Below, in pieces: positions 1 to 37,050 of a stretch of 37,050 bases of DNA. How positions within the stretch are numbered: position 1 is the first letter of the stretch; each line of letters begins with the position of its first letter. Source of the stretch: a virus; IMG/VR virus record IMGVR_UViG_3300017613_000255, one strand, 5' to 3'. The translations under genes were made by a program, and so were the position numbers. The notes under the pieces were generated by a model. The model ran no database searches. It was not told where the DNA came from and was given only the letters and a program-made list of their open reading frames with translations.

Positions 1-121
1 TGTTTAGCAGTAAGGCGAGATTTAGATCTTGCAACATTGTTTGCTAGTTTTACACCGAATCAAGGTGATGCAAATGAGGACATTGTAGTTGCTGATCTTT
101 ATGCGGCATACAAGGAGTTAA
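1..121. repeat. Terminal direct duplication, copy 1 (identical to 36930..37050)
   Basis: Bases 1-121 (TGTTTAGCAGTAAGGCGAG...CAAGGAGTTAA) recur exactly as the last 121 bases. The repeat lies inside the capsid ORF, so it is most simply a circular-assembly overlap. Confidence 0.9.
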
Positions 122-522
122 GGGCAGGTATTGCACCTTTACCTTACAACTTGGTAGTTACACCAGGACAGTTCTGGGGAACAGTAGGTATCATCACATT
201 GATGGAAACTACATCAGGCAAGATTCAATCAGAAGCATTAGGTTCTGTCCAAGAGGACATTGCCCGAAATGGCTTCACAGGTAGGATACTTGGTTTCGAT
301 GTTTATATAGACAACAATGTGGCAGTATCATCTAACAATGCATCAGGTGCGGCTTTCTCAAGAGATGCAATTAAGTATGTTGAGAAGCAAGGCATCAAGA
401 TGGAAGTTGACAGAGTTATTGTTGGTGAGATTGGTGATCAAATCACAGGAACAGGTTTTTGGGGTGAAGCAATCCTCAGAAACAAACATGCCAATGAGAT
501 GCAATTTAATGAAATTACTTAA
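1..522 (+). CDS. Major capsid protein, C-terminal portion (continues from 36540..37050 across the circular junction)
   Basis: The frame of the listed ORF 37..522 is open back to base 1. It is in phase with the ATG at 36540 once the 121-nt duplication is collapsed. The joined product is about 303 aa and sits directly after the scaffold gene. Confidence 0.75.
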   Translation, partial: CLAVRRDLDLATLFASFTPNQGDANEDIVVADLYAAYKELRAGIAPLPYNLVVTPGQFWGTVGIITLMETTSGKIQSEALGSVQEDIARNGFTGRILGFDVYIDNNVAVSSNNASGAAFSRDAIKYVEKQGIKMEVDRVIVGEIGDQITGTGFWGEAILRNKHANEMQFNEIT

Positions 523-556
523 CCAATGTTAAGTTCTTTTATGTAAAATCACACTT

Positions 557-582
557 AGGGGGGTGTTTAACAGCATCCCCCT
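557..582 (+). other. Stem-loop just downstream of the capsid stop (9-bp stem AGGGGGGTG / CATCCCCCT, 8-nt loop, no U tract)
   Basis: Inverted repeat read directly, with one G-U pair. It is the only strong structure between the capsid gene and the next ORF. Confidence 0.5.
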
Positions 583-602
583 GGGGAATAGGAGAGGGAA
601 TC

Positions 603-1058
603 ATGGTAAATGAGAACAGATCAGATTTTGAACAAGAGTTAATGAAGATTGACTCACTCAAGAGCAAACATGGTGCAGGTGGTGTTACTATACCAATGAA
701 GGAGTTTCAGGATCATAAACTAGTTACTCTATGGACATCACTCAATAAGAAGATTGGCCCTATGACAGTAATGAATGCTGAGAATACTATGAGGCGGTGG
801 ATGAAGAAGGGAATTGAGTTATATCTTGATAAGAGGACAGATGCCCAAATTGATGCATATAAGCAAACTGACAAATACAAGAAACTACACAAGGTATGGA
901 AAGATCAGAGAATAGCAAGGCATAAGCAATCCAAAAAGAAAGATATTATTGAAATGGCACAAACCATAGCTGATGCAACAGGCAAAGTTGTTGCTGATGA
1001 GTTAGGTAAAACTAAGAAATCTAGGGGGAAGCGTGGTTCTGCTAAAGGAGTGGAATGA
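603..1058 (+). CDS. Hypothetical protein, Lys/Arg-rich C-terminus
   Basis: 151-aa ORF with ATG preceded by GGAGAGGGAA. No motif recognised. Confidence 0.6.
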   Translation: MVNENRSDFEQELMKIDSLKSKHGAGGVTIPMKEFQDHKLVTLWTSLNKKIGPMTVMNAENTMRRWMKKGIELYLDKRTDAQIDAYKQTDKYKKLHKVWKDQRIARHKQSKKKDIIEMAQTIADATGKVVADELGKTKKSRGKRGSAKGVE

Positions 1059-1422
1059 GAGTCAGAAGGGTGTTGCTGTATTTGGCAAGATCAAATGCCC
1101 AAGAAACTATGTGCTGAAAGAAGGGCATCAGCCATATAAACTCAAGCTGAATCCCCTTACAAAGCACCTTAACCAGAAACAAATTGACTACTACAATGCC
1201 AGATTCAATCTAAGGATGAGAAGGTGGCTTAGTGTCAAGGACAGGCATGGGAATAAGGTGCAGGACTTCAACAGTTACTATCAGCCATCAGTTTCAAAAG
1301 CATATGTGATTGAACATATCTATGATCCCAAGAATCCTATATGCAAGTATCAATGCAGAGGTAGATGCTTGAGGGAGTTAGGGTTTAGTGCCAATACAAA
1401 TACAATTAAGAGGTTAAAATGA
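1033..1422 (+). CDS. Hypothetical protein with C-terminal Cys cluster (CKYQCRGRC)
   Basis: GTG start 4 nt after TAGGGGGAAGC (GGGGGA SD). Its stop overlaps the next ATG as ATGA. Confidence 0.55.
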   Translation: MVLLKEWNESQKGVAVFGKIKCPRNYVLKEGHQPYKLKLNPLTKHLNQKQIDYYNARFNLRMRRWLSVKDRHGNKVQDFNSYYQPSVSKAYVIEHIYDPKNPICKYQCRGRCLRELGFSANTNTIKRLK

Positions 1423-3812
1423 GATTTAATGCTAGAGATTTCCTGGTTCAAACTATATTACCGATACTCATATCAATAGTAATGTTCATATTCCTAATGT
1501 GGTTGGCGGCAGTTGCTAATGCCCAAACATATCTGTGGATATATAGGCAGAGTGCCGATTGTGATGCTTTGACAGATGGGAAAGCAAGGCATCTCTGTTA
1601 TGACACTACATTAGATCAGTTCTATAAGTGTGTGCCTAGTGCCGGTGAGTGTGATACAGCAGGTGAGTGGGAAGCGGTTTCAGGTAATGCGATATTAGCT
1701 GATTCGGGTACTTTAACATTAGGGGGAACAAGTGGGAGTAATAACGAGAATCTAACATTGGATTTTGAATCAATATCAGATAAGGTAACAATTAATTCTG
1801 GAACAGATGTAGACACACTTGGCATTATTATAAACCCCACCGATGACTTTGAACAAAACTCTTTAAATTTATGGCATACTGAAACACACCAAAGTTCTAC
1901 AATCGCAATATCTGGAACAACACCTTATGCCGGAAGTTACGGTGTTAAAGCTGATGTAGTTCCTGATAGTGCAGGATTGACAGAGGTATTAGCCCATAGA
2001 CAATTTACAGATGAGATTGATTCTGTTACTATGGAAGCTATGGTTTATCTCGATGATGTAACATCAATAACAGTAATGCGATTAATAAACGCACAAAACA
2101 CAATAGGTGCTGGTGTTTTATCAAGCATACGGCTGAGAGATGACGGGGGGCAATTAAAAATCGGTGGTGCTTATACAAATGGTTCAGATACCTTAATAAC
2201 AAATCAAGACGAAACAAATGTAACTACTGGTACTTGGTATCATATAAAAATGAGTTATTATCGTCATCCCACAGATGGGTACTTTAAATGGTGGATTGCA
2301 GAAGGGGCAGACGCATTAACCTTAAAAACAAATTTTAGTGGTAATACTTATGGAACTTATGGAGTAAACAGAATATATTTTGGTGCTCAGAACAACCACC
2401 CAGACGATGTTACTATTTACTACGATAATGTAATTGCACCTCTTGAAATTGGAGAATTTAATAGACATGGGCTTACACTTGGAAGTGGAACTGGGGGTAG
2501 TCCGACACCACTTCCGTCTATAGTTTTTAATATTGATAATGGCACAGATGGGAACATATACTATAACGCAGGACAGGATGCTTTTATTTTTGACCGGAGT
2601 ACAAGAATAGGTTACGGGGGGAATACTGATTTTTATTTAATGTTTGATGCCACTACTAGCAACGGATTGCTTACTTGGATGGAAGATGAAATCGCATTAA
2701 GAAATGATGGCGATTTTATTTTGCAAGAAGAAGGAGATACTAGAGTTCCTGATGTGAGTGATACTGATCCACATCTAAGAGTGTATTCTGCCGATGAAGG
2801 TGTATCCACAGACTACATTGAGATGTATCATGACCAGACTGATGCACAGATTGTATCAGGAGCAGGAGATTTACAGTTTGATGCTCCAGAAGGGATAATA
2901 TATGATTCTGGATGGGGTTCTGTTGCTTTTCTACGGAATGGAACAGCAGGAGTTAATTTCTCCTATGATAACACTACTTTCTATCAGTTTATATGGCAGT
3001 TAAAAGATGAAACAGGAAATCAGTATGTTATAAGTCATTGGGGTGCAGGTAAAGACCACGACCATGCTACTCAGACTAATCCTACTCTCTATATACACTC
3101 TGACCTTGACCCAGATACATCCAATATTCAATATATGGGTCTTACCCACAATGGAGATGCAGATGATGTAGGAACTGGTGTTCTAGAGTCAGGCACTAAT
3201 TATATAAGTTTGATGAATGTAGGCGATGAAGCAGATGATGATAGGATACCCAACACTTCTGCAACTGATCCTACGTTAAGGATATACTCTGCTGATGATA
3301 CTAACGCTGATGACTACATCGAGATGTATCATGACCAACAAAATGCAGTTATTCAAACAGGTGTAGGTAGTGAATTGAAACTTAGTGTTAGTAATGCCGC
3401 TATATATCTTATGGATGAAGGAACAACAATGGTCAGGTGGAAAAGCGACAAGGATTTTATCCAGACAACATTTACACCACACGATAATGCCGGAAATCAT
3501 TTTATCATAGGTGATATAGCAGGTATAGACCAAGATTACGATCATCCATTGGCAACAGATCCCACCCTTTATGTTCAATCTGCTACTCCACCCAATACTG
3601 CTAATGATGAATGGATTTCTTTAACTCACAATGTTACTGATGGAGTGATTGATGTCGGGAGTGGAACAGTTAAGATTCTTGATGCCATAACACTTGTCGG
3701 AGCAAACAATAACTGTATTCTCACAGTAGATGATGACGGAACCTGTGATGCCGGAACTGAAATAGGTGAGGATAACTCAATAGCGATCTGTGCGGTATGT
3801 GCCGCTAACTAA
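1419..3812 (+). CDS. Large exported or membrane-anchored LamG/ConA-like lectin-fold protein with 2 x (A+B) C-terminal repeats; fibre or adhesin-like
   Basis: 797 aa. The N-terminus carries a 22-residue hydrophobic segment ending AVANA-Q. The stretch GTWYHIKMSYY...NRIYFGAQNN...IYYDNVI reads as a LamG-type jelly-roll. The motif DP(T/H)L-x-(I/V)-x-S...(Y/W)I-x-(M/L)-x-H(D/N) occurs four times. Confidence 0.7.
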   Translation: MRFNARDFLVQTILPILISIVMFIFLMWLAAVANAQTYLWIYRQSADCDALTDGKARHLCYDTTLDQFYKCVPSAGECDTAGEWEAVSGNAILADSGTLTLGGTSGSNNENLTLDFESISDKVTINSGTDVDTLGIIINPTDDFEQNSLNLWHTETHQSSTIAISGTTPYAGSYGVKADVVPDSAGLTEVLAHRQFTDEIDSVTMEAMVYLDDVTSITVMRLINAQNTIGAGVLSSIRLRDDGGQLKIGGAYTNGSDTLITNQDETNVTTGTWYHIKMSYYRHPTDGYFKWWIAEGADALTLKTNFSGNTYGTYGVNRIYFGAQNNHPDDVTIYYDNVIAPLEIGEFNRHGLTLGSGTGGSPTPLPSIVFNIDNGTDGNIYYNAGQDAFIFDRSTRIGYGGNTDFYLMFDATTSNGLLTWMEDEIALRNDGDFILQEEGDTRVPDVSDTDPHLRVYSADEGVSTDYIEMYHDQTDAQIVSGAGDLQFDAPEGIIYDSGWGSVAFLRNGTAGVNFSYDNTTFYQFIWQLKDETGNQYVISHWGAGKDHDHATQTNPTLYIHSDLDPDTSNIQYMGLTHNGDADDVGTGVLESGTNYISLMNVGDEADDDRIPNTSATDPTLRIYSADDTNADDYIEMYHDQQNAVIQTGVGSELKLSVSNAAIYLMDEGTTMVRWKSDKDFIQTTFTPHDNAGNHFIIGDIAGIDQDYDHPLATDPTLYVQSATPPNTANDEWISLTHNVTDGVIDVGSGTVKILDAITLVGANNNCILTVDDDGTCDAGTEIGEDNSIAICAVCAAN
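2739..3728 (+). repeat. In-frame degenerate tandem coding repeat (two units of about 165 aa: 2739..3239 and 3240..3728)
   Basis: Near-identical DNA cores TACATTGAGATGTATCATGACCAG (2817..2840) and TACATCGAGATGTATCATGACCAA (3315..3338). Peptides DPHLRVYSADEGVSTDYIEMYHDQ and DPTLRIYSADDTNADDYIEMYHDQ. B-type copies NPTLYIHSD...YMGLTHNGD and DPTLYVQSA...WISLTHNVT. Confidence 0.8.
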
Positions 3813-3823
3813 AAGGGGGAGAG

Positions 3824-4177
3824 ATGAAGAAACTATTACTAACATTAGCATTGTGCATTTTTTACACAGTTGCCTATGCGGCTGATGGCGACATCACAAA
3901 GGCAGAAGTTAAACCTGATGTGGCTGTGTGGAAACTTGATACAGTAAGGTTCTTGGTGTTCACCAAAACCTGTGAGGTTACTTACCGCAAGGTTGATTCT
4001 AATGGTGATCCTGTTGGGGGTAGTGTTACGGTGATTTTTATGAATGTTGCAGATGACCCTGACACACCTGAAGATGAAACATCTACAGAGTTTACACAGC
4101 TAGTAACTGCTATCAACAATGGCAGTAATATTAAAACCACTATTACAAATGCAGTAAAGATCAAACTTGGTATTTAA
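3824..4177 (+). CDS. Small secreted protein (Sec-type signal peptide)
   Basis: N-terminus MKKLLLTLALCIFYTVAYA-ADGD. SD AAAGGGGGAGAG lies before the ATG. Confidence 0.7.
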   Translation: MKKLLLTLALCIFYTVAYAADGDITKAEVKPDVAVWKLDTVRFLVFTKTCEVTYRKVDSNGDPVGGSVTVIFMNVADDPDTPEDETSTEFTQLVTAINNGSNIKTTITNAVKIKLGI

Positions 4178-4191
4178 TAGGGGGTGCAATA

Positions 4192-4743
4192 GTGAGTAAG
4201 AAACTATTACTTATGGCAATATGGATTATCTTAGTGATGTGTATAGGGTGTATTCCAGAACTGATGACTAAGGACTTGGATTTCAATACTGATTATGTGG
4301 CAGTAAAGGAAAGCACGATCACTAAGGTTAATTTCACTAAATCCCTGCAATACTTCCCCAACCCTGCAAGTTGGGTAGAGGGTGGCAAGGTATGGTTTAC
4401 CTCAGATGGGCAGTATGGCATTGAGGAATGGAGAGCATTCATTCAGGATCATAGTGGCAGTTTACCCCAACCTGTGCAGTATTATTCTAACGGTGTCAAG
4501 GTGAGTGCTGATAGATTCGCTAGTGCTGTGTCAAGCGGTGATGGTAGTGGTGCTTATTTTGCTGTGCAGTTGATGGATGTTCCTGAGTTTGAGAAAGCAT
4601 TAGATGATTGGCAGTCATGGCAGGGAAGTGCTAATTTTGAAGAAGTGCCTTGCCTTAACACAGATGGTGGTGATTATACATTCCCATGTGTGAGTGTAGC
4701 ATTGGGCAGAGATCATACTATTTGGCAATATCAACGGAAATAA
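4192..4743 (+). CDS. Exported protein, possible lipoprotein
   Basis: GTG start after GGGGGTGCAATA. N-terminus MSKKLLLMAIWIILVMCIGC has a hydrophobic core ending in Cys. The lipobox is not canonical. Confidence 0.65.
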   Translation: MSKKLLLMAIWIILVMCIGCIPELMTKDLDFNTDYVAVKESTITKVNFTKSLQYFPNPASWVEGGKVWFTSDGQYGIEEWRAFIQDHSGSLPQPVQYYSNGVKVSADRFASAVSSGDGSGAYFAVQLMDVPEFEKALDDWQSWQGSANFEEVPCLNTDGGDYTFPCVSVALGRDHTIWQYQRK

Positions 4744-4744
4744 T

Positions 4745-5494
4745 ATGGCTAGTCAATATATTGTTACGGATAGAACCACAGCACAGAATTATGCACTCAA
4801 GGTTGATGATGAACAGCTTTATTTTGAAGCAACTGCTGATACTGCAAGTGATGAGCCAATATTTGAAGATGATATAAATGCAGGAACTTACTATCAGTTA
4901 TTTATTGATGATGCTGAGTTAGCCATCATCTCTGTTTCAACACCCAGGGATGATATAGTATATGTTCTTGATCCAACACTAAACAAAGCGTATAGAGTAG
5001 TTGTCTTAGATGGGCAACTAGCAATTGTAGAATATACAGTTCCAGGTAAGGGGTATAAGGTTACCAGGTTTGTGATAACACCTCTTACTGTCAGGGTTAC
5101 ACCTACAAACAGGATTGCCAAGTTTCAGCAATCTGTCAGGGTAACAAAATCTAATATTAAAAGGGCAGTAGTTAATGCAAAGATACAGGTGCTAAAATTG
5201 TTTGGACTAGGTGGAGCAGGAACAGCAGGAACAGTTGCACTAGCAAGTGCAGATACTTGGTATCAAGTGCCACAATCAGGTAGTGTGCCGAAAAGTGATT
5301 ACACTCTAGTTGTAACTAAAGAAAATGAAGATGGAACAATAAGGTGGGCATTCAAGAACACATCTGTGCCAAGTGCTACTTATGGCAACAAATCACCTAC
5401 ACATTTATCAGTTGATTTAAAGGCAGATCAGTTTATTTATTGTGGTAGTGATAATGCAGGTGATGATGTGTGTTGGACAGCCAAAATAAAATGA
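4745..5494 (+). CDS. Hypothetical protein, beta-rich
   Basis: 249-aa ORF whose ATG lies 1 nt after the previous stop. No motif recognised. Confidence 0.65.
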   Translation: MASQYIVTDRTTAQNYALKVDDEQLYFEATADTASDEPIFEDDINAGTYYQLFIDDAELAIISVSTPRDDIVYVLDPTLNKAYRVVVLDGQLAIVEYTVPGKGYKVTRFVITPLTVRVTPTNRIAKFQQSVRVTKSNIKRAVVNAKIQVLKLFGLGGAGTAGTVALASADTWYQVPQSGSVPKSDYTLVVTKENEDGTIRWAFKNTSVPSATYGNKSPTHLSVDLKADQFIYCGSDNAGDDVCWTAKIK

Positions 5495-6042
5495 AACTAT
5501 CTGAGATTGTCAAAGAGTATAAAGATGGCAAGATCACTTGGTATGAGTATCTTGCAAAGAAATATCTTGTGGATGGGGATACAACTATATTTAAGAGTGT
5601 ATTGAGTAAATTAGCTGTTGATGTTCAAGACATAGCAATGCAGAGGATACATAGGAAGATAACAACTAAAGAGTTCCTGACAGAAGAAGCTCTTTTGGGT
5701 AAACAGGTTGAGAAGTTTCTATTTGATAACAAGATAGCTAATGATATGCCCAAAGATGTTGAGAGAACATCATACTTCTATCAACAAGCTAAGATGTTTG
5801 ATACATATAACCACACAACCGATGCTGATTGTTATGCTATGGATTATGAGGGTTCATTGATTACATTAAGTTGGTTGGATTATTATTTTAAGCAGTATAT
5901 ACCTGCCTTTGTAGGCAAACCAAGATTTGATATATATAGTGATGAGTTGAAAGGGCAGAAAGATGCATCAGCATCAAATGATAAGCCAACTATAAGTATT
6001 TCAGCGGCGGATATGCTGAAGTATACTAAGGATTTGCCATGA
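5491..6042 (+). CDS. Hypothetical protein
   Basis: The ATG at 5491 overlaps the previous stop (ATGA). The listed ORF 5470 is the same frame with a weaker upstream start. Confidence 0.6.
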   Translation: MKLSEIVKEYKDGKITWYEYLAKKYLVDGDTTIFKSVLSKLAVDVQDIAMQRIHRKITTKEFLTEEALLGKQVEKFLFDNKIANDMPKDVERTSYFYQQAKMFDTYNHTTDADCYAMDYEGSLITLSWLDYYFKQYIPAFVGKPRFDIYSDELKGQKDASASNDKPTISISAADMLKYTKDLP

Positions 6043-6251
6043 CAGTTGAGGAACACTTTGGATTGAGTGAGGAAGAAGCGTTTGGGTGTATATATGCAAC
6101 ACTAAAAACTATTGACCATTTCCTGGATAAGGGAATACACGATCCGAGAAGAATAGAGATGTTAAGGTCATATAAGGGTTTATTCAAAACATTGGATGCT
6201 ATTGAAGATGGACAGAGCCACCTTAGAGCAACATTGCATAAAAGTGATTAA
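6039..6251 (+). CDS. Hypothetical small helical protein
   Basis: 70-aa ORF with an ATGA overlap onto the previous stop. Confidence 0.5.
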   Translation: MTVEEHFGLSEEEAFGCIYATLKTIDHFLDKGIHDPRRIEMLRSYKGLFKTLDAIEDGQSHLRATLHKSD

Positions 6252-6546
6252 AGAAGAACTTATATGTATTAGGAAAAAATACGAAGGGCAGAATTTCTCT
6301 ACAAGTGTTATTACTGATGATGAGGTAACATTAGACACAAAGATTAACAGCACACCTTTTGTTGATTCATTAGATGCTCTTGCGATATGGATGGCCATAG
6401 AACTTCATTTTACGGATTATGGGTATACAGGTGGTGGGAAAGAAGATAGGTTATATTCAAAGATAGCCGGTGTAGGCACAGTAAGAGATGCAGTAGATTT
6501 AATAGAGAGATATTTACCAAATGGCGGCAGTAATAATCCACAATGA
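6196..6546 (+). CDS. Acyl/peptidyl carrier protein-like protein (start uncertain: 6196, 6208 or 6241)
   Basis: [18 protein letters not shown] matches the carrier-protein core [18 protein letters not shown]. The candidate phosphopantetheine Ser codon is at 6367..6369. Flanking helices ([27 protein letters not shown]) are in the ACP order. Confidence 0.5.
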   Translation: [116 protein letters not shown]

Positions 6547-7561
6547 CCTGGCTTCAAAAGAAATAACCGTTCCCTTAACCACAGGTGCGCAAACCATAGA
6601 TTTAAGTTCTTTGTTAGAGCATGACGATCCCAAGATAGTTGTTATTGTGGGAACGAATACAGTAACAGGTGTTATGGGTGTTTACCCTGTTGGCTCTTTA
6701 ATGGCATTTAAGACAAGAAATCATATTGCTAACAGCACAATGATTTCACCTAGTTCTTTGAATGGAAGCAACCAGGTTGTAATACATAAGACAGCGGCAA
6801 CACAGAAGTTCTATTTACATGCAGAGTTTGGTGGTGATAGCGTAACAGCACACTCTGATGGTGTGGCCTGTTCTTATACAGCGAACACATGGACAAAGAA
6901 CCTCTTGTCAGGTGGTGGTGATGGTGAGTTCGCTATTACAAGAACTCATTTCAATAATGGCGGCAATTGGGGTTGCAGATCGCTTAACAGCGTGAATCCT
7001 AATACAGCACAGCCGAACCAATCACATGATTGGGGTGTTGTTAAAGTTCAGAATGACGGAACGAATAATGTTTACTGGACATACCAAAACAGGTCAGGCA
7101 AGACACCTACTAGGCAGGTTTACATCTATGAGATGGGTTATATGTCATCTGATTGTGGATGGAATCACATGGAAGATGATGTCGATGAGGTGGTAACAAC
7201 TGTAGGGAGTTGGGATCAGGAAGGCATTACTGGAACATCCCTGGAAGGGAATGATAGTGCTGATGCAGATATAGCATTAATGCATATTGACAATGCCAAT
7301 TCTTCAAACAGGGATGCTTGGGTTAGAGAGATTAGTGGGAGTGAGGCAACTAAGAAGTTCCCTAACAATGCAGGTAGGAGAGTATTAGCAAGTATAACAG
7401 CAAGTGAGTATGAGTATTATATATCACATATAGATGTCAATAATTATGTGCAAGGGTTCTTTATAGCACCGGCTGTAACAGGGGTGGATGTATCTAATAT
7501 AAGTGGGTATTGCAGGTTGGAAGAACCAACAACATCAGATAGACTAAGAACTAAGGAGTAG
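6521..7561 (+). CDS. Hypothetical beta-rich protein, Gly/Asn/Thr-rich; possible structural or binding protein
   Basis: 346-aa ORF. No enzymatic motif recognised. Confidence 0.6.
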   Translation: MAAVIIHNDLASKEITVPLTTGAQTIDLSSLLEHDDPKIVVIVGTNTVTGVMGVYPVGSLMAFKTRNHIANSTMISPSSLNGSNQVVIHKTAATQKFYLHAEFGGDSVTAHSDGVACSYTANTWTKNLLSGGGDGEFAITRTHFNNGGNWGCRSLNSVNPNTAQPNQSHDWGVVKVQNDGTNNVYWTYQNRSGKTPTRQVYIYEMGYMSSDCGWNHMEDDVDEVVTTVGSWDQEGITGTSLEGNDSADADIALMHIDNANSSNRDAWVREISGSEATKKFPNNAGRRVLASITASEYEYYISHIDVNNYVQGFFIAPAVTGVDVSNISGYCRLEEPTTSDRLRTKE

Positions 7562-7563
7562 TT

Positions 7564-7815
7564 ATGCCTTTAAGAACAATAATGGCTGAAGCAATTAAGT
7601 TAATACCATCTGGAATTATTATTACTGCCCTTATATTTGGTGGCAAAGAGATTATTACTAATGATAGAAGAAATACAGATGAACATACTGAAATCAGGGC
7701 AGATAATCATGTAACAAAGGAGATAGTAACCAGGATTGATGCTAGGCAGGAAATGATGATAGAGAATGTAAAAGAACAGAAAGATACATTAAGAAGAATT
7801 GAACAGAAGTTATGA
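7564..7815 (+). CDS. Small membrane-anchored coiled-coil protein
   Basis: N-terminal TM segment (IKLIPSGIIITALIFGG) followed by a charged helix. SD AAGGAG lies before the ATG. Confidence 0.6.
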   Translation: MPLRTIMAEAIKLIPSGIIITALIFGGKEIITNDRRNTDEHTEIRADNHVTKEIVTRIDARQEMMIENVKEQKDTLRRIEQKL

Positions 7816-8051
7816 AACAAGCTGACTTCTTACATATGATTTCTAAATCTGTATATGAATTAAGTCAGATTGCCAAAGATGCCAGAGAGAACAACCAAGA
7901 ATTTAAGAGAGTTATATTGGAAAGAGAAAAGATAATCAATAAGTCATTAGAGCATTTAGAGCATGTATACAAGATGTTGGATTTGTCAGCTACATATTTT
8001 CCTGAAAAGGATAATGGTGAACAGATTTGCAAAAACGATATCTTCAAGTAG
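7812..8051 (+). CDS. Small coiled-coil protein
   Basis: ATGA overlap with the previous stop. 79 aa, helical and charged. Confidence 0.55.
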   Translation: MKQADFLHMISKSVYELSQIAKDARENNQEFKRVILEREKIINKSLEHLEHVYKMLDLSATYFPEKDNGEQICKNDIFK

Positions 8052-8218
8052 CAGAGCATGAATTGAATAACATCAAGACAATTCAACAGGTATTAAGGCA
8101 TCATATTGAGAAATTAGATAATAAGATCACAAATTTAGAAGCACTTATCAAGGGGGAGTATAATGAAACAGCAATTTCTGAAAGAGAAAACAGGCACAAT
8201 TCGCCTGACAGCATATGA
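8027..8218 (+). CDS. Small coiled-coil ORF in the -1 frame relative to 7812..8051 (weak TTG start; may be a frameshift extension)
   Basis: It fills an otherwise non-coding 112-nt gap. No convincing SD is present. It begins at CAAAAAC in the end of the previous ORF. Confidence 0.3.
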   Translation: MQKRYLQVAEHELNNIKTIQQVLRHHIEKLDNKITNLEALIKGEYNETAISERENRHNSPDSI

Positions 8219-9065
8219 GAATAATAGACCTCTAATACCTGCTGATAGTGTAAAAATCACTCTTTACAAGCCGGATGGTGCTACATTACAGGCCCAGGCA
8301 AGTGCTTCTAGGGATGCTACAACAGGAGAGATGACTTATTCAATTACAGCTACCCACACAGCTACAAAGGATCTGAATTACAAAGCCACTTGGGAATATA
8401 CCATTAGTGGTGAAACAAGGTATGAGGATCAGTTGTTTGATGTAGTCTTGAGTATTCTGTCAATACCTATTACAGATGATGATCTATACAATGAGTTGAA
8501 CTCATTGAGGAAAACTCAGATACAGGATACATCAACAGCAACAGCCGGTGCGGCAGGAACATTGACAGATACAGCACAGAGGAAAGAAGCAGATGATTAT
8601 TGGAATGGTGGCACAATTGAGATTATAGGTGGCACAGGGCCGAACCAGATGAGAGATATTACTGACTTTGTGCAGTCAACAGGTGTTATTTCAGTAACAC
8701 CTAACTGGGCAACTAATCCTGACAATACAAGCAGGTATAGGATTATAAGGTCTTGGAGTAAACAGATCACACAGAGTTTTGAGAAGATAGAAACTATGTT
8801 ACTCAATAAGGGCAAAAGGCATTCTTTGATCTTGGAGAGTAGCGAGATTAAAGTTCCGTTGATATACCTTACTGTGCATTTTATTTGTCTTGATTTGATG
8901 GATGAACCTGATGACAAGTGGCATATGCTAGGTAATAGGTATTGGGAACTGTTTAATGATGCATTTAATGGGATGAGATTACAGTATGATGAGGATGAGA
9001 GTGGGTTCATACAGGGTGATGAAGAAGGGTATGGTGCGGCACAGATACGGATAGGAAGGGCATGA
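8163..9065 (+). CDS. Putative virion structural protein (possible head-tail adaptor or neck protein with an N-terminal Ig-like beta-sandwich)
   Basis: SD AAGGGGGAG lies before the ATG. N-terminal pattern ITLYKPDGATL...TGEMTYSITATH...YKATWEY. Position at the start of the head-tail joining block. The family call is tentative. Confidence 0.35.
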   Translation: MKQQFLKEKTGTIRLTAYENNRPLIPADSVKITLYKPDGATLQAQASASRDATTGEMTYSITATHTATKDLNYKATWEYTISGETRYEDQLFDVVLSILSIPITDDDLYNELNSLRKTQIQDTSTATAGAAGTLTDTAQRKEADDYWNGGTIEIIGGTGPNQMRDITDFVQSTGVISVTPNWATNPDNTSRYRIIRSWSKQITQSFEKIETMLLNKGKRHSLILESSEIKVPLIYLTVHFICLDLMDEPDDKWHMLGNRYWELFNDAFNGMRLQYDEDESGFIQGDEEGYGAAQIRIGRA

Positions 9066-9805
9066 GGTTATCTGTTAATATCCTTAATTGGAACTGCAAG
9101 AATGTTCTTAAAGATACCCTTGAGGTTTTAGAAACCGAGTGCTTTGACAATGACTTTGAGGTTATTGTGGTGGACAATGGCTCAAAGGATGGCAGTATAG
9201 AGTTCTTGAAGGGAAAGCAGAAGGTGTGGGTAAATGACAATCTTCACATCATCAGTAACAGAAAAAATCTTGGAATTTCTAAGGGGAAGAATCAGGGTAT
9301 TGAGAAATCTATTGGTGATTATGTTCTTTTACTTGATGCTGATGTGTTACCTGTAAAGAATAGCATCTTTATGCTGATGGATTACTTGGATCACCATGAT
9401 GAGTGCCAAACAATAGGGTTCAAACCTAACAAGTGGCAGAACCAAAAGAATACTGAGCATTGTAAGTTCCATGAAGATTACTGCCACACATTGTTTGAGC
9501 CAAGAACACAGAAAGCGGCTTGTTTGTTCTATGGGATGTATAGAAGATGGCTGTTTGATATGGGGTTGAGGTTGAGGGAAGATGGTGTGTTTGGTGAGGT
9601 AGGGTATGGATGGGAAGATCATGATTTTTACTTGACTATGAAAGAGATGGGGGTAGACCAATGGGTTGCCCACATGAACAAAGCCAATGGAAGATATTAC
9701 CATGCTATCAACTCATCTATTAACAACTATGGGTGTATGGGAAAGAATAAGTATCAGGAAACATCAAAGGCAAGAGGGATTGCATTTCACAAATCATGGG
9801 ATTAG
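9062..9805 (+). CDS. Family 2 (GT-A) glycosyltransferase
   Basis: Motifs LSVNILNWNC...FEVIVVDNGSKDGS...NLGISKGKNQG...YVLLLDADV (DxD). ATGA overlap with the upstream structural gene. Confidence 0.8.
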   Translation: MRLSVNILNWNCKNVLKDTLEVLETECFDNDFEVIVVDNGSKDGSIEFLKGKQKVWVNDNLHIISNRKNLGISKGKNQGIEKSIGDYVLLLDADVLPVKNSIFMLMDYLDHHDECQTIGFKPNKWQNQKNTEHCKFHEDYCHTLFEPRTQKAACLFYGMYRRWLFDMGLRLREDGVFGEVGYGWEDHDFYLTMKEMGVDQWVAHMNKANGRYYHAINSSINNYGCMGKNKYQETSKARGIAFHKSWD

Positions 9806-10101
9806 ATAAAGTTATAATCAAGCACTTAGATGAGATGGATAAGATCGAGGAAGCCATCGATAAGGATATTGAGAAGTTATACAAAATGTTAGACATTGAT
9901 GTTCTGATGCAAGAGCCAGAGGAAGTGTTGGGTGTGTTTGTTACTAGGGTGCAGAATATATTAGAGGATAAGTATTTTCCTGAAGCGGCAAAGAAGGGTA
10001 TTGAGTTCGCTGAGAAGGTCAAGGCAGATGGTAGTATTGAAGTTGAGAAATCTAATAATCCTAATCTTAACAAAGAGTTAATAGATAAAAATAATGTTTA
10101 G
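9796..10101 (+). CDS. Hypothetical acidic helical protein
   Basis: 101-aa ORF in the head-tail joining block. Confidence 0.55.
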   Translation: MGLDKVIIKHLDEMDKIEEAIDKDIEKLYKMLDIDVLMQEPEEVLGVFVTRVQNILEDKYFPEAAKKGIEFAEKVKADGSIEVEKSNNPNLNKELIDKNNV

Positions 10102-10570
10102 TCATAGAATCAAAGGTTATATACGCTTTCCGAAATTCAATCTCAAGAAAGATTTAAAGGAAGTGGCAGTCAGAGAGATTATACCTGATATACATACTAG
10201 AATGGCGAGAGCAATAGATTTGCATAATAAGAGATATGGAAAATTAGCTGATTCAACATTGAAGCAGAGAAATAAGAAAAGACAGGGGTTTCTTCCGTTG
10301 AAGGCAACAGGGCAACTAAGGAAATCTATCACGAGCCGGTATGTTCCAAGTGGTGTTCTAATTTATCTAAAATCACATAGAAAGAAGTCATATCTTTCAA
10401 ACCAAGAACTTGCAGATATTTTACAAAATATTGGTGTTAAAAGCAAGATGTATGGTAAAAGAAAGTTTGAATTTTTTGGTATATCAAGAAAAGCAGAGAA
10501 GCGGTCTTTTAATTATATGAAAAAGAAGGTAGAGGAAGCAATTAAAAATGCCAGAAGAAGAAATATTTAA
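10094..10570 (+). CDS. Putative head-closure or tail-completion protein (virion morphogenesis family-like)
   Basis: Position, plus LKATGQLRKSI resembling the L-x-x-TG-x-L-x-x-S motif of morphogenesis proteins. Tentative. Confidence 0.35.
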   Translation: MFSHRIKGYIRFPKFNLKKDLKEVAVREIIPDIHTRMARAIDLHNKRYGKLADSTLKQRNKKRQGFLPLKATGQLRKSITSRYVPSGVLIYLKSHRKKSYLSNQELADILQNIGVKSKMYGKRKFEFFGISRKAEKRSFNYMKKKVEEAIKNARRRNI

Positions 10571-11039
10571 CGAGTTTGAAGATAGGGAATTAAGGACATT
10601 AACAGTAATGTTATCAGCGAGTGCTGAGAGGACTGCTGTTACTATTGAGGAATATATACAAATACGTCTTGAGCAAGGAACTGATTTAGCAATAATAAGA
10701 GAAACTTTATTGGATGATTTAGAACAGGGTGGCAGGATATTCGGGCAGTTTAGGAATGAAATAAAATCAACAACTAGGGGATCAATGGGAAGGGTTAGGG
10801 ATTCGGCAGAATTTTCTGAGGTTGGGGTTACTGAACAGTATCGGTGGGTTGCTGTTTTAGTCCGCACTTGTAAAGATTGTTTAGGATTACACGGTAAAGT
10901 CAAACAATGGGAAGATTGGGAACAAAGCAGATTTGGTTTACCAAGATCAGGTGGAACTCGTTGCAGACAGAACTGTCAATGTGTATTAGTTGATGCAAAA
11001 TCAGTTGATATTCAACCAATAATAAGGGGGAAGAAATGA
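10548..11039 (+). CDS. Minor head protein, SPP1 gp7 / Mu F-like C-terminal domain only
   Basis: WVAVLVRTCKDCLGLHGKV...GLPRSGGTRCRQNCQCVLV matches the W..D.rtC..C..l.Gk...P...nCrC signature. Confidence 0.55.
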   Translation: MPEEEIFNEFEDRELRTLTVMLSASAERTAVTIEEYIQIRLEQGTDLAIIRETLLDDLEQGGRIFGQFRNEIKSTTRGSMGRVRDSAEFSEVGVTEQYRWVAVLVRTCKDCLGLHGKVKQWEDWEQSRFGLPRSGGTRCRQNCQCVLVDAKSVDIQPIIRGKK

Positions 11040-11040
11040 A

Positions 11041-11472
11041 ATGAGTTACTATGGGATCAAAGATCAACTAACCACAAGGTTGGGTGTTCTTGGTTATACT
11101 GAGAGCAAAGAGGCATTTGATTTCGGTGATGCTTCAAACAAAGAGTATGGCAACACTTTTATTCTTAATCCAATTTCAGGTTCGATGGATGGAGAGTTTG
11201 AAGGGGAAAATCTTGTGAATAGGTTTTATGATTCACAAACATGGCAAATACAAATTGCTTTTGAAAAATCAGCACAGAATCAAACACAACAGAGGGATGT
11301 GATGAATGACAAGATAGCTGATATCTTAAGTGATTTGGATAATCCTACTAACTGGCAGGATGTTACCAATGGAGCAGTAACACAGCGTTATCAAGCATGG
11401 GAGATAACAGATCAGGGTAACTACTTCCTATTATCAATAAATTTAAACATACTAGACAAAATAAGTTATTAA
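11041..11472 (+). CDS. Putative tail terminator or neck protein
   Basis: 143-aa ORF immediately upstream of the tail tube gene. Called from position only. Confidence 0.35.
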   Translation: MSYYGIKDQLTTRLGVLGYTESKEAFDFGDASNKEYGNTFILNPISGSMDGEFEGENLVNRFYDSQTWQIQIAFEKSAQNQTQQRDVMNDKIADILSDLDNPTNWQDVTNGAVTQRYQAWEITDQGNYFLLSINLNILDKISY

Positions 11473-11487
11473 GAGGGGGGAATAAAA

Positions 11488-12405
11488 ATGGTTGTATTAA
11501 CAAGAAACGCATTAGTTTTGGCAAAGGTGGAAACCACTTACAGAACTGATCCAACTCCAACTGTGGGTGCAAATGCTATTGAAGCACAGGACATCACTAT
11601 CACAGAGCAATCACCACCGTTAGAAAGACAGGCACAGATAGGTAACTTGAGTAGGTTGCCATCTATTTTAGGTGAGAGGTCAGTAGATGTATCTTTTAAG
11701 GCAATTATGTTCGGTTCAGGTTCGGCAGGAACAGCACCCAGGGTTGGTGCTTTATTAAAGGGATGTGCATTAGAAGAAACAATCACAGGTGGCACATCTG
11801 TTGAATATACACCTAGATCAACAGGTATTGAATCTGTTACTCTTTGGGTGTATAAGGGCGGTAGAGTTCATAAGGTAACAGGATGTAGAGGTTCAGTAAA
11901 GGCAACTTGTGAAGCCGGACAGTTTATGATGTATGAGTTCAACTTCTCAGGTTACAGGTCAGCCGCACCTACTGTTGCCGCTATATCAACACCTACGCTA
12001 GATACCACAACAGCAGTATGTAAAAATGGAACACTATCTTATAACTCCAAGACAACATTGATTGGTAAGATGCTTGATTGGGATTTGGCTAACACTCTTG
12101 CTAAGAGAGCAGATTTGAGTGATGCTCTTGCAATCCAGGGTTTTGAGATTACAGGTAGAGCACCTGTTGCATCATTTAATCCTGAAACACAAGTTGAAAC
12201 ATCCTATGATTTCAGGGGTGATGTTCTAACAAATCAAAGAGAGTTAAGCTATACAGTTGGTGGCTTACTTACCATAACCATGCCTAAGTTCAATCCATTT
12301 GAGCCAGAGTTAGAAGATGACAATGGTATGCTCAGAGATAAGATAGCAGGTGAGATGGCACAGAACACAGGGGATGATGAAATATCACTTCTTTATACAG
12401 GATAA
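11488..12405 (+). CDS. Major tail tube protein
   Basis: 305 aa with the strong SD AGAGGGGGG. It sits directly upstream of the chaperone frameshift pair and the tape measure gene. Confidence 0.65.
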   Translation: MVVLTRNALVLAKVETTYRTDPTPTVGANAIEAQDITITEQSPPLERQAQIGNLSRLPSILGERSVDVSFKAIMFGSGSAGTAPRVGALLKGCALEETITGGTSVEYTPRSTGIESVTLWVYKGGRVHKVTGCRGSVKATCEAGQFMMYEFNFSGYRSAAPTVAAISTPTLDTTTAVCKNGTLSYNSKTTLIGKMLDWDLANTLAKRADLSDALAIQGFEITGRAPVASFNPETQVETSYDFRGDVLTNQRELSYTVGGLLTITMPKFNPFEPELEDDNGMLRDKIAGEMAQNTGDDEISLLYTG

Positions 12406-12420
12406 GAAGGGGGTGCAATA

Positions 12421-12750
12421 TTGTTAAAAGGCATAGATGTGAACCAGAGGGTGGATTTTGTTTCAAAAGAGGACAAGACAAAACCAAAAACTATCTTTGT
12501 TTTAAAGCCACTATCTGGACTTGAAAGTTTAACTTTATCCAAATATGTCATAAATGGGGGGTTAAAGATAACAGAGGATTATGTCAGGGATGTTCTGTCT
12601 AAATCAGTTGTTGAGATCAAACACCCCAACCTAACTGAAAAAGAGGAAATTATTAGCTTTATTGAGAAGCAGGATGTTGTAGTGCTTATGGAACTATCAG
12701 CAGAGGTTCTTAATATAGGCACAGTTACGGATGATGACAAAAAAAAATAA
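12421..12750 (+). CDS. Tail assembly chaperone, short form (gpG-like)
   Basis: TTG start after GGGGGTGCAATA. It ends in an A9 run followed by TAA and lies immediately before the tape measure gene. Confidence 0.7.
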   Translation: MLKGIDVNQRVDFVSKEDKTKPKTIFVLKPLSGLESLTLSKYVINGGLKITEDYVRDVLSKSVVEIKHPNLTEKEEIISFIEKQDVVVLMELSAEVLNIGTVTDDDKKK

Positions 12751-13046
12751 CTATTGCTCTTTTCCACACTTGCGATGAAGATTGCAAGGAATACAAGGAC
12801 AAAGACCATCCACTTCCTAATAGATGGGTGATTGATGGGATTAGTTACAGAAGATGCCCTTTAACTGAGGTGGATACTGGTTATTACTGGTTCATCAAAG
12901 CATATAATTATCTTGACAAGGGTATCTTACCAAACTCAGGGGGGTGGATGGATCAGAGTAAAAGGTTTATTGATATGATGAGTTTTATGATTAATATTGT
13001 GGCGGAACATCAACAGGAACAGGTGAAGAAATATGGCACAAAGTAA
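12421..13046 (+). CDS. Tail assembly chaperone, long form (gpGT-like) by -1 frameshift at 12739..12747
   Basis: I translated the -1 frame by hand across 12747..12830 with no stop. The listed ORF 12828..13046 has no SD of its own and overlaps the tape measure start. Confidence 0.6.
12739..12747 (+). promoter_or_regulatory. Slippery A9 run, candidate programmed -1 frameshift site
   Basis: GAC AAA AAA AAA TAA. The -1 frame (ATA ACT ATT ...) has no stop from 12747 and joins ORF 12828..13046 in phase. Confidence 0.65.
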
Positions 13047-15210
13047 AATTCAAATCTTATTGGAAGCACAGGACAGGGCATCCAAGAAATTAGATAATAT
13101 TGAGAAGTCCATGAAGAAAATGAGTGGAACTTCTGCTAAAGCAGGTGCGGCATTCAAGCGGTTAGGGCAGATTATGGTAAGTGCCGGAATTGCAAAGATC
13201 ATGCAAGGGATTGTTATGTCGGCAGTTAATTTTGAAGATGCGTTTGCCGGGGTGAGAAAGACTGTTGATGCAACGGAGAAGGAATTTGGACAATTAAGAA
13301 AAGGGTTGCTTAATATGTCAAAGGAGATTCCTGTATCTGTTGAAGAATTAGCAAAGATACAAGAAGTTGCCGGACAGTTAGGTATCAGGGGAGTGGATAG
13401 TTTAACTAAATTTACAAAAACAATGGCGATGTTAAGTTCGACTACGAATATTGCAGGAGAATCTGGAACTTTACAGTTGTCAAGATTTATGGGAGTTATG
13501 AGTGTAGCCGATGATGATGTTGATCGGTTAGGATCATCTTTAGCACAGTTAGGTAATGAGTTTAAAACCCAAGAAGCAGAATTATTAGCACTATCACAAA
13601 ACCTAGCATCTTTTGGTGTCCGTATTGGATTATCGGCAGATCAGGTGTTAGCATTTGGAACTGCTATAATTAGTTCTGGTGGTGAAGCACAGGCGGCGTC
13701 AACCGCATTTCAGAAAGTCGCTATCAAAATACGAGATGCCACAATTACCGGAAGTAAAGATTTAACTACACTCGCAAATATTGCTGGAACAACAAGAGAT
13801 GAATTTGTCCAGGTATTTGAGAAAGATTCTGCCCAAGCAATTGTGTTGTTTTTGAAGGGATTGAAGAAAATTGAAGATCAGGGGGGAACGACAACAACGA
13901 TTTTAAAGGAATTAGGACTTGCAGATCAAAGATTAGCCAGGGAATTTGGGAAAGTAATAACCCAAATAGAAACATTAGAAGATGCTTTGGATCAGTCTTC
14001 AACTGCCTTTAAAGAAAATACTGCATTAGTTGAGGAATTTAGAAAAAAACAGGGAACAACTGCATCACAGATTAAATTAACGAAGAATAATATCAATGTT
14101 TTATCTATTGCATTAGGGGAGAGGTTACTTCCTGCTTTGGAGAATGTTTTAATTTCTACAAATTATGTAGTTGATGCAATGCAAAGATTAGCTGATGCGA
14201 CTATGATGGTTGGAATGGAAAGTAATGATTTGCAATCTGATTTAGAAAGACGGATTAAGAGTTATGATTGGGAAATAGAGAAACAAAAAGAAACTATACG
14301 ATTAGCACTAGCCAATCCGGGTGCAAGGGCAAAGGCAGAAGAAAGAATTATTGTTTTATTGGAAGATAAAAAAAGAGCAATGCAAACATTGCTTAAGTTG
14401 CATAGAGAAGAACAGGCATTAACAGAAACTGGTTTACCTGAAGGTGGAATTGGTTTTGGGGAAGGTGGGGAAGAAGGTATATTTGGTGAAGATGATGCTA
14501 CCACAAAACTTGAAGAAGAACAGGCACGGAAATTAGAATCTATTGGTTTTTTTCAAGATAATATTAGCTCAATGGGAGATGAAGCATTAGCTAAAGAGAT
14601 AACACGATTAGAAATAGAATTTAATGCTAAGAAAGTTACTGAGGAACAAAAAACAAAGATTATTCTTGAAGAAGAAAAGAAAAGGCAAAAGACAACAGAC
14701 AAGATTGCAAAGGAAAAATTAGTATTAGAGAAAAAAATTAATGATGGTTTACTATCTTCAACAAAATCTTTTCTTTCTGCAAGTAGTGATGAACATAAGG
14801 CGTTCGCAATAGCATTAAAGGCGATTAGAATTGCTGAAGTTATAATGAATACTCAAGCCACACTTTCTCTTATTTCAAAACATTGGGTGCCGCCGACAGA
14901 TATTCCCTGGAAGATAAAGGCGATTGCCGAAGGTGCTATGCAAGTTGCCACAATAGCGGCAACAGGGTTTCAAAAAGGAACAGATAGTGTTCCGGCACAA
15001 TTAACACCCGGTGAGATGGTTATACCCAATACATTCGCTGATGCTATTAGAGATGGTAGATTAACTCTAAGTGGCGGTGAGGGCGGTGGTGGTGTTACTA
15101 TAAACATAATTGAGCCACAAATAGGTGGTGGCGGTGATAGTGTTGAGGATTTTGCAGAGGAATTAGGGTTTGAAGTTGAGAGAGCATTGAAAACAGCAAG
15201 GGGGTTTTAA
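13033..15210 (+). CDS. Tail tape measure protein
   Basis: 725 aa, helical. N-terminal core FEDAFAGVRKTVDATEKEF...EIPVSVEELAKIQEVAGQLGI is typical of TP901-type tape measure proteins. The middle is long coiled coil and the C-terminus is Gly-rich. Confidence 0.9.
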   Translation: MAQSKIQILLEAQDRASKKLDNIEKSMKKMSGTSAKAGAAFKRLGQIMVSAGIAKIMQGIVMSAVNFEDAFAGVRKTVDATEKEFGQLRKGLLNMSKEIPVSVEELAKIQEVAGQLGIRGVDSLTKFTKTMAMLSSTTNIAGESGTLQLSRFMGVMSVADDDVDRLGSSLAQLGNEFKTQEAELLALSQNLASFGVRIGLSADQVLAFGTAIISSGGEAQAASTAFQKVAIKIRDATITGSKDLTTLANIAGTTRDEFVQVFEKDSAQAIVLFLKGLKKIEDQGGTTTTILKELGLADQRLAREFGKVITQIETLEDALDQSSTAFKENTALVEEFRKKQGTTASQIKLTKNNINVLSIALGERLLPALENVLISTNYVVDAMQRLADATMMVGMESNDLQSDLERRIKSYDWEIEKQKETIRLALANPGARAKAEERIIVLLEDKKRAMQTLLKLHREEQALTETGLPEGGIGFGEGGEEGIFGEDDATTKLEEEQARKLESIGFFQDNISSMGDEALAKEITRLEIEFNAKKVTEEQKTKIILEEEKKRQKTTDKIAKEKLVLEKKINDGLLSSTKSFLSASSDEHKAFAIALKAIRIAEVIMNTQATLSLISKHWVPPTDIPWKIKAIAEGAMQVATIAATGFQKGTDSVPAQLTPGEMVIPNTFADAIRDGRLTLSGGEGGGGVTINIIEPQIGGGGDSVEDFAEELGFEVERALKTARGF

Positions 15211-15372
15211 ATGGCTAAATTTCCATTTTATTTAAGAAACGGAATCGAGGAAAAGTTTATTGATGGTAAGTATTATGTAATTTTTAATCTTCGTTGGTGG
15301 CAAATTATTATGGTTATTATTACTCATTATTTAAGAGCAATAAAAAGGACGGTGTTTATATGGCTGAATTAG
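15211..15372 (+). CDS. Possible small hydrophobic ORF (53 aa), not in the supplied track
   Basis: The ATG directly follows the tape measure TAA, with AAGGGGG 6-7 nt upstream. Otherwise 150 nt would be non-coding. Confidence 0.3.
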   Translation: MAKFPFYLRNGIEEKFIDGKYYVIFNLRWWQIIMVIITHYLRAIKRTVFIWLN

Positions 15373-16589
15373 ATATAAAAATTAGCCCAGAAAATCTTTT
15401 ACCTTGGAGTAATTTTGAGGATTGGGTGGATGGTGCTAGTGCCGCACCGACAGAGCATACTCTTTCTGGTGCTTCAGCAAGTGTGGCAAGAGAAGCTACT
15501 ATCATAAAGAAATCCACATACTCAGCGAAGGTAACTAGATCAGGAACAGATTGTATCCTATATTATGATGTGCCTGACTATGATGATTATAGGGGTAAGA
15601 AGGTTACTTTAGGTGCTTGGGTGTATGCAACAGCAGGGAGCAGGGGGTATATATCCATTGATGACGGAGTGAGTGCCAAATCCTCATCTTCTGCTAATGA
15701 TGGTGATAGTGATTGGGATTGGGAAGAAATCACCCATGACATTAATCCTTGTGCATCACAGTTGCGTATCGGCTTTGAGGTCAGGACAGGCAATACTGCT
15801 GTATATTTTGACAATGCTGTTCTTTGTGAGGGTGATGATACCTTAACTGAGTTGAGTGATTATATGGATGTAGCTAAGTTCAAACCGGCTAACAGATTTA
15901 AAGGGCAAACATTTGATGTTCCTAGAAGGGAAGGATCACGAATGCCTAAGATGCAGATGCAGAGCAAGACAATAGAGGTTTCAGGCACAGTTGTTGGTTC
16001 TACTGCTAATGCGGCAAGGGATAACCTGGATGCTTTACTCAAGCGGATAAACTCACTCAGGGATAAACCAGATGGGGATTTAGAAAATAAAGATTTGTAT
16101 TTGTTTGAAGATAGACTATATAAGGTGCTAGTGAATGATGTTAGGGTTGATCATAGGGCGGCTTTAAATGTGAGGGATGTTAGATTTAGGTTTACAGCTT
16201 CAGATCCTTACGAACAATATACTAATAAGACAAGGCATAGTGAAACCATCTCTGCATCCCCCACTACTTTCACGATTAGCACAGTTAATGGAACAGCTAG
16301 GGCGAAACCTATCATCACAGTTACCAACAATGGCTCTAATATATCAAGTTTAAAGATTGAGAACAGGACAAGCAATCAGGTATGGTCTTACTCAGGGAGC
16401 ATTGTTACAGGGCAGGATTTGGTGATTGACACAGACCTGCTTACAGTTGAGAATAATGGTGTAGATGATATATCCAACTTCTTAGGTGATACGGATATGG
16501 TCTTAATGCCTGAAGATAATGAAATCTATGTCTTAGGGTTGGTTGCCGGTGTGGTTAAGTTTGATTGGTTCGACAGGTGGTATTCATGA
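15360..16589 (+). CDS. Distal tail protein (Dit) with an N-terminal carbohydrate-binding-module-like jelly-roll
   Basis: ATG at 15360 in the frame of listed ORF 15294. The N-terminal 150 aa (WSNFEDW...KKVTLGAWVY...WDWEEITH...LRIGFEV...VYFDNAVL) read like CBM4/9. The remainder resembles a siphovirus tail-family protein, and the gene follows the tape measure. Confidence 0.65.
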   Translation: MAELDIKISPENLLPWSNFEDWVDGASAAPTEHTLSGASASVAREATIIKKSTYSAKVTRSGTDCILYYDVPDYDDYRGKKVTLGAWVYATAGSRGYISIDDGVSAKSSSSANDGDSDWDWEEITHDINPCASQLRIGFEVRTGNTAVYFDNAVLCEGDDTLTELSDYMDVAKFKPANRFKGQTFDVPRREGSRMPKMQMQSKTIEVSGTVVGSTANAARDNLDALLKRINSLRDKPDGDLENKDLYLFEDRLYKVLVNDVRVDHRAALNVRDVRFRFTASDPYEQYTNKTRHSETISASPTTFTISTVNGTARAKPIITVTNNGSNISSLKIENRTSNQVWSYSGSIVTGQDLVIDTDLLTVENNGVDDISNFLGDTDMVLMPEDNEIYVLGLVAGVVKFDWFDRWYS

Positions 16590-17689
16590 TTCATAAGGTT
16601 CTTATATCAGATAGGGATTTCACAGCAGTTGCAGAGGTGCAGGATAAGATCAACAGCTTGAGGTGGGAGTATAACAGAATAGGCGGATGTGGTGCATTCA
16701 GCTTTAATGTGCAGAAAAGGTTTTGCAGGGAGATAGAGTTCGGCACAAACTTTAATGTAAAGATATATAGAAAGAACCTCACCACAGGGGATTATGACCT
16801 ATGGTATCAAGGCAGGATTGAGAACAAGGTTGCAAATGTCAAAGGGCAGAAAGAAGAAATCACCATAAAGGGCATGGGATACCAATCTGTCCTTTCTGAC
16901 ATTTATGTAGATACAGATTATTCTAGTAAGACGGTTGAGTATATTGTTGATGATATAATTGACACAGATGTAGTGCCTAATACTGATATTACAAAAGGCA
17001 CAATCTCAGCCACAGGATTTACAGCAGATACTTACGAGGTTAATACAGATGCTATGAGTGCAATCCAATCTCTAAGTGATTTGGCAGGAACAAGGGAGTG
17101 GGGTGTTGATGAGAACAGGGAGTTCTACTTTAAGGCAAGGTCATCAACTGTAGGGTTTGTGTATCCATTTGGCAGGAAGGTGCTAGGGTTTTCAACTGAT
17201 TCCTCTTATAAAGAGATGGTCAATAGAGTTATTGTAACAGGTGGTGATGTAGCAGGATCACCATTCAGCCGGATAGTTAATGATACATCTTCTCAAACTA
17301 AATATGGTAGGAGAGATAAGACAATCCAGAATAGTGCTATTGTTACCAATGATGTAGCAGATCAGTTTGGCAATGCTTTGCTGACAGAGTATAAGAGTGT
17401 TGTGAGAAGGGCAAAGATAGATATACTGGATGAGATAAGGATTGAAAGCACTATACCTATTCCTTTATTCCAGATGCGACCTAGAGGAACTAAGTGGGGT
17501 GAGAGGAAATGGGGAACTTTCCTGTGGAGTGGTTTAATTAACTACCAGGTGAACAGGATACAGTATAAACTAGACAACCAGAGCAACTTAACTATAAGCA
17601 TACAGCTAGGGCAGTTAAGGCCTAATATAGCAGAGAGCATAAATCAGTTAGAACATAAAATAGATCAAGTAAGACAACAGGGGGTTTGA
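16586..17689 (+). CDS. Tail hub / Tal-like baseplate protein
   Basis: The ATG at 16586 overlaps the Dit stop (ATGA). N-terminus LRWEYNRIGGCGAFSFNV. Third gene after the tape measure. Confidence 0.6.
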   Translation: MIHKVLISDRDFTAVAEVQDKINSLRWEYNRIGGCGAFSFNVQKRFCREIEFGTNFNVKIYRKNLTTGDYDLWYQGRIENKVANVKGQKEEITIKGMGYQSVLSDIYVDTDYSSKTVEYIVDDIIDTDVVPNTDITKGTISATGFTADTYEVNTDAMSAIQSLSDLAGTREWGVDENREFYFKARSSTVGFVYPFGRKVLGFSTDSSYKEMVNRVIVTGGDVAGSPFSRIVNDTSSQTKYGRRDKTIQNSAIVTNDVADQFGNALLTEYKSVVRRAKIDILDEIRIESTIPIPLFQMRPRGTKWGERKWGTFLWSGLINYQVNRIQYKLDNQSNLTISIQLGQLRPNIAESINQLEHKIDQVRQQGV

Positions 17690-17690
17690 G

Positions 17691-18431
17691 ATGGCGGCTA
17701 GTTATCCAGGTGCGAAAAAGACATATACAGATGAAGTTAATAAGGAAGATTTAGCTGATGCAGATGTAGTCAATTCCTTACAGGATGAGGTTGAGGCAAT
17801 AGAGGCAGAGTTAGGAACTGATCCTGCCGGTAGCTTGACAGATGTTACCACACGACTTGCTGTGATGATGGCTGATAATGGTTCTCTACAGCAAGGCACA
17901 TCATTCCCTGGCACACCTGTTGATGGGCAGATATTCTACAGGACAGATGAGAATACTGTTTATGTTTACAATGGTTCATCATGGGATAGTCAAGGTCAAT
18001 CTTTATCGAATGTAATTTATGAATGGCATGGTTCATATACTGCTCAAGGTTCAGATTCCGGCTTATATATAGGAACAAGTTTGACACCTGCGGCTATTAC
18101 AACTGATTATATGTTTATTATTACAGAAGCCACAAGTGCCACCACCTATCTAACAGGTAAGTTCTATAAAGTTGCAGGTATCAATACTATCAGTATCCAT
18201 GCTAATATTTGGCAGGAAGCAGGTGGCAATACTGTAACCTGCACAGTTGATATTGGTGGGGAGAGTAATACAGTTACTAATACAGGTGAAACTGCTCCGG
18301 CATGGGCAACAGCAGATACTATTGATGTTTCTGGTTTAACTGATACAACACTTTATGATATTGCTATTAAGTTGCATACAGCATCTAATATTGAAGCGTA
18401 TCTTGGTGCAATAATGTTGATCGCAAGTTAA
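17691..18431 (+). CDS. Tail fibre / receptor-binding protein
   Basis: N-terminal YPGAKKTYTD...LQDEVEAIEAELGTDPAGS and DGQIFYRTDENTVYVYNGSSW are common phage fibre motifs. Confidence 0.7.
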   Translation: MAASYPGAKKTYTDEVNKEDLADADVVNSLQDEVEAIEAELGTDPAGSLTDVTTRLAVMMADNGSLQQGTSFPGTPVDGQIFYRTDENTVYVYNGSSWDSQGQSLSNVIYEWHGSYTAQGSDSGLYIGTSLTPAAITTDYMFIITEATSATTYLTGKFYKVAGINTISIHANIWQEAGGNTVTCTVDIGGESNTVTNTGETAPAWATADTIDVSGLTDTTLYDIAIKLHTASNIEAYLGAIMLIAS

Positions 18432-18446
18432 ACAAAGGGGGAAGAA

Positions 18447-18713
18447 ATGAAAAAAGTTGTTGTGTTGTTGATGTTGGTGTTCTTGTTTGCAGGGGTAGCA
18501 CAGGCGAAAACTCTCAAGGAAGCATTGAATGAAATGACCATTGAAGGCACATCTGAGGGAACAAGGAATGCGGTTGAGAAAGCAGGGGATGGTGCAGTTG
18601 TGGTTGTTAAGGTTGTAGCTGATGGTGTAAAGCATACTGCATATTATTTAGTCAAGGGTGTGCTTCATGCTGTTGCTACACCGTTCTATTGGCTAGAAAA
18701 GGTGGCTAAATGA
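18447..18713 (+). CDS. Small secreted protein
   Basis: Signal peptide MKKVVVLLMLVFLFAGVAQA-KT. Confidence 0.6.
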   Translation: MKKVVVLLMLVFLFAGVAQAKTLKEALNEMTIEGTSEGTRNAVEKAGDGAVVVVKVVADGVKHTAYYLVKGVLHAVATPFYWLEKVAK

Positions 18714-18991
18714 AAAAAGGTGAAGTATTATTTATCATATCGTTACTGATCCCAATGATTCCTGCATTCTTAATGGGAAGGGCAGGTCATGGGTATTATT
18801 ACTTTTATACACTACTGACATTCTACACCTGCTTTGGTGTTCTGGAATATCTGTCAGTCAAGCAAAGAAGCAGAAGTATATCACAGGATTTAGGTAGGTT
18901 GCATGATGACAAACCTGTTATCTTTTGGGCGATCTGCATAACTTACTTGGCGATGTCTATTGGATTAGTGATCCATTGGACAGCCATGTAA
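18710..18991 (+). CDS. Three-TM membrane protein, holin-like
   Basis: Three hydrophobic segments in 93 aa. ATGA overlap with the upstream gene. End of the late operon. Confidence 0.5.
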   Translation: MKKGEVLFIISLLIPMIPAFLMGRAGHGYYYFYTLLTFYTCFGVLEYLSVKQRSRSISQDLGRLHDDKPVIFWAICITYLAMSIGLVIHWTAM

Positions 18992-19008
18992 AATAAGGAG
19001 AGAATCAA

Positions 19009-19197
19009 ATGTTAGAAAAAATTGGACAATGGTTACAAGGAAAGAAAACCTACATCACAGCAATTATTGTTGGTGTAACAGCAGTCCTGGAGTTTTATGG
19101 GATAGCAATTCCTGATGTTGTTTGGGGAATATTAGCGGCACTTGGGTTAGGTTCAGTTAGAAGTGCTATTAACAAACCAACACCACCGGCAGGTTAA
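19009..19197 (+). CDS. Two-TM membrane protein, holin-like
   Basis: 62 aa with two hydrophobic helices. SD AAGGAG. Confidence 0.5.
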   Translation: MLEKIGQWLQGKKTYITAIIVGVTAVLEFYGIAIPDVVWGILAALGLGSVRSAINKPTPPAG

Positions 19198-19199
19198 TC

Positions 19200-19427
19200 A
19201 TGCCAGGTGCAGTAGAATCAATAGCCAATGCAATTACTGAAGGGTTCAAACTCTTAAAAGCAGTTTTGGATACTGCTGAAGTCAGGAGAATGCGGAAAGC
19301 TATTGATGCAGGTGAGCAGTATATATTAGTGAAGTCAGAAGATGGGCAGTATGAGGGGATCACCCCTGAGAGGAAGAAGAAATTACTTGCCCACTTCAGA
19401 AAAAGGTTCTTTCACTATAACAATTAG
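19200..19427 (+). CDS. Hypothetical basic protein
   Basis: 75-aa ORF, last gene before the terminator. Confidence 0.5.
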   Translation: MPGAVESIANAITEGFKLLKAVLDTAEVRRMRKAIDAGEQYILVKSEDGQYEGITPERKKKLLAHFRKRFFHYNN

Positions 19428-19444
19428 GAGCATCTTCTCTATAT

Positions 19445-19496
19445 AAGGGTGTCATTTGTATCTCAAATGAGGTATATTTGATGCCCTTCTTTTTTG
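19445..19496 (+). terminator. Candidate intrinsic terminator ending the late operon
   Basis: AAGGGTG(TCA)...(TGA)TGCCCTT outer stem with an inner hairpin TCATTTG/CAAATGA, followed by CTTTTTT. Confidence 0.5.
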
Positions 19497-19506
19497 ATAA
19501 TAATTG

Positions 19507-19534
19507 TTGACAAGTGTATACGATATGCTATACT
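19507..19534 (+). promoter_or_regulatory. Sigma70-type promoter P1 (TTGACA, 16 nt, TGcTATACT)
   Basis: Consensus -35 at 19507..19512. Extended -10 at 19526..19534. T-rich upstream tract. Confidence 0.7.
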
Positions 19535-19542
19535 TGTATACA
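19515..19542 (+). promoter_or_regulatory. Two TGTATAC(A/G) palindromic boxes bracketing the -10 of P1, candidate operator
   Basis: GTATAC occurs at 19516..19521 and 19536..19541, 20 bp centre to centre. The boxes lie immediately upstream of the RHH gene. Confidence 0.5.
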
Positions 19543-19568
19543 GAGGTTAAGGAAAGGGGGTAAACGGA

Positions 19569-19709
19569 ATGAAAACAAAGATAGTATCATTCAGAATCAG
19601 CACAGAGGAAAAGAAGGAATTAGAGGAAGCACAGAAGAAACTAGGGTTTCCAAATCTTTCTAAGTTTGTGATGTTCTTGTGGCAAAGATTGAAAGGAGAA
19701 ATAAAATGA
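19569..19709 (+). CDS. Ribbon-helix-helix (Arc/CopG-like) transcriptional regulator, 46 aa, not in the supplied track
   Basis: MKTKIVSFRISTEEKKELEEAQKKLGFPNLSKFVMFLWQRLKGEIK reads as beta-strand, helix, helix. SD AAGGAAAGGGGG. The stop overlaps the next ATG (ATGA). Confidence 0.7.
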   Translation: MKTKIVSFRISTEEKKELEEAQKKLGFPNLSKFVMFLWQRLKGEIK

Positions 19710-19939
19710 GAAAGCAAAGACCTGGGATATTAGAGAGGATAACTGATGTTATCATAAGGATATTCAGGCACTTTGTAGGAACTGTTTTTGTATGCCTTCT
19801 TGCCTGTTATCTTGTAGCAGGGTTAGATGTGAAATTTTCATCTACAAAAGCCAATGTTAAGATTGAAGAAACAGGCAGTAAGTTTAAGAAGTTGGAAGGT
19901 GTTGTCAAGATCGCTAAATTAATCAAACCATTATTCTAA
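19706..19939 (+). CDS. Small single-TM membrane protein
   Basis: ATG at 19706 in the frame of listed ORF 19679. TM segment FVGTVFVCLLACYLVAGL. Confidence 0.55.
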   Translation: MRKQRPGILERITDVIIRIFRHFVGTVFVCLLACYLVAGLDVKFSSTKANVKIEETGSKFKKLEGVVKIAKLIKPLF

Positions 19940-19951
19940 AAGGGGGGTGTC

Positions 19952-20368
19952 ATGGATCAGCATGAAAAGTTTTACATCATAGCATCAACCGTAACATCAT
20001 TATTACTGCTTCTAGCGTTCTGTGTTACTTCATGTCAGGCAGAGATCAAAGAGGAAACTGCTGTGAGATGTATCATAGGTGAAGCGGCTAACCAGGGGTA
20101 TCGTGGGATGTTGGCACTTGCATCAGGGTTGAGGAATCGTGGCACAACAAAGGGTGTGTATGGATGCAAGGCAAAGTTTGTTGATAGCGAACCTCAATGG
20201 GTGTGGAGTCAGGCAAGAAAGGCATGGCGTGAATCTTATATTAACCGAGTGCATGATGGCACTCATTGGGAGAACATTCAAGAGTTCGGCACACCTTGGT
20301 GGGCAAAGAATATGGTTAAAGTTTATTGGTATCAGGATCATGTGTTCTACAAGGAAAGGGGGAAGTGA
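19952..20368 (+). CDS. Exported SleB-type cell wall hydrolase (likely endolysin) with N-terminal signal, signal-anchor or lipobox
   Basis: CIIGEAANQGYRGMLALASGLRNR...HWENIQEFGTPWWAKNM...HVFY matches the Hydrolase_2/SleB pattern. N-terminus FYIIASTVTSLLLLLAFCVTSC. Confidence 0.75.
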   Translation: MDQHEKFYIIASTVTSLLLLLAFCVTSCQAEIKEETAVRCIIGEAANQGYRGMLALASGLRNRGTTKGVYGCKAKFVDSEPQWVWSQARKAWRESYINRVHDGTHWENIQEFGTPWWAKNMVKVYWYQDHVFYKERGK

Positions 20369-20550
20369 TGACAGAAGATGCCTATACATTCATTATGCGG
20401 CAGGTCAATGAGGTGCTTGGTGATACCTCAACACAGCCGACAAAGGAGCAGAAGGTTGATGAGTTGGTCGTGCATTATAACAGTGTGTTGTTAGATATGG
20501 ATGATGAGGAATTAGAGAATGAGTATCAAGATAAAATTGGGGGGGTGTAA
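20368..20550 (+). CDS. Small acidic hypothetical protein
   Basis: The ATG at 20368 overlaps the hydrolase stop, in the frame of listed ORF 20326. Confidence 0.5.
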   Translation: MTEDAYTFIMRQVNEVLGDTSTQPTKEQKVDELVVHYNSVLLDMDDEELENEYQDKIGGV

Positions 20551-20789
20551 TGTATGCCATTAAAACTTATGATATCAGAGATCAAGTAACAGTTTGGGAG
20601 AGGCCTGGAGCAACCATGTTCACAGAGTATGGCATGGTAACATATAGGGAGTGGTGCAAACTTGAGTGCCGGAGATTAGGAATCAGGAACAAGTATAAAT
20701 ACTTTATCAAGGAAAAAACTTTAACCGATAGAAAGAACATAGCAATATTCAGAAAGGAGAAAAAGAAATGCAAAAAACAGAAATCATAA
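20550..20789 (+). CDS. Small basic hypothetical protein
   Basis: 79-aa ORF with SD GGGGGGGTG. Confidence 0.55.
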   Translation: MYAIKTYDIRDQVTVWERPGATMFTEYGMVTYREWCKLECRRLGIRNKYKYFIKEKTLTDRKNIAIFRKEKKKCKKQKS

Positions 20790-21412
20790 CTGAGTTGGCT
20801 GTGGCCTTGCACAAGGCACAGCAAGGGTTGAACCTTGCAAAGAAGGACAAAAAGAATCAATTTTTCAAATCATCCTATGCTGATCTCAGGAGTGTGTGGG
20901 AAACCTGTAAGAAACCATTGGGTGATAATAACCTAGCAGTTATCCAAACAATGGGGTTTGACAATGGGCATCATTATGTAGAAACCATGTTGCTCCACAC
21001 ATCAGGTCAATACATTATGGGTGTGCAGAAGTTGGAACTGACTAAGGTGGATATGCAGGGGATAGGATCAGCAGTAACTTATGCTAGAAGGTATGGGTTA
21101 ATGGCTATCTTGGGTATCTGCCCTGAAGATGACGATGCAGAGGGTGCTGTAGTGCATGAGAAGCAACAAGCACCGGCATCTAAACCACCTGCAATCAAGT
21201 CAGGCAAGAAGGTTATTACAGAGAAGCAGGGTAAGAGGTTGATCGCTATTGCTGTAGCTAATGGTTTTACAAGGGAGTTAATCAAGGACTACATCTTGCA
21301 TAAATATCAGATTGAGCATCTGAGGGATATACCTATGGACATCTATGATGATGTGGTGAAACATTTTGAAGCTAAACCAGAACCACCTGCACCAGAAGGA
21401 TGGGAAGAATGA
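20768..21412 (+). CDS. erf: ERF-family single-strand annealing recombinase
   Basis: ALHKAQQGL...KKNQFFKSSYADLRSVWE...LLHTSGQ...GSAVTYARRYGLMAILGI..EDDD. Confidence 0.85.
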   Translation: MQKTEIITELAVALHKAQQGLNLAKKDKKNQFFKSSYADLRSVWETCKKPLGDNNLAVIQTMGFDNGHHYVETMLLHTSGQYIMGVQKLELTKVDMQGIGSAVTYARRYGLMAILGICPEDDDAEGAVVHEKQQAPASKPPAIKSGKKVITEKQGKRLIAIAVANGFTRELIKDYILHKYQIEHLRDIPMDIYDDVVKHFEAKPEPPAPEGWEE

Positions 21413-22053
21413 AAAAAGCCAAAGCACATGTGAGATACAAGGACAAGAAAGGCAGTATTGTTCCTGGTGTTACCACCATCTGTGGCATCCTCAACAAACC
21501 TGCTCTCGTGAGGTGGGCAAACAATCTTGGGTTGCAGGGCATTGACTCATCCAAGTATGTTAGTGAGTTAGCAGATATAGGCACACTTGCTCATTACATG
21601 ATTCAATGCCATCTACAGAAAACAAAACCTGATCCATCTGACTACTCAGCGAACCAGATTGACAAGGCAGAAAACGCTTTCTTGAAATACTTGGAGTGGG
21701 AGAAGCATCAAGACCTGCAAGTAATTTTCTGTGAGGAAATGTTGATCCATGAGGAATTGGGTTATGGTGGCACAGTTGATTTATACTGCATTCTCAATGG
21801 TAAGAAAACATTGGTTGATTTTAAAACATCAAAAGGCATATTCCCTGAACACTTTTTGCAGGTAGCCGGGGGATACAAACCTTTGCTGTCAGCTAATGGA
21901 CTTCTGGTCGAGGATTGCAAGATACTCAAGATTGGCAGGGATGAATCTGAGGGGTTTGATTGCCATAGCATACCCAACCAGAGAGAATATAAGAGGATGT
22001 TTGCTCATTGTCTACTGATGTATAAACTGAAAAAGAAGATAGGGTGGAAATAA
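21400..22053 (+). CDS. PD-(D/E)XK (RecB/Cas4-like) exonuclease, recombination partner (alternative ATGA start at 21409)
   Basis: GTLAHY..., GGTVDLYC...LVDFKTSKG (D...DxK), QVAGY (QxxxY). Confidence 0.7.
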   Translation: MGRMKKAKAHVRYKDKKGSIVPGVTTICGILNKPALVRWANNLGLQGIDSSKYVSELADIGTLAHYMIQCHLQKTKPDPSDYSANQIDKAENAFLKYLEWEKHQDLQVIFCEEMLIHEELGYGGTVDLYCILNGKKTLVDFKTSKGIFPEHFLQVAGGYKPLLSANGLLVEDCKILKIGRDESEGFDCHSIPNQREYKRMFAHCLLMYKLKKKIGWK

Positions 22054-22057
22054 TTGC

Positions 22058-22085
22058 TTGACAGTATGGTTTAATTTGTTAAAAT
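22058..22085 (+). promoter_or_regulatory. Sigma70-type promoter P2 (TTGACA, 16 nt, TGtTAAAAT)
   Basis: Consensus -35 at 22058..22063. Extended -10 at 22077..22085. It starts 5 nt after the exonuclease stop. Confidence 0.7.
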
Positions 22086-22090
22086 ATTAG

Positions 22091-22179
22091 ACATGAAAAA
22101 GTGGGGGAACTAAAGTGTCGGTAAAAATAAAACAAAAAGAATGAATAGAAATAGCCAAGACAAGTGTCTTGGTTTTTTT
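22091..22179 (+). ncRNA. Candidate small RNA of about 89 nt, or terminated leader transcript from P2
   Basis: The predicted start is about 7 nt after the -10 and the transcript would end at the intrinsic terminator 22155..22179. It contains no SD-preceded ORF. Confidence 0.4.
22155..22179 (+). terminator. Intrinsic terminator (CCAAGAC-AAGT-GTCTTGG followed by T7)
   Basis: Perfect 7-bp stem, tetraloop and seven Ts, read directly. Confidence 0.75.
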
Positions 22180-22180
22180 G

Positions 22181-22237
22181 TGCCTGGTTTCCCCCACAGG
22201 AATTAAATGATTACCGTCAGCCAGGCATTTTCTTTTT
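22181..22237 (+). terminator. Second terminator-like hairpin (TGCCTGG ... CCAGGCA followed by TTTTCTTTTT) with a 33-nt loop
   Basis: 7-bp inverted repeat followed by a T-rich tract. The loop carries TTCCCCCAC, complementary to GTGGGGGAA at 22101..22109. Confidence 0.35.
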
Positions 22238-22248
22238 GGGGGTGAATA

Positions 22249-22740
22249 TTGGATAGGAGTAGAGTATTCAAAGAACTTTATGCAGATGAGTGGAAGCCAA
22301 GTAATAAAAGAGAATTAATGGTGAGAAACTTATTTGAAAGACATAAAATAAAAATTCAAAAATATGGTTTTATGGCACAATCAGATCAATACACAAATAT
22401 GACATCTGGTGATCCTGGTAAATCTGACTTCCTGATTAGATATAATAATCAGGATTTTTTATTGGAAGTAACCGGCACAGATTCGGAGAGGGTAAAACCA
22501 GAATATGATATTTGGATAAGACCTGACAAAATCATATATGCTAAAAGAAGTGGATTGCTTGGTTTTGTTGCCCATGTCTTAACGGCAAAGGATTTAATTA
22601 GATTTGTGTATATGAACCGATTGGATGAGAGTAAAACAATTTGCAGGAATTTAAGGGGTGTAGAAGAATATTATGTTCCTGTGCATCCAAGTCATGCAAT
22701 TAATTTTGAGGAACTTATAAAATGCCTAGAAAAAGAATGA
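22249..22740 (+). CDS. Hypothetical protein, possible VRR-NUC / PD-(D/E)XK-like nuclease fold
   Basis: TTG start after GGGGGTGAATA. GDPGKSDFLIRYNNQDFLLEVTG resembles G.PDfl....vEvK, with Lys replaced by Thr. Tentative. Confidence 0.3.
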   Translation: MDRSRVFKELYADEWKPSNKRELMVRNLFERHKIKIQKYGFMAQSDQYTNMTSGDPGKSDFLIRYNNQDFLLEVTGTDSERVKPEYDIWIRPDKIIYAKRSGLLGFVAHVLTAKDLIRFVYMNRLDESKTICRNLRGVEEYYVPVHPSHAINFEELIKCLEKE

Positions 22741-23408
22741 TTGATCCTGAGTTCTGGAGTGATGAGGAAATTGGAAATTGGAGTGCTGAAGCAAGGTTAT
22801 TCTACATTGGATTGTGGAATTTTGCTGATGATGAGGGTCGGTTCAAGGCACATCCGAAGTTGTTAAAAAGCCAGATTTTCCCTTATTCTGACAGGATCAG
22901 CATTGAGAAGCTGTTGCAGGAGATAAATGGCAAGGTTTTGCTGTATGAATCTAATGGAAGTAGGTATGGGTATTTACCTAACTTCTTGAAGCATCAAAGG
23001 ATAGACCATCCAAGCAACTCAAAATTACCTGCTCCAAGAACATTCACAGAGGATTCAGGGAAGGTTCAGGGAACTATCCCCCCTAATATAATAGAAGTTA
23101 AGTTAAGAGAATATAAGATAAGTGCATCAAACTTCTCTGAGGTGTGGAGTAAATACCCTAACAGAGTTGGTAGGAAGGAAGCTGAAAGGCATTTCTTTGC
23201 ATCAGTAAAAACCAAGCAGGATTTAGCCAATATCAACAAGGCATTGGATAACTACCTTAAAACCAAGAAGGTTGCTCAGGGGTTCATCAAGAATGGATCA
23301 ACCTGGTTTAATAATTGGCAGGATTATACTAACTATCAAGAACCTAAAACAAAGGAAGAACAGGATGGAGAAGCCACAAAGTCTTTTTTCCGTAATGACA
23401 AATCGTAA
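22722..23408 (+). CDS. Putative replication initiator / replisome organiser (alternative ATGA start at 22737)
   Basis: N-terminus MIDPEFWSDEEI...ARLFYIGLWNFADDEGRF and C-terminus FSEVWSKYPNRVGRKEAERHF are patterns common in phage replication-organiser proteins. Confidence 0.5.
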   Translation: MPRKRMIDPEFWSDEEIGNWSAEARLFYIGLWNFADDEGRFKAHPKLLKSQIFPYSDRISIEKLLQEINGKVLLYESNGSRYGYLPNFLKHQRIDHPSNSKLPAPRTFTEDSGKVQGTIPPNIIEVKLREYKISASNFSEVWSKYPNRVGRKEAERHFFASVKTKQDLANINKALDNYLKTKKVAQGFIKNGSTWFNNWQDYTNYQEPKTKEEQDGEATKSFFRNDKS

Positions 23409-23733
23409 GCCACAGCCAATTGAGCCGCCACCTGATGAGTTGGTTAGCTATCGCAATTCCACTCAATATGCAAAGGATAAAGCTATTGATGCAGGGTTTT
23501 TTCAGCAACAGTTCATAGAAGCATATCTTGACAAGAAATGGAAAGCTGAGTTGTATAACAGAGATACATTGATTTGGTTATGCACAATATACAAGGAAGA
23601 AGTGGATCATGAGAAATTAGATAAGATAAGAAAGAAGGCAGATGAGTTTAAGTCGTTCATTAACAGGTATAATCATCCGTATAGGGCATTAATATTTGAT
23701 TATAGAAAATATGGCATATGGCAAATTACATAA
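23365..23733 (+). CDS. Hypothetical protein (alternative start 23395)
   Basis: ATG at 23365 after AAGGAAG, in the frame of listed ORF 23272. Confidence 0.5.
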   Translation: MEKPQSLFSVMTNRKPQPIEPPPDELVSYRNSTQYAKDKAIDAGFFQQQFIEAYLDKKWKAELYNRDTLIWLCTIYKEEVDHEKLDKIRKKADEFKSFINRYNHPYRALIFDYRKYGIWQIT

Positions 23734-24059
23734 GGTTCAAGAAGAACAAATTTAATGCTGTTAGATCAAAATGCAAGAGTGGGCATTATCATCCAAGCAA
23801 GTTAGAAGCAGGGTATTGCGACCATCTCTTACACCTCAAAAAAAATAAACAGATCAAAGATTATGAAATCCAAAAGAAATTTGCATTTGCTGTCAATAGC
23901 ATCCATATATGCAACCATTATGTTGATTTCCTGGTGCATACAAATAGTGGTTCTATTGAGGTGCATGAAACAAAAGGCAGGGAAACTGATTTGTGGAGAA
24001 TAAAGCACCGGCTGTTCAAAGCTATTTATGAAGATATACCATACTATATAGTCAAATGA
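23718..24059 (+). CDS. DUF1064-type PD-(D/E)XK endonuclease (putative recombination or junction-resolving nuclease)
   Basis: SKLEAGYCDHLLHLKKNKQIKDYEIQKKF...YVDFLVH...IEVHETKGRETDLWRIKHRLF. Confidence 0.65.
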   Translation: MANYIRFKKNKFNAVRSKCKSGHYHPSKLEAGYCDHLLHLKKNKQIKDYEIQKKFAFAVNSIHICNHYVDFLVHTNSGSIEVHETKGRETDLWRIKHRLFKAIYEDIPYYIVK

Positions 24060-24094
24060 TTAAATGGAAGAAAAAGAGGGGTGGCAGGAGAAAG

Positions 24095-24208
24095 GTGAGT
24101 AAGAAACATATCTGGAGAAAATTACCAATCCCTAAATCAAGTGGATGCTGTTATGTATATTGCCGGAGTGCCACAGGAGCAAGTTACCTACAGAATGTGA
24201 TGAGATGA
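24095..24208 (+). CDS. Possible 37-aa Cys-rich peptide ORF (GTG start), not in the supplied track
   Basis: AGGAG lies 4 nt before the GTG. The stop overlaps the ATG at 24205 (ATGA). Sequence ...SSGCCYVYCRS.... Confidence 0.25.
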   Translation: MSKKHIWRKLPIPKSSGCCYVYCRSATGASYLQNVMR

Positions 24209-24906
24209 AAAGAAAAGCATTAGCTATATGTCCATCAAGGCAAAGGGTTGAAATGTGCAGAATTATGTGCAGTTCATTCTTAGAAACCAGGCATGATACT
24301 GATTTGGTGCTTGTGATTGATGAGGATGATCCACAGTATAGTGAATATCTTGACCTGTGTTTTTCTAATCCAATTCTCTACTATGTAAATAACAAATCTA
24401 TAAACATGACATACACACAGATGCTTAATCATCAATACTTAAGTTATCCACACTATGAGTATTACCATATAACCAATGATGATTTTGTATATTTCACAGA
24501 TGGGTGGGATAGGCGGTTTATCCAGGTGCTAAGGGATTATGGTTCCGGTGTGGCTTATGGGAATGATCTATACATGGGAAGGAATCTGCCAACAGCACCC
24601 TTCATCTCAGCAGAGGTAGTTCGTGCATTAGGTTGGGTTCAATTGCCTACTCTCACTCATTTGTGTGGTGATATGGTATGGAAGGTCATTGGTGAGGGGT
24701 TGGAATCTATCTACTACTTGAAAGATGTGATCATAGAGCATAAGCATCCTCTTGTGAACAAAGCACCTAAAGATGTGATATTTGAGAAAACCAATAGCAA
24801 GGAGATGTATTCTAATGACAATGCGGCTTTCAGGCATTGGGTATTGAATGACTCACATGATGATATAGAAAGGATCAAGAAGTATGGTGCTGATTTGGAA
24901 GTGTGA
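24205..24906 (+). CDS. GT-A-like glycosyltransferase (alternative ATG at 24145)
   Basis: ALAICPSRQR...DLVLVIDEDDP...ITNDDFVYFTDGWD...IIEHKH gives a beta1-SR start, acidic DxD-like motifs and a C-terminal His. Confidence 0.5.
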   Translation: MKRKALAICPSRQRVEMCRIMCSSFLETRHDTDLVLVIDEDDPQYSEYLDLCFSNPILYYVNNKSINMTYTQMLNHQYLSYPHYEYYHITNDDFVYFTDGWDRRFIQVLRDYGSGVAYGNDLYMGRNLPTAPFISAEVVRALGWVQLPTLTHLCGDMVWKVIGEGLESIYYLKDVIIEHKHPLVNKAPKDVIFEKTNSKEMYSNDNAAFRHWVLNDSHDDIERIKKYGADLEV

Positions 24907-25078
24907 TACCTGTGGGAAACCTGCTGATTACAAGTCAGGGAAAGAGTTCTTTTGCTTGGAGCATTGGGAGATACATTTAGGTCATAAAGACACGATTGAG
25001 AGCCGGAACAGGGCAGATGGTTATGAAACAGGTGTTCCTGGCTCTAAACCACCAAAGAATGCAAATGAAGGGCAATAG
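24884..25078 (+). CDS. Small zinc-ribbon-like protein
   Basis: CDTC...CLEH pattern in 64 aa. Confidence 0.4.
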   Translation: MVLIWKCDTCGKPADYKSGKEFFCLEHWEIHLGHKDTIESRNRADGYETGVPGSKPPKNANEGQ

Positions 25079-25086
25079 GATCAGCT

Positions 25087-25911
25087 ATGAGAGATAAAAT
25101 TAAGGTTAGTTTGATAGCATCAAGTGTAAGACCCCAATTATATGAAGATTTCTTTAAATCTCTAAAAGGCACAAGTGTTGAATATGAGGTTGTGTTTGTG
25201 GGTAATATTGATTTAAGGAATCCTGCGTTAAAGGAGCAAATTGAGTGTGAGGTGTATTGCGAGTATAGTAAAGAAACAATTTATTTTGGTAATCATTGGA
25301 AGTATATCAGGACAAAGAATATAAAACCTGCCCAATGTTACGAGATCGCAAGAAGAAATGCTGTTGGAGAAACCATTGTGTGGGTTGCCGATGATTGTGA
25401 GTTTCCTAATGATGTGATAGGCAAGGCATACACATATTGGAAGGCATCCAAGAATAATAAGTTGATTTTATCCATCCAAACCAAAGAGTCAGGGTATAAC
25501 TTACCACAAGGGCAGTTCTTTGATATGACAAAGCACCGGCTTCATGCTTACAAAATGGAAACACCCTTGATGGCTCCGCTTGGTATGATGAGCAGGAAAT
25601 TCTTAGATGAGTTGGGTGGGTTTGACAAGCGTTTCGTGTGTGGACAATATGAGAACCAAGTTGTGGTGAGAGCCATGAAGAAGGGTGGATATGTTGTGAT
25701 TTTTGGTGGTGAGAAATGTTATGTAGATATTGACCATCTTGGCAAATCACTCAGGATCAGTGAATCTGTCAATGAAAAAGATTTCTTAAATAGACCTTTT
25801 GCCAAAGGGTATCAGAAAGACAGGGAAATCCTGATGCTTGAAGATTTCCAACCTTATGAGGATAAGGATATATTGACTAAATCACAGTCGCATAAAGGGG
25901 TGTGGGATTGA
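25087..25911 (+). CDS. GT-A / family 2-like glycosyltransferase
   Basis: KVSLIASSVRPQLYEDFFKSL...YEVVFVGN...IVWVADDCEF...LGGFDKRF. Confidence 0.65.
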   Translation: MRDKIKVSLIASSVRPQLYEDFFKSLKGTSVEYEVVFVGNIDLRNPALKEQIECEVYCEYSKETIYFGNHWKYIRTKNIKPAQCYEIARRNAVGETIVWVADDCEFPNDVIGKAYTYWKASKNNKLILSIQTKESGYNLPQGQFFDMTKHRLHAYKMETPLMAPLGMMSRKFLDELGGFDKRFVCGQYENQVVVRAMKKGGYVVIFGGEKCYVDIDHLGKSLRISESVNEKDFLNRPFAKGYQKDREILMLEDFQPYEDKDILTKSQSHKGVWD

Positions 25912-25912
25912 A

Positions 25913-26056
25913 ATGGAGAATTTAGTGAAATATTTTATGGTTTTTCTTATTGCATATTCTTTGATTGAGATTTTTGTTTTTGGTAATTCGTATTTAATAT
26001 TTTTATTATCATATTGCAGTTTTGTATTTTATGCAGAGTGGATACATGATAAGTAA
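25913..26056 (+). CDS. Possible 47-aa two-TM hydrophobic peptide, not in the supplied track
   Basis: MENLVKYFMVFLIAYSLIEIFVFGNSYLIFLLSYCSFVFYAEWIHDK. It fills the AT-rich gap between two island genes. The SD is weak. Confidence 0.3.
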   Translation: MENLVKYFMVFLIAYSLIEIFVFGNSYLIFLLSYCSFVFYAEWIHDK

Positions 26057-27023
26057 TATTTTAATCACAGGTATAACAGGATCAGGTGGTTCTTACCTTG
26101 CCGATTACATCTTAGAAAACCATCCTGACATTGGTGTGCATGGCATCTGCCGGTGGCACAGCACATCAAGGTTGGATAACATTGAACATATTAAAGATAA
26201 CATTCACATCCATGAGTGTGATCTTTTGGATGTATCATCCATAATCAGAGTATTACAAGTTGTGAAACCATATCGCATATTCCACTTAGCGGCTTATGCC
26301 AATGTAAAGAAATGCTTTGACACTCCACTTGCAGTTGTAAATAACAATATCATGGGAACAGCGAACCTACTTGAAGCAATCCGTTTATCTTGCCCTGATG
26401 CGATTGTTCAAATATGTTCGACATCTGAGGTCTATGGCAATCCTAAAACTGTTCCCATGTATGAAGATCATCCACTTCAACCTGTGAATCCGTATTCTGT
26501 TTCCAAGTTAGCACAGGAGAAGTTGGCTTACGCATATCACCAGAGTTGGGGGTTGAATGTTATCATCACAAGGATGTTTGCTTATATCAACCCAAGAAGG
26601 CATGATTTATTTGCCACAGCATTTGCTAGGCAGGTGGCAAGAATGGAACATTATTTTGGTGGTAGGGTTATTAAGCATGGTAATCTTTCATCAGTAAGAA
26701 CCTTGATTGATGTGAGGGATGCGATGAGATCATATTGGTTAGCTTGTGATTGGTGTGTTCCTGGTGAAGCATATAATATTGGTGGGAAAGAGGTATTATC
26801 AGTCGGAACTTTCCTCACAAAGTTGATAGAACACGCATCAACAAATATGATTCCTGTTTTAGATAAGGGTTTGTTAAGACCTATTGATGTAACCAACCAA
26901 GTAGCCAATACTGAGAAGTTTGATAAACTCACAGGGTTTAAACCAAAATACACACTTGATGAAAGCATTGAGTTTTTACTAGAGCATTGTAGGAAGGAGA
27001 TCAATGAAACTAGATACAAATAA
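26046..27023 (+). CDS. Extended SDR nucleotide-sugar enzyme, GDP-mannose 4,6-dehydratase / GDP-4-keto-6-deoxymannose reductase (Rmd)-like (alternative start 26031)
   Basis: ILITGITGSGGSYLADYILE (Rossmann fold), CSTSEVYG, NPYSVSKLAQE (YxxxK), FARQVARME...GNLSSVRTLIDVRDAMRSY resembles the Rmd sequence as I recall it. Confidence 0.75.
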   Translation: MISNILITGITGSGGSYLADYILENHPDIGVHGICRWHSTSRLDNIEHIKDNIHIHECDLLDVSSIIRVLQVVKPYRIFHLAAYANVKKCFDTPLAVVNNNIMGTANLLEAIRLSCPDAIVQICSTSEVYGNPKTVPMYEDHPLQPVNPYSVSKLAQEKLAYAYHQSWGLNVIITRMFAYINPRRHDLFATAFARQVARMEHYFGGRVIKHGNLSSVRTLIDVRDAMRSYWLACDWCVPGEAYNIGGKEVLSVGTFLTKLIEHASTNMIPVLDKGLLRPIDVTNQVANTEKFDKLTGFKPKYTLDESIEFLLEHCRKEINETRYK

Positions 27024-27693
27024 ACCTGTTTTTATTTTAGCACATGGAACATCTATCACAGAGTTGGAATCATGGATCGACCAATATAAGGATTTAGATG
27101 TTTACTGGGCATCATTCAACTATTTTATGACTACAGAAGAAATACTGAATCTGGTGGGGTTGCATACTAACATCCTATATGTTTACTGTCAGCTAGGATA
27201 TAAGATCAACAAGGAGTATTTCCTAAATTACTTTAATAGTGGTGATGATAGGGTAGCTATAATCAATAATATTGTTCACATTATGAACATTTTTCCGTCA
27301 TTAAAAGAGTCCTACAAGACAAAGATGCTTGTGTGGAATACTAATGTTAATGGTGGAACATTGATGAACTTCATGGTTACTCTGATGCAGATAGGGTTCA
27401 AGCGACTTTGCTTGTTTGGTGTAGATGGGTATGGTGATGGAGTGAGAACTCATTATAAACAATCCTATAGAGCAAAACGATTCCCTGTAGTTTTTAATAA
27501 CATCACTATTAATTTAAGTAATTATTATGATGTATTAAATATGCTGTGGACAGATACAAAGAAACTGAATAATATTGGTGGTTATTATCTTAAAGAATAT
27601 AAGAATGTAGAGATTAATAATTGTAATCCTGAAAGTTTGGTTACTTGTTTTGATAAGATTAAATACAACCAAGTCAAGGAGATTTATCAATGA
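27004..27693 (+). CDS. Cst-II (GT42)-like or DUF115-like glycosyltransferase
   Basis: VFILAHGTSITELE, DLDVYWASFNYF and GGTLMNFMVTLMQIGFKRLCLFGVDGY parallel the Campylobacter Cst-II segments VIIAGNGPSLKEID, DFDVFRCNQFYF and TSGVYMCAVAIALGYKEIYLSGIDFY. Confidence 0.5.
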   Translation: MKLDTNKPVFILAHGTSITELESWIDQYKDLDVYWASFNYFMTTEEILNLVGLHTNILYVYCQLGYKINKEYFLNYFNSGDDRVAIINNIVHIMNIFPSLKESYKTKMLVWNTNVNGGTLMNFMVTLMQIGFKRLCLFGVDGYGDGVRTHYKQSYRAKRFPVVFNNITINLSNYYDVLNMLWTDTKKLNNIGGYYLKEYKNVEINNCNPESLVTCFDKIKYNQVKEIYQ

Positions 27694-28466
27694 AGTTATC
27701 TGTCCTAGTGCCTGGCATCAGAACCAAGAATTGGAGAAAACTCTATGATTCAGTTATAGAATCATTTAGTGGCAGTTGGGAGATGGTGATTATATCTCCC
27801 TATAAACTGCCGGATGAATTAAAGGGCAACCAGAATATCAAGATTATTGAGGATTGGGGTTCGCCTATGAGATGTCAGCAGAGAGGTTTAACACAGGCAG
27901 AGGGTGATTATGTTACATGGGCGGCTGATGATGGGGTTTACTTGCCTGGTATGCTTGACAAATCCTTTGAGTATCTTGATCGCTGTGAATATGGATGTGA
28001 TGATGCTAAGTTGGTTATGGGTAAATATACTGAAGGTGATGGCAACACAGGGCACATGATGAATGGGGATTATTATATTCTCAACAACCACAATGCTTCA
28101 AATTGTTGGTTCGTGCCTGACAACACATGGATGCTGAATGTTGGTGTAGTGCCTACAAAACTGCTTATGGAAGTTGGTGGGTGGGATTGTCAGTTTGAGG
28201 TTTGTCCTATGGCATATAATGACCTTGCTATCAGGTTGCAAAGACATGGTGTAAGATTTATTATCCAAGATGAGATTATGTATAAATGCACACATCTGCC
28301 AGGACATGAAGGGGATCATGCACCTATCCATGATGCTATGATTGAACATGATATGCCTTTGTTTAAGGAGATTTATGACAAGATAGAGAGCAGGGAGAGG
28401 ATATTTATTGAGTGGGATAATTGGGAGCAATCACCTGAGAGATGGGTTAGGAGATTTGGGGAGTGA
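27690..28466 (+). CDS. GT-A / family 2-like glycosyltransferase (paralogue-like of 25087..25911)
   Basis: LSVLVPGIRTKNWRKLYDSV...WEMVIISP...YVTWAADDGVY...VGGWDCQFE. Confidence 0.65.
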   Translation: MKLSVLVPGIRTKNWRKLYDSVIESFSGSWEMVIISPYKLPDELKGNQNIKIIEDWGSPMRCQQRGLTQAEGDYVTWAADDGVYLPGMLDKSFEYLDRCEYGCDDAKLVMGKYTEGDGNTGHMMNGDYYILNNHNASNCWFVPDNTWMLNVGVVPTKLLMEVGGWDCQFEVCPMAYNDLAIRLQRHGVRFIIQDEIMYKCTHLPGHEGDHAPIHDAMIEHDMPLFKEIYDKIESRERIFIEWDNWEQSPERWVRRFGE

Positions 28467-29335
28467 AAACATCAGGGTATTTTGATGTCCACAGATATGA
28501 GATAGCTTGTAAATACAACACACCTTTTAGGGTTGTGCCGGTTGGTGATATTCATTATGACTCACCAAACTTTGCTGATGCCAGATGGCAACATTTCTGT
28601 GAAACTGAGATGGCTTGTAAGATACCGTCATTCTATTTTCTCATGGGAGATTATATAGATTTTGCATCATCATCTGAAAGGCACATTATCAGGGGTGGGA
28701 ACTTGCATTACTCATCACTAACAACACAAGAGAAGTGGTGCAAGAGTGCAATCAAGAAACTTGTGAAGGATGCACCATTCTTAAAAGGCAGAACAATAGC
28801 TGTTCTTAATGGCAACCATTACCTAGATTTTATGGATGGCACAAACTCAGATCAATACCTGGCAGGGTTGTTGGAAACTAAATACTTAGGGGTTGCAGGG
28901 TTTGTCCGGCTGTTGATTAAAAGAGATGCAACACACTCATTGAAGTATGATATGTTCGCACATCATGGAAAGACAGGTGCAAGTAAGGCATCATCAATAA
29001 GGGCGGTCAATAATCTTATACTATCACATCAGGCAGATTGTTATTTAATGGGCCATAACCATGACATCACAGCAGGGAAAGTTGATCGCCTTTATTTATC
29101 TGACTCAAGGAATGTTGATACTCTCAAGGTTAAGAACCGGCAGATTGCTTTAGTCAGGACAGGTTCTTTCTTAAAAACATGGCAACCAGGCAAGGTCAGC
29201 TATGGGGTGGACAGGTGCTATGTTCCTGCAACTATTGGTATCAGCTATCTCACAATAGTTCCCAAGAGAACATCTTATATGTTAGGCAAAAGAAGGTTGG
29301 AAGAACTGACTATTGAGGTGGATATTACAATATGA
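28463..29335 (+). CDS. Calcineurin-like metallophosphoesterase
   Basis: All five motifs are present in order: GDIHYD, MGDYIDF, NGNHY, HHGKTG, MGHNHD. GTG start overlaps the previous stop (GTGA). Confidence 0.8.
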   Translation: MKTSGYFDVHRYEIACKYNTPFRVVPVGDIHYDSPNFADARWQHFCETEMACKIPSFYFLMGDYIDFASSSERHIIRGGNLHYSSLTTQEKWCKSAIKKLVKDAPFLKGRTIAVLNGNHYLDFMDGTNSDQYLAGLLETKYLGVAGFVRLLIKRDATHSLKYDMFAHHGKTGASKASSIRAVNNLILSHQADCYLMGHNHDITAGKVDRLYLSDSRNVDTLKVKNRQIALVRTGSFLKTWQPGKVSYGVDRCYVPATIGISYLTIVPKRTSYMLGKRRLEELTIEVDITI

Positions 29336-30114
29336 ACATTCTTTCATTTGGTGGTGGTGTGCAAACAGTAGCTATGGCATTGATGTGTATTAATGGGGAT
29401 TTGCCTATGCCTGATTATTCTGTTTTCTCCGATCCTGGGTGGGAGTTAGAAGATACCTATAAATACCTGAGTTGGTTTATTCCTTACTGTGAGGATAAGG
29501 GTATGAGGTTCAGGGTTGTTGAGAATGGAAACATCAAGAAAGATGCTTTGAATAGAGATAGAAAGTGGGTAACAATGCCGCTATTCACAAAGGATGAGAA
29601 TGACAAGGCAGGGATGTTAATGCGACAATGCACAAATGATTATAAGATTATACCTGTGTATAAAATGGTGAGAAAGTTGTTAGGTTTGAAACCATATCAG
29701 AGAACAAAAGAACCTGCAAATGTTTGGCTAGGGATTTCCATTGATGAAGCCACTAGGATGAAACCTAGCAGGGTGGGGTATGCCATTAACATATATCCAT
29801 TGATTGAGAATAACATCAGCAGGGCAAAGTGCATTACATATATACAAACAATGGGATTTCACTTACCACCTAAATCTGCTTGTGTTGGATGCCCATATCA
29901 TAGTGATATGTTTTGGCAATCATTAAAGACAGGTTATCCATTAGAGTTTAGTGATGCTGTTGATTTTGATATTAAGATAAGACACAACTCAAGGAAAGGC
30001 ATTAAATCACCAATGTATTTACATAGGAGTTGCCAACCACTAGAGGATGTTGATTTCACTCAAGGGCAGATGGATTTGTTTCAGGAAGAATGTGAGGGGT
30101 ATTGTGGCTTGTGA
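29332..30114 (+). CDS. PAPS reductase / adenine-nucleotide alpha-hydrolase-like protein with a C-terminal Cys cluster
   Basis: ILSFGGGVQTVAM (PP-loop variant), RQCTNDYKIIPV, SACVGCPYHSD, ECEGYCG. Confidence 0.65.
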   Translation: MNILSFGGGVQTVAMALMCINGDLPMPDYSVFSDPGWELEDTYKYLSWFIPYCEDKGMRFRVVENGNIKKDALNRDRKWVTMPLFTKDENDKAGMLMRQCTNDYKIIPVYKMVRKLLGLKPYQRTKEPANVWLGISIDEATRMKPSRVGYAINIYPLIENNISRAKCITYIQTMGFHLPPKSACVGCPYHSDMFWQSLKTGYPLEFSDAVDFDIKIRHNSRKGIKSPMYLHRSCQPLEDVDFTQGQMDLFQEECEGYCGL

Positions 30115-30186
30115 TGAGTGCAAGAGGTTGCAGTATTGGTTTGAGATATTTAAGGATGTTCAATGTTGGTTAGTTAAACAGGGGTT

Positions 30187-30507
30187 ATGGGAACAATGTT
30201 GGAAAGAGATAAGCCAAGAAAGAAATACAAACTCTACCTCTTTGAGTGGGTAGATGCTGAGAGTGATGTGTCCTGGGATACTGCATCTGCTGTTAATGAG
30301 TGGGCAGAGGAAGATTGTTTGATTCGTGAGATTGGGTGGCTTGTGAGGAGAACTAAGAAGCATATTATTGTGGGATCACAGATAGGGCAGAATGGGGATA
30401 TAGGTAATAAAACTAAGATTCCAAGAGTGTATTTAAGAAGCATGAAAAGGATTAATTTAGACACTTCAACATTAACTGAGGAATTACATGGAAAAAGGCA
30501 AGATTGA
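30187..30507 (+). CDS. Hypothetical protein
   Basis: ATG after CAGGGG. 106 aa. Confidence 0.55.
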   Translation: MGTMLERDKPRKKYKLYLFEWVDAESDVSWDTASAVNEWAEEDCLIREIGWLVRRTKKHIIVGSQIGQNGDIGNKTKIPRVYLRSMKRINLDTSTLTEELHGKRQD

Positions 30508-30646
30508 ACTACCCAAACTAAGCCATGATGATAGAATGGTGCTTTTAAGAACCAAGATGCTCCTGGCATGTTACCGGCATTTGGTTAGGAGAGAGGAATT
30601 GCCCTTGATTGATGAGTTTGATGAGTTTGTGGAGAGGCATACATGA
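30488..30646 (+). CDS. Small 52-aa ORF, translationally coupled to the methyltransferase gene, not in the supplied track
   Basis: The ATG lies 5 nt after GAGGAA. The stop overlaps the ATG at 30643 (ATGA). It fills the 135-nt gap. Confidence 0.45.
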   Translation: MEKGKIELPKLSHDDRMVLLRTKMLLACYRHLVRREELPLIDEFDEFVERHT

Positions 30647-31263
30647 AGGTGCTGAACTTATATGCAGGGATTGGCGGCAATAGAAAGCTATGGGAAGATG
30701 TTGAGGTTACTGCTGTGGAGATCAATCCTAAGATCGCAGGGATATACCAGGATTTCTTCCCTCAAGACAAGATGGTGATTGGTGATGCACACCAGTATTT
30801 GCTTGAGCATTTTGGGGAGTTTGAGTTCATTTGGTCATCTCCACCTTGTCCTACACATAGCAGAATCAACATAGGTGTTATGGGGGTAGATAGTAAATAC
30901 TCAAGTGGGAATCCATATAAATATCCTGATATGGCATTGTATCAACAGGTAATACTTCTAAAGCAGTTTTGCAAAACAAAATATTGTGTTGAAAATGTTA
31001 TCCCATACTATAAACTACTGATACCTGCAACAGAGGTGGATAATCATTTGTTCTGGACTAACTTTGCTATTGGGAGTTTCCCAAAGGGGTGCAGAGAACA
31101 TTATGGAAGTATGGGAGAGTTGTCAATGGCTAAAGGTTTTGATTTGTCAAGTTATGGGAATATTGATAAAAGAAAGGTTCTAAGAAATTGTGTAAATCCG
31201 CACCTGGGGTTGCATATTCTCAATGAATCAAAAAGGAGTGTTTACCCTGAGTTATTTAGGTGA
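30643..31263 (+). CDS. Miniature C5-cytosine methyltransferase-like protein (206 aa)
   Basis: Motif I LNLYAGIGG, motif IV SSPPCPTHS, motif VI CVENV, motif X-like LRNCVNP. Only about 60 aa lie between ENV and the C-terminal motif. Confidence 0.6.
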   Translation: MKVLNLYAGIGGNRKLWEDVEVTAVEINPKIAGIYQDFFPQDKMVIGDAHQYLLEHFGEFEFIWSSPPCPTHSRINIGVMGVDSKYSSGNPYKYPDMALYQQVILLKQFCKTKYCVENVIPYYKLLIPATEVDNHLFWTNFAIGSFPKGCREHYGSMGELSMAKGFDLSSYGNIDKRKVLRNCVNPHLGLHILNESKRSVYPELFR

Positions 31264-31276
31264 TGTGAAAAAATAC

Positions 31277-31306
31277 TTGACATAAACTAATATATATGCT
31301 TATAAT
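31277..31306 (+). promoter_or_regulatory. Sigma70-type promoter P3 (TTGACA, 18 nt, TATAAT)
   Basis: Both hexamers are perfect consensus. The inverted repeat CTTATAA-T-TTATAAG (31299..31313) overlaps the -10. Confidence 0.7.
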
Positions 31307-31341
31307 TTATAAGATCATTCCCTGTGGGGGTGGTCTTTTTT

Positions 31342-32478
31342 ATGCATACTACTAATCTTAAAATAGAATATATTCCCATCAATAAACTCAAAGCATCGGA
31401 ATATAATCCTCGCAAGGCATCTGAGAAGGAATACGCTGACCTCAAGAAGTCAATCGAGAGGTTTGGGTTGGTTGATCCCATCATAGTTAATTCATTTAAG
31501 GATAGAAAGAATATTATTATAGGTGGACACTTCCGTTGCAGGGTGGCAAAGGATTTAGGGTATAAGGATGTGCCGGTTACCTACATCAAAATATCTGACT
31601 TAAAGCGTGAAAAAGAACTTAACCTGCGATTAAATAAGAATTTAGGTGAGTTTGATTACGATCTCCTGGCGAACTTTGATGAGGCCATCTTAACTGATGT
31701 GGGGTTTGAGAGTGATGAGTTGGATCGGATATTTGCCTTAGAGCCGGATGCCCAGGATGATGAGATACCTGATGATGCTCCGGCTATCTGCAAGACAGGG
31801 GATATATGGCAGTTGGGTAGGCATCGGTTGATGTGTGGGGATAGCACGAAGAAAGAAGATGTTGAGAAGTTGATGGGGGGGAAGAAAGCGGATATGGTGT
31901 TTACTGATCCGCCTTATGGTGTGAATTTTAAATATAATAAATATGATGATAACAACACGAAAGATGAACATAAACAATTTTGTGCATTATGGTTTAATAT
32001 ATTAAAACAGTACTCAGAATTTATTGTCATAACAGTTGGGTTTGGGAATGAACATATATTTTATGAATTTGACCGAAACTTTCATCATTTAGTTTGGTTT
32101 AAGAAGTTCGCTCTTTCCGCAAGTCCAATAGCATTTGCCCGGCGTACTGAACCAATATTTGTTTTAGGTAAGCCACCTAAAGTACGATATGATACAGATT
32201 TATTTGAATATGGGACTGACCGTGAAAAGGAACTTAATAAAAAACATCCTTGTCCGAAACCAGTTGCATTATTAAATGCGTTAATTGATCCACAGACAGA
32301 TCGTGATAAAAGTATTGTGATGGATTTATTCCTCGGTTCTGGCTCAACCCTAATTGCCTGTGAGAAAACCAATCGCATTTGTTATGGCATAGAGATTGAT
32401 CCTAAATACTGCGATGTTATCATAAAGAGGTGGGAAGATTACACAAATGAAAAAGGGCAGAAAAGCAAAGGTAGTTGA
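31342..32478 (+). CDS. ParB-like nuclease domain fused to an N6-adenine/N4-cytosine DNA methyltransferase
   Basis: ATG at 31342 after GGGGGTGG. The ParB-like N-terminus has YIPINKLKASEYNPRK...IIIGGHFRC. The methyltransferase part has FTDPPYGV (motif IV) and DLFLGSGSTLIACE (motif I). Confidence 0.85.
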   Translation: MHTTNLKIEYIPINKLKASEYNPRKASEKEYADLKKSIERFGLVDPIIVNSFKDRKNIIIGGHFRCRVAKDLGYKDVPVTYIKISDLKREKELNLRLNKNLGEFDYDLLANFDEAILTDVGFESDELDRIFALEPDAQDDEIPDDAPAICKTGDIWQLGRHRLMCGDSTKKEDVEKLMGGKKADMVFTDPPYGVNFKYNKYDDNNTKDEHKQFCALWFNILKQYSEFIVITVGFGNEHIFYEFDRNFHHLVWFKKFALSASPIAFARRTEPIFVLGKPPKVRYDTDLFEYGTDREKELNKKHPCPKPVALLNALIDPQTDRDKSIVMDLFLGSGSTLIACEKTNRICYGIEIDPKYCDVIIKRWEDYTNEKGQKSKGS

Positions 32479-32824
32479 TTTCCGGCAGTTTGAGGAATTG
32501 TGTAAAATCCAATGCACACAGTTGGAGATATGTGCTGTCTTGGATATTGGTATAGACACACTCAATAAACTGCTCAAGGTTGAGTATGGCAAGGGGTTTG
32601 CTGAGTTGCGTGAGAAGTATAAGGATTATGGCAAGGCATCACTAAGGCGGATGCAGTTTAAGTTGGCTGAGAGGAATGCCACATTATTGATATGGCTAGG
32701 CAAACAATACTTAGGGCAATCTGATAGGATAGAGGTGGATAATGATGAGATGGTTAATGAGGAGCTTGAGTTTGTTTCTGTTCCGAAACAAGGCAACGGG
32801 AAATACAGGCGATTCTACAATTAA
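32447..32824 (+). CDS. terS: Terminase small subunit
   Basis: HTH-like N-terminus and LRRMQFKLAERNATLLIWLGKQYLGQSD. It lies directly upstream of TerL. Confidence 0.7.
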   Translation: MKKGRKAKVVDFRQFEELCKIQCTQLEICAVLDIGIDTLNKLLKVEYGKGFAELREKYKDYGKASLRRMQFKLAERNATLLIWLGKQYLGQSDRIEVDNDEMVNEELEFVSVPKQGNGKYRRFYN

Positions 32825-32863
32825 AGTTCCAGAGGATAAGCCAATCGAAATACCAGACTGGGG

Positions 32864-34159
32864 ATGGGTAGATTGAGATTAAAGAAATACACACCACATG
32901 AAGGGCAACAGGCATTCCACTATGCTTGTGATAATATGTGGAGATTTGTTCTCATGCTCTGTGGCATCAGGGGTGGCAAGACTTATGCCGGTGCTAGGGA
33001 AGCTGTTAAACAGGCATGGAATAGTAAGGTTGATATTAACATTCCATTTGGTATAGTAGCACCCACATTCCACATGCTTGACAGAACCACATGGAGAGAG
33101 TTTAAGAATGCGGCTAGGCCATTAATCTTAAAAGAGAATGACAGTAAGAAAATTATCACTCTTAAAAACAAGAGGGAAGTGTTTGGCTTCTCAGCAGAGA
33201 ATCCAGATAAGATCAGGAATGTTACCCTTATGGGTGGGTGGGTTGATGAGGCAAGGGAATGTAAGAACTTCATGGAGTTATGGGATGTGTTGCTTGGCAG
33301 GGTGTTATCTACAGATGGAAAGATATTTGTTACATCATCCCCGAACTCATTTGATGATCTGCATGAGGTCTTTGTTGAGAAGAAGCAGAAGGACTATGGA
33401 ACAGTCAGGTTCAGCACATATGAGAACACCACCATCAGCAAGGAAGCGATTGACTCATTAGCACAGAAATACGACAGTAAGTTCATGGAGCAGGAAATCA
33501 TGGGCAAGATTGTTGTATTCGCCGGTCAAACCTACTACGCATTTGATAGAAGATACAATGCAGGTGATTTAGCTTTCAAGGTATCACAATACAATCCTAA
33601 CCTACCACTCAACCTATGCTGTGATTTCAATGTTGATCCTATGGCATGGGTAATCACTCAATATGGATTTACAAGCGATGGCTTAAAAGAGATCAGGGTT
33701 ATTGATGAGATATACATTCGCAACTCTAACACAATCGAGTGTTGTAATGAGTTTAAGAGCAGGTATCCGACTCACAGGTCAGGTGTGAATCTCTATGGTG
33801 ATGCTACCGGCAAGGCAAGACACACTAATAGTAATATAACTAACTATCAAATTATTGAGAATGAGTTAGGGCAATATAGAGTTAGTAACCGTGTATCTTT
33901 ATCCAATCCTGGTGAGAGAGATAGGATTAACTCAGTTAATGGGATGATATGCTCTAGCACTCAAGACAGGAGAGTGCTAATTAATCCGAAGTGTAAGCAT
34001 CTCATAGCTGATTTTGAGCAGGTGTCTTACAAAGAGGGAACTACACATATTGACAAGGGAAAGAATTTAAAACTCACTCACGCATCAGATGCACTAGGGT
34101 ATTTTATAGAATCAGAGCATAGTTTGAATAGGGAATTAACAACAGGTATCCCAATATAA
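32864..34159 (+). CDS. terL: Terminase large subunit
   Basis: Walker A CGIRGGKTYAG, Walker B GGWVDEA, and nuclease acidic motifs CCDFNVDP, GDATGKAR, HASDALGY. Confidence 0.9.
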   Translation: MGRLRLKKYTPHEGQQAFHYACDNMWRFVLMLCGIRGGKTYAGAREAVKQAWNSKVDINIPFGIVAPTFHMLDRTTWREFKNAARPLILKENDSKKIITLKNKREVFGFSAENPDKIRNVTLMGGWVDEARECKNFMELWDVLLGRVLSTDGKIFVTSSPNSFDDLHEVFVEKKQKDYGTVRFSTYENTTISKEAIDSLAQKYDSKFMEQEIMGKIVVFAGQTYYAFDRRYNAGDLAFKVSQYNPNLPLNLCCDFNVDPMAWVITQYGFTSDGLKEIRVIDEIYIRNSNTIECCNEFKSRYPTHRSGVNLYGDATGKARHTNSNITNYQIIENELGQYRVSNRVSLSNPGERDRINSVNGMICSSTQDRRVLINPKCKHLIADFEQVSYKEGTTHIDKGKNLKLTHASDALGYFIESEHSLNRELTTGIPI

Positions 34160-34171
34160 GGAGATTTTAAG

Positions 34172-35746
34172 ATGGCTAACATTAAAGACATGATCGAGAA
34201 TCCACATCCAATCTACAGGGAGAACTTGAACTATTGGAATTTCCTATTGGATACCTATGAAGGGGGGTTGTCTTATACAGGTGCTAATGTGCCTTATGAC
34301 AGAATTAAGAATGTGGGTTCGTTTGATCTTGTTGTTGAGGGTAAGAAATACACAAGGACAGAGAATACCAATCTATTCAAGCATAAGAAGGAACGATACG
34401 AAGATTTCGCTGAGAGGATCAGGATGAGTTATTACTACAACTTCACAGCACCTATAATTGACATATTCACAGACCATTTGTTTAAACAGCCGGTCATGGA
34501 AGAATTTATGAATATTGAGGATACTGTTGAGAAGCGTGAGGAGAATGTGGACAGGATGGGTTCTAGCATAGATGAGTTCAGAAGGTCATCTGCCGACCTC
34601 TCACAAATCTATGGTCATTCATTTGTGTTGGTGGATATGCCACAGAACCAGGGTGAGTTGAATTTACAGCAGAGGGTAGTCAATGACCAATTCCCTTACT
34701 TTGTGCAGTATCATCCACAGATGGTAATGAACTGGAGTTTAGACCAGTTTGGTAAGCCATATTGGGTGCTTCTCAAAGATGTGCAGGATGGGAATACGAA
34801 TTGGGAGAATTATGATAAAGAGAATCCCATGAATACAACTTATAGGTTGTGGACAAGAGAAGGATGGATGGTGTTTAATACTGATTATGAACAGATAGCA
34901 GAAGGCACACATCAACTCAAAGAAGTGCCTATTGTTTGTGTTAAGGACAAGCCAAGTAAGAAGGTAAAGAATTTCTTAGGAGTTAGTGCTATTGCTGATA
35001 TTTCCTTTGTAGCAAGGGATGTGTATAATCTATGTTCTGAGTTACAGGAAATCACAAGGAATCAAACATTCTCATTCTTGGCATTACAGGGTAAATCAGC
35101 TAGTTACCAGGAAACAGAGGTTGGCACAAATAAAGGGTTGATCTATCCTGAAGGACACAATGCACCTCAGTATGTTTCTCCACCTGCTGACAATGCAAGG
35201 GTGATTATGGATCAGATTGAGAGGCAAGTTGAAAAGATGTTTCAGTTAGCCAAGCTAGAGAGTGGGAGTATGGCATCTAAAGGGCAAACAGCAGTAAATC
35301 AGAGTGGCACAAGCAAGGCATGGGATTTCAACCAAACCAACTCTGCCTTATCCAAGAAATCACAGAACTATGAAGATGGTGAGATGAAGATGTGGCAGAT
35401 GTTCTCTAAGTGGGAAGGTAAGGAGTTTGAAGGTCATGTGGTGTATCCTAATGAGTTCAGTATCCAGAAGCTAGATGATGACCTTGAGGAAGCCAAGAAG
35501 ATGCTTATGCTAGGACTTGGGAATATGGTGAATCAGGAAGTTAAGAAGGCAGTTATTAAAAAGAAGTTCCCAAGAAAGCCGGATGAGGAAATTGATGAAT
35601 TAGTAGCCGACATGGAATCCACAGGTGAAGATAAGTTAAGTGGCGGTAATGGTAATGGTGGTGGCAATCGGCTTTTTGATAGATTAGGTTTAAGAAAGAA
35701 AACTGTTACCCAACAGGGTGAGAAAAAGGGGGGTTTTAATGTTTAG
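34172..35746 (+). CDS. Portal protein
   Basis: 524 aa immediately after TerL. The N-terminus YRENLNYWNFLLDTYEGG...ERYEDFAERIRMSYYYNFTAPII resembles DUF4055-type portals. Confidence 0.8.
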   Translation: MANIKDMIENPHPIYRENLNYWNFLLDTYEGGLSYTGANVPYDRIKNVGSFDLVVEGKKYTRTENTNLFKHKKERYEDFAERIRMSYYYNFTAPIIDIFTDHLFKQPVMEEFMNIEDTVEKREENVDRMGSSIDEFRRSSADLSQIYGHSFVLVDMPQNQGELNLQQRVVNDQFPYFVQYHPQMVMNWSLDQFGKPYWVLLKDVQDGNTNWENYDKENPMNTTYRLWTREGWMVFNTDYEQIAEGTHQLKEVPIVCVKDKPSKKVKNFLGVSAIADISFVARDVYNLCSELQEITRNQTFSFLALQGKSASYQETEVGTNKGLIYPEGHNAPQYVSPPADNARVIMDQIERQVEKMFQLAKLESGSMASKGQTAVNQSGTSKAWDFNQTNSALSKKSQNYEDGEMKMWQMFSKWEGKEFEGHVVYPNEFSIQKLDDDLEEAKKMLMLGLGNMVNQEVKKAVIKKKFPRKPDEEIDELVADMESTGEDKLSGGNGNGGGNRLFDRLGLRKKTVTQQGEKKGGFNV

Positions 35747-36512
35747 ATTATTTTGTTTAGCAGTATTATCCAATCTTGGTATGTTAGCTATCTTGAATTT
35801 AGGTGAAAGGGGTGAAGCAGGTGGTGATCCTGCATCGCCACCCTCACCCACAGAAACTAAATCATTCACACAAGATCAAGTGAATCACATGATGGCTGAG
35901 AACAAGAAGGGTATGCAAACTGATTTAATGGCTACTCAAGAGCAGGTCAAGATACTTCAAGATCAGTTGCAGAAATACCAAGTTGATGAAGAAAGCAAGA
36001 AACAAGCCAAGCTAGAGGAAGCAAAAGAGTATGATAAGTTGAAAGAAGGTTGGTCAACTAAAGAGAACGAATATAAGGGATTGATTGATAAGCATAACAC
36101 CACGATCAAGGATATGCAGATTACTCATTCTCTCACAGCAGAGATTTCTAAACAGAACGGTTATTTAGATGCTGTTCAGTTAGTCAAATCACTTGCCCAA
36201 ATAGATGACAAAGGAATTGTCAAGATCAAAGGCAAGAATGCTAGTGGAGTAGAGGATTTACTTTCCGTAGAGGAAGGGGTGAAGGCATTTTTGAAAGATA
36301 GACAATACCTTGTCAAATCAACAGGACATGGGGGAAGTGGCTCACCACCTGCCACAGGTGGAACAGGTGGGCAGATTGGCTCTGATGATCCTATGAAGGA
36401 TGCCAGAGAACTGGAAGCCGCTATGAGAAGTGGCAACAGGCAGAAGGTCATTGAAATCAAAGCGAGAATTTCAGCAAAACAAGCTGAGAAAGGCATAAAT
36501 GCTATCCTTTGA
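35739..36512 (+). CDS. Scaffolding protein (start uncertain; listed ORF begins at GTG 35718)
   Basis: ATG at 35739 after AAGGGGGG. The middle is coiled-coil and Lys/Glu-rich. It lies between the portal and capsid genes. The first 20 residues are unexpectedly hydrophobic. Confidence 0.65.
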   Translation: MFRLFCLAVLSNLGMLAILNLGERGEAGGDPASPPSPTETKSFTQDQVNHMMAENKKGMQTDLMATQEQVKILQDQLQKYQVDEESKKQAKLEEAKEYDKLKEGWSTKENEYKGLIDKHNTTIKDMQITHSLTAEISKQNGYLDAVQLVKSLAQIDDKGIVKIKGKNASGVEDLLSVEEGVKAFLKDRQYLVKSTGHGGSGSPPATGGTGGQIGSDDPMKDARELEAAMRSGNRQKVIEIKARISAKQAEKGINAIL

Positions 36513-36539
36513 AATACTGAAGAAAGGAGAATTAAACAA

Positions 36540-37050
36540 ATGAATTGGTTTTTAAGATTGATCCAAAAGTTACAAAGCAATAAGGGTATGGCAAATGAAA
36601 CTACTACAACAACTATGGAAGAAGCTATCCCTACAGTTGTTGAAGCATGTTTACTTGAATTGGATGATGGAGATATTATCAAGCCATTGGTTAGGAATGT
36701 AGCATTCCCTGGCCCTGGTATTGTGCATGATACTCCGTTCATTACAAGATTGACCTCTGAAACAGACAGCAACTTAGCTAACCAGGCACTTGACACAAGT
36801 GGTAGTGATGAAACATCACCTAGCCAAGCAACAGTCGGTGCTCATGGTGCGACTGTGTTGCTCAAGCCATTAGCTGTTATGGGTTCTGTTAGTGATCTAG
36901 CAGTTGCGGCAGGTCAGTTAATCGGACAATGTTTAGCAGTAAGGCGAGATTTAGATCTTGCAACATTGTTTGCTAGTTTTACACCGAATCAAGGTGATGC
37001 AAATGAGGACATTGTAGTTGCTGATCTTTATGCGGCATACAAGGAGTTAA
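36540..37050 (+). CDS. Major capsid protein, N-terminal portion (runs off the window end and continues at 122..522)
   Basis: ATG after AAAGGAG with no stop to the end of the window. It is in phase with 37..522 through the duplicated 121 nt. Confidence 0.75.
   Translation, partial: MNWFLRLIQKLQSNKGMANETTTTTMEEAIPTVVEACLLELDDGDIIKPLVRNVAFPGPGIVHDTPFITRLTSETDSNLANQALDTSGSDETSPSQATVGAHGATVLLKPLAVMGSVSDLAVAAGQLIGQCLAVRRDLDLATLFASFTPNQGDANEDIVVADLYAAYKEL
36930..37050. repeat. Terminal direct duplication, copy 2 (identical to 1..121)
   Basis: Exact 121-nt match read directly. Confidence 0.9.

What the first reader, a model, noticed from the sequence alone, without database searches (positions are those of the whole stretch)
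603..8218. 7.6-kb island of unrecognised genes wedged between the capsid gene and the head-tail joining genes
In the usual TerS-TerL-portal-scaffold-capsid siphovirus layout, the capsid gene is followed almost directly by adaptor, closure and tail genes. Here about 14 tightly packed + strand ORFs intervene. Several are translationally coupled, with ATGA junctions at 1419, 5491, 6039 and 7812. I recognise none of them as a standard morphogenesis protein. Four carry N-terminal signal or TM segments (1419, 3824, 4192, 7564). One has a LamG-like fold with repeats, one looks like an acyl carrier protein, and three are short coiled coils. No promoter or terminator separates the block from the late operon apart from the hairpin at 557..582. 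The block would therefore be made late and in bulk. It may be a capsid-decoration or head-fibre set, an envelope-directed or host-surface-directed late module, or something not yet described.
Basis: partly seen in the sequence, partly recalled or inferred. Interest (0 to 1): 0.75.

Follow-up and report, generated by a model that had tools for sequence, protein, structure and literature searches.

The report
Mosaic accessory gene block after capsid gene
The unrecognised genes after this phage's capsid gene are real but are not one unit: one cassette encodes a fibre-like protein and a small partner that both carry export signals, and another is built around an acyl carrier protein and recurs next to capsid genes of unrelated phages, and the function of neither is known.

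Summary
The window is a complete 36.9-kb siphovirus genome with a 121-nt terminal repeat. From 603 to 8218, thirteen tightly packed + strand ORFs lie between the major capsid gene and the neck genes. None matches Pfam, PHROGs, PADLOC, PDB sequences or 50,697 GenBank phages. The unrecognised stretch really runs to 9805, taking in a 300-aa ORF and a GT2 glycosyltransferase.

The block is a mosaic of two cassettes that never co-occur elsewhere.

1. ORF3 plus ORF4. ORF3 is a 797-aa fibre-repeat protein with a signal-like N-terminus and terminal Cys clusters. ORF4 is a 117-aa secreted protein from a conserved family of more than 100 clusters, with a confident model and no fold match. In other phages this pair sits at the end of the tail module, among further signal-peptide proteins.

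2. ORF7–ORF8–ACP–ORF10. This cassette recurs directly after the capsid gene in an SU10-like podovirus and in another siphovirus. There it travels with a ketoreductase and a glycosyltransferase/methyltransferase fusion. ORF10 is made of three internal repeats.

My best reading is an envelope-directed exported fibre set plus an ACP-dependent virion-surface modification or decoration cassette. Both functions are inferred, not shown. The LamG call is unconfirmed.

The parts
554..585 (+). Stable stem-loop directly after the capsid stop codon. It has no U-tract, so it is probably an mRNA-stabilising or attenuating element and not a canonical terminator.
   Evidence: 80-nt region 523..602: -27.2 kcal/mol, z -3.1; not listed as terminator-like
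603..1058 (+). ORF1, 151 aa, Lys/Arg-rich C-terminus, orphan. Lys-rich proteins occupy the same position after the capsid gene in L014 and L015, but share no detectable similarity with it.
1033..1422 (+). ORF2, up to 129 aa (GTG start uncertain), orphan with four Cys. Its stop overlaps the ORF3 start (ATGA).
1419..3812 (+). ORF3, 797 aa. It has a long N-terminal signal or anchor segment ending in ANA|Q. A 4-Cys cluster lies at residues 48-78 and another at 766-794. A unique middle region (about 130-345) is unconfirmed as LamG. Two tandem fibre repeat units of about 170 aa lie at about 426-600 and 600-765.
3824..4177 (+). ORF4, 117 aa. It has a Sec-type signal peptide (AYA|ADGD) and a mature domain of about 95 aa (three strands, two helices). 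It belongs to a conserved family that follows fibre genes in other phages.
4192..4743 (+). ORF5, 183 aa. The N-terminal signal or anchor has an imperfect lipobox (VMCIGC). Orphan.
4745..5494 (+). ORF6, 249 aa, beta-rich by eye, no signal peptide, orphan.
5491..6042 (+). ORF7, 183 aa, first gene of the ACP cassette. Homologues occur in L016 (1e-17), L015 (7e-4) and L014 (0.016). No known family.
6039..6251 (+). ORF8, 70 aa, apparently helical, second gene of the ACP cassette. Homologue in L016 (2e-10), weaker in L014 and L015.
6208..6546 (+). ORF9, a divergent acyl carrier protein with a conserved D-S-L phosphopantetheine-site motif. The start is at 6196 or 6208.
6521..7561 (+). ORF10, 346 aa, built of three homologous repeats of about 110 aa. 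Its start overlaps the ACP gene here and in all homologous loci. The family is uncharacterised.
7564..7815 (+). ORF11, 83 aa, N-terminal TM segment plus a charged, coiled-coil-like tail. Weak similarity (E 0.03) to the TM protein that follows the ORF4 homologue in L009.
7812..8051 (+). ORF12, 79 aa, coiled-coil-like. Homologues lie near ORF4 homologues in L006 (7e-11) and L009 (2e-9).
8027..8218 (+). ORF13, 63 aa, coiled-coil-like, TTG start, overlapped at both ends. It is uncertain as a gene.
8163..9065 (+). 300-aa ORF with a strong SD site, unrecognised apart from a sub-threshold BppU_N hit (E 0.0014). It extends the accessory block.
9062..9805 (+). Soluble GT2 glycosyltransferase, coupled to the preceding ORF by ATGA. 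It lies just before the four small neck-position genes.

Best explanation
The block is not a single system. It is a patchwork of accessory late genes placed between the capsid gene and the neck genes. At least two cassettes in it are independently conserved elsewhere.

Cassette 1 is ORF3-ORF4, probably with ORF5. ORF3 is a fibre-repeat protein whose usual virion-attachment N-terminus is replaced by an export signal and a Cys-rich domain. ORF4 is its small, highly conserved secreted partner. I infer that both are sent across the cytoplasmic membrane by Sec late in infection, and that the Cys clusters form disulfides outside the cytoplasm. ORF4 would act on or with the fibre, as a tail-fibre chaperone or tip partner does. 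The exported fibre would then act on the cell envelope, for example by binding or masking the surface glycan receptor, and would not be built into the cytoplasmic virion.

Cassette 2 is ORF7-ORF8-ACP-ORF10. It is a mobile unit that sits right after the capsid gene in unrelated phages, elsewhere with a ketoreductase and a GT/MT fusion. I infer two things. First, it makes or carries an acyl group on the ACP for a virion-surface modification, working with the phage's glycosyltransferases and NDP-sugar 4,6-dehydratase. Second, ORF10, a single-chain pseudo-trimer with fibrous C-terminal tails in some homologues, is either the capsid-surface protein that is modified or the transferase.

Shown: gene content, the export signals, conservation, synteny, ACP identity at family level and the ORF10 repeats. 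Inferred: actual export, partnership of ORF3 with ORF4, the target of the ACP chemistry and any presence in virions.
For: The two cassettes are independent. HMMs of the ORF4 family hit 9 other loci. HMMs of ORF7, ORF8, ACP and ORF10 hit 4 other loci. No locus is shared except the window.

Cassette 1:
- ORF3 has only 13 homologues, sharing the C-terminal repeats. Four of them (P0002-P0005) begin with signal peptides, while P0006-P0008 begin like ordinary tail fibres.
- The homologues occupy the last structural-gene position in L001, L003, L006, L007 and L009.
- ORF4 homologues are 57-78% identical. They lie immediately after the fibre gene in L001, L007/L008 and L009, and two genes after it in L006.
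- The family has 104 clusters, and every aligned member has an N-terminal signal peptide.
- Runs of 3-6 consecutive signal-peptide proteins surround ORF4 homologues in L001, L006, L009, L010 and L012. In L010 there is also a 9-TM Wzy_C-like protein.
- ORF4 homologues that truly lack a signal peptide follow fibres that also lack one, in L011 and L018/L019.
- ORF3's eight Cys all lie at residues 48-78 and 766-794.
- The ORF4 model is confident (pLDDT 88.8) and has no PDB or BFVD fold match.

Cassette 2:
- ORF10 has 19 homologous representatives among 1.84 billion proteins.
- In L014 the order is SU10 MCP - 166 aa - KR - ORF7-like - ORF8-like - ACP - ORF10-like - SU10 adaptor.
- In L015 (same phage as L017) the order is protease - scaffold - MCP - 61 aa - 946-aa GT4/MT/GT2 - KR - ORF7-like - ORF8-like - ACP - ORF10-like - adaptor - tail tube.
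- In L016 the order is ORF7-like - KR - ORF8-like - ACP - ORF10-like.
- Cassette proteins of L014 and L015 are 50-71% identical, and no other proteins of the two loci match.
- The ACP family profile hits solved ACPs at 1e-8, and 3 of 4 members hit PF00550. D-S-L is invariant.
- ORF10's repeats align with each other: repeats 1 and 3 at 94.9% probability (E 5e-8), repeats 2 and 3 at 74%.
- The window also has a GT2 at 9062..9805 (4e-22), an NDP-sugar 4,6-dehydratase (5e-65) and two weak GT2-like ORFs.
Against: No function was demonstrated.
- Signal peptides were judged by hydropathy and the AxA rule only, because no SignalP was available. ORF3's hydrophobic stretch of about 26 residues is long for a cleaved signal and may be a membrane anchor.
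- One locus (L013) pairs a fibre that lacks a signal peptide with an ORF4 homologue that has one, so the match between the two is imperfect.
- The window's cassette lacks the ketoreductase. Nothing in the cassette is recognisable as a ketosynthase, acyltransferase, adenylating enzyme or phosphopantetheinyl transferase.
- ORF9 alone does not reach any ACP model threshold.
- Only three independent backbones support the adjacency to the capsid gene.
- ORF1, ORF2, ORF5, ORF6, ORF11 and ORF13 remain orphans.
Confidence: 0.5

Rival explanations
1. The block is the phage's displaced host-recognition (tail fibre) module. ORF3 would be the receptor-binding fibre and ORF4 its assembly chaperone. ORF6 and ORF10 would be further fibre or baseplate parts, encoded upstream of the tail genes and not downstream.
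For: ORF3 homologues sit at the tail-fibre position in five other phage contigs. Some begin like ordinary fibres. ORF4 follows the fibre gene as Tfa-type chaperones do. The window's own tail module ends with a short Tal-like protein (374 aa) and a 246-aa protein, with no long fibre.
Against: ORF3 and ORF4 both have export signals, which would separate them from cytoplasmic tails until lysis. The ORF7-ORF10 cassette lies next to the capsid gene in L014, which has its own 1230-aa and 1544-aa tail proteins downstream, and in L015, which has a complete tail module. An ACP has no known role in fibres.
Confidence: 0.15
2. The whole block, with the GT2 and the sugar genes elsewhere in the genome, remodels the host surface or blocks superinfection. 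Exported lectin-like proteins and a lipoprotein would mask the receptor. ACP, GT and dehydratase chemistry would alter a surface polysaccharide so that progeny do not adsorb to infected cells or debris.
For: There are export signals on ORF3, ORF4 and ORF5. A Wzy_C-like polytopic membrane protein lies directly upstream of the ORF4 homologue in L010. The window has the GT2 at 9062, an NDP-sugar 4,6-dehydratase and weak GT2-like ORFs. From my own knowledge, ACP-dependent N-acylation of O-antigen sugars is known (V. cholerae O1 rfbKLMNO).
Against: ORF7-ORF10 have no export or membrane signals. Their fixed place after the capsid gene in three backbones is not expected for host-directed morons. No integrase or lysogeny genes were recognised. 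No undecaprenyl-linked, flippase-type or Gtr-type membrane proteins occur in the window.
Confidence: 0.2
3. The whole block is a capsid-decoration or head-fibre set, and all its products end up on the head.
For: It lies directly after the capsid gene. ORF10 is a three-repeat pseudo-trimer, and some homologues have fibrous C-terminal repeats. Weak PHROG hits link ORF11 and ORF13 to head or scaffold families (E 0.03).
Against: Proteins exported by Sec (ORF3, ORF4, ORF5) cannot decorate capsids that assemble in the cytoplasm. Elsewhere ORF3 and ORF4 belong to tail-distal gene clusters, not head clusters. No island protein matches any decoration family.
Confidence: 0.08
4. Many of the ORFs are not genes, and the region is chance open frames or decayed sequence.
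For: ORF13 has a TTG start and is overlapped at both ends. Six ORFs have no homologue anywhere.
Against: All ORFs are on one strand with almost no gaps. They have strong SD sites and four ATGA couplings. ORF3, 4, 7, 8, 9, 10 and 12 have conserved homologues. GC content and codon usage match the rest of the genome.
Confidence: 0.03

Closest known systems
[quoted passage not shown]
   Same: Enzymes that are not virion components interrupt the head gene order and are co-expressed with capsid genes. Glycosyltransferases, and in L015 a methyltransferase domain, are present. The proposed target is the capsid surface.
   Different: There is no sequence relationship. Here the insert follows the capsid gene and is built around an ACP with three unknown proteins (plus a ketoreductase elsewhere). 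No ACP is reported in the Corndog set. Modification of this virion is untested.
Tail fibre plus downstream assembly chaperone pairs (lambda Stf/Tfa, T4 gp37/gp38, Mu S/U); from my own knowledge
   Same: A small protein is encoded immediately after a long fibre gene. The small partner is better conserved than the fibre. The pair normally sits at the distal end of the tail module.
   Different: ORF4 has no similarity to Tfa-type chaperones, and its model has no fold match. ORF4, and most partner fibres, carry Sec-type signal peptides, unlike the known cytoplasmic pairs. In this genome the pair lies after the capsid gene.
Phage receptor-blocking envelope proteins encoded beside receptor-binding genes (T5 Llp, phi80/T1/N15 Cor, lambda Lom); from my own knowledge
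   Same: They are exported phage proteins encoded next to fibre or receptor-binding genes, acting on the cell envelope and not in the virion.
   Different: Those are single small lipoproteins or outer-membrane proteins. Here the exported set includes 700-1200-aa fibre-repeat proteins and a conserved soluble partner. There is no sequence similarity, and ORF5's lipobox is imperfect.
ACP-dependent acylation of sugars in surface-glycan and flagellin-glycosylation loci (V. cholerae O1 rfbKLMNO; P. aeruginosa a-type flagellin glycosylation island); from my own knowledge
   Same: A dedicated ACP and a FabG-like ketoreductase are clustered with glycosyltransferases and NDP-sugar enzymes to decorate a surface structure.
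   Different: No ketosynthase, acyl-ACP synthetase or acyltransferase is recognisable here. ORF7, ORF8 and ORF10 are new families. The locus is viral and sits next to the capsid gene.
Capsid decoration proteins and head fibres (lambda gpD, phage L Dec, phi29 gp8.5); from my own knowledge
   Same: They are encoded next to the capsid gene and have trimeric symmetry, which ORF10 would mimic with three repeats in one chain. Some ORF10 homologues have fibrous C-terminal tails.
   Different: There is no sequence match. ORF10's fold is unknown and its presence on capsids is untested. Known decoration genes are not coupled to an ACP.

Membership tests
Acyl carrier protein (PF00550, PP-binding), tested on ORF9 | Conserved Asp-Ser-Leu motif providing the serine for 4'-phosphopantetheine attachment | tested here: met
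   D53-S54-L55 is invariant in the four syntenic proteins.
Acyl carrier protein (PF00550, PP-binding), tested on ORF9 | Significant profile match to ACP models | tested here: inconclusive
   ORF9 alone has no Pfam or NCBIfam hit, and PHROG ACP scores E 0.01. The four-member syntenic family profile hits solved ACPs at 1e-8 over its full length, and 3 of 4 members hit PF00550, best 3.7e-7.
Acyl carrier protein (PF00550, PP-binding), tested on ORF9 | Four-helix bundle that is actually phosphopantetheinylated | not testable with these tools
The modification needs mass spectrometry.
LamG / concanavalin-A-like lectin domain (PF13385), tested on ORF3 residues about 130-345 | Profile or structural match to the LamG jelly-roll | tested here: not met
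   There is no Pfam hit at E<=0.1. BLASTP against the LamG-bearing homologue P0005 is not significant. The AlphaFold model of this region has pLDDT below 50. It remains possible, but only by eye.
Sec-type cleavable signal peptide, tested on ORF4 and ORF3 | Basic n-region, hydrophobic h-region and small residues at -3/-1 (AxA) | tested here: met
   ORF4 reads MKKLLLTLALCIFYTVAYA|ADGD, and the pattern is conserved in 50 aligned homologues. ORF3 has R2/R6, a stretch of about 26 hydrophobic residues and ANA|Q, which could be an uncleaved anchor. This was judged by hydropathy and inspection only, with no SignalP and no experiment.
Tail-fibre assembly chaperone (Tfa type), tested on ORF4 | Sequence or fold similarity to known chaperones, and a cytoplasmic location | tested here: not met
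   There is no Pfam or PHROG hit. The confident model has no fold match in PDB or BFVD. The signal peptide argues against a cytoplasmic location. Only the gene position after a fibre gene is shared.
Bacterial lipoprotein (Llp/Cor-like exclusion protein), tested on ORF5 | Lipobox [LVI][ASTVI][GAS]C at the end of the signal peptide | tested here: inconclusive
   The sequence ...ILVMCIGC|IPE fits neither register of the consensus exactly. No homologue was found.
Phage head-completion, neck or decoration families | Profile match of island products to adaptor, closure, decoration or head-fibre families | tested here: not met
   There are no hits at E<0.001 in Pfam or PHROGs for any ORF in 603..9065. 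The ORF10 family profile has no PDB hit at all and no significant Pfam hit (best E 0.0078, one of 18 members).
Phage virion-glycosylation system (mycobacteriophage type) | Glycosyltransferase genes embedded in the virion structural operon | tested here: met
   The GT2 at 9062..9805 matches PF00535 at 4e-22 and lies between the island and the neck genes. L015 has a 946-aa GT4/MT/GT2 fusion directly upstream of the ACP cassette.
Phage virion-glycosylation system (mycobacteriophage type) | Capsid or tail subunits carry glycans | not testable with these tools
   This needs purified particles and glycoprotein staining or mass spectrometry.
Anti-phage defence or exclusion systems (PADLOC) | Match to a known defence protein model | tested here: not met
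   No hits for ten island proteins.

The most novel reading that the evidence does not exclude
Two things not described for tailed phages may both be present.

(i) A fibre-like protein and its conserved partner may be routed through Sec. The fibre would then fold and form disulfides outside the cytoplasm. It would either join particles only after the holin collapses the membrane, or coat the dying cell as a receptor mask.

(ii) An ACP-based cassette may be genetically tied to the capsid gene and may acylate a capsid-surface protein or glycan. That would be the first ACP-dependent virion modification system, with ORF10 as a single-chain pseudo-trimeric capsid protein.
Probability: 0.2. Interest if true: 0.85.

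Novelty: new variant of a known kind. Interest (0 to 1): 0.65.

Why it matters
Accessory genes inside phage structural operons are usually written off as hypothetical.

This block resolves into two recurrent cassettes found only in metagenomes. The ORF4 family has more than 100 clusters at 90% identity, a confident model and no fold match. The ACP cassette moves between podovirus and siphovirus backbones yet keeps its place beside the capsid gene.

If the exported fibre set acts on the envelope, it would be a new form of receptor masking, or an unexpected route for fibre maturation outside the cytoplasm.

If the ACP cassette modifies the virion, it would extend phage particle modification from glycosylation to acyl chemistry. 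That bears on particle stability, adsorption and immune recognition.

Both ideas can be tested with synthetic genes even though the phage is uncultured.

Tried and rejected
1. Concatenated query: thirteen... in fact twelve island proteins were joined into one 1776-aa query for the search for homologous proteins. It returned nothing, not even the window's own proteins, which are in the collection. This was a technical failure of candidate selection, is not evidence of absence, and cost one search.

2. AlphaFold of ORF3 with its 14-sequence alignment gave pLDDT 46.5.

3. Close relatives of the backbone were sought with the capsid and portal proteins in IMG/VR and with the portal in JGI metagenomes. 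None was found, so the with/without-island synteny test could not be run. The best GenBank portal matches are only about 26% identical.

4. The ORF10 alignment in JGI metagenomes gave nothing. The first, broader alignment was too divergent to scan with. IMG/VR gave only a second copy of the L015 phage.

5. The ORF4 family in 185,579 species genomes gave one 3.6-kb contig binned to a Saccharibacteria MAG. It is too short to trust as a host assignment.

6. ORF5 and ORF6 have no relatives in IMG/VR.

7. The idea that ORF7 is a phosphopantetheinyl transferase was considered and dropped. The motif-like residues in the window copy are not conserved in the family, and the profile hits nothing in the PDB.

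8. The idea that ORF11-ORF13 are the lysis cassette was considered and set aside. A better candidate cluster of signal, TM and lipoprotein ORFs lies at 18447..20368.

9. Recent foreign acquisition was not supported. GC content and codon usage of the sub-blocks resemble the rest of the genome.

10. Rfam and tRNA scans of the window were empty.

11. Two literature searches found no precedent for an ACP linked to a capsid gene, and one found none for signal-peptide tail fibres. One paper notes that phage ACPs have unclear function.

Full report
WHAT THE WINDOW IS

The first and last 121 nt are identical, so the window is a circularly closed genome of 36,929 bp. The major capsid gene runs through the junction, at 36588..37050 plus 122..522.

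PHROGs and Pfam recognise these genes:
- a ParB-methyltransferase fusion (31324..32478);
- the small terminase (weak) and the large terminase (32864..34159);
- the portal (34172..35746, 3e-70), the scaffold (35718..36512, 2e-12) and the capsid protein (phrog_267, 1e-7).

Downstream lie a tail tube protein (11488..12405, PF18906, 7e-11), the tape measure (13033..15210), Dit and a Tal-like protein. All genes are on the + strand.

CHECK OF THE OBSERVATION

Thirteen ORFs fill 603..8218 with spacings of -56 to +14 nt. ATGA overlaps occur at 1419, 5491, 6039 and 7812, exactly as reported, and again at 9062. Most starts have strong Shine-Dalgarno sites.

Hydrophobic N-termini are present at 1419, 3824, 4192 and 7564.

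The hairpin after the capsid stop is real, at 554..585. The 80-nt region folds at -27.2 kcal/mol with z = -3.1, but has no U-tract. Promoter-like and terminator-like matches are at the level of shuffled sequence.

None of the products matches anything:
- Pfam or PHROGs at E<0.001;
- PADLOC;
- PDB sequences.

The region has no DNA match in 50,697 GenBank phage records. ORF3, ORF4, ORF10 and the 300-aa ORF have no tblastn match there either. The eight island proteins that could be looked up exactly are all singletons at 90% identity.

The right-hand limit of 8218 is arbitrary. The next ORF (8163..9065, 300 aa) is just as unrecognised. It is coupled by ATGA to a clear GT2 glycosyltransferase (9062..9805, PF00535, 4e-22). 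By position, the neck set is the four small ORFs at 9796..11472, just before the tube gene. Of these, one has a sub-threshold Mu-F hit and one a weak tail-terminator hit. The accessory stretch is therefore about 9.2 kb.

CASSETTE 1: ORF3 AND ORF4

ORF3 (797 aa) has only 13 homologues in 5.8 billion cluster representatives, and all align to its C-terminal part.

That part is two tandem units of about 170 aa. The motifs are DPxLR(V/I)YSAD..DYIEMYHDQ and D(H/Y)DH..T(N/D)PTLY(I/V). Both units hit the same region of each homologue.

Four homologues (P0002-P0005) start with typical signal peptides. P0006-P0008 start like ordinary tail fibres.

On their contigs the homologues are the last large gene of the tail module:
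- L003: a podovirus with an SU10 adaptor.
- L009: the homologue follows a 1120-aa protein.
- L001, L006 and L007.

ORF3's eight cysteines fall in two clusters, at residues 48-78 just after the hydrophobic segment and at 766-794 at the C-terminus. Related Cys-rich C-termini (DPC..EG.IFYN.T..C.C..ACF) end the signal-peptide proteins upstream of ORF4 homologues in L007, L010 and L012. I take clustered terminal cysteines as a sign of disulfide formation outside the cytoplasm. This is an inference.

It shows no significant similarity to the LamG-bearing P0005, and the AlphaFold model has pLDDT below 50 there. The call is unconfirmed.

ORF4 (117 aa) was the surprise. tblastn against the loci fetched for ORF3 found it at 57-78% identity. 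It lies directly after the fibre gene in L001, L007/L008 and L009, and two genes after it in L006.

A dedicated search found 104 clusters. All were unnamed apart from generic 'hypothetical/uncharacterized protein' labels, one of them from a marine sediment metagenome. Fifty aligned members all have a basic and hydrophobic N-terminus ending in a small-x-small site, before a conserved mature start (A)DGDI.

The AlphaFold model is confident (pLDDT 88.8). It shows a signal helix, then three strands and two helices. Foldseek found nothing significant in the PDB (best E 0.13). In BFVD the best match was an unnamed protein at E 1e-3 with rmsd 29 Å.

Three further contexts (L010, L011, L012) again place the gene at the end of the structural module, before small TM or lipoprotein ORFs that look like lysis genes.

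These neighbourhoods hold runs of exported proteins:
- L006: four consecutive signal-peptide proteins of 920, 273, 351 and 118 aa.
- L009: 1120, 702 and 118 aa.
- L001: five of six.
- L012: four.
- L010: two signal-peptide proteins, a 9-TM protein with a weak Wzy_C hit, then the ORF4 homologue.

ORF4 homologues that truly lack a signal peptide exist, with an in-frame stop just upstream. In L011 and L018/L019 they follow fibres that also lack one. L013, however, pairs a fibre without a signal peptide with a homologue that has one.

ORF3 and ORF4 are therefore a recurrent fibre-plus-partner pair that is usually exported. In this genome the pair sits after the capsid gene and not at the tail end. 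ORF5, with a signal or anchor and an imperfect lipobox, fits the exported theme but has no relatives.

CASSETTE 2: ORF7-ORF8-ACP-ORF10

An exhaustive HMMER search with ORF10 found 19 other representatives among 1.84 billion proteins. Most are 330-350 aa. Their contexts were decisive.

L014 is a 49.6-kb SU10-like podovirus contig. Its order is: SU10 capsid protein, a 166-aa ORF, a FabG-like ketoreductase, a 223-aa ORF, an 84-aa ORF, an 80-aa PP-binding protein, the ORF10 homologue (36% identity, 1e-52), then the SU10 adaptor.

L015 is a 36.4-kb siphovirus, and L017 from another sample is identical to it. Its order is: maturation protease, scaffold-family protein, capsid protein (phrog_1005, 4e-57), a 61-aa Lys-rich ORF, a 946-aa GT4/methyltransferase/GT2 fusion, the ketoreductase, a 222-aa ORF, a 75-aa ORF, the ACP, the ORF10 homologue, then an adaptor-like protein, a Phage_tail_S protein and the tail tube.

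L016 has an ORF7-like gene, the ketoreductase, an ORF8-like gene, the ACP and the ORF10-like gene.

The window's ORF7 and ORF8 match the corresponding L016 proteins at 1e-17 and 2e-10, and those of L014 and L015 more weakly. HMMs built from each of the four families find exactly one copy in each of these loci, in the same order.

Between L014 and L015 the cassette proteins are 50-71% identical, while no other proteins of the two loci match. The cassette therefore moves horizontally yet keeps its place between the capsid and adaptor genes.

The four syntenic small proteins share an invariant D-S-L. Their profile hits solved ACPs at about 1e-8 over the full length, and three of the four hit PF00550. 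ORF9 is the most divergent member. Alone it reaches only PHROG ACP at E 0.01.

In all four loci the ORF10 start overlaps the ACP gene by 8-26 nt.

ORF10 consists of three homologous repeats of about 110 aa:
- repeats 1 and 3: hhalign 94.9%, E 5e-8;
- repeats 2 and 3: 74%, E 3e-5;
- repeats 1 and 2: weak.

Several homologues end in short 'LxLDTGxL' repeats, and P0137 has a long repetitive tail. The ORF10 family profile has no PDB hit, and its members have no significant Pfam hit (best E 0.0078, one of 18). The ORF7 profile also hits nothing in the PDB.

THE REST OF THE BLOCK

ORF12 has homologues close to ORF4 homologues in L006 and L009. In L009 the order is fibre, ORF4-like, an 88-aa TM protein weakly like ORF11, then ORF12-like. 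The window's ORF5-ORF10 therefore look as if they were inserted into an ORF3-ORF4-ORF11-ORF12 arrangement.

ORF1, ORF2, ORF5, ORF6 and ORF13 remain orphans.

GC content and codon usage of the sub-blocks do not stand out from the genome, so nothing points to recent acquisition.

Elsewhere the genome carries an NDP-sugar 4,6-dehydratase (26022..27023, 5e-65; closest to LegB, Gmd and RfbB models but below their cut-offs). It also has two weak GT2-like ORFs and a metallophosphoesterase-like ORF that is shared with L001.

HOW IT MOST LIKELY WORKS (INFERENCE)

The two cassettes never co-occur outside this genome, so I treat them separately.

Cassette 1. The export signals, the terminal Cys clusters and the replacement of the usual fibre N-terminus all point the same way. 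So does the company of other signal-peptide proteins, and in L010 of a Wzy-like membrane protein. Together they indicate products that act in or on the cell envelope late in infection. ORF4 would be a compartment-matched partner of the fibre. Receptor masking or glycan binding is the simplest role. Fibre maturation in the periplasm followed by attachment after lysis cannot be excluded.

Cassette 2. A dedicated ACP accompanied elsewhere by a ketoreductase and a GT/MT fusion is one line of evidence. Its fixed position beside capsid genes of unrelated phages is another. Together they point to modification or decoration of the head surface. ORF10 would be either the decorated pseudo-trimeric protein or a new transferase.

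Two points weaken this reading. No condensing or transfer enzyme is recognisable, and the window lacks the ketoreductase.

COMPARISON WITH WHAT IS KNOWN

The nearest documented precedent for enzymes interrupting the head gene order is mycobacteriophage Corndog. It has an O-methyltransferase, two glycosyltransferases and an N-acetylglucosaminyltransferase between its portal and protease genes. These are not found in virions and were proposed to modify the capsid (PMC4351075).

Phage ACPs have been noted before, with unclear function (PMC5463345).

The following resemble parts of the block in logic but not in sequence. They are cited from my own knowledge:
- fibre and chaperone pairs;
- Llp and Cor exclusion lipoproteins;
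- ACP-dependent sugar acylation in O-antigen and flagellin-glycosylation loci;
- trimeric decoration proteins.

No defining sequence or fold feature of those families was met, except at family level for the ACP and for the GT2.

LIMITS

- No close relative of the backbone exists in the collections searched.
- The host is unknown. The SD usage argues against Bacteroidota, which rests on my own knowledge of SD usage. A lipoprotein-like ORF at 19952..20368 hints at a diderm host.
- One protein search was wasted on a concatenated query.

VERDICT

The block is a mosaic of two uncharacterised but recurrent cassettes plus orphan genes. I rate it as a new variant of known kinds, namely accessory late genes, fibre/partner pairs and virion-modification sets. 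There is a real but minority chance that one or both cassettes work in a way not yet described for tailed phages.

Noticed in passing
window 1..121 and 36930..37050: An exact 121-nt terminal direct repeat. The window is a circularly closed 36,929-bp genome, and the major capsid gene (36588..37050 plus 122..522) is split by the linearisation point.
   Followed up: yes
window 25087..30114: A sugar-related gene cluster outside the finding. It has an NDP-sugar 4,6-dehydratase (26022..27023, Pfam 5e-65), two weak GT2-like ORFs (25087..25911, 27690..28466) and a metallophosphoesterase-like ORF (28463..29335) shared with L001. With the GT2 at 9062..9805, the phage invests heavily in glycan chemistry.
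   Followed up: partly
window 18447..20368: A run of small ORFs after the tail genes: one with a signal peptide (18447), three with TM segments (18710, 19009, 19679) and one with a lipoprotein-like signal (19952, ...VTSC). It looks like a lysis cassette, but no endolysin was recognised anywhere in the genome.
   Followed up: no
window 10548..11039: A 163-aa ORF among the neck-position genes has a sub-threshold match to the C-terminal part of Phage_Mu_F / minor head protein (Pfam 1.2e-5). That family is normally encoded next to the portal gene.
   Followed up: no
window 30643..31263 and 31324..32478: A 206-aa ORF matches only the first ~75 positions of the C-5 cytosine methylase model and is 66% identical to an ORF in L009. 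It lies next to a ParB-N/DNA methyltransferase fusion (phrog_498, 2e-102).
   Followed up: no
L015 516..2471 (same phage as L017): The siphovirus that carries the ACP cassette also has two paralogous radical-SAM genes (37% identical) just upstream of its head genes. Its maturation-protease-family protein has a precomputed ChaB hit.
   Followed up: no
L010 8838..10004: A 388-aa protein with nine hydrophobic segments and a weak Wzy_C (O-antigen ligase/polymerase) hit lies directly upstream of the ORF4 homologue. This hints that the exported module is linked to surface polysaccharide.
   Followed up: partly
L014 about 7660..8240: An uncalled open frame between the 166-aa ORF and the ketoreductase encodes fibre-like sequence (…GIVPDPGTESGEYLKDDGTWDSPG…). 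The ketoreductase gene call also appears to be truncated at its 5' end.
   Followed up: no
window 603..1058; L014 7164..7664; L015 5216..5401: In all three phages the ORF directly after the capsid gene is Lys/Arg-rich, with no detectable similarity between them. They may be positional analogues of unknown role.
   Followed up: no
L013 (CAZEZZ010000053.1): The only hit for the ORF4 family in 185,579 species genomes is a 3.6-kb contig binned into a Saccharibacteria MAG. It carries a fibre fragment, an ORF4 homologue and another signal-peptide protein. It is probably phage sequence and is too short to trust as a host assignment.
   Followed up: partly

What the first reader, a model, noticed from the sequence alone, without database searches (positions are those of the whole stretch)
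6196..6546. Acyl/peptidyl carrier protein-like gene in a phage morphogenesis region
The product aligns by eye with E. coli ACP over the whole four-helix layout. [14 protein letters not shown] pairs with [46 protein letters not shown] pairs with [46 protein letters not shown] pairs with TTVQAAIDYI. The DSL(D) phosphopantetheine-attachment serine is conserved, with its codon at 6367..6369. I see no clear phosphopantetheinyl transferase, adenylation, acyltransferase or ketosynthase partner in the genome. Any carrier function would have to use host enzymes or the unrecognised neighbours. A carrier protein co-expressed with virion proteins and several glycosyltransferases raises the possibility of acylation or another group transfer onto a virion or envelope target.
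Basis: partly seen in the sequence, partly recalled or inferred. Interest (0 to 1): 0.65.

Follow-up and report, generated by a model that had tools for sequence, protein, structure and literature searches.

The report
Divergent orphan ACP-like phage gene
A small phage gene really does resemble a bacterial acyl carrier protein along its whole length, including the serine that would carry the cofactor, but the match is too weak to call it a family member, it has no relatives or partner enzymes, and stand-alone carrier-protein genes are already known in phages.

Summary
The ACP likeness is beyond chance but below threshold. ACP models are the top hits in NCBIfam (E 0.014 and 0.023) and PHROGs (E 0.01), at about 15 bits against cut-offs of about 70. 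Pfam PP-binding gives no hit. My own viral-ACP HMM ranks this ORF first of 345 genome ORFs (E 6.5e-5), and 0 of 20,000 shuffles reach its score. hhalign gives 80% probability over 76 columns, against a maximum of 3.2% for 640 control ORFs. Ser58 sits in a DSLD motif at the start of predicted helix II. AlphaFold was low-confidence (pLDDT 51) and Foldseek found nothing, so the fold is unconfirmed. The protein has no homologue among 1.8 billion representative proteins. It lies in a ~6.8 kb hypervariable cargo segment (1419..8218) of the late operon that five related phages fill with unrelated genes. No PPTase, adenylation, acyltransferase or ketosynthase gene is present. That is also normal for canonical phage ACPs. 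Best reading: a very divergent, solitary ACP-like protein that depends on host enzymes. Virion acylation is unsupported speculation. Interest is modest.

The parts
6196..6546 (+). ACP-like ORF, 116 aa, pI 4.9. The alternative start ATG 6208 (M5) would give an ACP-typical N-terminus.
   Evidence: coding frame; ACP likeness
6367..6369 (+). TCA codon of Ser58 in D57-S58-L59-D60. It aligns with Ser36 of E. coli ACP, the phosphopantetheine attachment site.
6217..6267 (+). Residues 8-24, aligned to ACP helix I ([17 protein letters not shown] against [17 protein letters not shown]).
   Evidence: AF2 helix 7-28
6268..6312 (+). 15-residue insertion (residues 25-39) in the helix I to helix II loop, relative to ACP.
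6313..6411 (+). Residues 40-72, the core match to ACP loop I plus helix II (DDEVT...[16 protein letters not shown]). This stretch gives most of the profile score.
6412..6477 (+). Residues 73-94, the linker with predicted short helix III (83-90). It is about 9 residues longer than in ACP.
6478..6516 (+). Residues 95-107, [13 protein letters not shown], aligned to ACP helix IV (TVQAAIDYINGH).
   Evidence: AF2 helix 96-105
6039..6251 (+). Upstream 70-aa ORF. It overlaps the ACP-like ORF by 56 nt in another frame, has a good SD sequence, and its start overlaps the stop of the preceding gene (ATGA).
1419..8218 (+). Hypervariable cargo segment of the late operon that contains the ACP-like gene. None of its 11 ORFs has a homologue in five related phages.
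8163..9805 (+). Conserved downstream flank: a 300-aa protein plus a family-2 glycosyltransferase, present in all five relatives.

Best explanation
ORF 6196..6546 encodes a very divergent, stand-alone protein of the acyl-carrier-protein kind. It would be a small acidic four-helix protein with the cofactor-bearing serine (Ser58, motif DSLD) at the N-terminus of helix II, and with two lineage-specific loop insertions. It is a lineage-specific cargo gene, sitting in a hypervariable slot of the late operon of a 36.9 kb siphovirus-like phage. It is not part of the conserved virion module. The proposed mechanism is inferred and not shown. The host's AcpS-type phosphopantetheinyl transferase would load 4'-phosphopantetheine onto Ser58. 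The holo-protein would then exchange an acyl or similar group with host ACP-dependent enzymes, or with unrecognised products of the same cassette. This is what is assumed for the other solitary phage ACP genes. Shown here: a real gene, a statistically non-random and co-linear ACP likeness, the serine in register, no partner enzymes in cis, and no homologues. Inferred: the fold, the modification and the carrier function.
For: ACP models are the top hits in two independent libraries (phrog_5934, E 0.01; NF002148, E 0.014, covering query 40-104 against profile 20-75 of 79; TIGR00517, E 0.023). My own viral-ACP HMM ranks this ORF first of 345 genome ORFs, at E 6.5e-5. None of 20,000 shuffles reaches its score, and 9,052 ORFs of related loci reach at most 12.8 bits against 17.2. 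hhalign gives 80.4% probability, P 1.3e-5, over 76 columns spanning all four helices. Controls reach at most 12% for neighbouring small ORFs and at most 3.2% for 640 random ORFs. AF2 helices coincide with ACP helices I-IV, and Ser58 immediately precedes H59-73. In the hhalign alignment, hydrophobic core positions are matched by hydrophobic residues: L10, C14, V17, I18, L22, V44, I50, L59, L62, I64, W65, I68, F72, V96, A99, V100, I103. The pI is 4.9. From established knowledge of AcpS-ACP recognition, the equivalents of D35, L37, D38, M44 and E47 are kept (D57, L59, D60, M66, E69). Solitary ACP genes are the norm in phages (PMC11705849; PMC8224337).
Against: Scores of about 15 bits are far below the curated cut-offs of 70-71 bits. 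Pfam PP-binding is not reported even at E<=10. phmmer against PDB finds no carrier protein. The AF2 model is low-confidence (pLDDT 51) and Foldseek finds no ACP in PDB or BFVD. There is no homologue in 5.8 billion or 1.84 billion protein sets, so conservation of Ser58 cannot be tested. The usually conserved Gly at -3 of the serine is Phe, and the E41 and E48 equivalents are Ala and Leu. Library-wide E values near 0.01, taken over about 60 genes of the window, are individually only marginal. The RBS is poor and the ORF overlaps the upstream ORF by 56 nt.
Confidence: 0.42

Rival explanations
1. The resemblance is chance or convergence. The ORF would encode an unrelated small acidic helical orphan protein of the variable cassette, for example an assembly or adaptor factor for the neighbouring beta-rich, surface-protein-like products, or a moron. 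It would have no carrier function.
For: All family scores are sub-threshold, and there is no structural match. The 'G-T-x-x-D-A-x-D-L-I-E' type helix cap is generic: the same C-terminal stretch also matches an unrelated 29-aa helical repeat in P0002 at 53% identity. The gene is in a segment where every ORF is an orphan. There are no partners in cis.
Against: The match is co-linear over 76 columns and all four helices, not a single motif. Empirical nulls never come close: 20,000 shuffles, 9,052 ORFs and 640 hhalign controls. ACP is the top family in two libraries.
Confidence: 0.3
2. It is a true ACP-fold derivative that no longer acts as a carrier. It would work as a protein-binding module or decoy that engages host ACP-dependent enzymes (fatty-acid, lipid A or other ACP clients), or as a structural subunit, with or without the cofactor.
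For: The ACP-likeness evidence is the same as for the best explanation. Divergence is strong: Gly-3 is lost, two acidic helix II positions are lost, and there are two insertions. No dedicated partner is present. A phage ACP has been predicted to bind host FabZ (bioRxiv 10.64898/2026.03.01.708874). From established knowledge, apo-ACP and ACP have non-carrier partners in E. coli, such as MukB and SpoT.
Against: The DSLD motif and the hydrophobic core are retained, which fits a modifiable carrier. No host or interaction data exist.
Confidence: 0.22
3. The gene model is wrong. The ORF would be either non-coding or the 3' part of a longer product fused to ORF 6039..6251, through an assembly indel or a +1 frameshift.
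For: The overlap with the upstream ORF is 56 nt, there is no clear SD before 6196 or 6208, and both frames score equally in the overlap. The N-terminus of the upstream ORF is faintly like the end of ACP helix II and helix III (P 0.0024, 12%).
Against: The frame of 6196 is clearly the coding one from 6252 to 6520. ACP helix I aligns with residues 8-24, inside the overlap, which supports translation from 6196 or 6208. An in-frame stop lies at 6163..6165. The frameshift would have to be +1, the rarer programmed direction (established knowledge).
Confidence: 0.04

Closest known systems
Bacterial type II acyl carrier protein AcpP (NCBIfam NF002148 / TIGR00517; Pfam PF00550 PP-binding)
   Same: The similarity is co-linear over helices I-IV. 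The DSLD motif has its serine at the start of helix II. The MA.E..F pattern of helix II and the TV..A.D.I pattern of helix IV are present. The protein is acidic.
   Different: Scores are about 15 bits against cut-offs of about 70 bits, and there is no Pfam hit. The protein is 116 aa against about 78, with a 15-aa insertion in loop I and about 9 extra residues before helix IV. Gly-3 is replaced by Phe. There is no fab-gene context and no detectable homologues.
Solitary phage-encoded ACPs annotated as auxiliary metabolic genes (PHROG 5934; e.g. Alteromonas phage R22Y gp30, PMC11705849; roseobacter prophages, PMC8224337; Ralstonia phage phiRSL1)
   Same: It is a stand-alone small carrier-like gene in a phage genome with no PPTase or synthase gene next to it. 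Canonical viral ACP loci likewise show no FAS or PPTase family among the 25 commonest flanking families, and some lie next to neck or tail genes.
   Different: Those proteins are 40-76% identical to E. coli AcpP and pass family thresholds. This one does not, and it matches PHROG 5934 only over residues 41-72 at E 0.01.
Dedicated, divergent carrier proteins of glycan and lipid modification pathways (e.g. DltC, NodF, AcpXL; named from established knowledge, not tested here)
   Same: It is a divergent stand-alone carrier in a genome that also carries glycosyltransferases and an NDP-sugar dehydratase.
   Different: Those systems always include a recognisable ligase, acyltransferase or synthase partner. 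None is found here. The sugar cluster is about 19 kb away, and the nearby GT2 belongs to the conserved flank, not to the cassette.

Membership tests
Acyl carrier protein / PP-binding superfamily | Match to a curated family profile at or above its cut-off | tested here: not met
   NF002148 scores 15.3 bits against a cut-off of 71, and TIGR00517 scores 14.6 against 70.45. Pfam PF00550 is not reported at E<=10. ACP is nevertheless the top-ranked family in both NCBIfam and PHROGs.
Acyl carrier protein / PP-binding superfamily | Conserved serine in a (D)S(L) motif at the N-terminus of helix II | tested here: met
   D57-S58-L59-D60 aligns with D35-S36-L37-D38 of ACP. The predicted helix starts at residue 59.
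Acyl carrier protein / PP-binding superfamily | Compact four-helix bundle fold of about 80 residues | tested here: inconclusive
   Four predicted helices sit at the ACP-equivalent positions. The model has pLDDT 51 and pTM 0.42, and Foldseek finds no ACP in PDB or BFVD. No alignment depth is available.
Acyl carrier protein / PP-binding superfamily | Acidic recognition surface of helix II for AcpS and partner enzymes | tested here: inconclusive
   The pI is 4.9. The D35, D38 and E47 equivalents are kept (D57, D60, E69), but the E41 and E48 equivalents are Ala63 and Leu70, and Gly33 is Phe55 (alignment).
Acyl carrier protein / PP-binding superfamily | 4'-phosphopantetheinylation of the serine | not testable with these tools
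   This needs intact-mass MS of the expressed protein with and without a PPTase.
Solitary phage ACP (PHROG 5934) | Significant full-length match to the PHROG profile | tested here: inconclusive
   E 0.01 and 17 bits, covering only residues 41-72 against profile positions 31-62 of 93.
Carrier-protein-dependent biosynthetic cassette (ACP plus PPTase, adenylating enzyme, KS or AT) | A recognisable partner enzyme encoded nearby or elsewhere in the genome | tested here: not met
   Pfam scans of 48 ORFs found no ACPS, AMP-binding, ketoacyl-synt, Acyl_transf or thioesterase hit. No PPTase motif-3-like pattern occurs in any six-frame ORF.

The most novel reading that the evidence does not exclude
The ACP-like protein is a phage-specific carrier. 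Loaded by a host PPTase, it would deliver an acyl or aminoacyl group to one of the surface-type proteins or glycans specified by the same hypervariable late-operon cassette, with the conserved GT2 just downstream. That would be covalent acylation of a virion or virion-glycan component, a modification not described for tailed phages.
Probability: 0.05. Interest if true: 0.75.

Novelty: new variant of a known kind. Interest (0 to 1): 0.3.

Why it matters
If the protein is a working carrier, it would show that phages maintain carrier proteins far outside the AcpP sequence space that current profiles recognise. Such genes would be missed by standard annotation. It would also place a carrier protein in a hypervariable head-proximal cargo slot instead of a metabolic module. 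That would invite a test of whether phage particles or their glycans can be acylated. As it stands, it is one orphan gene with a plausible but unproven fold assignment. Its practical value is as a candidate for a cheap experiment: expression followed by intact-mass MS.

Tried and rejected
- **Direct homologue searches.** The word-indexed search of 5.8 billion proteins found only the protein itself. Exhaustive phmmer over 1.84 billion representatives found only itself plus P0002.
- **P0002.** I rejected it as a relative. It is a 505-aa protein with eight copies of a 29-aa helical repeat (LAGVGTREAMDLRERLL). Each copy matches query 79-114 at no more than 30.8 bits, which is chance level for that database. 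The E of 3e-8 comes from summing eight near-identical repeats. P0002 has no Pfam family.
- **tblastn against 50,697 phage genomes.** Only hits at E>=2.
- **Structure.** phmmer against PDB found no carrier. Single-sequence AF2 gave pLDDT 51. Foldseek against PDB and BFVD found nothing. This is uninformative rather than negative.
- **AF2 of the upstream 183-aa neighbour (5491..6039)**, run to look for a PPTase- or acyltransferase-like fold. It gave pLDDT 46 and was unusable, so I did not fold-search it.
- **Synteny.** The adjacent 346-aa protein is also an orphan. The tail-tube anchor gave 391 homologues and five close genome contexts plus 37 more distant genome loci. None carries a homologue of the query or any ACP-like ORF.
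- **Metagenome DNA-pattern scan with the query itself.** Nothing.
- **Tandem or split ACP.** The upstream 70-aa ORF, alone or joined to the C-terminus of ORF 5470, reaches only 7-12% hhalign probability. Not significant.
- **Programmed frameshift fusion of 6039 and 6196.** Considered unlikely: it would need +1, and there is an in-frame stop at 6163.
- **Host identification.** No tRNAs. The nearest genome-collection relative is only 44% identical, on a 36.5 kb contig binned to a Treponemataceae MAG. More distant prophage relatives are mostly in Proteobacteria. The host remains unknown.

Full report
**1. The observation**

The window is a complete phage genome. Bases 1-121 repeat at 36930-37050, so the unit genome is 36,929 bp. 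All genes read on the + strand.

I trained a codon-usage log-likelihood on 11 long genes of this genome. Over 6252..6520 it is positive only in this ORF's frame: +0.325 per codon, against -0.002 to -0.79 for the other five frames. It is therefore a real gene.

The start is uncertain. ATG 6196 and ATG 6208 both lack a clear Shine-Dalgarno sequence, and the ORF overlaps the upstream 70-aa ORF (6039..6251) by 56 nt.

**2. Is the ACP likeness more than chance?**

Curated libraries:
- Pfam gives no PP-binding hit.
- PHROGs puts the 'acyl carrier protein' family phrog_5934 first (E 0.01, residues 41-72).
- NCBIfam puts two AcpP models first: NF002148 (E 0.014, residues 40-104 against profile 20-75 of 79) and TIGR00517 (E 0.023). 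Both score about 15 bits against cut-offs of about 70.
- phmmer against PDB finds no carrier protein.

Family-specific tests. I collected 42 viral ACP loci from IMG/VR and built an HMM from 28 distinct viral ACPs plus E. coli AcpP.
- An unfiltered hmmsearch against all 345 six-frame ORFs of at least 40 aa in the genome ranks this ORF first (17.2 bits, E 6.5e-5). The runner-up is at E 0.13.
- None of 20,000 shuffles of the query reaches its score (17.7 bits; best shuffle 13.6).
- Among 9,052 six-frame ORFs from 42 related phage and prophage loci, the best score is 12.8 bits, from a serine-less 56-aa fragment.
- hhalign of the query against the ACP alignment gives 80.4% probability and P 1.3e-5.
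- Eight neighbouring small ORFs give at most 12%. 640 random 70-200-aa ORFs from related loci give at most 3.2%.
- Pairwise BLASTP against E. coli ACP gives 21.6 bits and E 8e-4, over the DSLD to helix II core only.

The resemblance is real, co-linear and statistically non-random. It is still weak in absolute terms and does not meet any curated family threshold.

**3. Anatomy**

In the hhalign register:
- Helix I is residues 8-24.
- A 15-residue insertion (25-39) follows.
- Residues 40-72 carry 'DDEVT...[16 protein letters not shown]', with Ser58 aligned to the ACP phosphopantetheine serine.
- The linker is about 9 residues longer than in ACP and contains a short predicted helix.
- '[13 protein letters not shown]' aligns to helix IV.

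Single-sequence AlphaFold2 predicts helices 7-28, 59-73, 83-90 and 96-105, one for each ACP helix, with Ser58 at the N-cap of helix II. Confidence is low (pLDDT 51, pTM 0.42). Foldseek finds nothing at E<=0.001 in PDB or BFVD. The fold is neither confirmed nor fairly refuted.

The protein is acidic (pI 4.9). Several helix II positions known to matter for AcpS recognition are retained (D57, L59, D60, M66, E69). The Gly usually found three residues before the serine is Phe55, and two acidic positions are lost (A63, L70).

**4. Relatives and context**

The protein has no homologue. Only itself turns up in the 5.8-billion-protein search. The exhaustive 1.84-billion-representative search adds only P0002. 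I reject P0002 as a relative because the match is a short helical motif repeated eight times.

The downstream 346-aa protein is also an orphan. The phage itself is not isolated, however. Its tail tube protein has 391 homologues.

The genome map from Pfam and PHROGs is as follows:

| Coordinates | Gene or product |
|---|---|
| 32864 | TerL |
| 34172 | portal |
| 35718 | scaffold |
| about 36588, across the junction, to 519 | major capsid protein |
| 603, 1033 | two small basic proteins |
| 1419..8218 | block of ORFs with no significant family match, apart from the marginal ACP hits of ORF 6196 |
| 8163..9065 | 300-aa protein |
| 9062..9805 | GT2 |
| next four genes | connector-sized proteins |
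| 11488 | tail tube |
| 13033 | tape measure |
| 15294 | Dit |

I fetched five related genomes (tail tube 48-74% identical) and compared them by BLASTP.
- The post-capsid small proteins (found in two of the five relatives), and everything from the 300-aa protein onward, are conserved (26-74% identity).
- None of the 11 ORFs between 1419 and 8218, including the ACP-like gene, has a counterpart.
- In that slot the relatives carry unrelated genes: large repetitive Ser/Pro-rich proteins or a protein with a Laminin_G_3 domain, plus small membrane proteins.

The gene is therefore in the late operon, with tightly packed, often overlapping genes. It sits in a lineage-specific hypervariable cargo slot, not in the conserved morphogenesis core.

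**5. Partners**

Pfam scans of 48 ORFs found no PPTase, adenylating enzyme, ketosynthase, acyltransferase or thioesterase. No PPTase motif-3-like pattern occurs in any frame. AlphaFold of the upstream 183-aa protein was unusable (pLDDT 46).

The absence of partners is not distinctive. I examined 102 ORFs flanking 32 canonical viral ACP genes. The commonest families were phage neck, tail, nuclease and ligase proteins, and no fatty-acid-synthesis or PPTase family was among the top 25. The literature describes solitary phage ACPs as presumed auxiliary metabolic genes that rely on the host (PMC11705849; PMC8224337). One has been predicted to bind host FabZ (bioRxiv 10.64898/2026.03.01.708874).

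**6. Interpretation**

Best explanation (about 0.4): a very divergent solitary carrier protein of the ACP kind. It would be loaded by the host PPTase on Ser58 and work with host ACP clients or with unrecognised cassette products. I put the probability of ACP-type ancestry or fold at about 0.65 overall. That figure includes the variant in which the protein has become a non-carrier binding module or decoy (about 0.2).

The main rival (about 0.3) is a chance or convergent resemblance in an unrelated helical orphan protein. A wrong gene model is unlikely (about 0.04).

I keep it as the most novel reading not excluded (about 0.05).

**7. Comparison and novelty**

The protein looks like AcpP-type carrier proteins and like solitary phage ACPs. 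Formal membership fails the profile-threshold test and cannot be tested for fold or modification. I classify it as a new, highly divergent variant of a known kind. Interest is modest (0.3). Phage ACP genes are known, and nothing here shows function. A simple expression and mass-spectrometry experiment would settle it.

Noticed in passing
window 1-121 and 36930-37050; about 36588..37050 joined to 122..519: A 121-nt terminal direct repeat shows the window is a complete circular or terminally redundant 36,929-bp genome. The major capsid protein gene (phrog_267) is split across the window ends, so ORF 37..522 is only its C-terminal part.
   Followed up: yes
window 8163-9805; L045, L046, L048, L049, L050: A 300-aa protein and a family-2 glycosyltransferase form a conserved pair inside the head-tail module of this phage and all five relatives examined (50-64% and 45-60% identity). 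A structural-module GT hints at virion glycosylation.
   Followed up: partly
window 25087-32478: A sugar and DNA-modification cluster. It holds two weak GT2-like genes, an NDP-sugar 4,6-dehydratase/epimerase (26022..27023, E 5e-65), a metallophosphoesterase and a PAPS-reductase-like protein (phrog_424, E 2.5e-45). These are followed by a C5 cytosine methylase fragment and a ParB-N6/N4 methylase. Relatives carry radical-SAM plus GT2 genes at a comparable position.
   Followed up: no
window 1419-3812 (repeat at 2811-2866 and 3312-3367): A 797-aa, very acidic (pI 4.1) orphan protein with an internal repeat spaced 501 nt apart. Relatives have different large repetitive proteins in this slot: Ser/Pro-rich proteins, or a protein with a Laminin_G_3 domain. 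This suggests a swappable surface or decoration protein.
   Followed up: partly
window 3824-4177 and 4192-4743: Two adjacent orphan ORFs begin with signal-peptide-like N-termini (MKKLLLTLALCIFYTVAYA...; MSKKLLLMAIWIILVMCIGC...). They may be secreted or lipoprotein morons inside the late operon.
   Followed up: no
window 6039-6251: The 70-aa ORF that overlaps the ACP-like gene begins MTVEEHFGLSEEEA. This faintly resembles the end of ACP helix II plus helix III (hhalign P 0.0024, probability 12%) and is not significant.
   Followed up: yes
P0002 (505 aa, metagenomic) against window 6430-6537: An unrelated protein with eight tandem 29-aa helical repeats (LAGVGTREAMDLRERLL) matches the C-terminal third of the ACP-like protein at up to 53% identity. 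The repeat family has no Pfam assignment.
   Followed up: yes
L001-L042 (IMG/VR loci with canonical ACP genes): Canonical viral ACP genes are mostly solitary. In four loci they lie next to T4-type neck and tail-sheath-stabiliser genes, and in two next to NifU/Fe-S assembly genes. None lies next to fab genes.
   Followed up: partly

Follow-up and report, generated by a model that had tools for sequence, protein, structure and literature searches.

A conserved glycosyltransferase island, most likely a cytoplasmic glycan-assembly module, in uncultured siphophages

Background

Chloroviruses and mimiviruses encode sets of sugar-nucleotide SDRs, glycosyltransferases (GTs) and O-methyltransferases, and the GMD, GMER and A064R proteins of chlorovirus PBCV-1 and the mimivirus fibril glycan clusters are the known examples of giant-virus glycan machinery. 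In giant viruses the GT-A transferases and the rhamnose O-methyltransferase are cytoplasmic, and act on the virion. The GMD-family SDR of PBCV-1 is reported to be bifunctional, yielding GDP-D-rhamnose, and some GMDs of bacteria and of viruses are likewise reported to have both activities. Phages encode GT2-type enzymes also in serotype conversion, as in the GtrABC systems or in the case of the prophage enzyme TarP, which modifies wall teichoic acid. Closer to the locus described here are the mycobacteriophages Che8 (gp108-110), Corndog (gp38) and Myrna, for which virion glycosylation is documented (Freeman et al. 2023, as summarized in PMC12363180 and PMC12619734). Phages may also glycosylate their DNA, and the known pathways require either a ThyA-type 5hm/5ho-pyrimidine synthase, or a C5-MT together with a 5mYOX/TET enzyme (PMC13326640; 10.1101/2023.12.21.572611). 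DSL-LC06, a metagenome-assembled phage from Dishui Lake, has been assigned to the 'Nanhuiviridae' (PMC10611076).

Results

The window, that is, the whole stretch of DNA analysed (IMGVR_UViG_3300017613_000255, 37,050 nt), is the complete genome of an uncultured phage. As it carries a 121-bp terminal repeat, the unique genome amounts to 36,929 bp. The region 24205-28466 encodes three GTs (GTa, GTb and GTc), a Zn-ribbon protein, an SDR and an MptE-like protein, plus a 47-aa ORF. All these ORFs lie on the + strand, and the positions given for them by a sequence-only reading stand. A further GT2 gene is found at 9062.

9062..9805, + strand: canonical soluble GT2 with DAD motif (PF00535, 4e-22)
24205..24906, + strand: GTa, soluble GT-A-fold glycosyltransferase (phrog_14945, AF2, Foldseek)
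24884..25078, + strand: Zn-ribbon protein (CxxC...CxxH), overlapping the GTa stop by 23 nt
25087..25911, + strand: GTb, divergent GT2-like GT-A glycosyltransferase with WVADDCEF motif (sub-threshold PF00535, homology to GTc)
25913..26056, + strand: 47-aa hydrophobic ORF in the 134-nt GTb-SDR spacer, not conserved
26046..27023, + strand: extended SDR of the GDP-sugar 4,6-dehydratase/4-reductase family (PF16363, PDB 7us5)
27004..27693, + strand: MptE-like/DUF115-like Rossmann protein with HGxS...FGxDG...NCxP motifs (family profile, AF2/Foldseek)
27690..28466, + strand: GTc, divergent GT2-like GT-A glycosyltransferase with WAADDG motif (sub-threshold PF00535, family profile)

Profile and structure searches agree with reading the island as a module for glycan synthesis, made of three GT-A enzymes and a GMD/Rmd-family SDR, accompanied by a separate GT2. 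The share of the genome devoted to glycans, previously put at about 14%, was computed as 13.7% (5,066 of 36,929 bp, island plus 9062 gene). Transmembrane segments are missing in all the island enzymes and in the 9062 GT2, which are therefore soluble. Neighbouring genes overlap by 4-23 nt throughout 23718-30114. The island is preceded by a RusA-like resolvase gene, and followed by a run of metallophosphoesterase-like, PAPS-reductase-like, short C5-MTase-like and ParB-N6/N4 MTase genes, to the first of which GTc is translationally coupled. Matches to consensus promoters and terminators, which are weak evidence, place the island in a putative middle operon (22.2-31.3 kb) holding also replication and DNA-modification genes, and not in the late operon. 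Two other genes of the phage are surface-directed as judged by eye, p797 carrying a signal peptide and p183 a lipoprotein-like signal.

GTa matches phrog_14945 'glycosyltransferase' (4.7e-35). Its ORF is open from 24145, and homologues favour the start at 24205 (alignment A3, 29 sequences), in which the NDD motif (N91 D92 D93) and E178-H179 are invariant or almost so. The AF2 model (pLDDT 95.6) retrieved from PDB with Foldseek GT-A/GT2 enzymes (probability 1.00, E 7e-9), among which PcManGT, WrtF, SpsA and TarP. Top matches in BFVD are GT2s of phages and giant viruses (TM 0.87-0.89), and the nearest viral structures are Pas34 of phiAsp2 and a mimivirus GT2 (TM 0.89). In Pas34 a GTa-like domain is fused to an O-methyltransferase, and the phiAsp2 GT cluster directly follows the tail genes. 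The label 'DNA methyltransferase' attached to phrog_2675/Pas34 goes back to a depositor note which reads O-methyltransferase. The Zn-ribbon protein, which in Pfam has just a weak match to HscB_4_cys (0.086), is on sequence grounds a conserved partner of GTa, its N-terminal 35 aa being kept directly 3' of GTa in related loci (L002-L006, L012-L014; 1e-11 to 1e-3).

As single sequences, GTb (17.6 bits, 0.0038) and GTc (17.9 bits, 0.0031) score below the PF00535 cut-off of 23.3 bits. GTc matches phrog_1721 (0.0012), and the profile of its family (A4) finds in PDB the GT2 enzymes TarS, 9jma and SpsA (8.6e-4 to 2.8e-3). GTb and GTc match each other in BLASTP (4e-10), and comparison of the GTb (A5) and GTc (A4) families by hhalign (probability 98.6%, E 1e-15) indicates that they are homologous; GTb is, as judged from these alignments, a distant paralogue of GTc. 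All three GT-like ORFs of the island could thus be assigned a GT-A fold, as the sequence-only reading had supposed. GTb orthologues (35-63% identity) occur in L001, L005, L007, L008 and L012-L015. The GTc family comprises >185 protein clusters, for a few of which a PF00535 match had been precomputed; their contigs measure 35-45 kb, and none of these clusters comes from a cultured phage.

The SDR had been described as GMD/Rmd-like, and the searches bear this out: it matches PF16363 (5e-65) and, over its full length, 7us5, the C. jejuni GDP-D-glycero-D-manno-heptose 4,6-dehydratase (3e-54), followed in PDB by Rmd 2pk3 (1e-42) and GMD 1db3 (8e-33). It carries the motifs GITGSGGS, STSEVYG, PYSVSK and NPRRHD, and has in common with 7us5 the S/T-x-E, YxxxK and PRR motifs and the 'RW' loop. 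Its score against the NCBIfam gmd equivalog is 136 bits (cut-off 415), and it lies under every NCBIfam equivalog cut-off. Orthologues in relatives are 62-77% identical. In contrast with the GDP-6-deoxy-heptose and GDP-D-rhamnose pathways (7us5, 2pk3, 1db3), the locus encodes neither a 4-ketoreductase nor a partner 4-reductase or epimerase for the predicted SDR, which makes the final sugar uncertain. SDR and GTc are adjacent in L005, L007, L012, L022 and L024. Since the start of GTc overlaps the SDR stop in most related loci, GTc probably transfers the SDR product.

The protein at 27004 had been taken for a Cst-II/DUF115-like transferase, which holds at the level of a remote superfamily, and no closer. 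As a single sequence it has no match in Pfam, PHROG or PDB; its family (217 representatives) has weak ties to MptE-like/DUF115 proteins and Cst-type sialyltransferases. PF01973 is matched by five of 65 members (best 4e-4), and the family profile finds in PDB 8sd5 (0.011) and, full length, the Cst-like sialyltransferase 9c08 (0.086). With the AF2 model (pLDDT 90) Foldseek gives 8sd5 (probability 0.99), SteA (0.98) and ST6GALNAC2 (0.63), yet E values are 0.01-0.06 and TM about 0.4. In cellular homologues fusions with GT2, PS_pyruv_trans, methyltransferase or TPR domains are seen, and the protein may be a fifth transferase. Among related loci its gene is accessory, being found just in the window and in L001. 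The ORF at 25913, read before as a possible two-TM peptide, has a Kyte-Doolittle 19-residue maximum of 2.04. Over the related loci tblastn found no homologue (best E 0.22), and in L001 the SDR directly follows GTb. Having no counterpart in relatives, it is doubtful as a gene, and probably is not one. The assignment of the 9062 ORF to GT2 is secured by PF00535 (79 bits, cut-off 23.3). The gene lies inside the head-tail module, directly after that of a 300-aa protein (8163-9065); the pair recurs in L012 (57% and 43% identity), and in L005 the equivalent slot is filled by a small secreted protein, and is thus variable.

GTa, Zn-ribbon, GTb, SDR and GTc make up a conserved core, found directly upstream of TerS/TerL in L005, L007, L012, L013 and L022/L023 (TerL 63-69% identical). 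The core-bearing clade consists of uncultured siphophages with genomes of about 37-39 kb. It is aquatic or environmental, with hosts probably among Pseudomonadota, as suggested by the distant relative DSL-LC06 (PMC10611076). In L005, L007 and L012 TerS directly follows GTc, and the downstream DNA-modification genes are outside the core. Accessory genes differ between relatives, and include MptE-like genes, extra GTc paralogues, a sugar C-methyltransferase with PF08421/PF08484 (L008) and a Methyltransf_24/RMNT_CmcI rhamnosyl-O-methyltransferase-like gene (L014). In the contigs L024 and L025 the SDR-GTc pair is part of a sugar locus of polysaccharide type, at least 18 kb long, and in L024 it is adjoined by a gene with a MannoseP_isomer domain, consistent with GDP-mannose supply. 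L008 and L015-L018, phages whose structural genes are unrelated, also bear the island. The N-terminus of the major capsid protein features a conserved Thr run (M-A-N-E-TTTTT) in all five island-bearing relatives.

Essentially every ORF of at least 100 aa of the window was scanned with Pfam and PHROG. No integrase was found, as already noticed, and a search of 185,579 species genomes returned one island locus, on a phage-like contig in a MAG. Lack of integrase and of prophage copies argues against classical lysogenic conversion. The Gtr set had also been reported missing, and indeed neither GtrA nor GtrC is encoded. As for the 9062 GT2, its similarity to the GtrB-like phrog_841 is confined to the N-terminal GT2 portion of that family, and it has no membrane anchor. 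The genome encodes no initiating phosphoglycosyl transferase, flippase, polymerase or ligase detectable by these scans. Neither ThyA/ThyX homologues nor TET/5mYOX enzymes were detected, in keeping with the claimed absence of a hydroxymethylase providing a base for DNA glycosylation; dNMP kinase, dCTPase and DNA polymerase are missing from the window as well.

Discussion

The island is most likely a phage-encoded, wholly cytoplasmic glycan-assembly module, in which the SDR would lead to a GDP-6-deoxy sugar and the transferases to a lineage-variable oligosaccharide. In the scheme that we infer, a host GDP-sugar, GDP-D-mannose or GDP-D-glycero-D-manno-heptose, would be converted by the SDR into its GDP-4-keto-6-deoxy derivative, and the GDP-6-deoxy sugar would be formed by the SDR itself, if bifunctional, or by a host reductase. 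GTc, in relatives translationally coupled to the SDR, would transfer this sugar, and further residues would be added, in an order which is conjectural, by GTa with its Zn-ribbon partner, GTb, the MptE-like protein and the 9062 GT2. The product would be a short oligosaccharide, differing in composition between related phages.

The acceptor is the most conjectural element of the scheme. By analogy with mycobacteriophages and chloroviruses, we tentatively favour the virion proteins of the phage, which would receive the glycan in the cytoplasm, either ahead of assembly or in the course of it. Che8 gp108-110 are encoded at the end of the genome and directly precede the terminase, as the core does in relatives, and the Thr run of the major capsid protein is a possible acceptor site, though it could be structural instead. 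Against virion proteins speak the sharing of the island with phages of unrelated structural genes, the position in the middle operon (a weak point), the secreted protein found in the 9062 slot of L005, and the lack of sequence relation to the Che8 GTs. Transfer of the island among phages whose virion genes are unrelated agrees at least equally well with an acceptor that is generic or comes from the host. Remodelling of the host envelope is possible, if on balance doubtful. According to this hypothesis, soluble GTs would act at the inner membrane face on undecaprenyl-linked O-antigen, capsule, teichoic-acid or S-layer intermediates, and the altered surface would protect from superinfection, or keep progeny from adsorbing to debris. 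Solubility or peripheral membrane attachment is found also in GT-A enzymes that use lipid-linked acceptors, and TarP, TarS, RmlT and WrtF rank high in the structure and sequence searches. Horizontal spread of the module, the polysaccharide-type locus of L024/L025 and the apparent middle-operon position point the same way, and the secreted and lipoprotein-like genes suggest that the phage invests in the host surface. Yet the genome has no enzymes to initiate, flip, polymerize or ligate a lipid-linked glycan, no Gtr set and no integrase, prophage copies are missing in the genomes searched, and we know of no lytic phage shown to rebuild a surface glycan of its host by means of several clustered GTs.

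Host flagellin, pilin or S-layer proteins, or a free glycoconjugate or metabolite serving takeover or anti-defence, are unlikely acceptors or products. The core encodes no acceptor, the Maf proteins which glycosylate flagellin belong to the MptE/DUF115 superfamily, and one cellular homologue of the 27004 protein (P0135) has TPR repeats. The MptE-like gene is however accessory, no feature of the locus indicates a particular host protein, and to our knowledge no phage system glycosylates a host protein or free conjugate of this kind. Most improbable is DNA hypermodification, with the GTs adding sugar to a modified base of the phage DNA as a protection from restriction. The island does lie between RusA-like resolvase and DNA-modification-type genes, with GTc coupled to the first of these, and phage DNA GTs of GT-A fold with partner sugar epimerases exist, TarP being their top PDB match too (10.1101/2023.12.21.572611). 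Nevertheless, the base-modifying and nucleotide enzymes listed above are missing, the DNA-modification genes fall outside the core, and a 'TET-associated glycosyltransferase' ranks only 29 among BFVD matches of GTa (TM 0.60), no closer than generic GT2s. Moreover, phages with GTa homologues are missing from the DNA-type GT-A genome list of 10.1101/2023.12.21.572611.

Virus-encoded glycan synthesis is already known; the sequence-only reading had missed that a conserved modular core is common to a large clade of uncultured phages. Giant viruses, which supply one of the nearest structures to GTa, have eukaryotic hosts, genomes >300 kb and non-orthologous proteins, whereas the present genome has 37 kb, of which the module occupies about 12-14%. 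In phage DNA glycosylation (T4 alpha/beta-GT; arabinosyl-5hoC of RB69 and DLP3, PMC13326640; MT-5mYOX-GT clusters, 10.1101/2023.12.21.572611) GTs lie near DNA methyltransferases, ParB and terminase, as here, and some have a GT-A fold or are paired with an epimerase-type SDR; the window differs in having no ThyA homologue, 5mYOX or nucleotide kinases, and GTa no specific similarity to TET-associated GTs. Serotype conversion also relies on phage-encoded GT2-type enzymes, and TarP matches the GTa structure, but GtrA, GtrC, membrane anchor, integrase and prophage copies have no counterpart here. The nearest deposited relative, DSL-LC06 (OR003941; MCP 31%, TerL 27%, portal 24% identical), is likewise a siphophage of small size in which a large set of glycan genes precedes the terminase, though these genes (heptosyltransferase-like, two GTs, KpsC-like, sialyltransferase-like, FkbM MT) are not homologous to GTa, GTb, GTc and SDR. 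Virion glycosylation by GTs of mycobacteriophage siphoviruses, as recounted in PMC12363180 and PMC12619734 (Freeman et al. 2023), corrects the notion that no target is established for this kind of phage. Mycobacteriophages have actinobacterial hosts, Che8 has no sugar-nucleotide-modifying SDR, its GTs have no detectable relation to GTa, GTb and GTc, and virion glycans, demonstrated there, are here only supposed. The likeness lies in the architecture: a siphovirus with several consecutive soluble GT-A-type transferases, a GT cluster ending the non-structural arm directly before the terminase on the circular Che8 map, and a GT-methyltransferase fusion, gp108, echoed among relatives of the window by the methyltransferase of L014 and the Pas34 fusion.

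Organization of the genome

Positions 1-121 and 36930-37050 of the window carry an exact 121-bp direct repeat; the genome is therefore complete, was assembled as a circle and measures 36,929 bp. The gene of the major capsid protein (MCP, ~36588-519) crosses the junction, so that each end of the window shows one half of it as an incomplete ORF. All genes reside on the + strand, and Pfam and PHROG matches outline the following order.

+ strand, start of the structural genes: TerS, TerL, portal, scaffold, MCP
603-8051, + strand: 7.5-kb block of unknown genes, after the MCP gene
+ strand, next: p300 (a 300-aa protein, 8163-9065), GT2 (ORF 9062), connectors, major tail protein, tape measure, Dit, Tal
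+ strand, then: small genes, Erf, exonuclease, replication initiator, RusA-type resolvase, glycosylation island (24205-28466)
+ strand, after the island: metallophosphoesterase-like, PAPS-reductase-like, short C5-MTase-like and ParB-N6/N4 MTase genes

The seven ORFs of the island were found at the positions indicated by the sequence-only reading.

24205-24906, + strand: GTa, GT-A-type glycosyltransferase
from 24884, + strand: Zn-ribbon protein
from 25087, + strand: GTb, GT-A-type glycosyltransferase
from 25913, + strand: hydrophobic ORF of 47 aa
26046-27023, + strand: SDR of the GDP-sugar 4,6-dehydratase type
from 27004, + strand: ORF 27004
from 27690, + strand: GTc, GT-A-type glycosyltransferase

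The GC content of the island (0.378) is in line with that of the remaining genome (0.391), and within 23718-30114 neighbouring genes overlap by 4-23 nt. With virtually every ORF of at least 100 aa scanned against Pfam and PHROG, neither an integrase nor a homologue of thymidylate synthase, a TET/5mYOX enzyme, a DNA polymerase or a component of Gtr was detected, and the exclusions of an integrase, a Gtr set and a hydroxymethylase made beforehand hold in these scans of the window ORFs. No tRNA genes were found in the window. By consensus matches, the island would belong to a middle operon (promoter-like 22058-22085, terminator-like 22153-22174, perfect -35/-10 at 31277-31306), the total of promoter and terminator matches in the region being no higher than shuffle expectation. 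The last of these, in 31277-31337, is a sigma-70 consensus TTGACA-18-TATAAT (12/12) located in the 60-nt gap ahead of the ParB-N6/N4 MTase gene. A terminator-like hairpin with a 12-bp stem lies directly 3' of the promoter and overlaps the GTG start at 31324, and the segment could serve the late operon as its promoter, combined with a site of attenuation or antitermination.

Two genes in 28463-30114, downstream of the island, overlap GTc and each other by 4 nt and are absent from the conserved core of the relatives. One is metallophosphoesterase-like (phrog_7339 'DNA repair exonuclease'; PF00149, 0.0011), the other PAPS-reductase-like (phrog_424, 2.5e-45; no Pfam match). The C5-MTase-like protein encoded by 30643-31263 (206 aa) matches PF00145 (motifs I-IV, 1.5e-7) just over residues 1-74; ENV-like and NxVNP-like motifs can be discerned by eye, and a sizeable target-recognition domain is lacking. 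The 603-8051 block, located between the capsid gene and p300, includes 12 ORFs, none with a Pfam or PHROG match, and is absent from two related contigs (L005, L012). It encodes a 797-aa protein (1419-3812) with a signal-peptide-like N-terminal segment and a 183-aa protein (4192-4743) with a lipoprotein-like signal, both recognized by eye, and looks like a variable region directed at the cell surface.

The phage, a JGI metagenome contig, is far from deposited genomes. The 20-32.5 kb region of the window has no megablast match among 50,697 phage records, a look-up of window proteins by exact sequence retrieved no recorded contig, and TerL is only ~30% identical to any of these 50,697 genomes. 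The nearest deposited relative is DSL-LC06 (OR003941; MCP 31%, TerL 27%, portal 24%), a phage assembled from a lake metagenome with a predicted host in Pseudomonadota (PMC10611076). Its genome of 29.8 kb consists to about one quarter of glycan genes, which lie upstream of the terminase (1732-9017) and include heptosyltransferase-like, two GT, KpsC-like, sialyltransferase-like, FkbM and other methyltransferase genes; a GNA1-like acetyltransferase gene (24979-25464) resides among the baseplate genes. These genes were considered as homologues of the island and discarded, as no homology was found. Glycan islands upstream of the terminase may be a recurrent trait of this broad group.

Enzymes encoded by the island

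Profile and structure searches identified GTa, GTb, GTc and the separate ORF 9062 as GT-A/GT2-type, as had been predicted. GTa belongs to a PHROG annotated as glycosyltransferase (E 4.7e-35); in Pfam it retrieves nothing at E <= 1, and thus falls below the PF00535 gathering threshold. An AF2 model (pLDDT 95.6), built with 28 homologues, retrieves GT2 enzymes from the PDB (Foldseek probability 1.00, E 7e-9 to 1e-6, TM ~0.6), and the top matches, PcManGT, the fucosyltransferase WrtF, SpsA, TarP and RmlT, are all GT-A/GT2. In the TNDDF motif none of the 29 homologues departs from D92 and D93, and N91 is almost invariant; an E-H pair is also invariant or nearly so. The modelled GTa has a predicted GT-A Rossmann-like fold with an acidic DxD-type motif. 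GTb and GTc score 17.6 and 17.9 bits, respectively, against a PF00535 gathering threshold of 23.3, and a precomputed PF00535 match exists for a few orthologues of GTc. The GTc family profile (A4) retrieves from the PDB TarS (5tze, 8.6e-4), 9jma (1.5e-3) and SpsA (2.8e-3). GTb and GTc match each other both in BLASTP (4e-10) and when the GTb profile (A5) is aligned with A4 (hhalign probability 98.6%, E 1e-15), and share an invariant xDD motif (D102-D103 in GTb, D80-D81 in GTc); as judged from these comparisons, they are distant paralogues. Kinship of GTa to either was rejected, since the hhalign probability is just 22%. ORF 9062 is a canonical GT2, scoring above the PF00535 gathering threshold (79.3 bits, E 4e-22). 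Neither the island enzymes nor ORF 9062 feature transmembrane segments.

Among viral proteins related to GTa is Pas34 of Actinoplanes phage phiAsp2 (28936-30726), whose N-terminal 227 aa are a GTa-type GT domain (30% identity, 4e-30), encoded in a GT cluster right after the tail genes. Pas34 is the prototype of phrog_2675, which GTa matches as well and which is labelled 'DNA methyltransferase'. The RefSeq name of Pas34 is the same, whereas the depositor's note reads putative O-methyltransferase, and the label has apparently been passed to the PHROG. A DNA-modifying role assigned to GTa by way of this label was dismissed, Pas34 being, by the depositor's note, a GT-O-methyltransferase fusion.

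The membership of the SDR in the GDP-mannose 4,6-dehydratase family (PF16363, 220 bits, E 5e-65) is, at the profile level, unambiguous. The motifs GITGSGGS, STSEVYG and PYSVSK align with those of 7us5, 1db3 and 2pk3 (Gly-rich NAD(P), S/T-x-E and YxxxK, respectively). The best PDB match, over the full length, is 7us5 (3e-54), the C. jejuni GDP-D-glycero-D-manno-heptose 4,6-dehydratase, with which the SDR shares S/T-x-E, YxxxK, PRR and the R-W loop; next come the reductase Rmd and then canonical GMDs. The SDR scores below every NCBIfam equivalog cut-off (gmd TIGR01472, 136 bits vs 415; LegB TIGR04180, 136 vs 475), and hence substrate and exact reaction are not assignable. The alternative that the SDR is an Rmd rather than a dehydratase is disfavored, though not decisively, by the PRR sequence, replaced by PGQ in Rmd, and by the R-W loop, both shared with dehydratases.

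ORF 27004 had been described as Cst-II/DUF115-like. As a single sequence it matches nothing in Pfam (E <= 1), PHROGs or PDB, and a scan of viral contigs with the protein returned no match. A full HMMER scan yielded a family of 217 representatives. PF01973 (MptE-like, formerly DUF115) is matched at E <= 0.01 by five of 65 family members (best 4e-4), all under the gathering score, and the family profile retrieves the MptE-type HPPK 8sd5 (0.011) and, over the whole length, the Cst-type alpha-2,3-sialyltransferase 9c08 (0.086). GxS and GxDG motifs of the family align with 8sd5. The structural model (pLDDT 90) retrieves in Foldseek 8sd5 (probability 0.99) and SteA (0.98), with E 0.01-0.02 and TM ~0.4, and also a sialyltransferase, at high probability, poor E and TM ~0.4. 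Homologues of cellular origin occur in fusion with a GT2, polysaccharide pyruvyl-transferase, methyltransferase or TPR domain. The description is thus plausible at the superfamily level only, and the protein may be regarded as a putative transferase.

The N-terminal half of the Zn-ribbon protein is kept right after GTa in eight related loci. The 47-aa ORF, envisaged as a possible two-TM peptide, is conserved in none of the related loci, and the spacer which holds it is missing from L001; it was rejected as a membrane component, and from sequence conservation is doubtful as a gene. Apart from this ORF and from the superfamily-level reading of ORF 27004, the initial gene assignments proved largely right.

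The observation of an island is borne out, well beyond chance expectation. The finding is virus-encoded glycan synthesis, of a known kind, built from phage-specific GT-A families. GTa and GTb/GTc are phage-specific GT-A lineages lying under the Pfam gathering threshold, and would represent new CAZy-type entries; GTc has no cultured representative. The core, made of four enzymes and the Zn-ribbon protein, is small enough for reconstitution in E. coli, whatever the acceptor.

Conservation and spread of the island

Related contigs were drawn from JGI, ENA, Logan, NCBI and IMG/VR. The order GTa-(Zn)-GTb-SDR-GTc is common to L005, L007, L012, L013 and L022/L023, and the genes lie immediately, or almost immediately, ahead of TerS/TerL; in these relatives TerL is 63-69%, and the SDR 67-70%, identical to the window homologue. 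The GTc family encompasses >185 clusters at 90% identity, all metagenomic, typically on contigs of 35-45 kb, and tblastn of GTc against cultured phages gave no match. GTa homologues (~31-33% identical) were found in ~130-kb Streptomyces phages, in 190-kb Arthrobacter phages and in pelagiphage HTVC008M. In the Streptomyces and Arthrobacter phages, as in Streptomyces phage EGole (6372-8105), the GTa homologue adjoins a second GT gene and a small cytidylyl/adenylyl-transferase gene, annotated as heptose-1-phosphate adenylyltransferase.

The scan of 185,579 prokaryotic species, one genome each, identified a single locus, on a 45-kb phage-like contig in a Saccharibacteria MAG. Island elements are therefore not common prophages, and lysogenic conversion by a prophage was rejected on this ground. 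The contig (L008/L011, CAYSDF010000001.1, 45,428 bp) comes from SRP193066, traced only to a methods paper on antibiotic resistance in manure and soil, and its placement in a 'Candidatus Saccharibacteria' bin may be either a mis-binning or a clue to the host.

Additional genes vary from one locus to the other. The MptE-like gene (ORF 27004 type) is restricted, among the loci compared, to the window and L001. L008 carries a sugar C-methyltransferase (PF08421/PF08484) and extra GTb/GTc paralogues, L014 a Methyltransf_24/rhamnosyl-O-methyltransferase-like gene and a second GTc, L016-L018 multiple GTc paralogues and different SDRs. This set of C-methyltransferase, O-methyltransferase, MptE-like and supernumerary paralogous genes suggests diversifying selection on glycan structure. 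Small Zn-ribbon/NUMOD3/HNH-like ORFs are also found between island genes in L001 (615-1013), L015 (8063-8467 and 9664-10026), L005 (2787-3236) and L013 (5481-5981), and resemble insertions of the homing-endonuclease type.

At most loci the stop of the SDR gene and the start of GTc overlap, and in L024/L025 the SDR-GTc pair lies within a sugar-biosynthesis locus spanning 18 kb or more, adjoining a gene with a mannose-phosphate-isomerase domain. The overlap and this genomic context suggest that GTc would transfer the product of the SDR, and that the donor would come from GDP-mannose.

The slot after p300, which in the window hosts ORF 9062 (8163-9805 including p300), varies as well. It is occupied by a GT2 also in L012 (segment 16737-18337), by a small secreted protein in L005 (segment 10825-11874), and the GT2 was accordingly rejected as a fixed partner of the structural module. 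p300 has a weak BppU_N-like N-terminus.

Possible acceptors of the glycan

We tentatively favor the notion that the island acts on virion proteins. Its enzymes, all of them soluble, work at the site of virion assembly. The host envelope is a possible, if somewhat less probable, acceptor. According to this hypothesis, the transferases would work in the cytoplasm while the phage grows lytically, modifying lipid-linked intermediates of the host in the manner of TarP; the movement of the module between phages whose virion genes are unrelated, polysaccharide-type contexts such as that of L024, and the other secreted or lipoprotein-like genes of the phage (recognized by eye) are in keeping with it. 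Seroconversion of the classical type is excluded, given the lack of an integrase, a Gtr set, a membrane anchor and prophage copies; ORF 9062 matches just the N-terminal GT2 part of phrog_841, and GtrA, GtrC and integrase were not found. Modification of some further acceptor is unlikely, and DNA is a very improbable target. Documented glycosylation of phage DNA requires a hydroxylated base, which originates either from a ThyA homologue working on nucleotides (PMC13326640), or from a C5-MTase together with 5mYOX/TET working on the DNA (bioRxiv 10.1101/2023.12.21.572611). Neither ThyA/ThyX homologues nor 5mYOX/TET were found in the Pfam/PHROG scans of the window ORFs, the kinases, dCTPase and polymerase typical of pre-replicative pathways are missing from the window, and the DNA-modification-type genes downstream lie outside the conserved core. 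A 'TET-associated glycosyltransferase' ranks only 29th among the BFVD matches of GTa (TM 0.60), no nearer than any GT2, and the phages hosting GTa homologues are missing from Table S4 of 10.1101/2023.12.21.572611, which lists the genomes where DNA-type GT-A enzymes occur. In the same study, a base-modifying neighbour was missing from about 65% of the phage contigs that contain a GT. Similarly improbable is a scenario in which DNA is hypermodified without a ThyA- or TET-type hydroxylase, the translationally coupled metallophosphoesterase- and PAPS-reductase-like proteins and the short C5-MTase-like protein supplying a new acceptor chemistry, and four or five transferases building a 6-deoxy-sugar oligosaccharide on the DNA.

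Virion proteins, the acceptor we favor, include a candidate substrate. The MCP of the window (36588-37050 plus 1-519) starts with M-A-N-E-TTTTT, and S/T-TTTT is found at the N-terminus of the MCP in four island-bearing relatives.

L005, 8922-9785: MCP with Thr run
L007, 15671-16564: MCP with Thr run
L012, 14859-15722: MCP with Thr run
L013, 12045-12890: MCP with Thr run

The MCP of the distant relative DSL-LC06 has no N-terminal Thr run. The stretch of four or five Thr, present in all five island-bearing phages, may be an O-glycosylation site, or may just be structural.

Comparison with known glycosylation systems

Chloroviruses and mimiviruses are, to our knowledge, the only viruses that combine a set of SDR, GT and O-methyltransferase with a known target, and they glycosylate their own particles. 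The viral structures nearest to GTa are the tail-adjacent GT-O-methyltransferase fusion of phiAsp2 and a mimivirus GT2. The statement in the sequence-only reading that no target is established for phages of this kind is outdated, since virion glycosylation is proven for mycobacteriophage Che8, according to PMC12363180 and PMC12619734. The GT genes gp108-110 of Che8 are similarly located, at the end of the non-structural arm and adjoining the terminase in the circular map, and include a GT-methyltransferase fusion. Against glycosylation of the virion, the island GTs are not homologous to those of Che8, as BLASTP and profile comparisons of GTa, GTb and GTc with gp108-110 gave nothing significant (at best 7 bits, A4 vs gp109), and the GT2 of ORF 9062 resides in a variable slot. 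If the glycan is found on virions, this would have a bearing on phage-host recognition, particle stability, and evasion of grazing or immunity. Glycosylation of phage-particle proteins would then extend beyond actinobacteriophages and giant viruses, to a large, uncultured, probably aquatic clade of small siphophages, which spend about one eighth of the genome on glycans.
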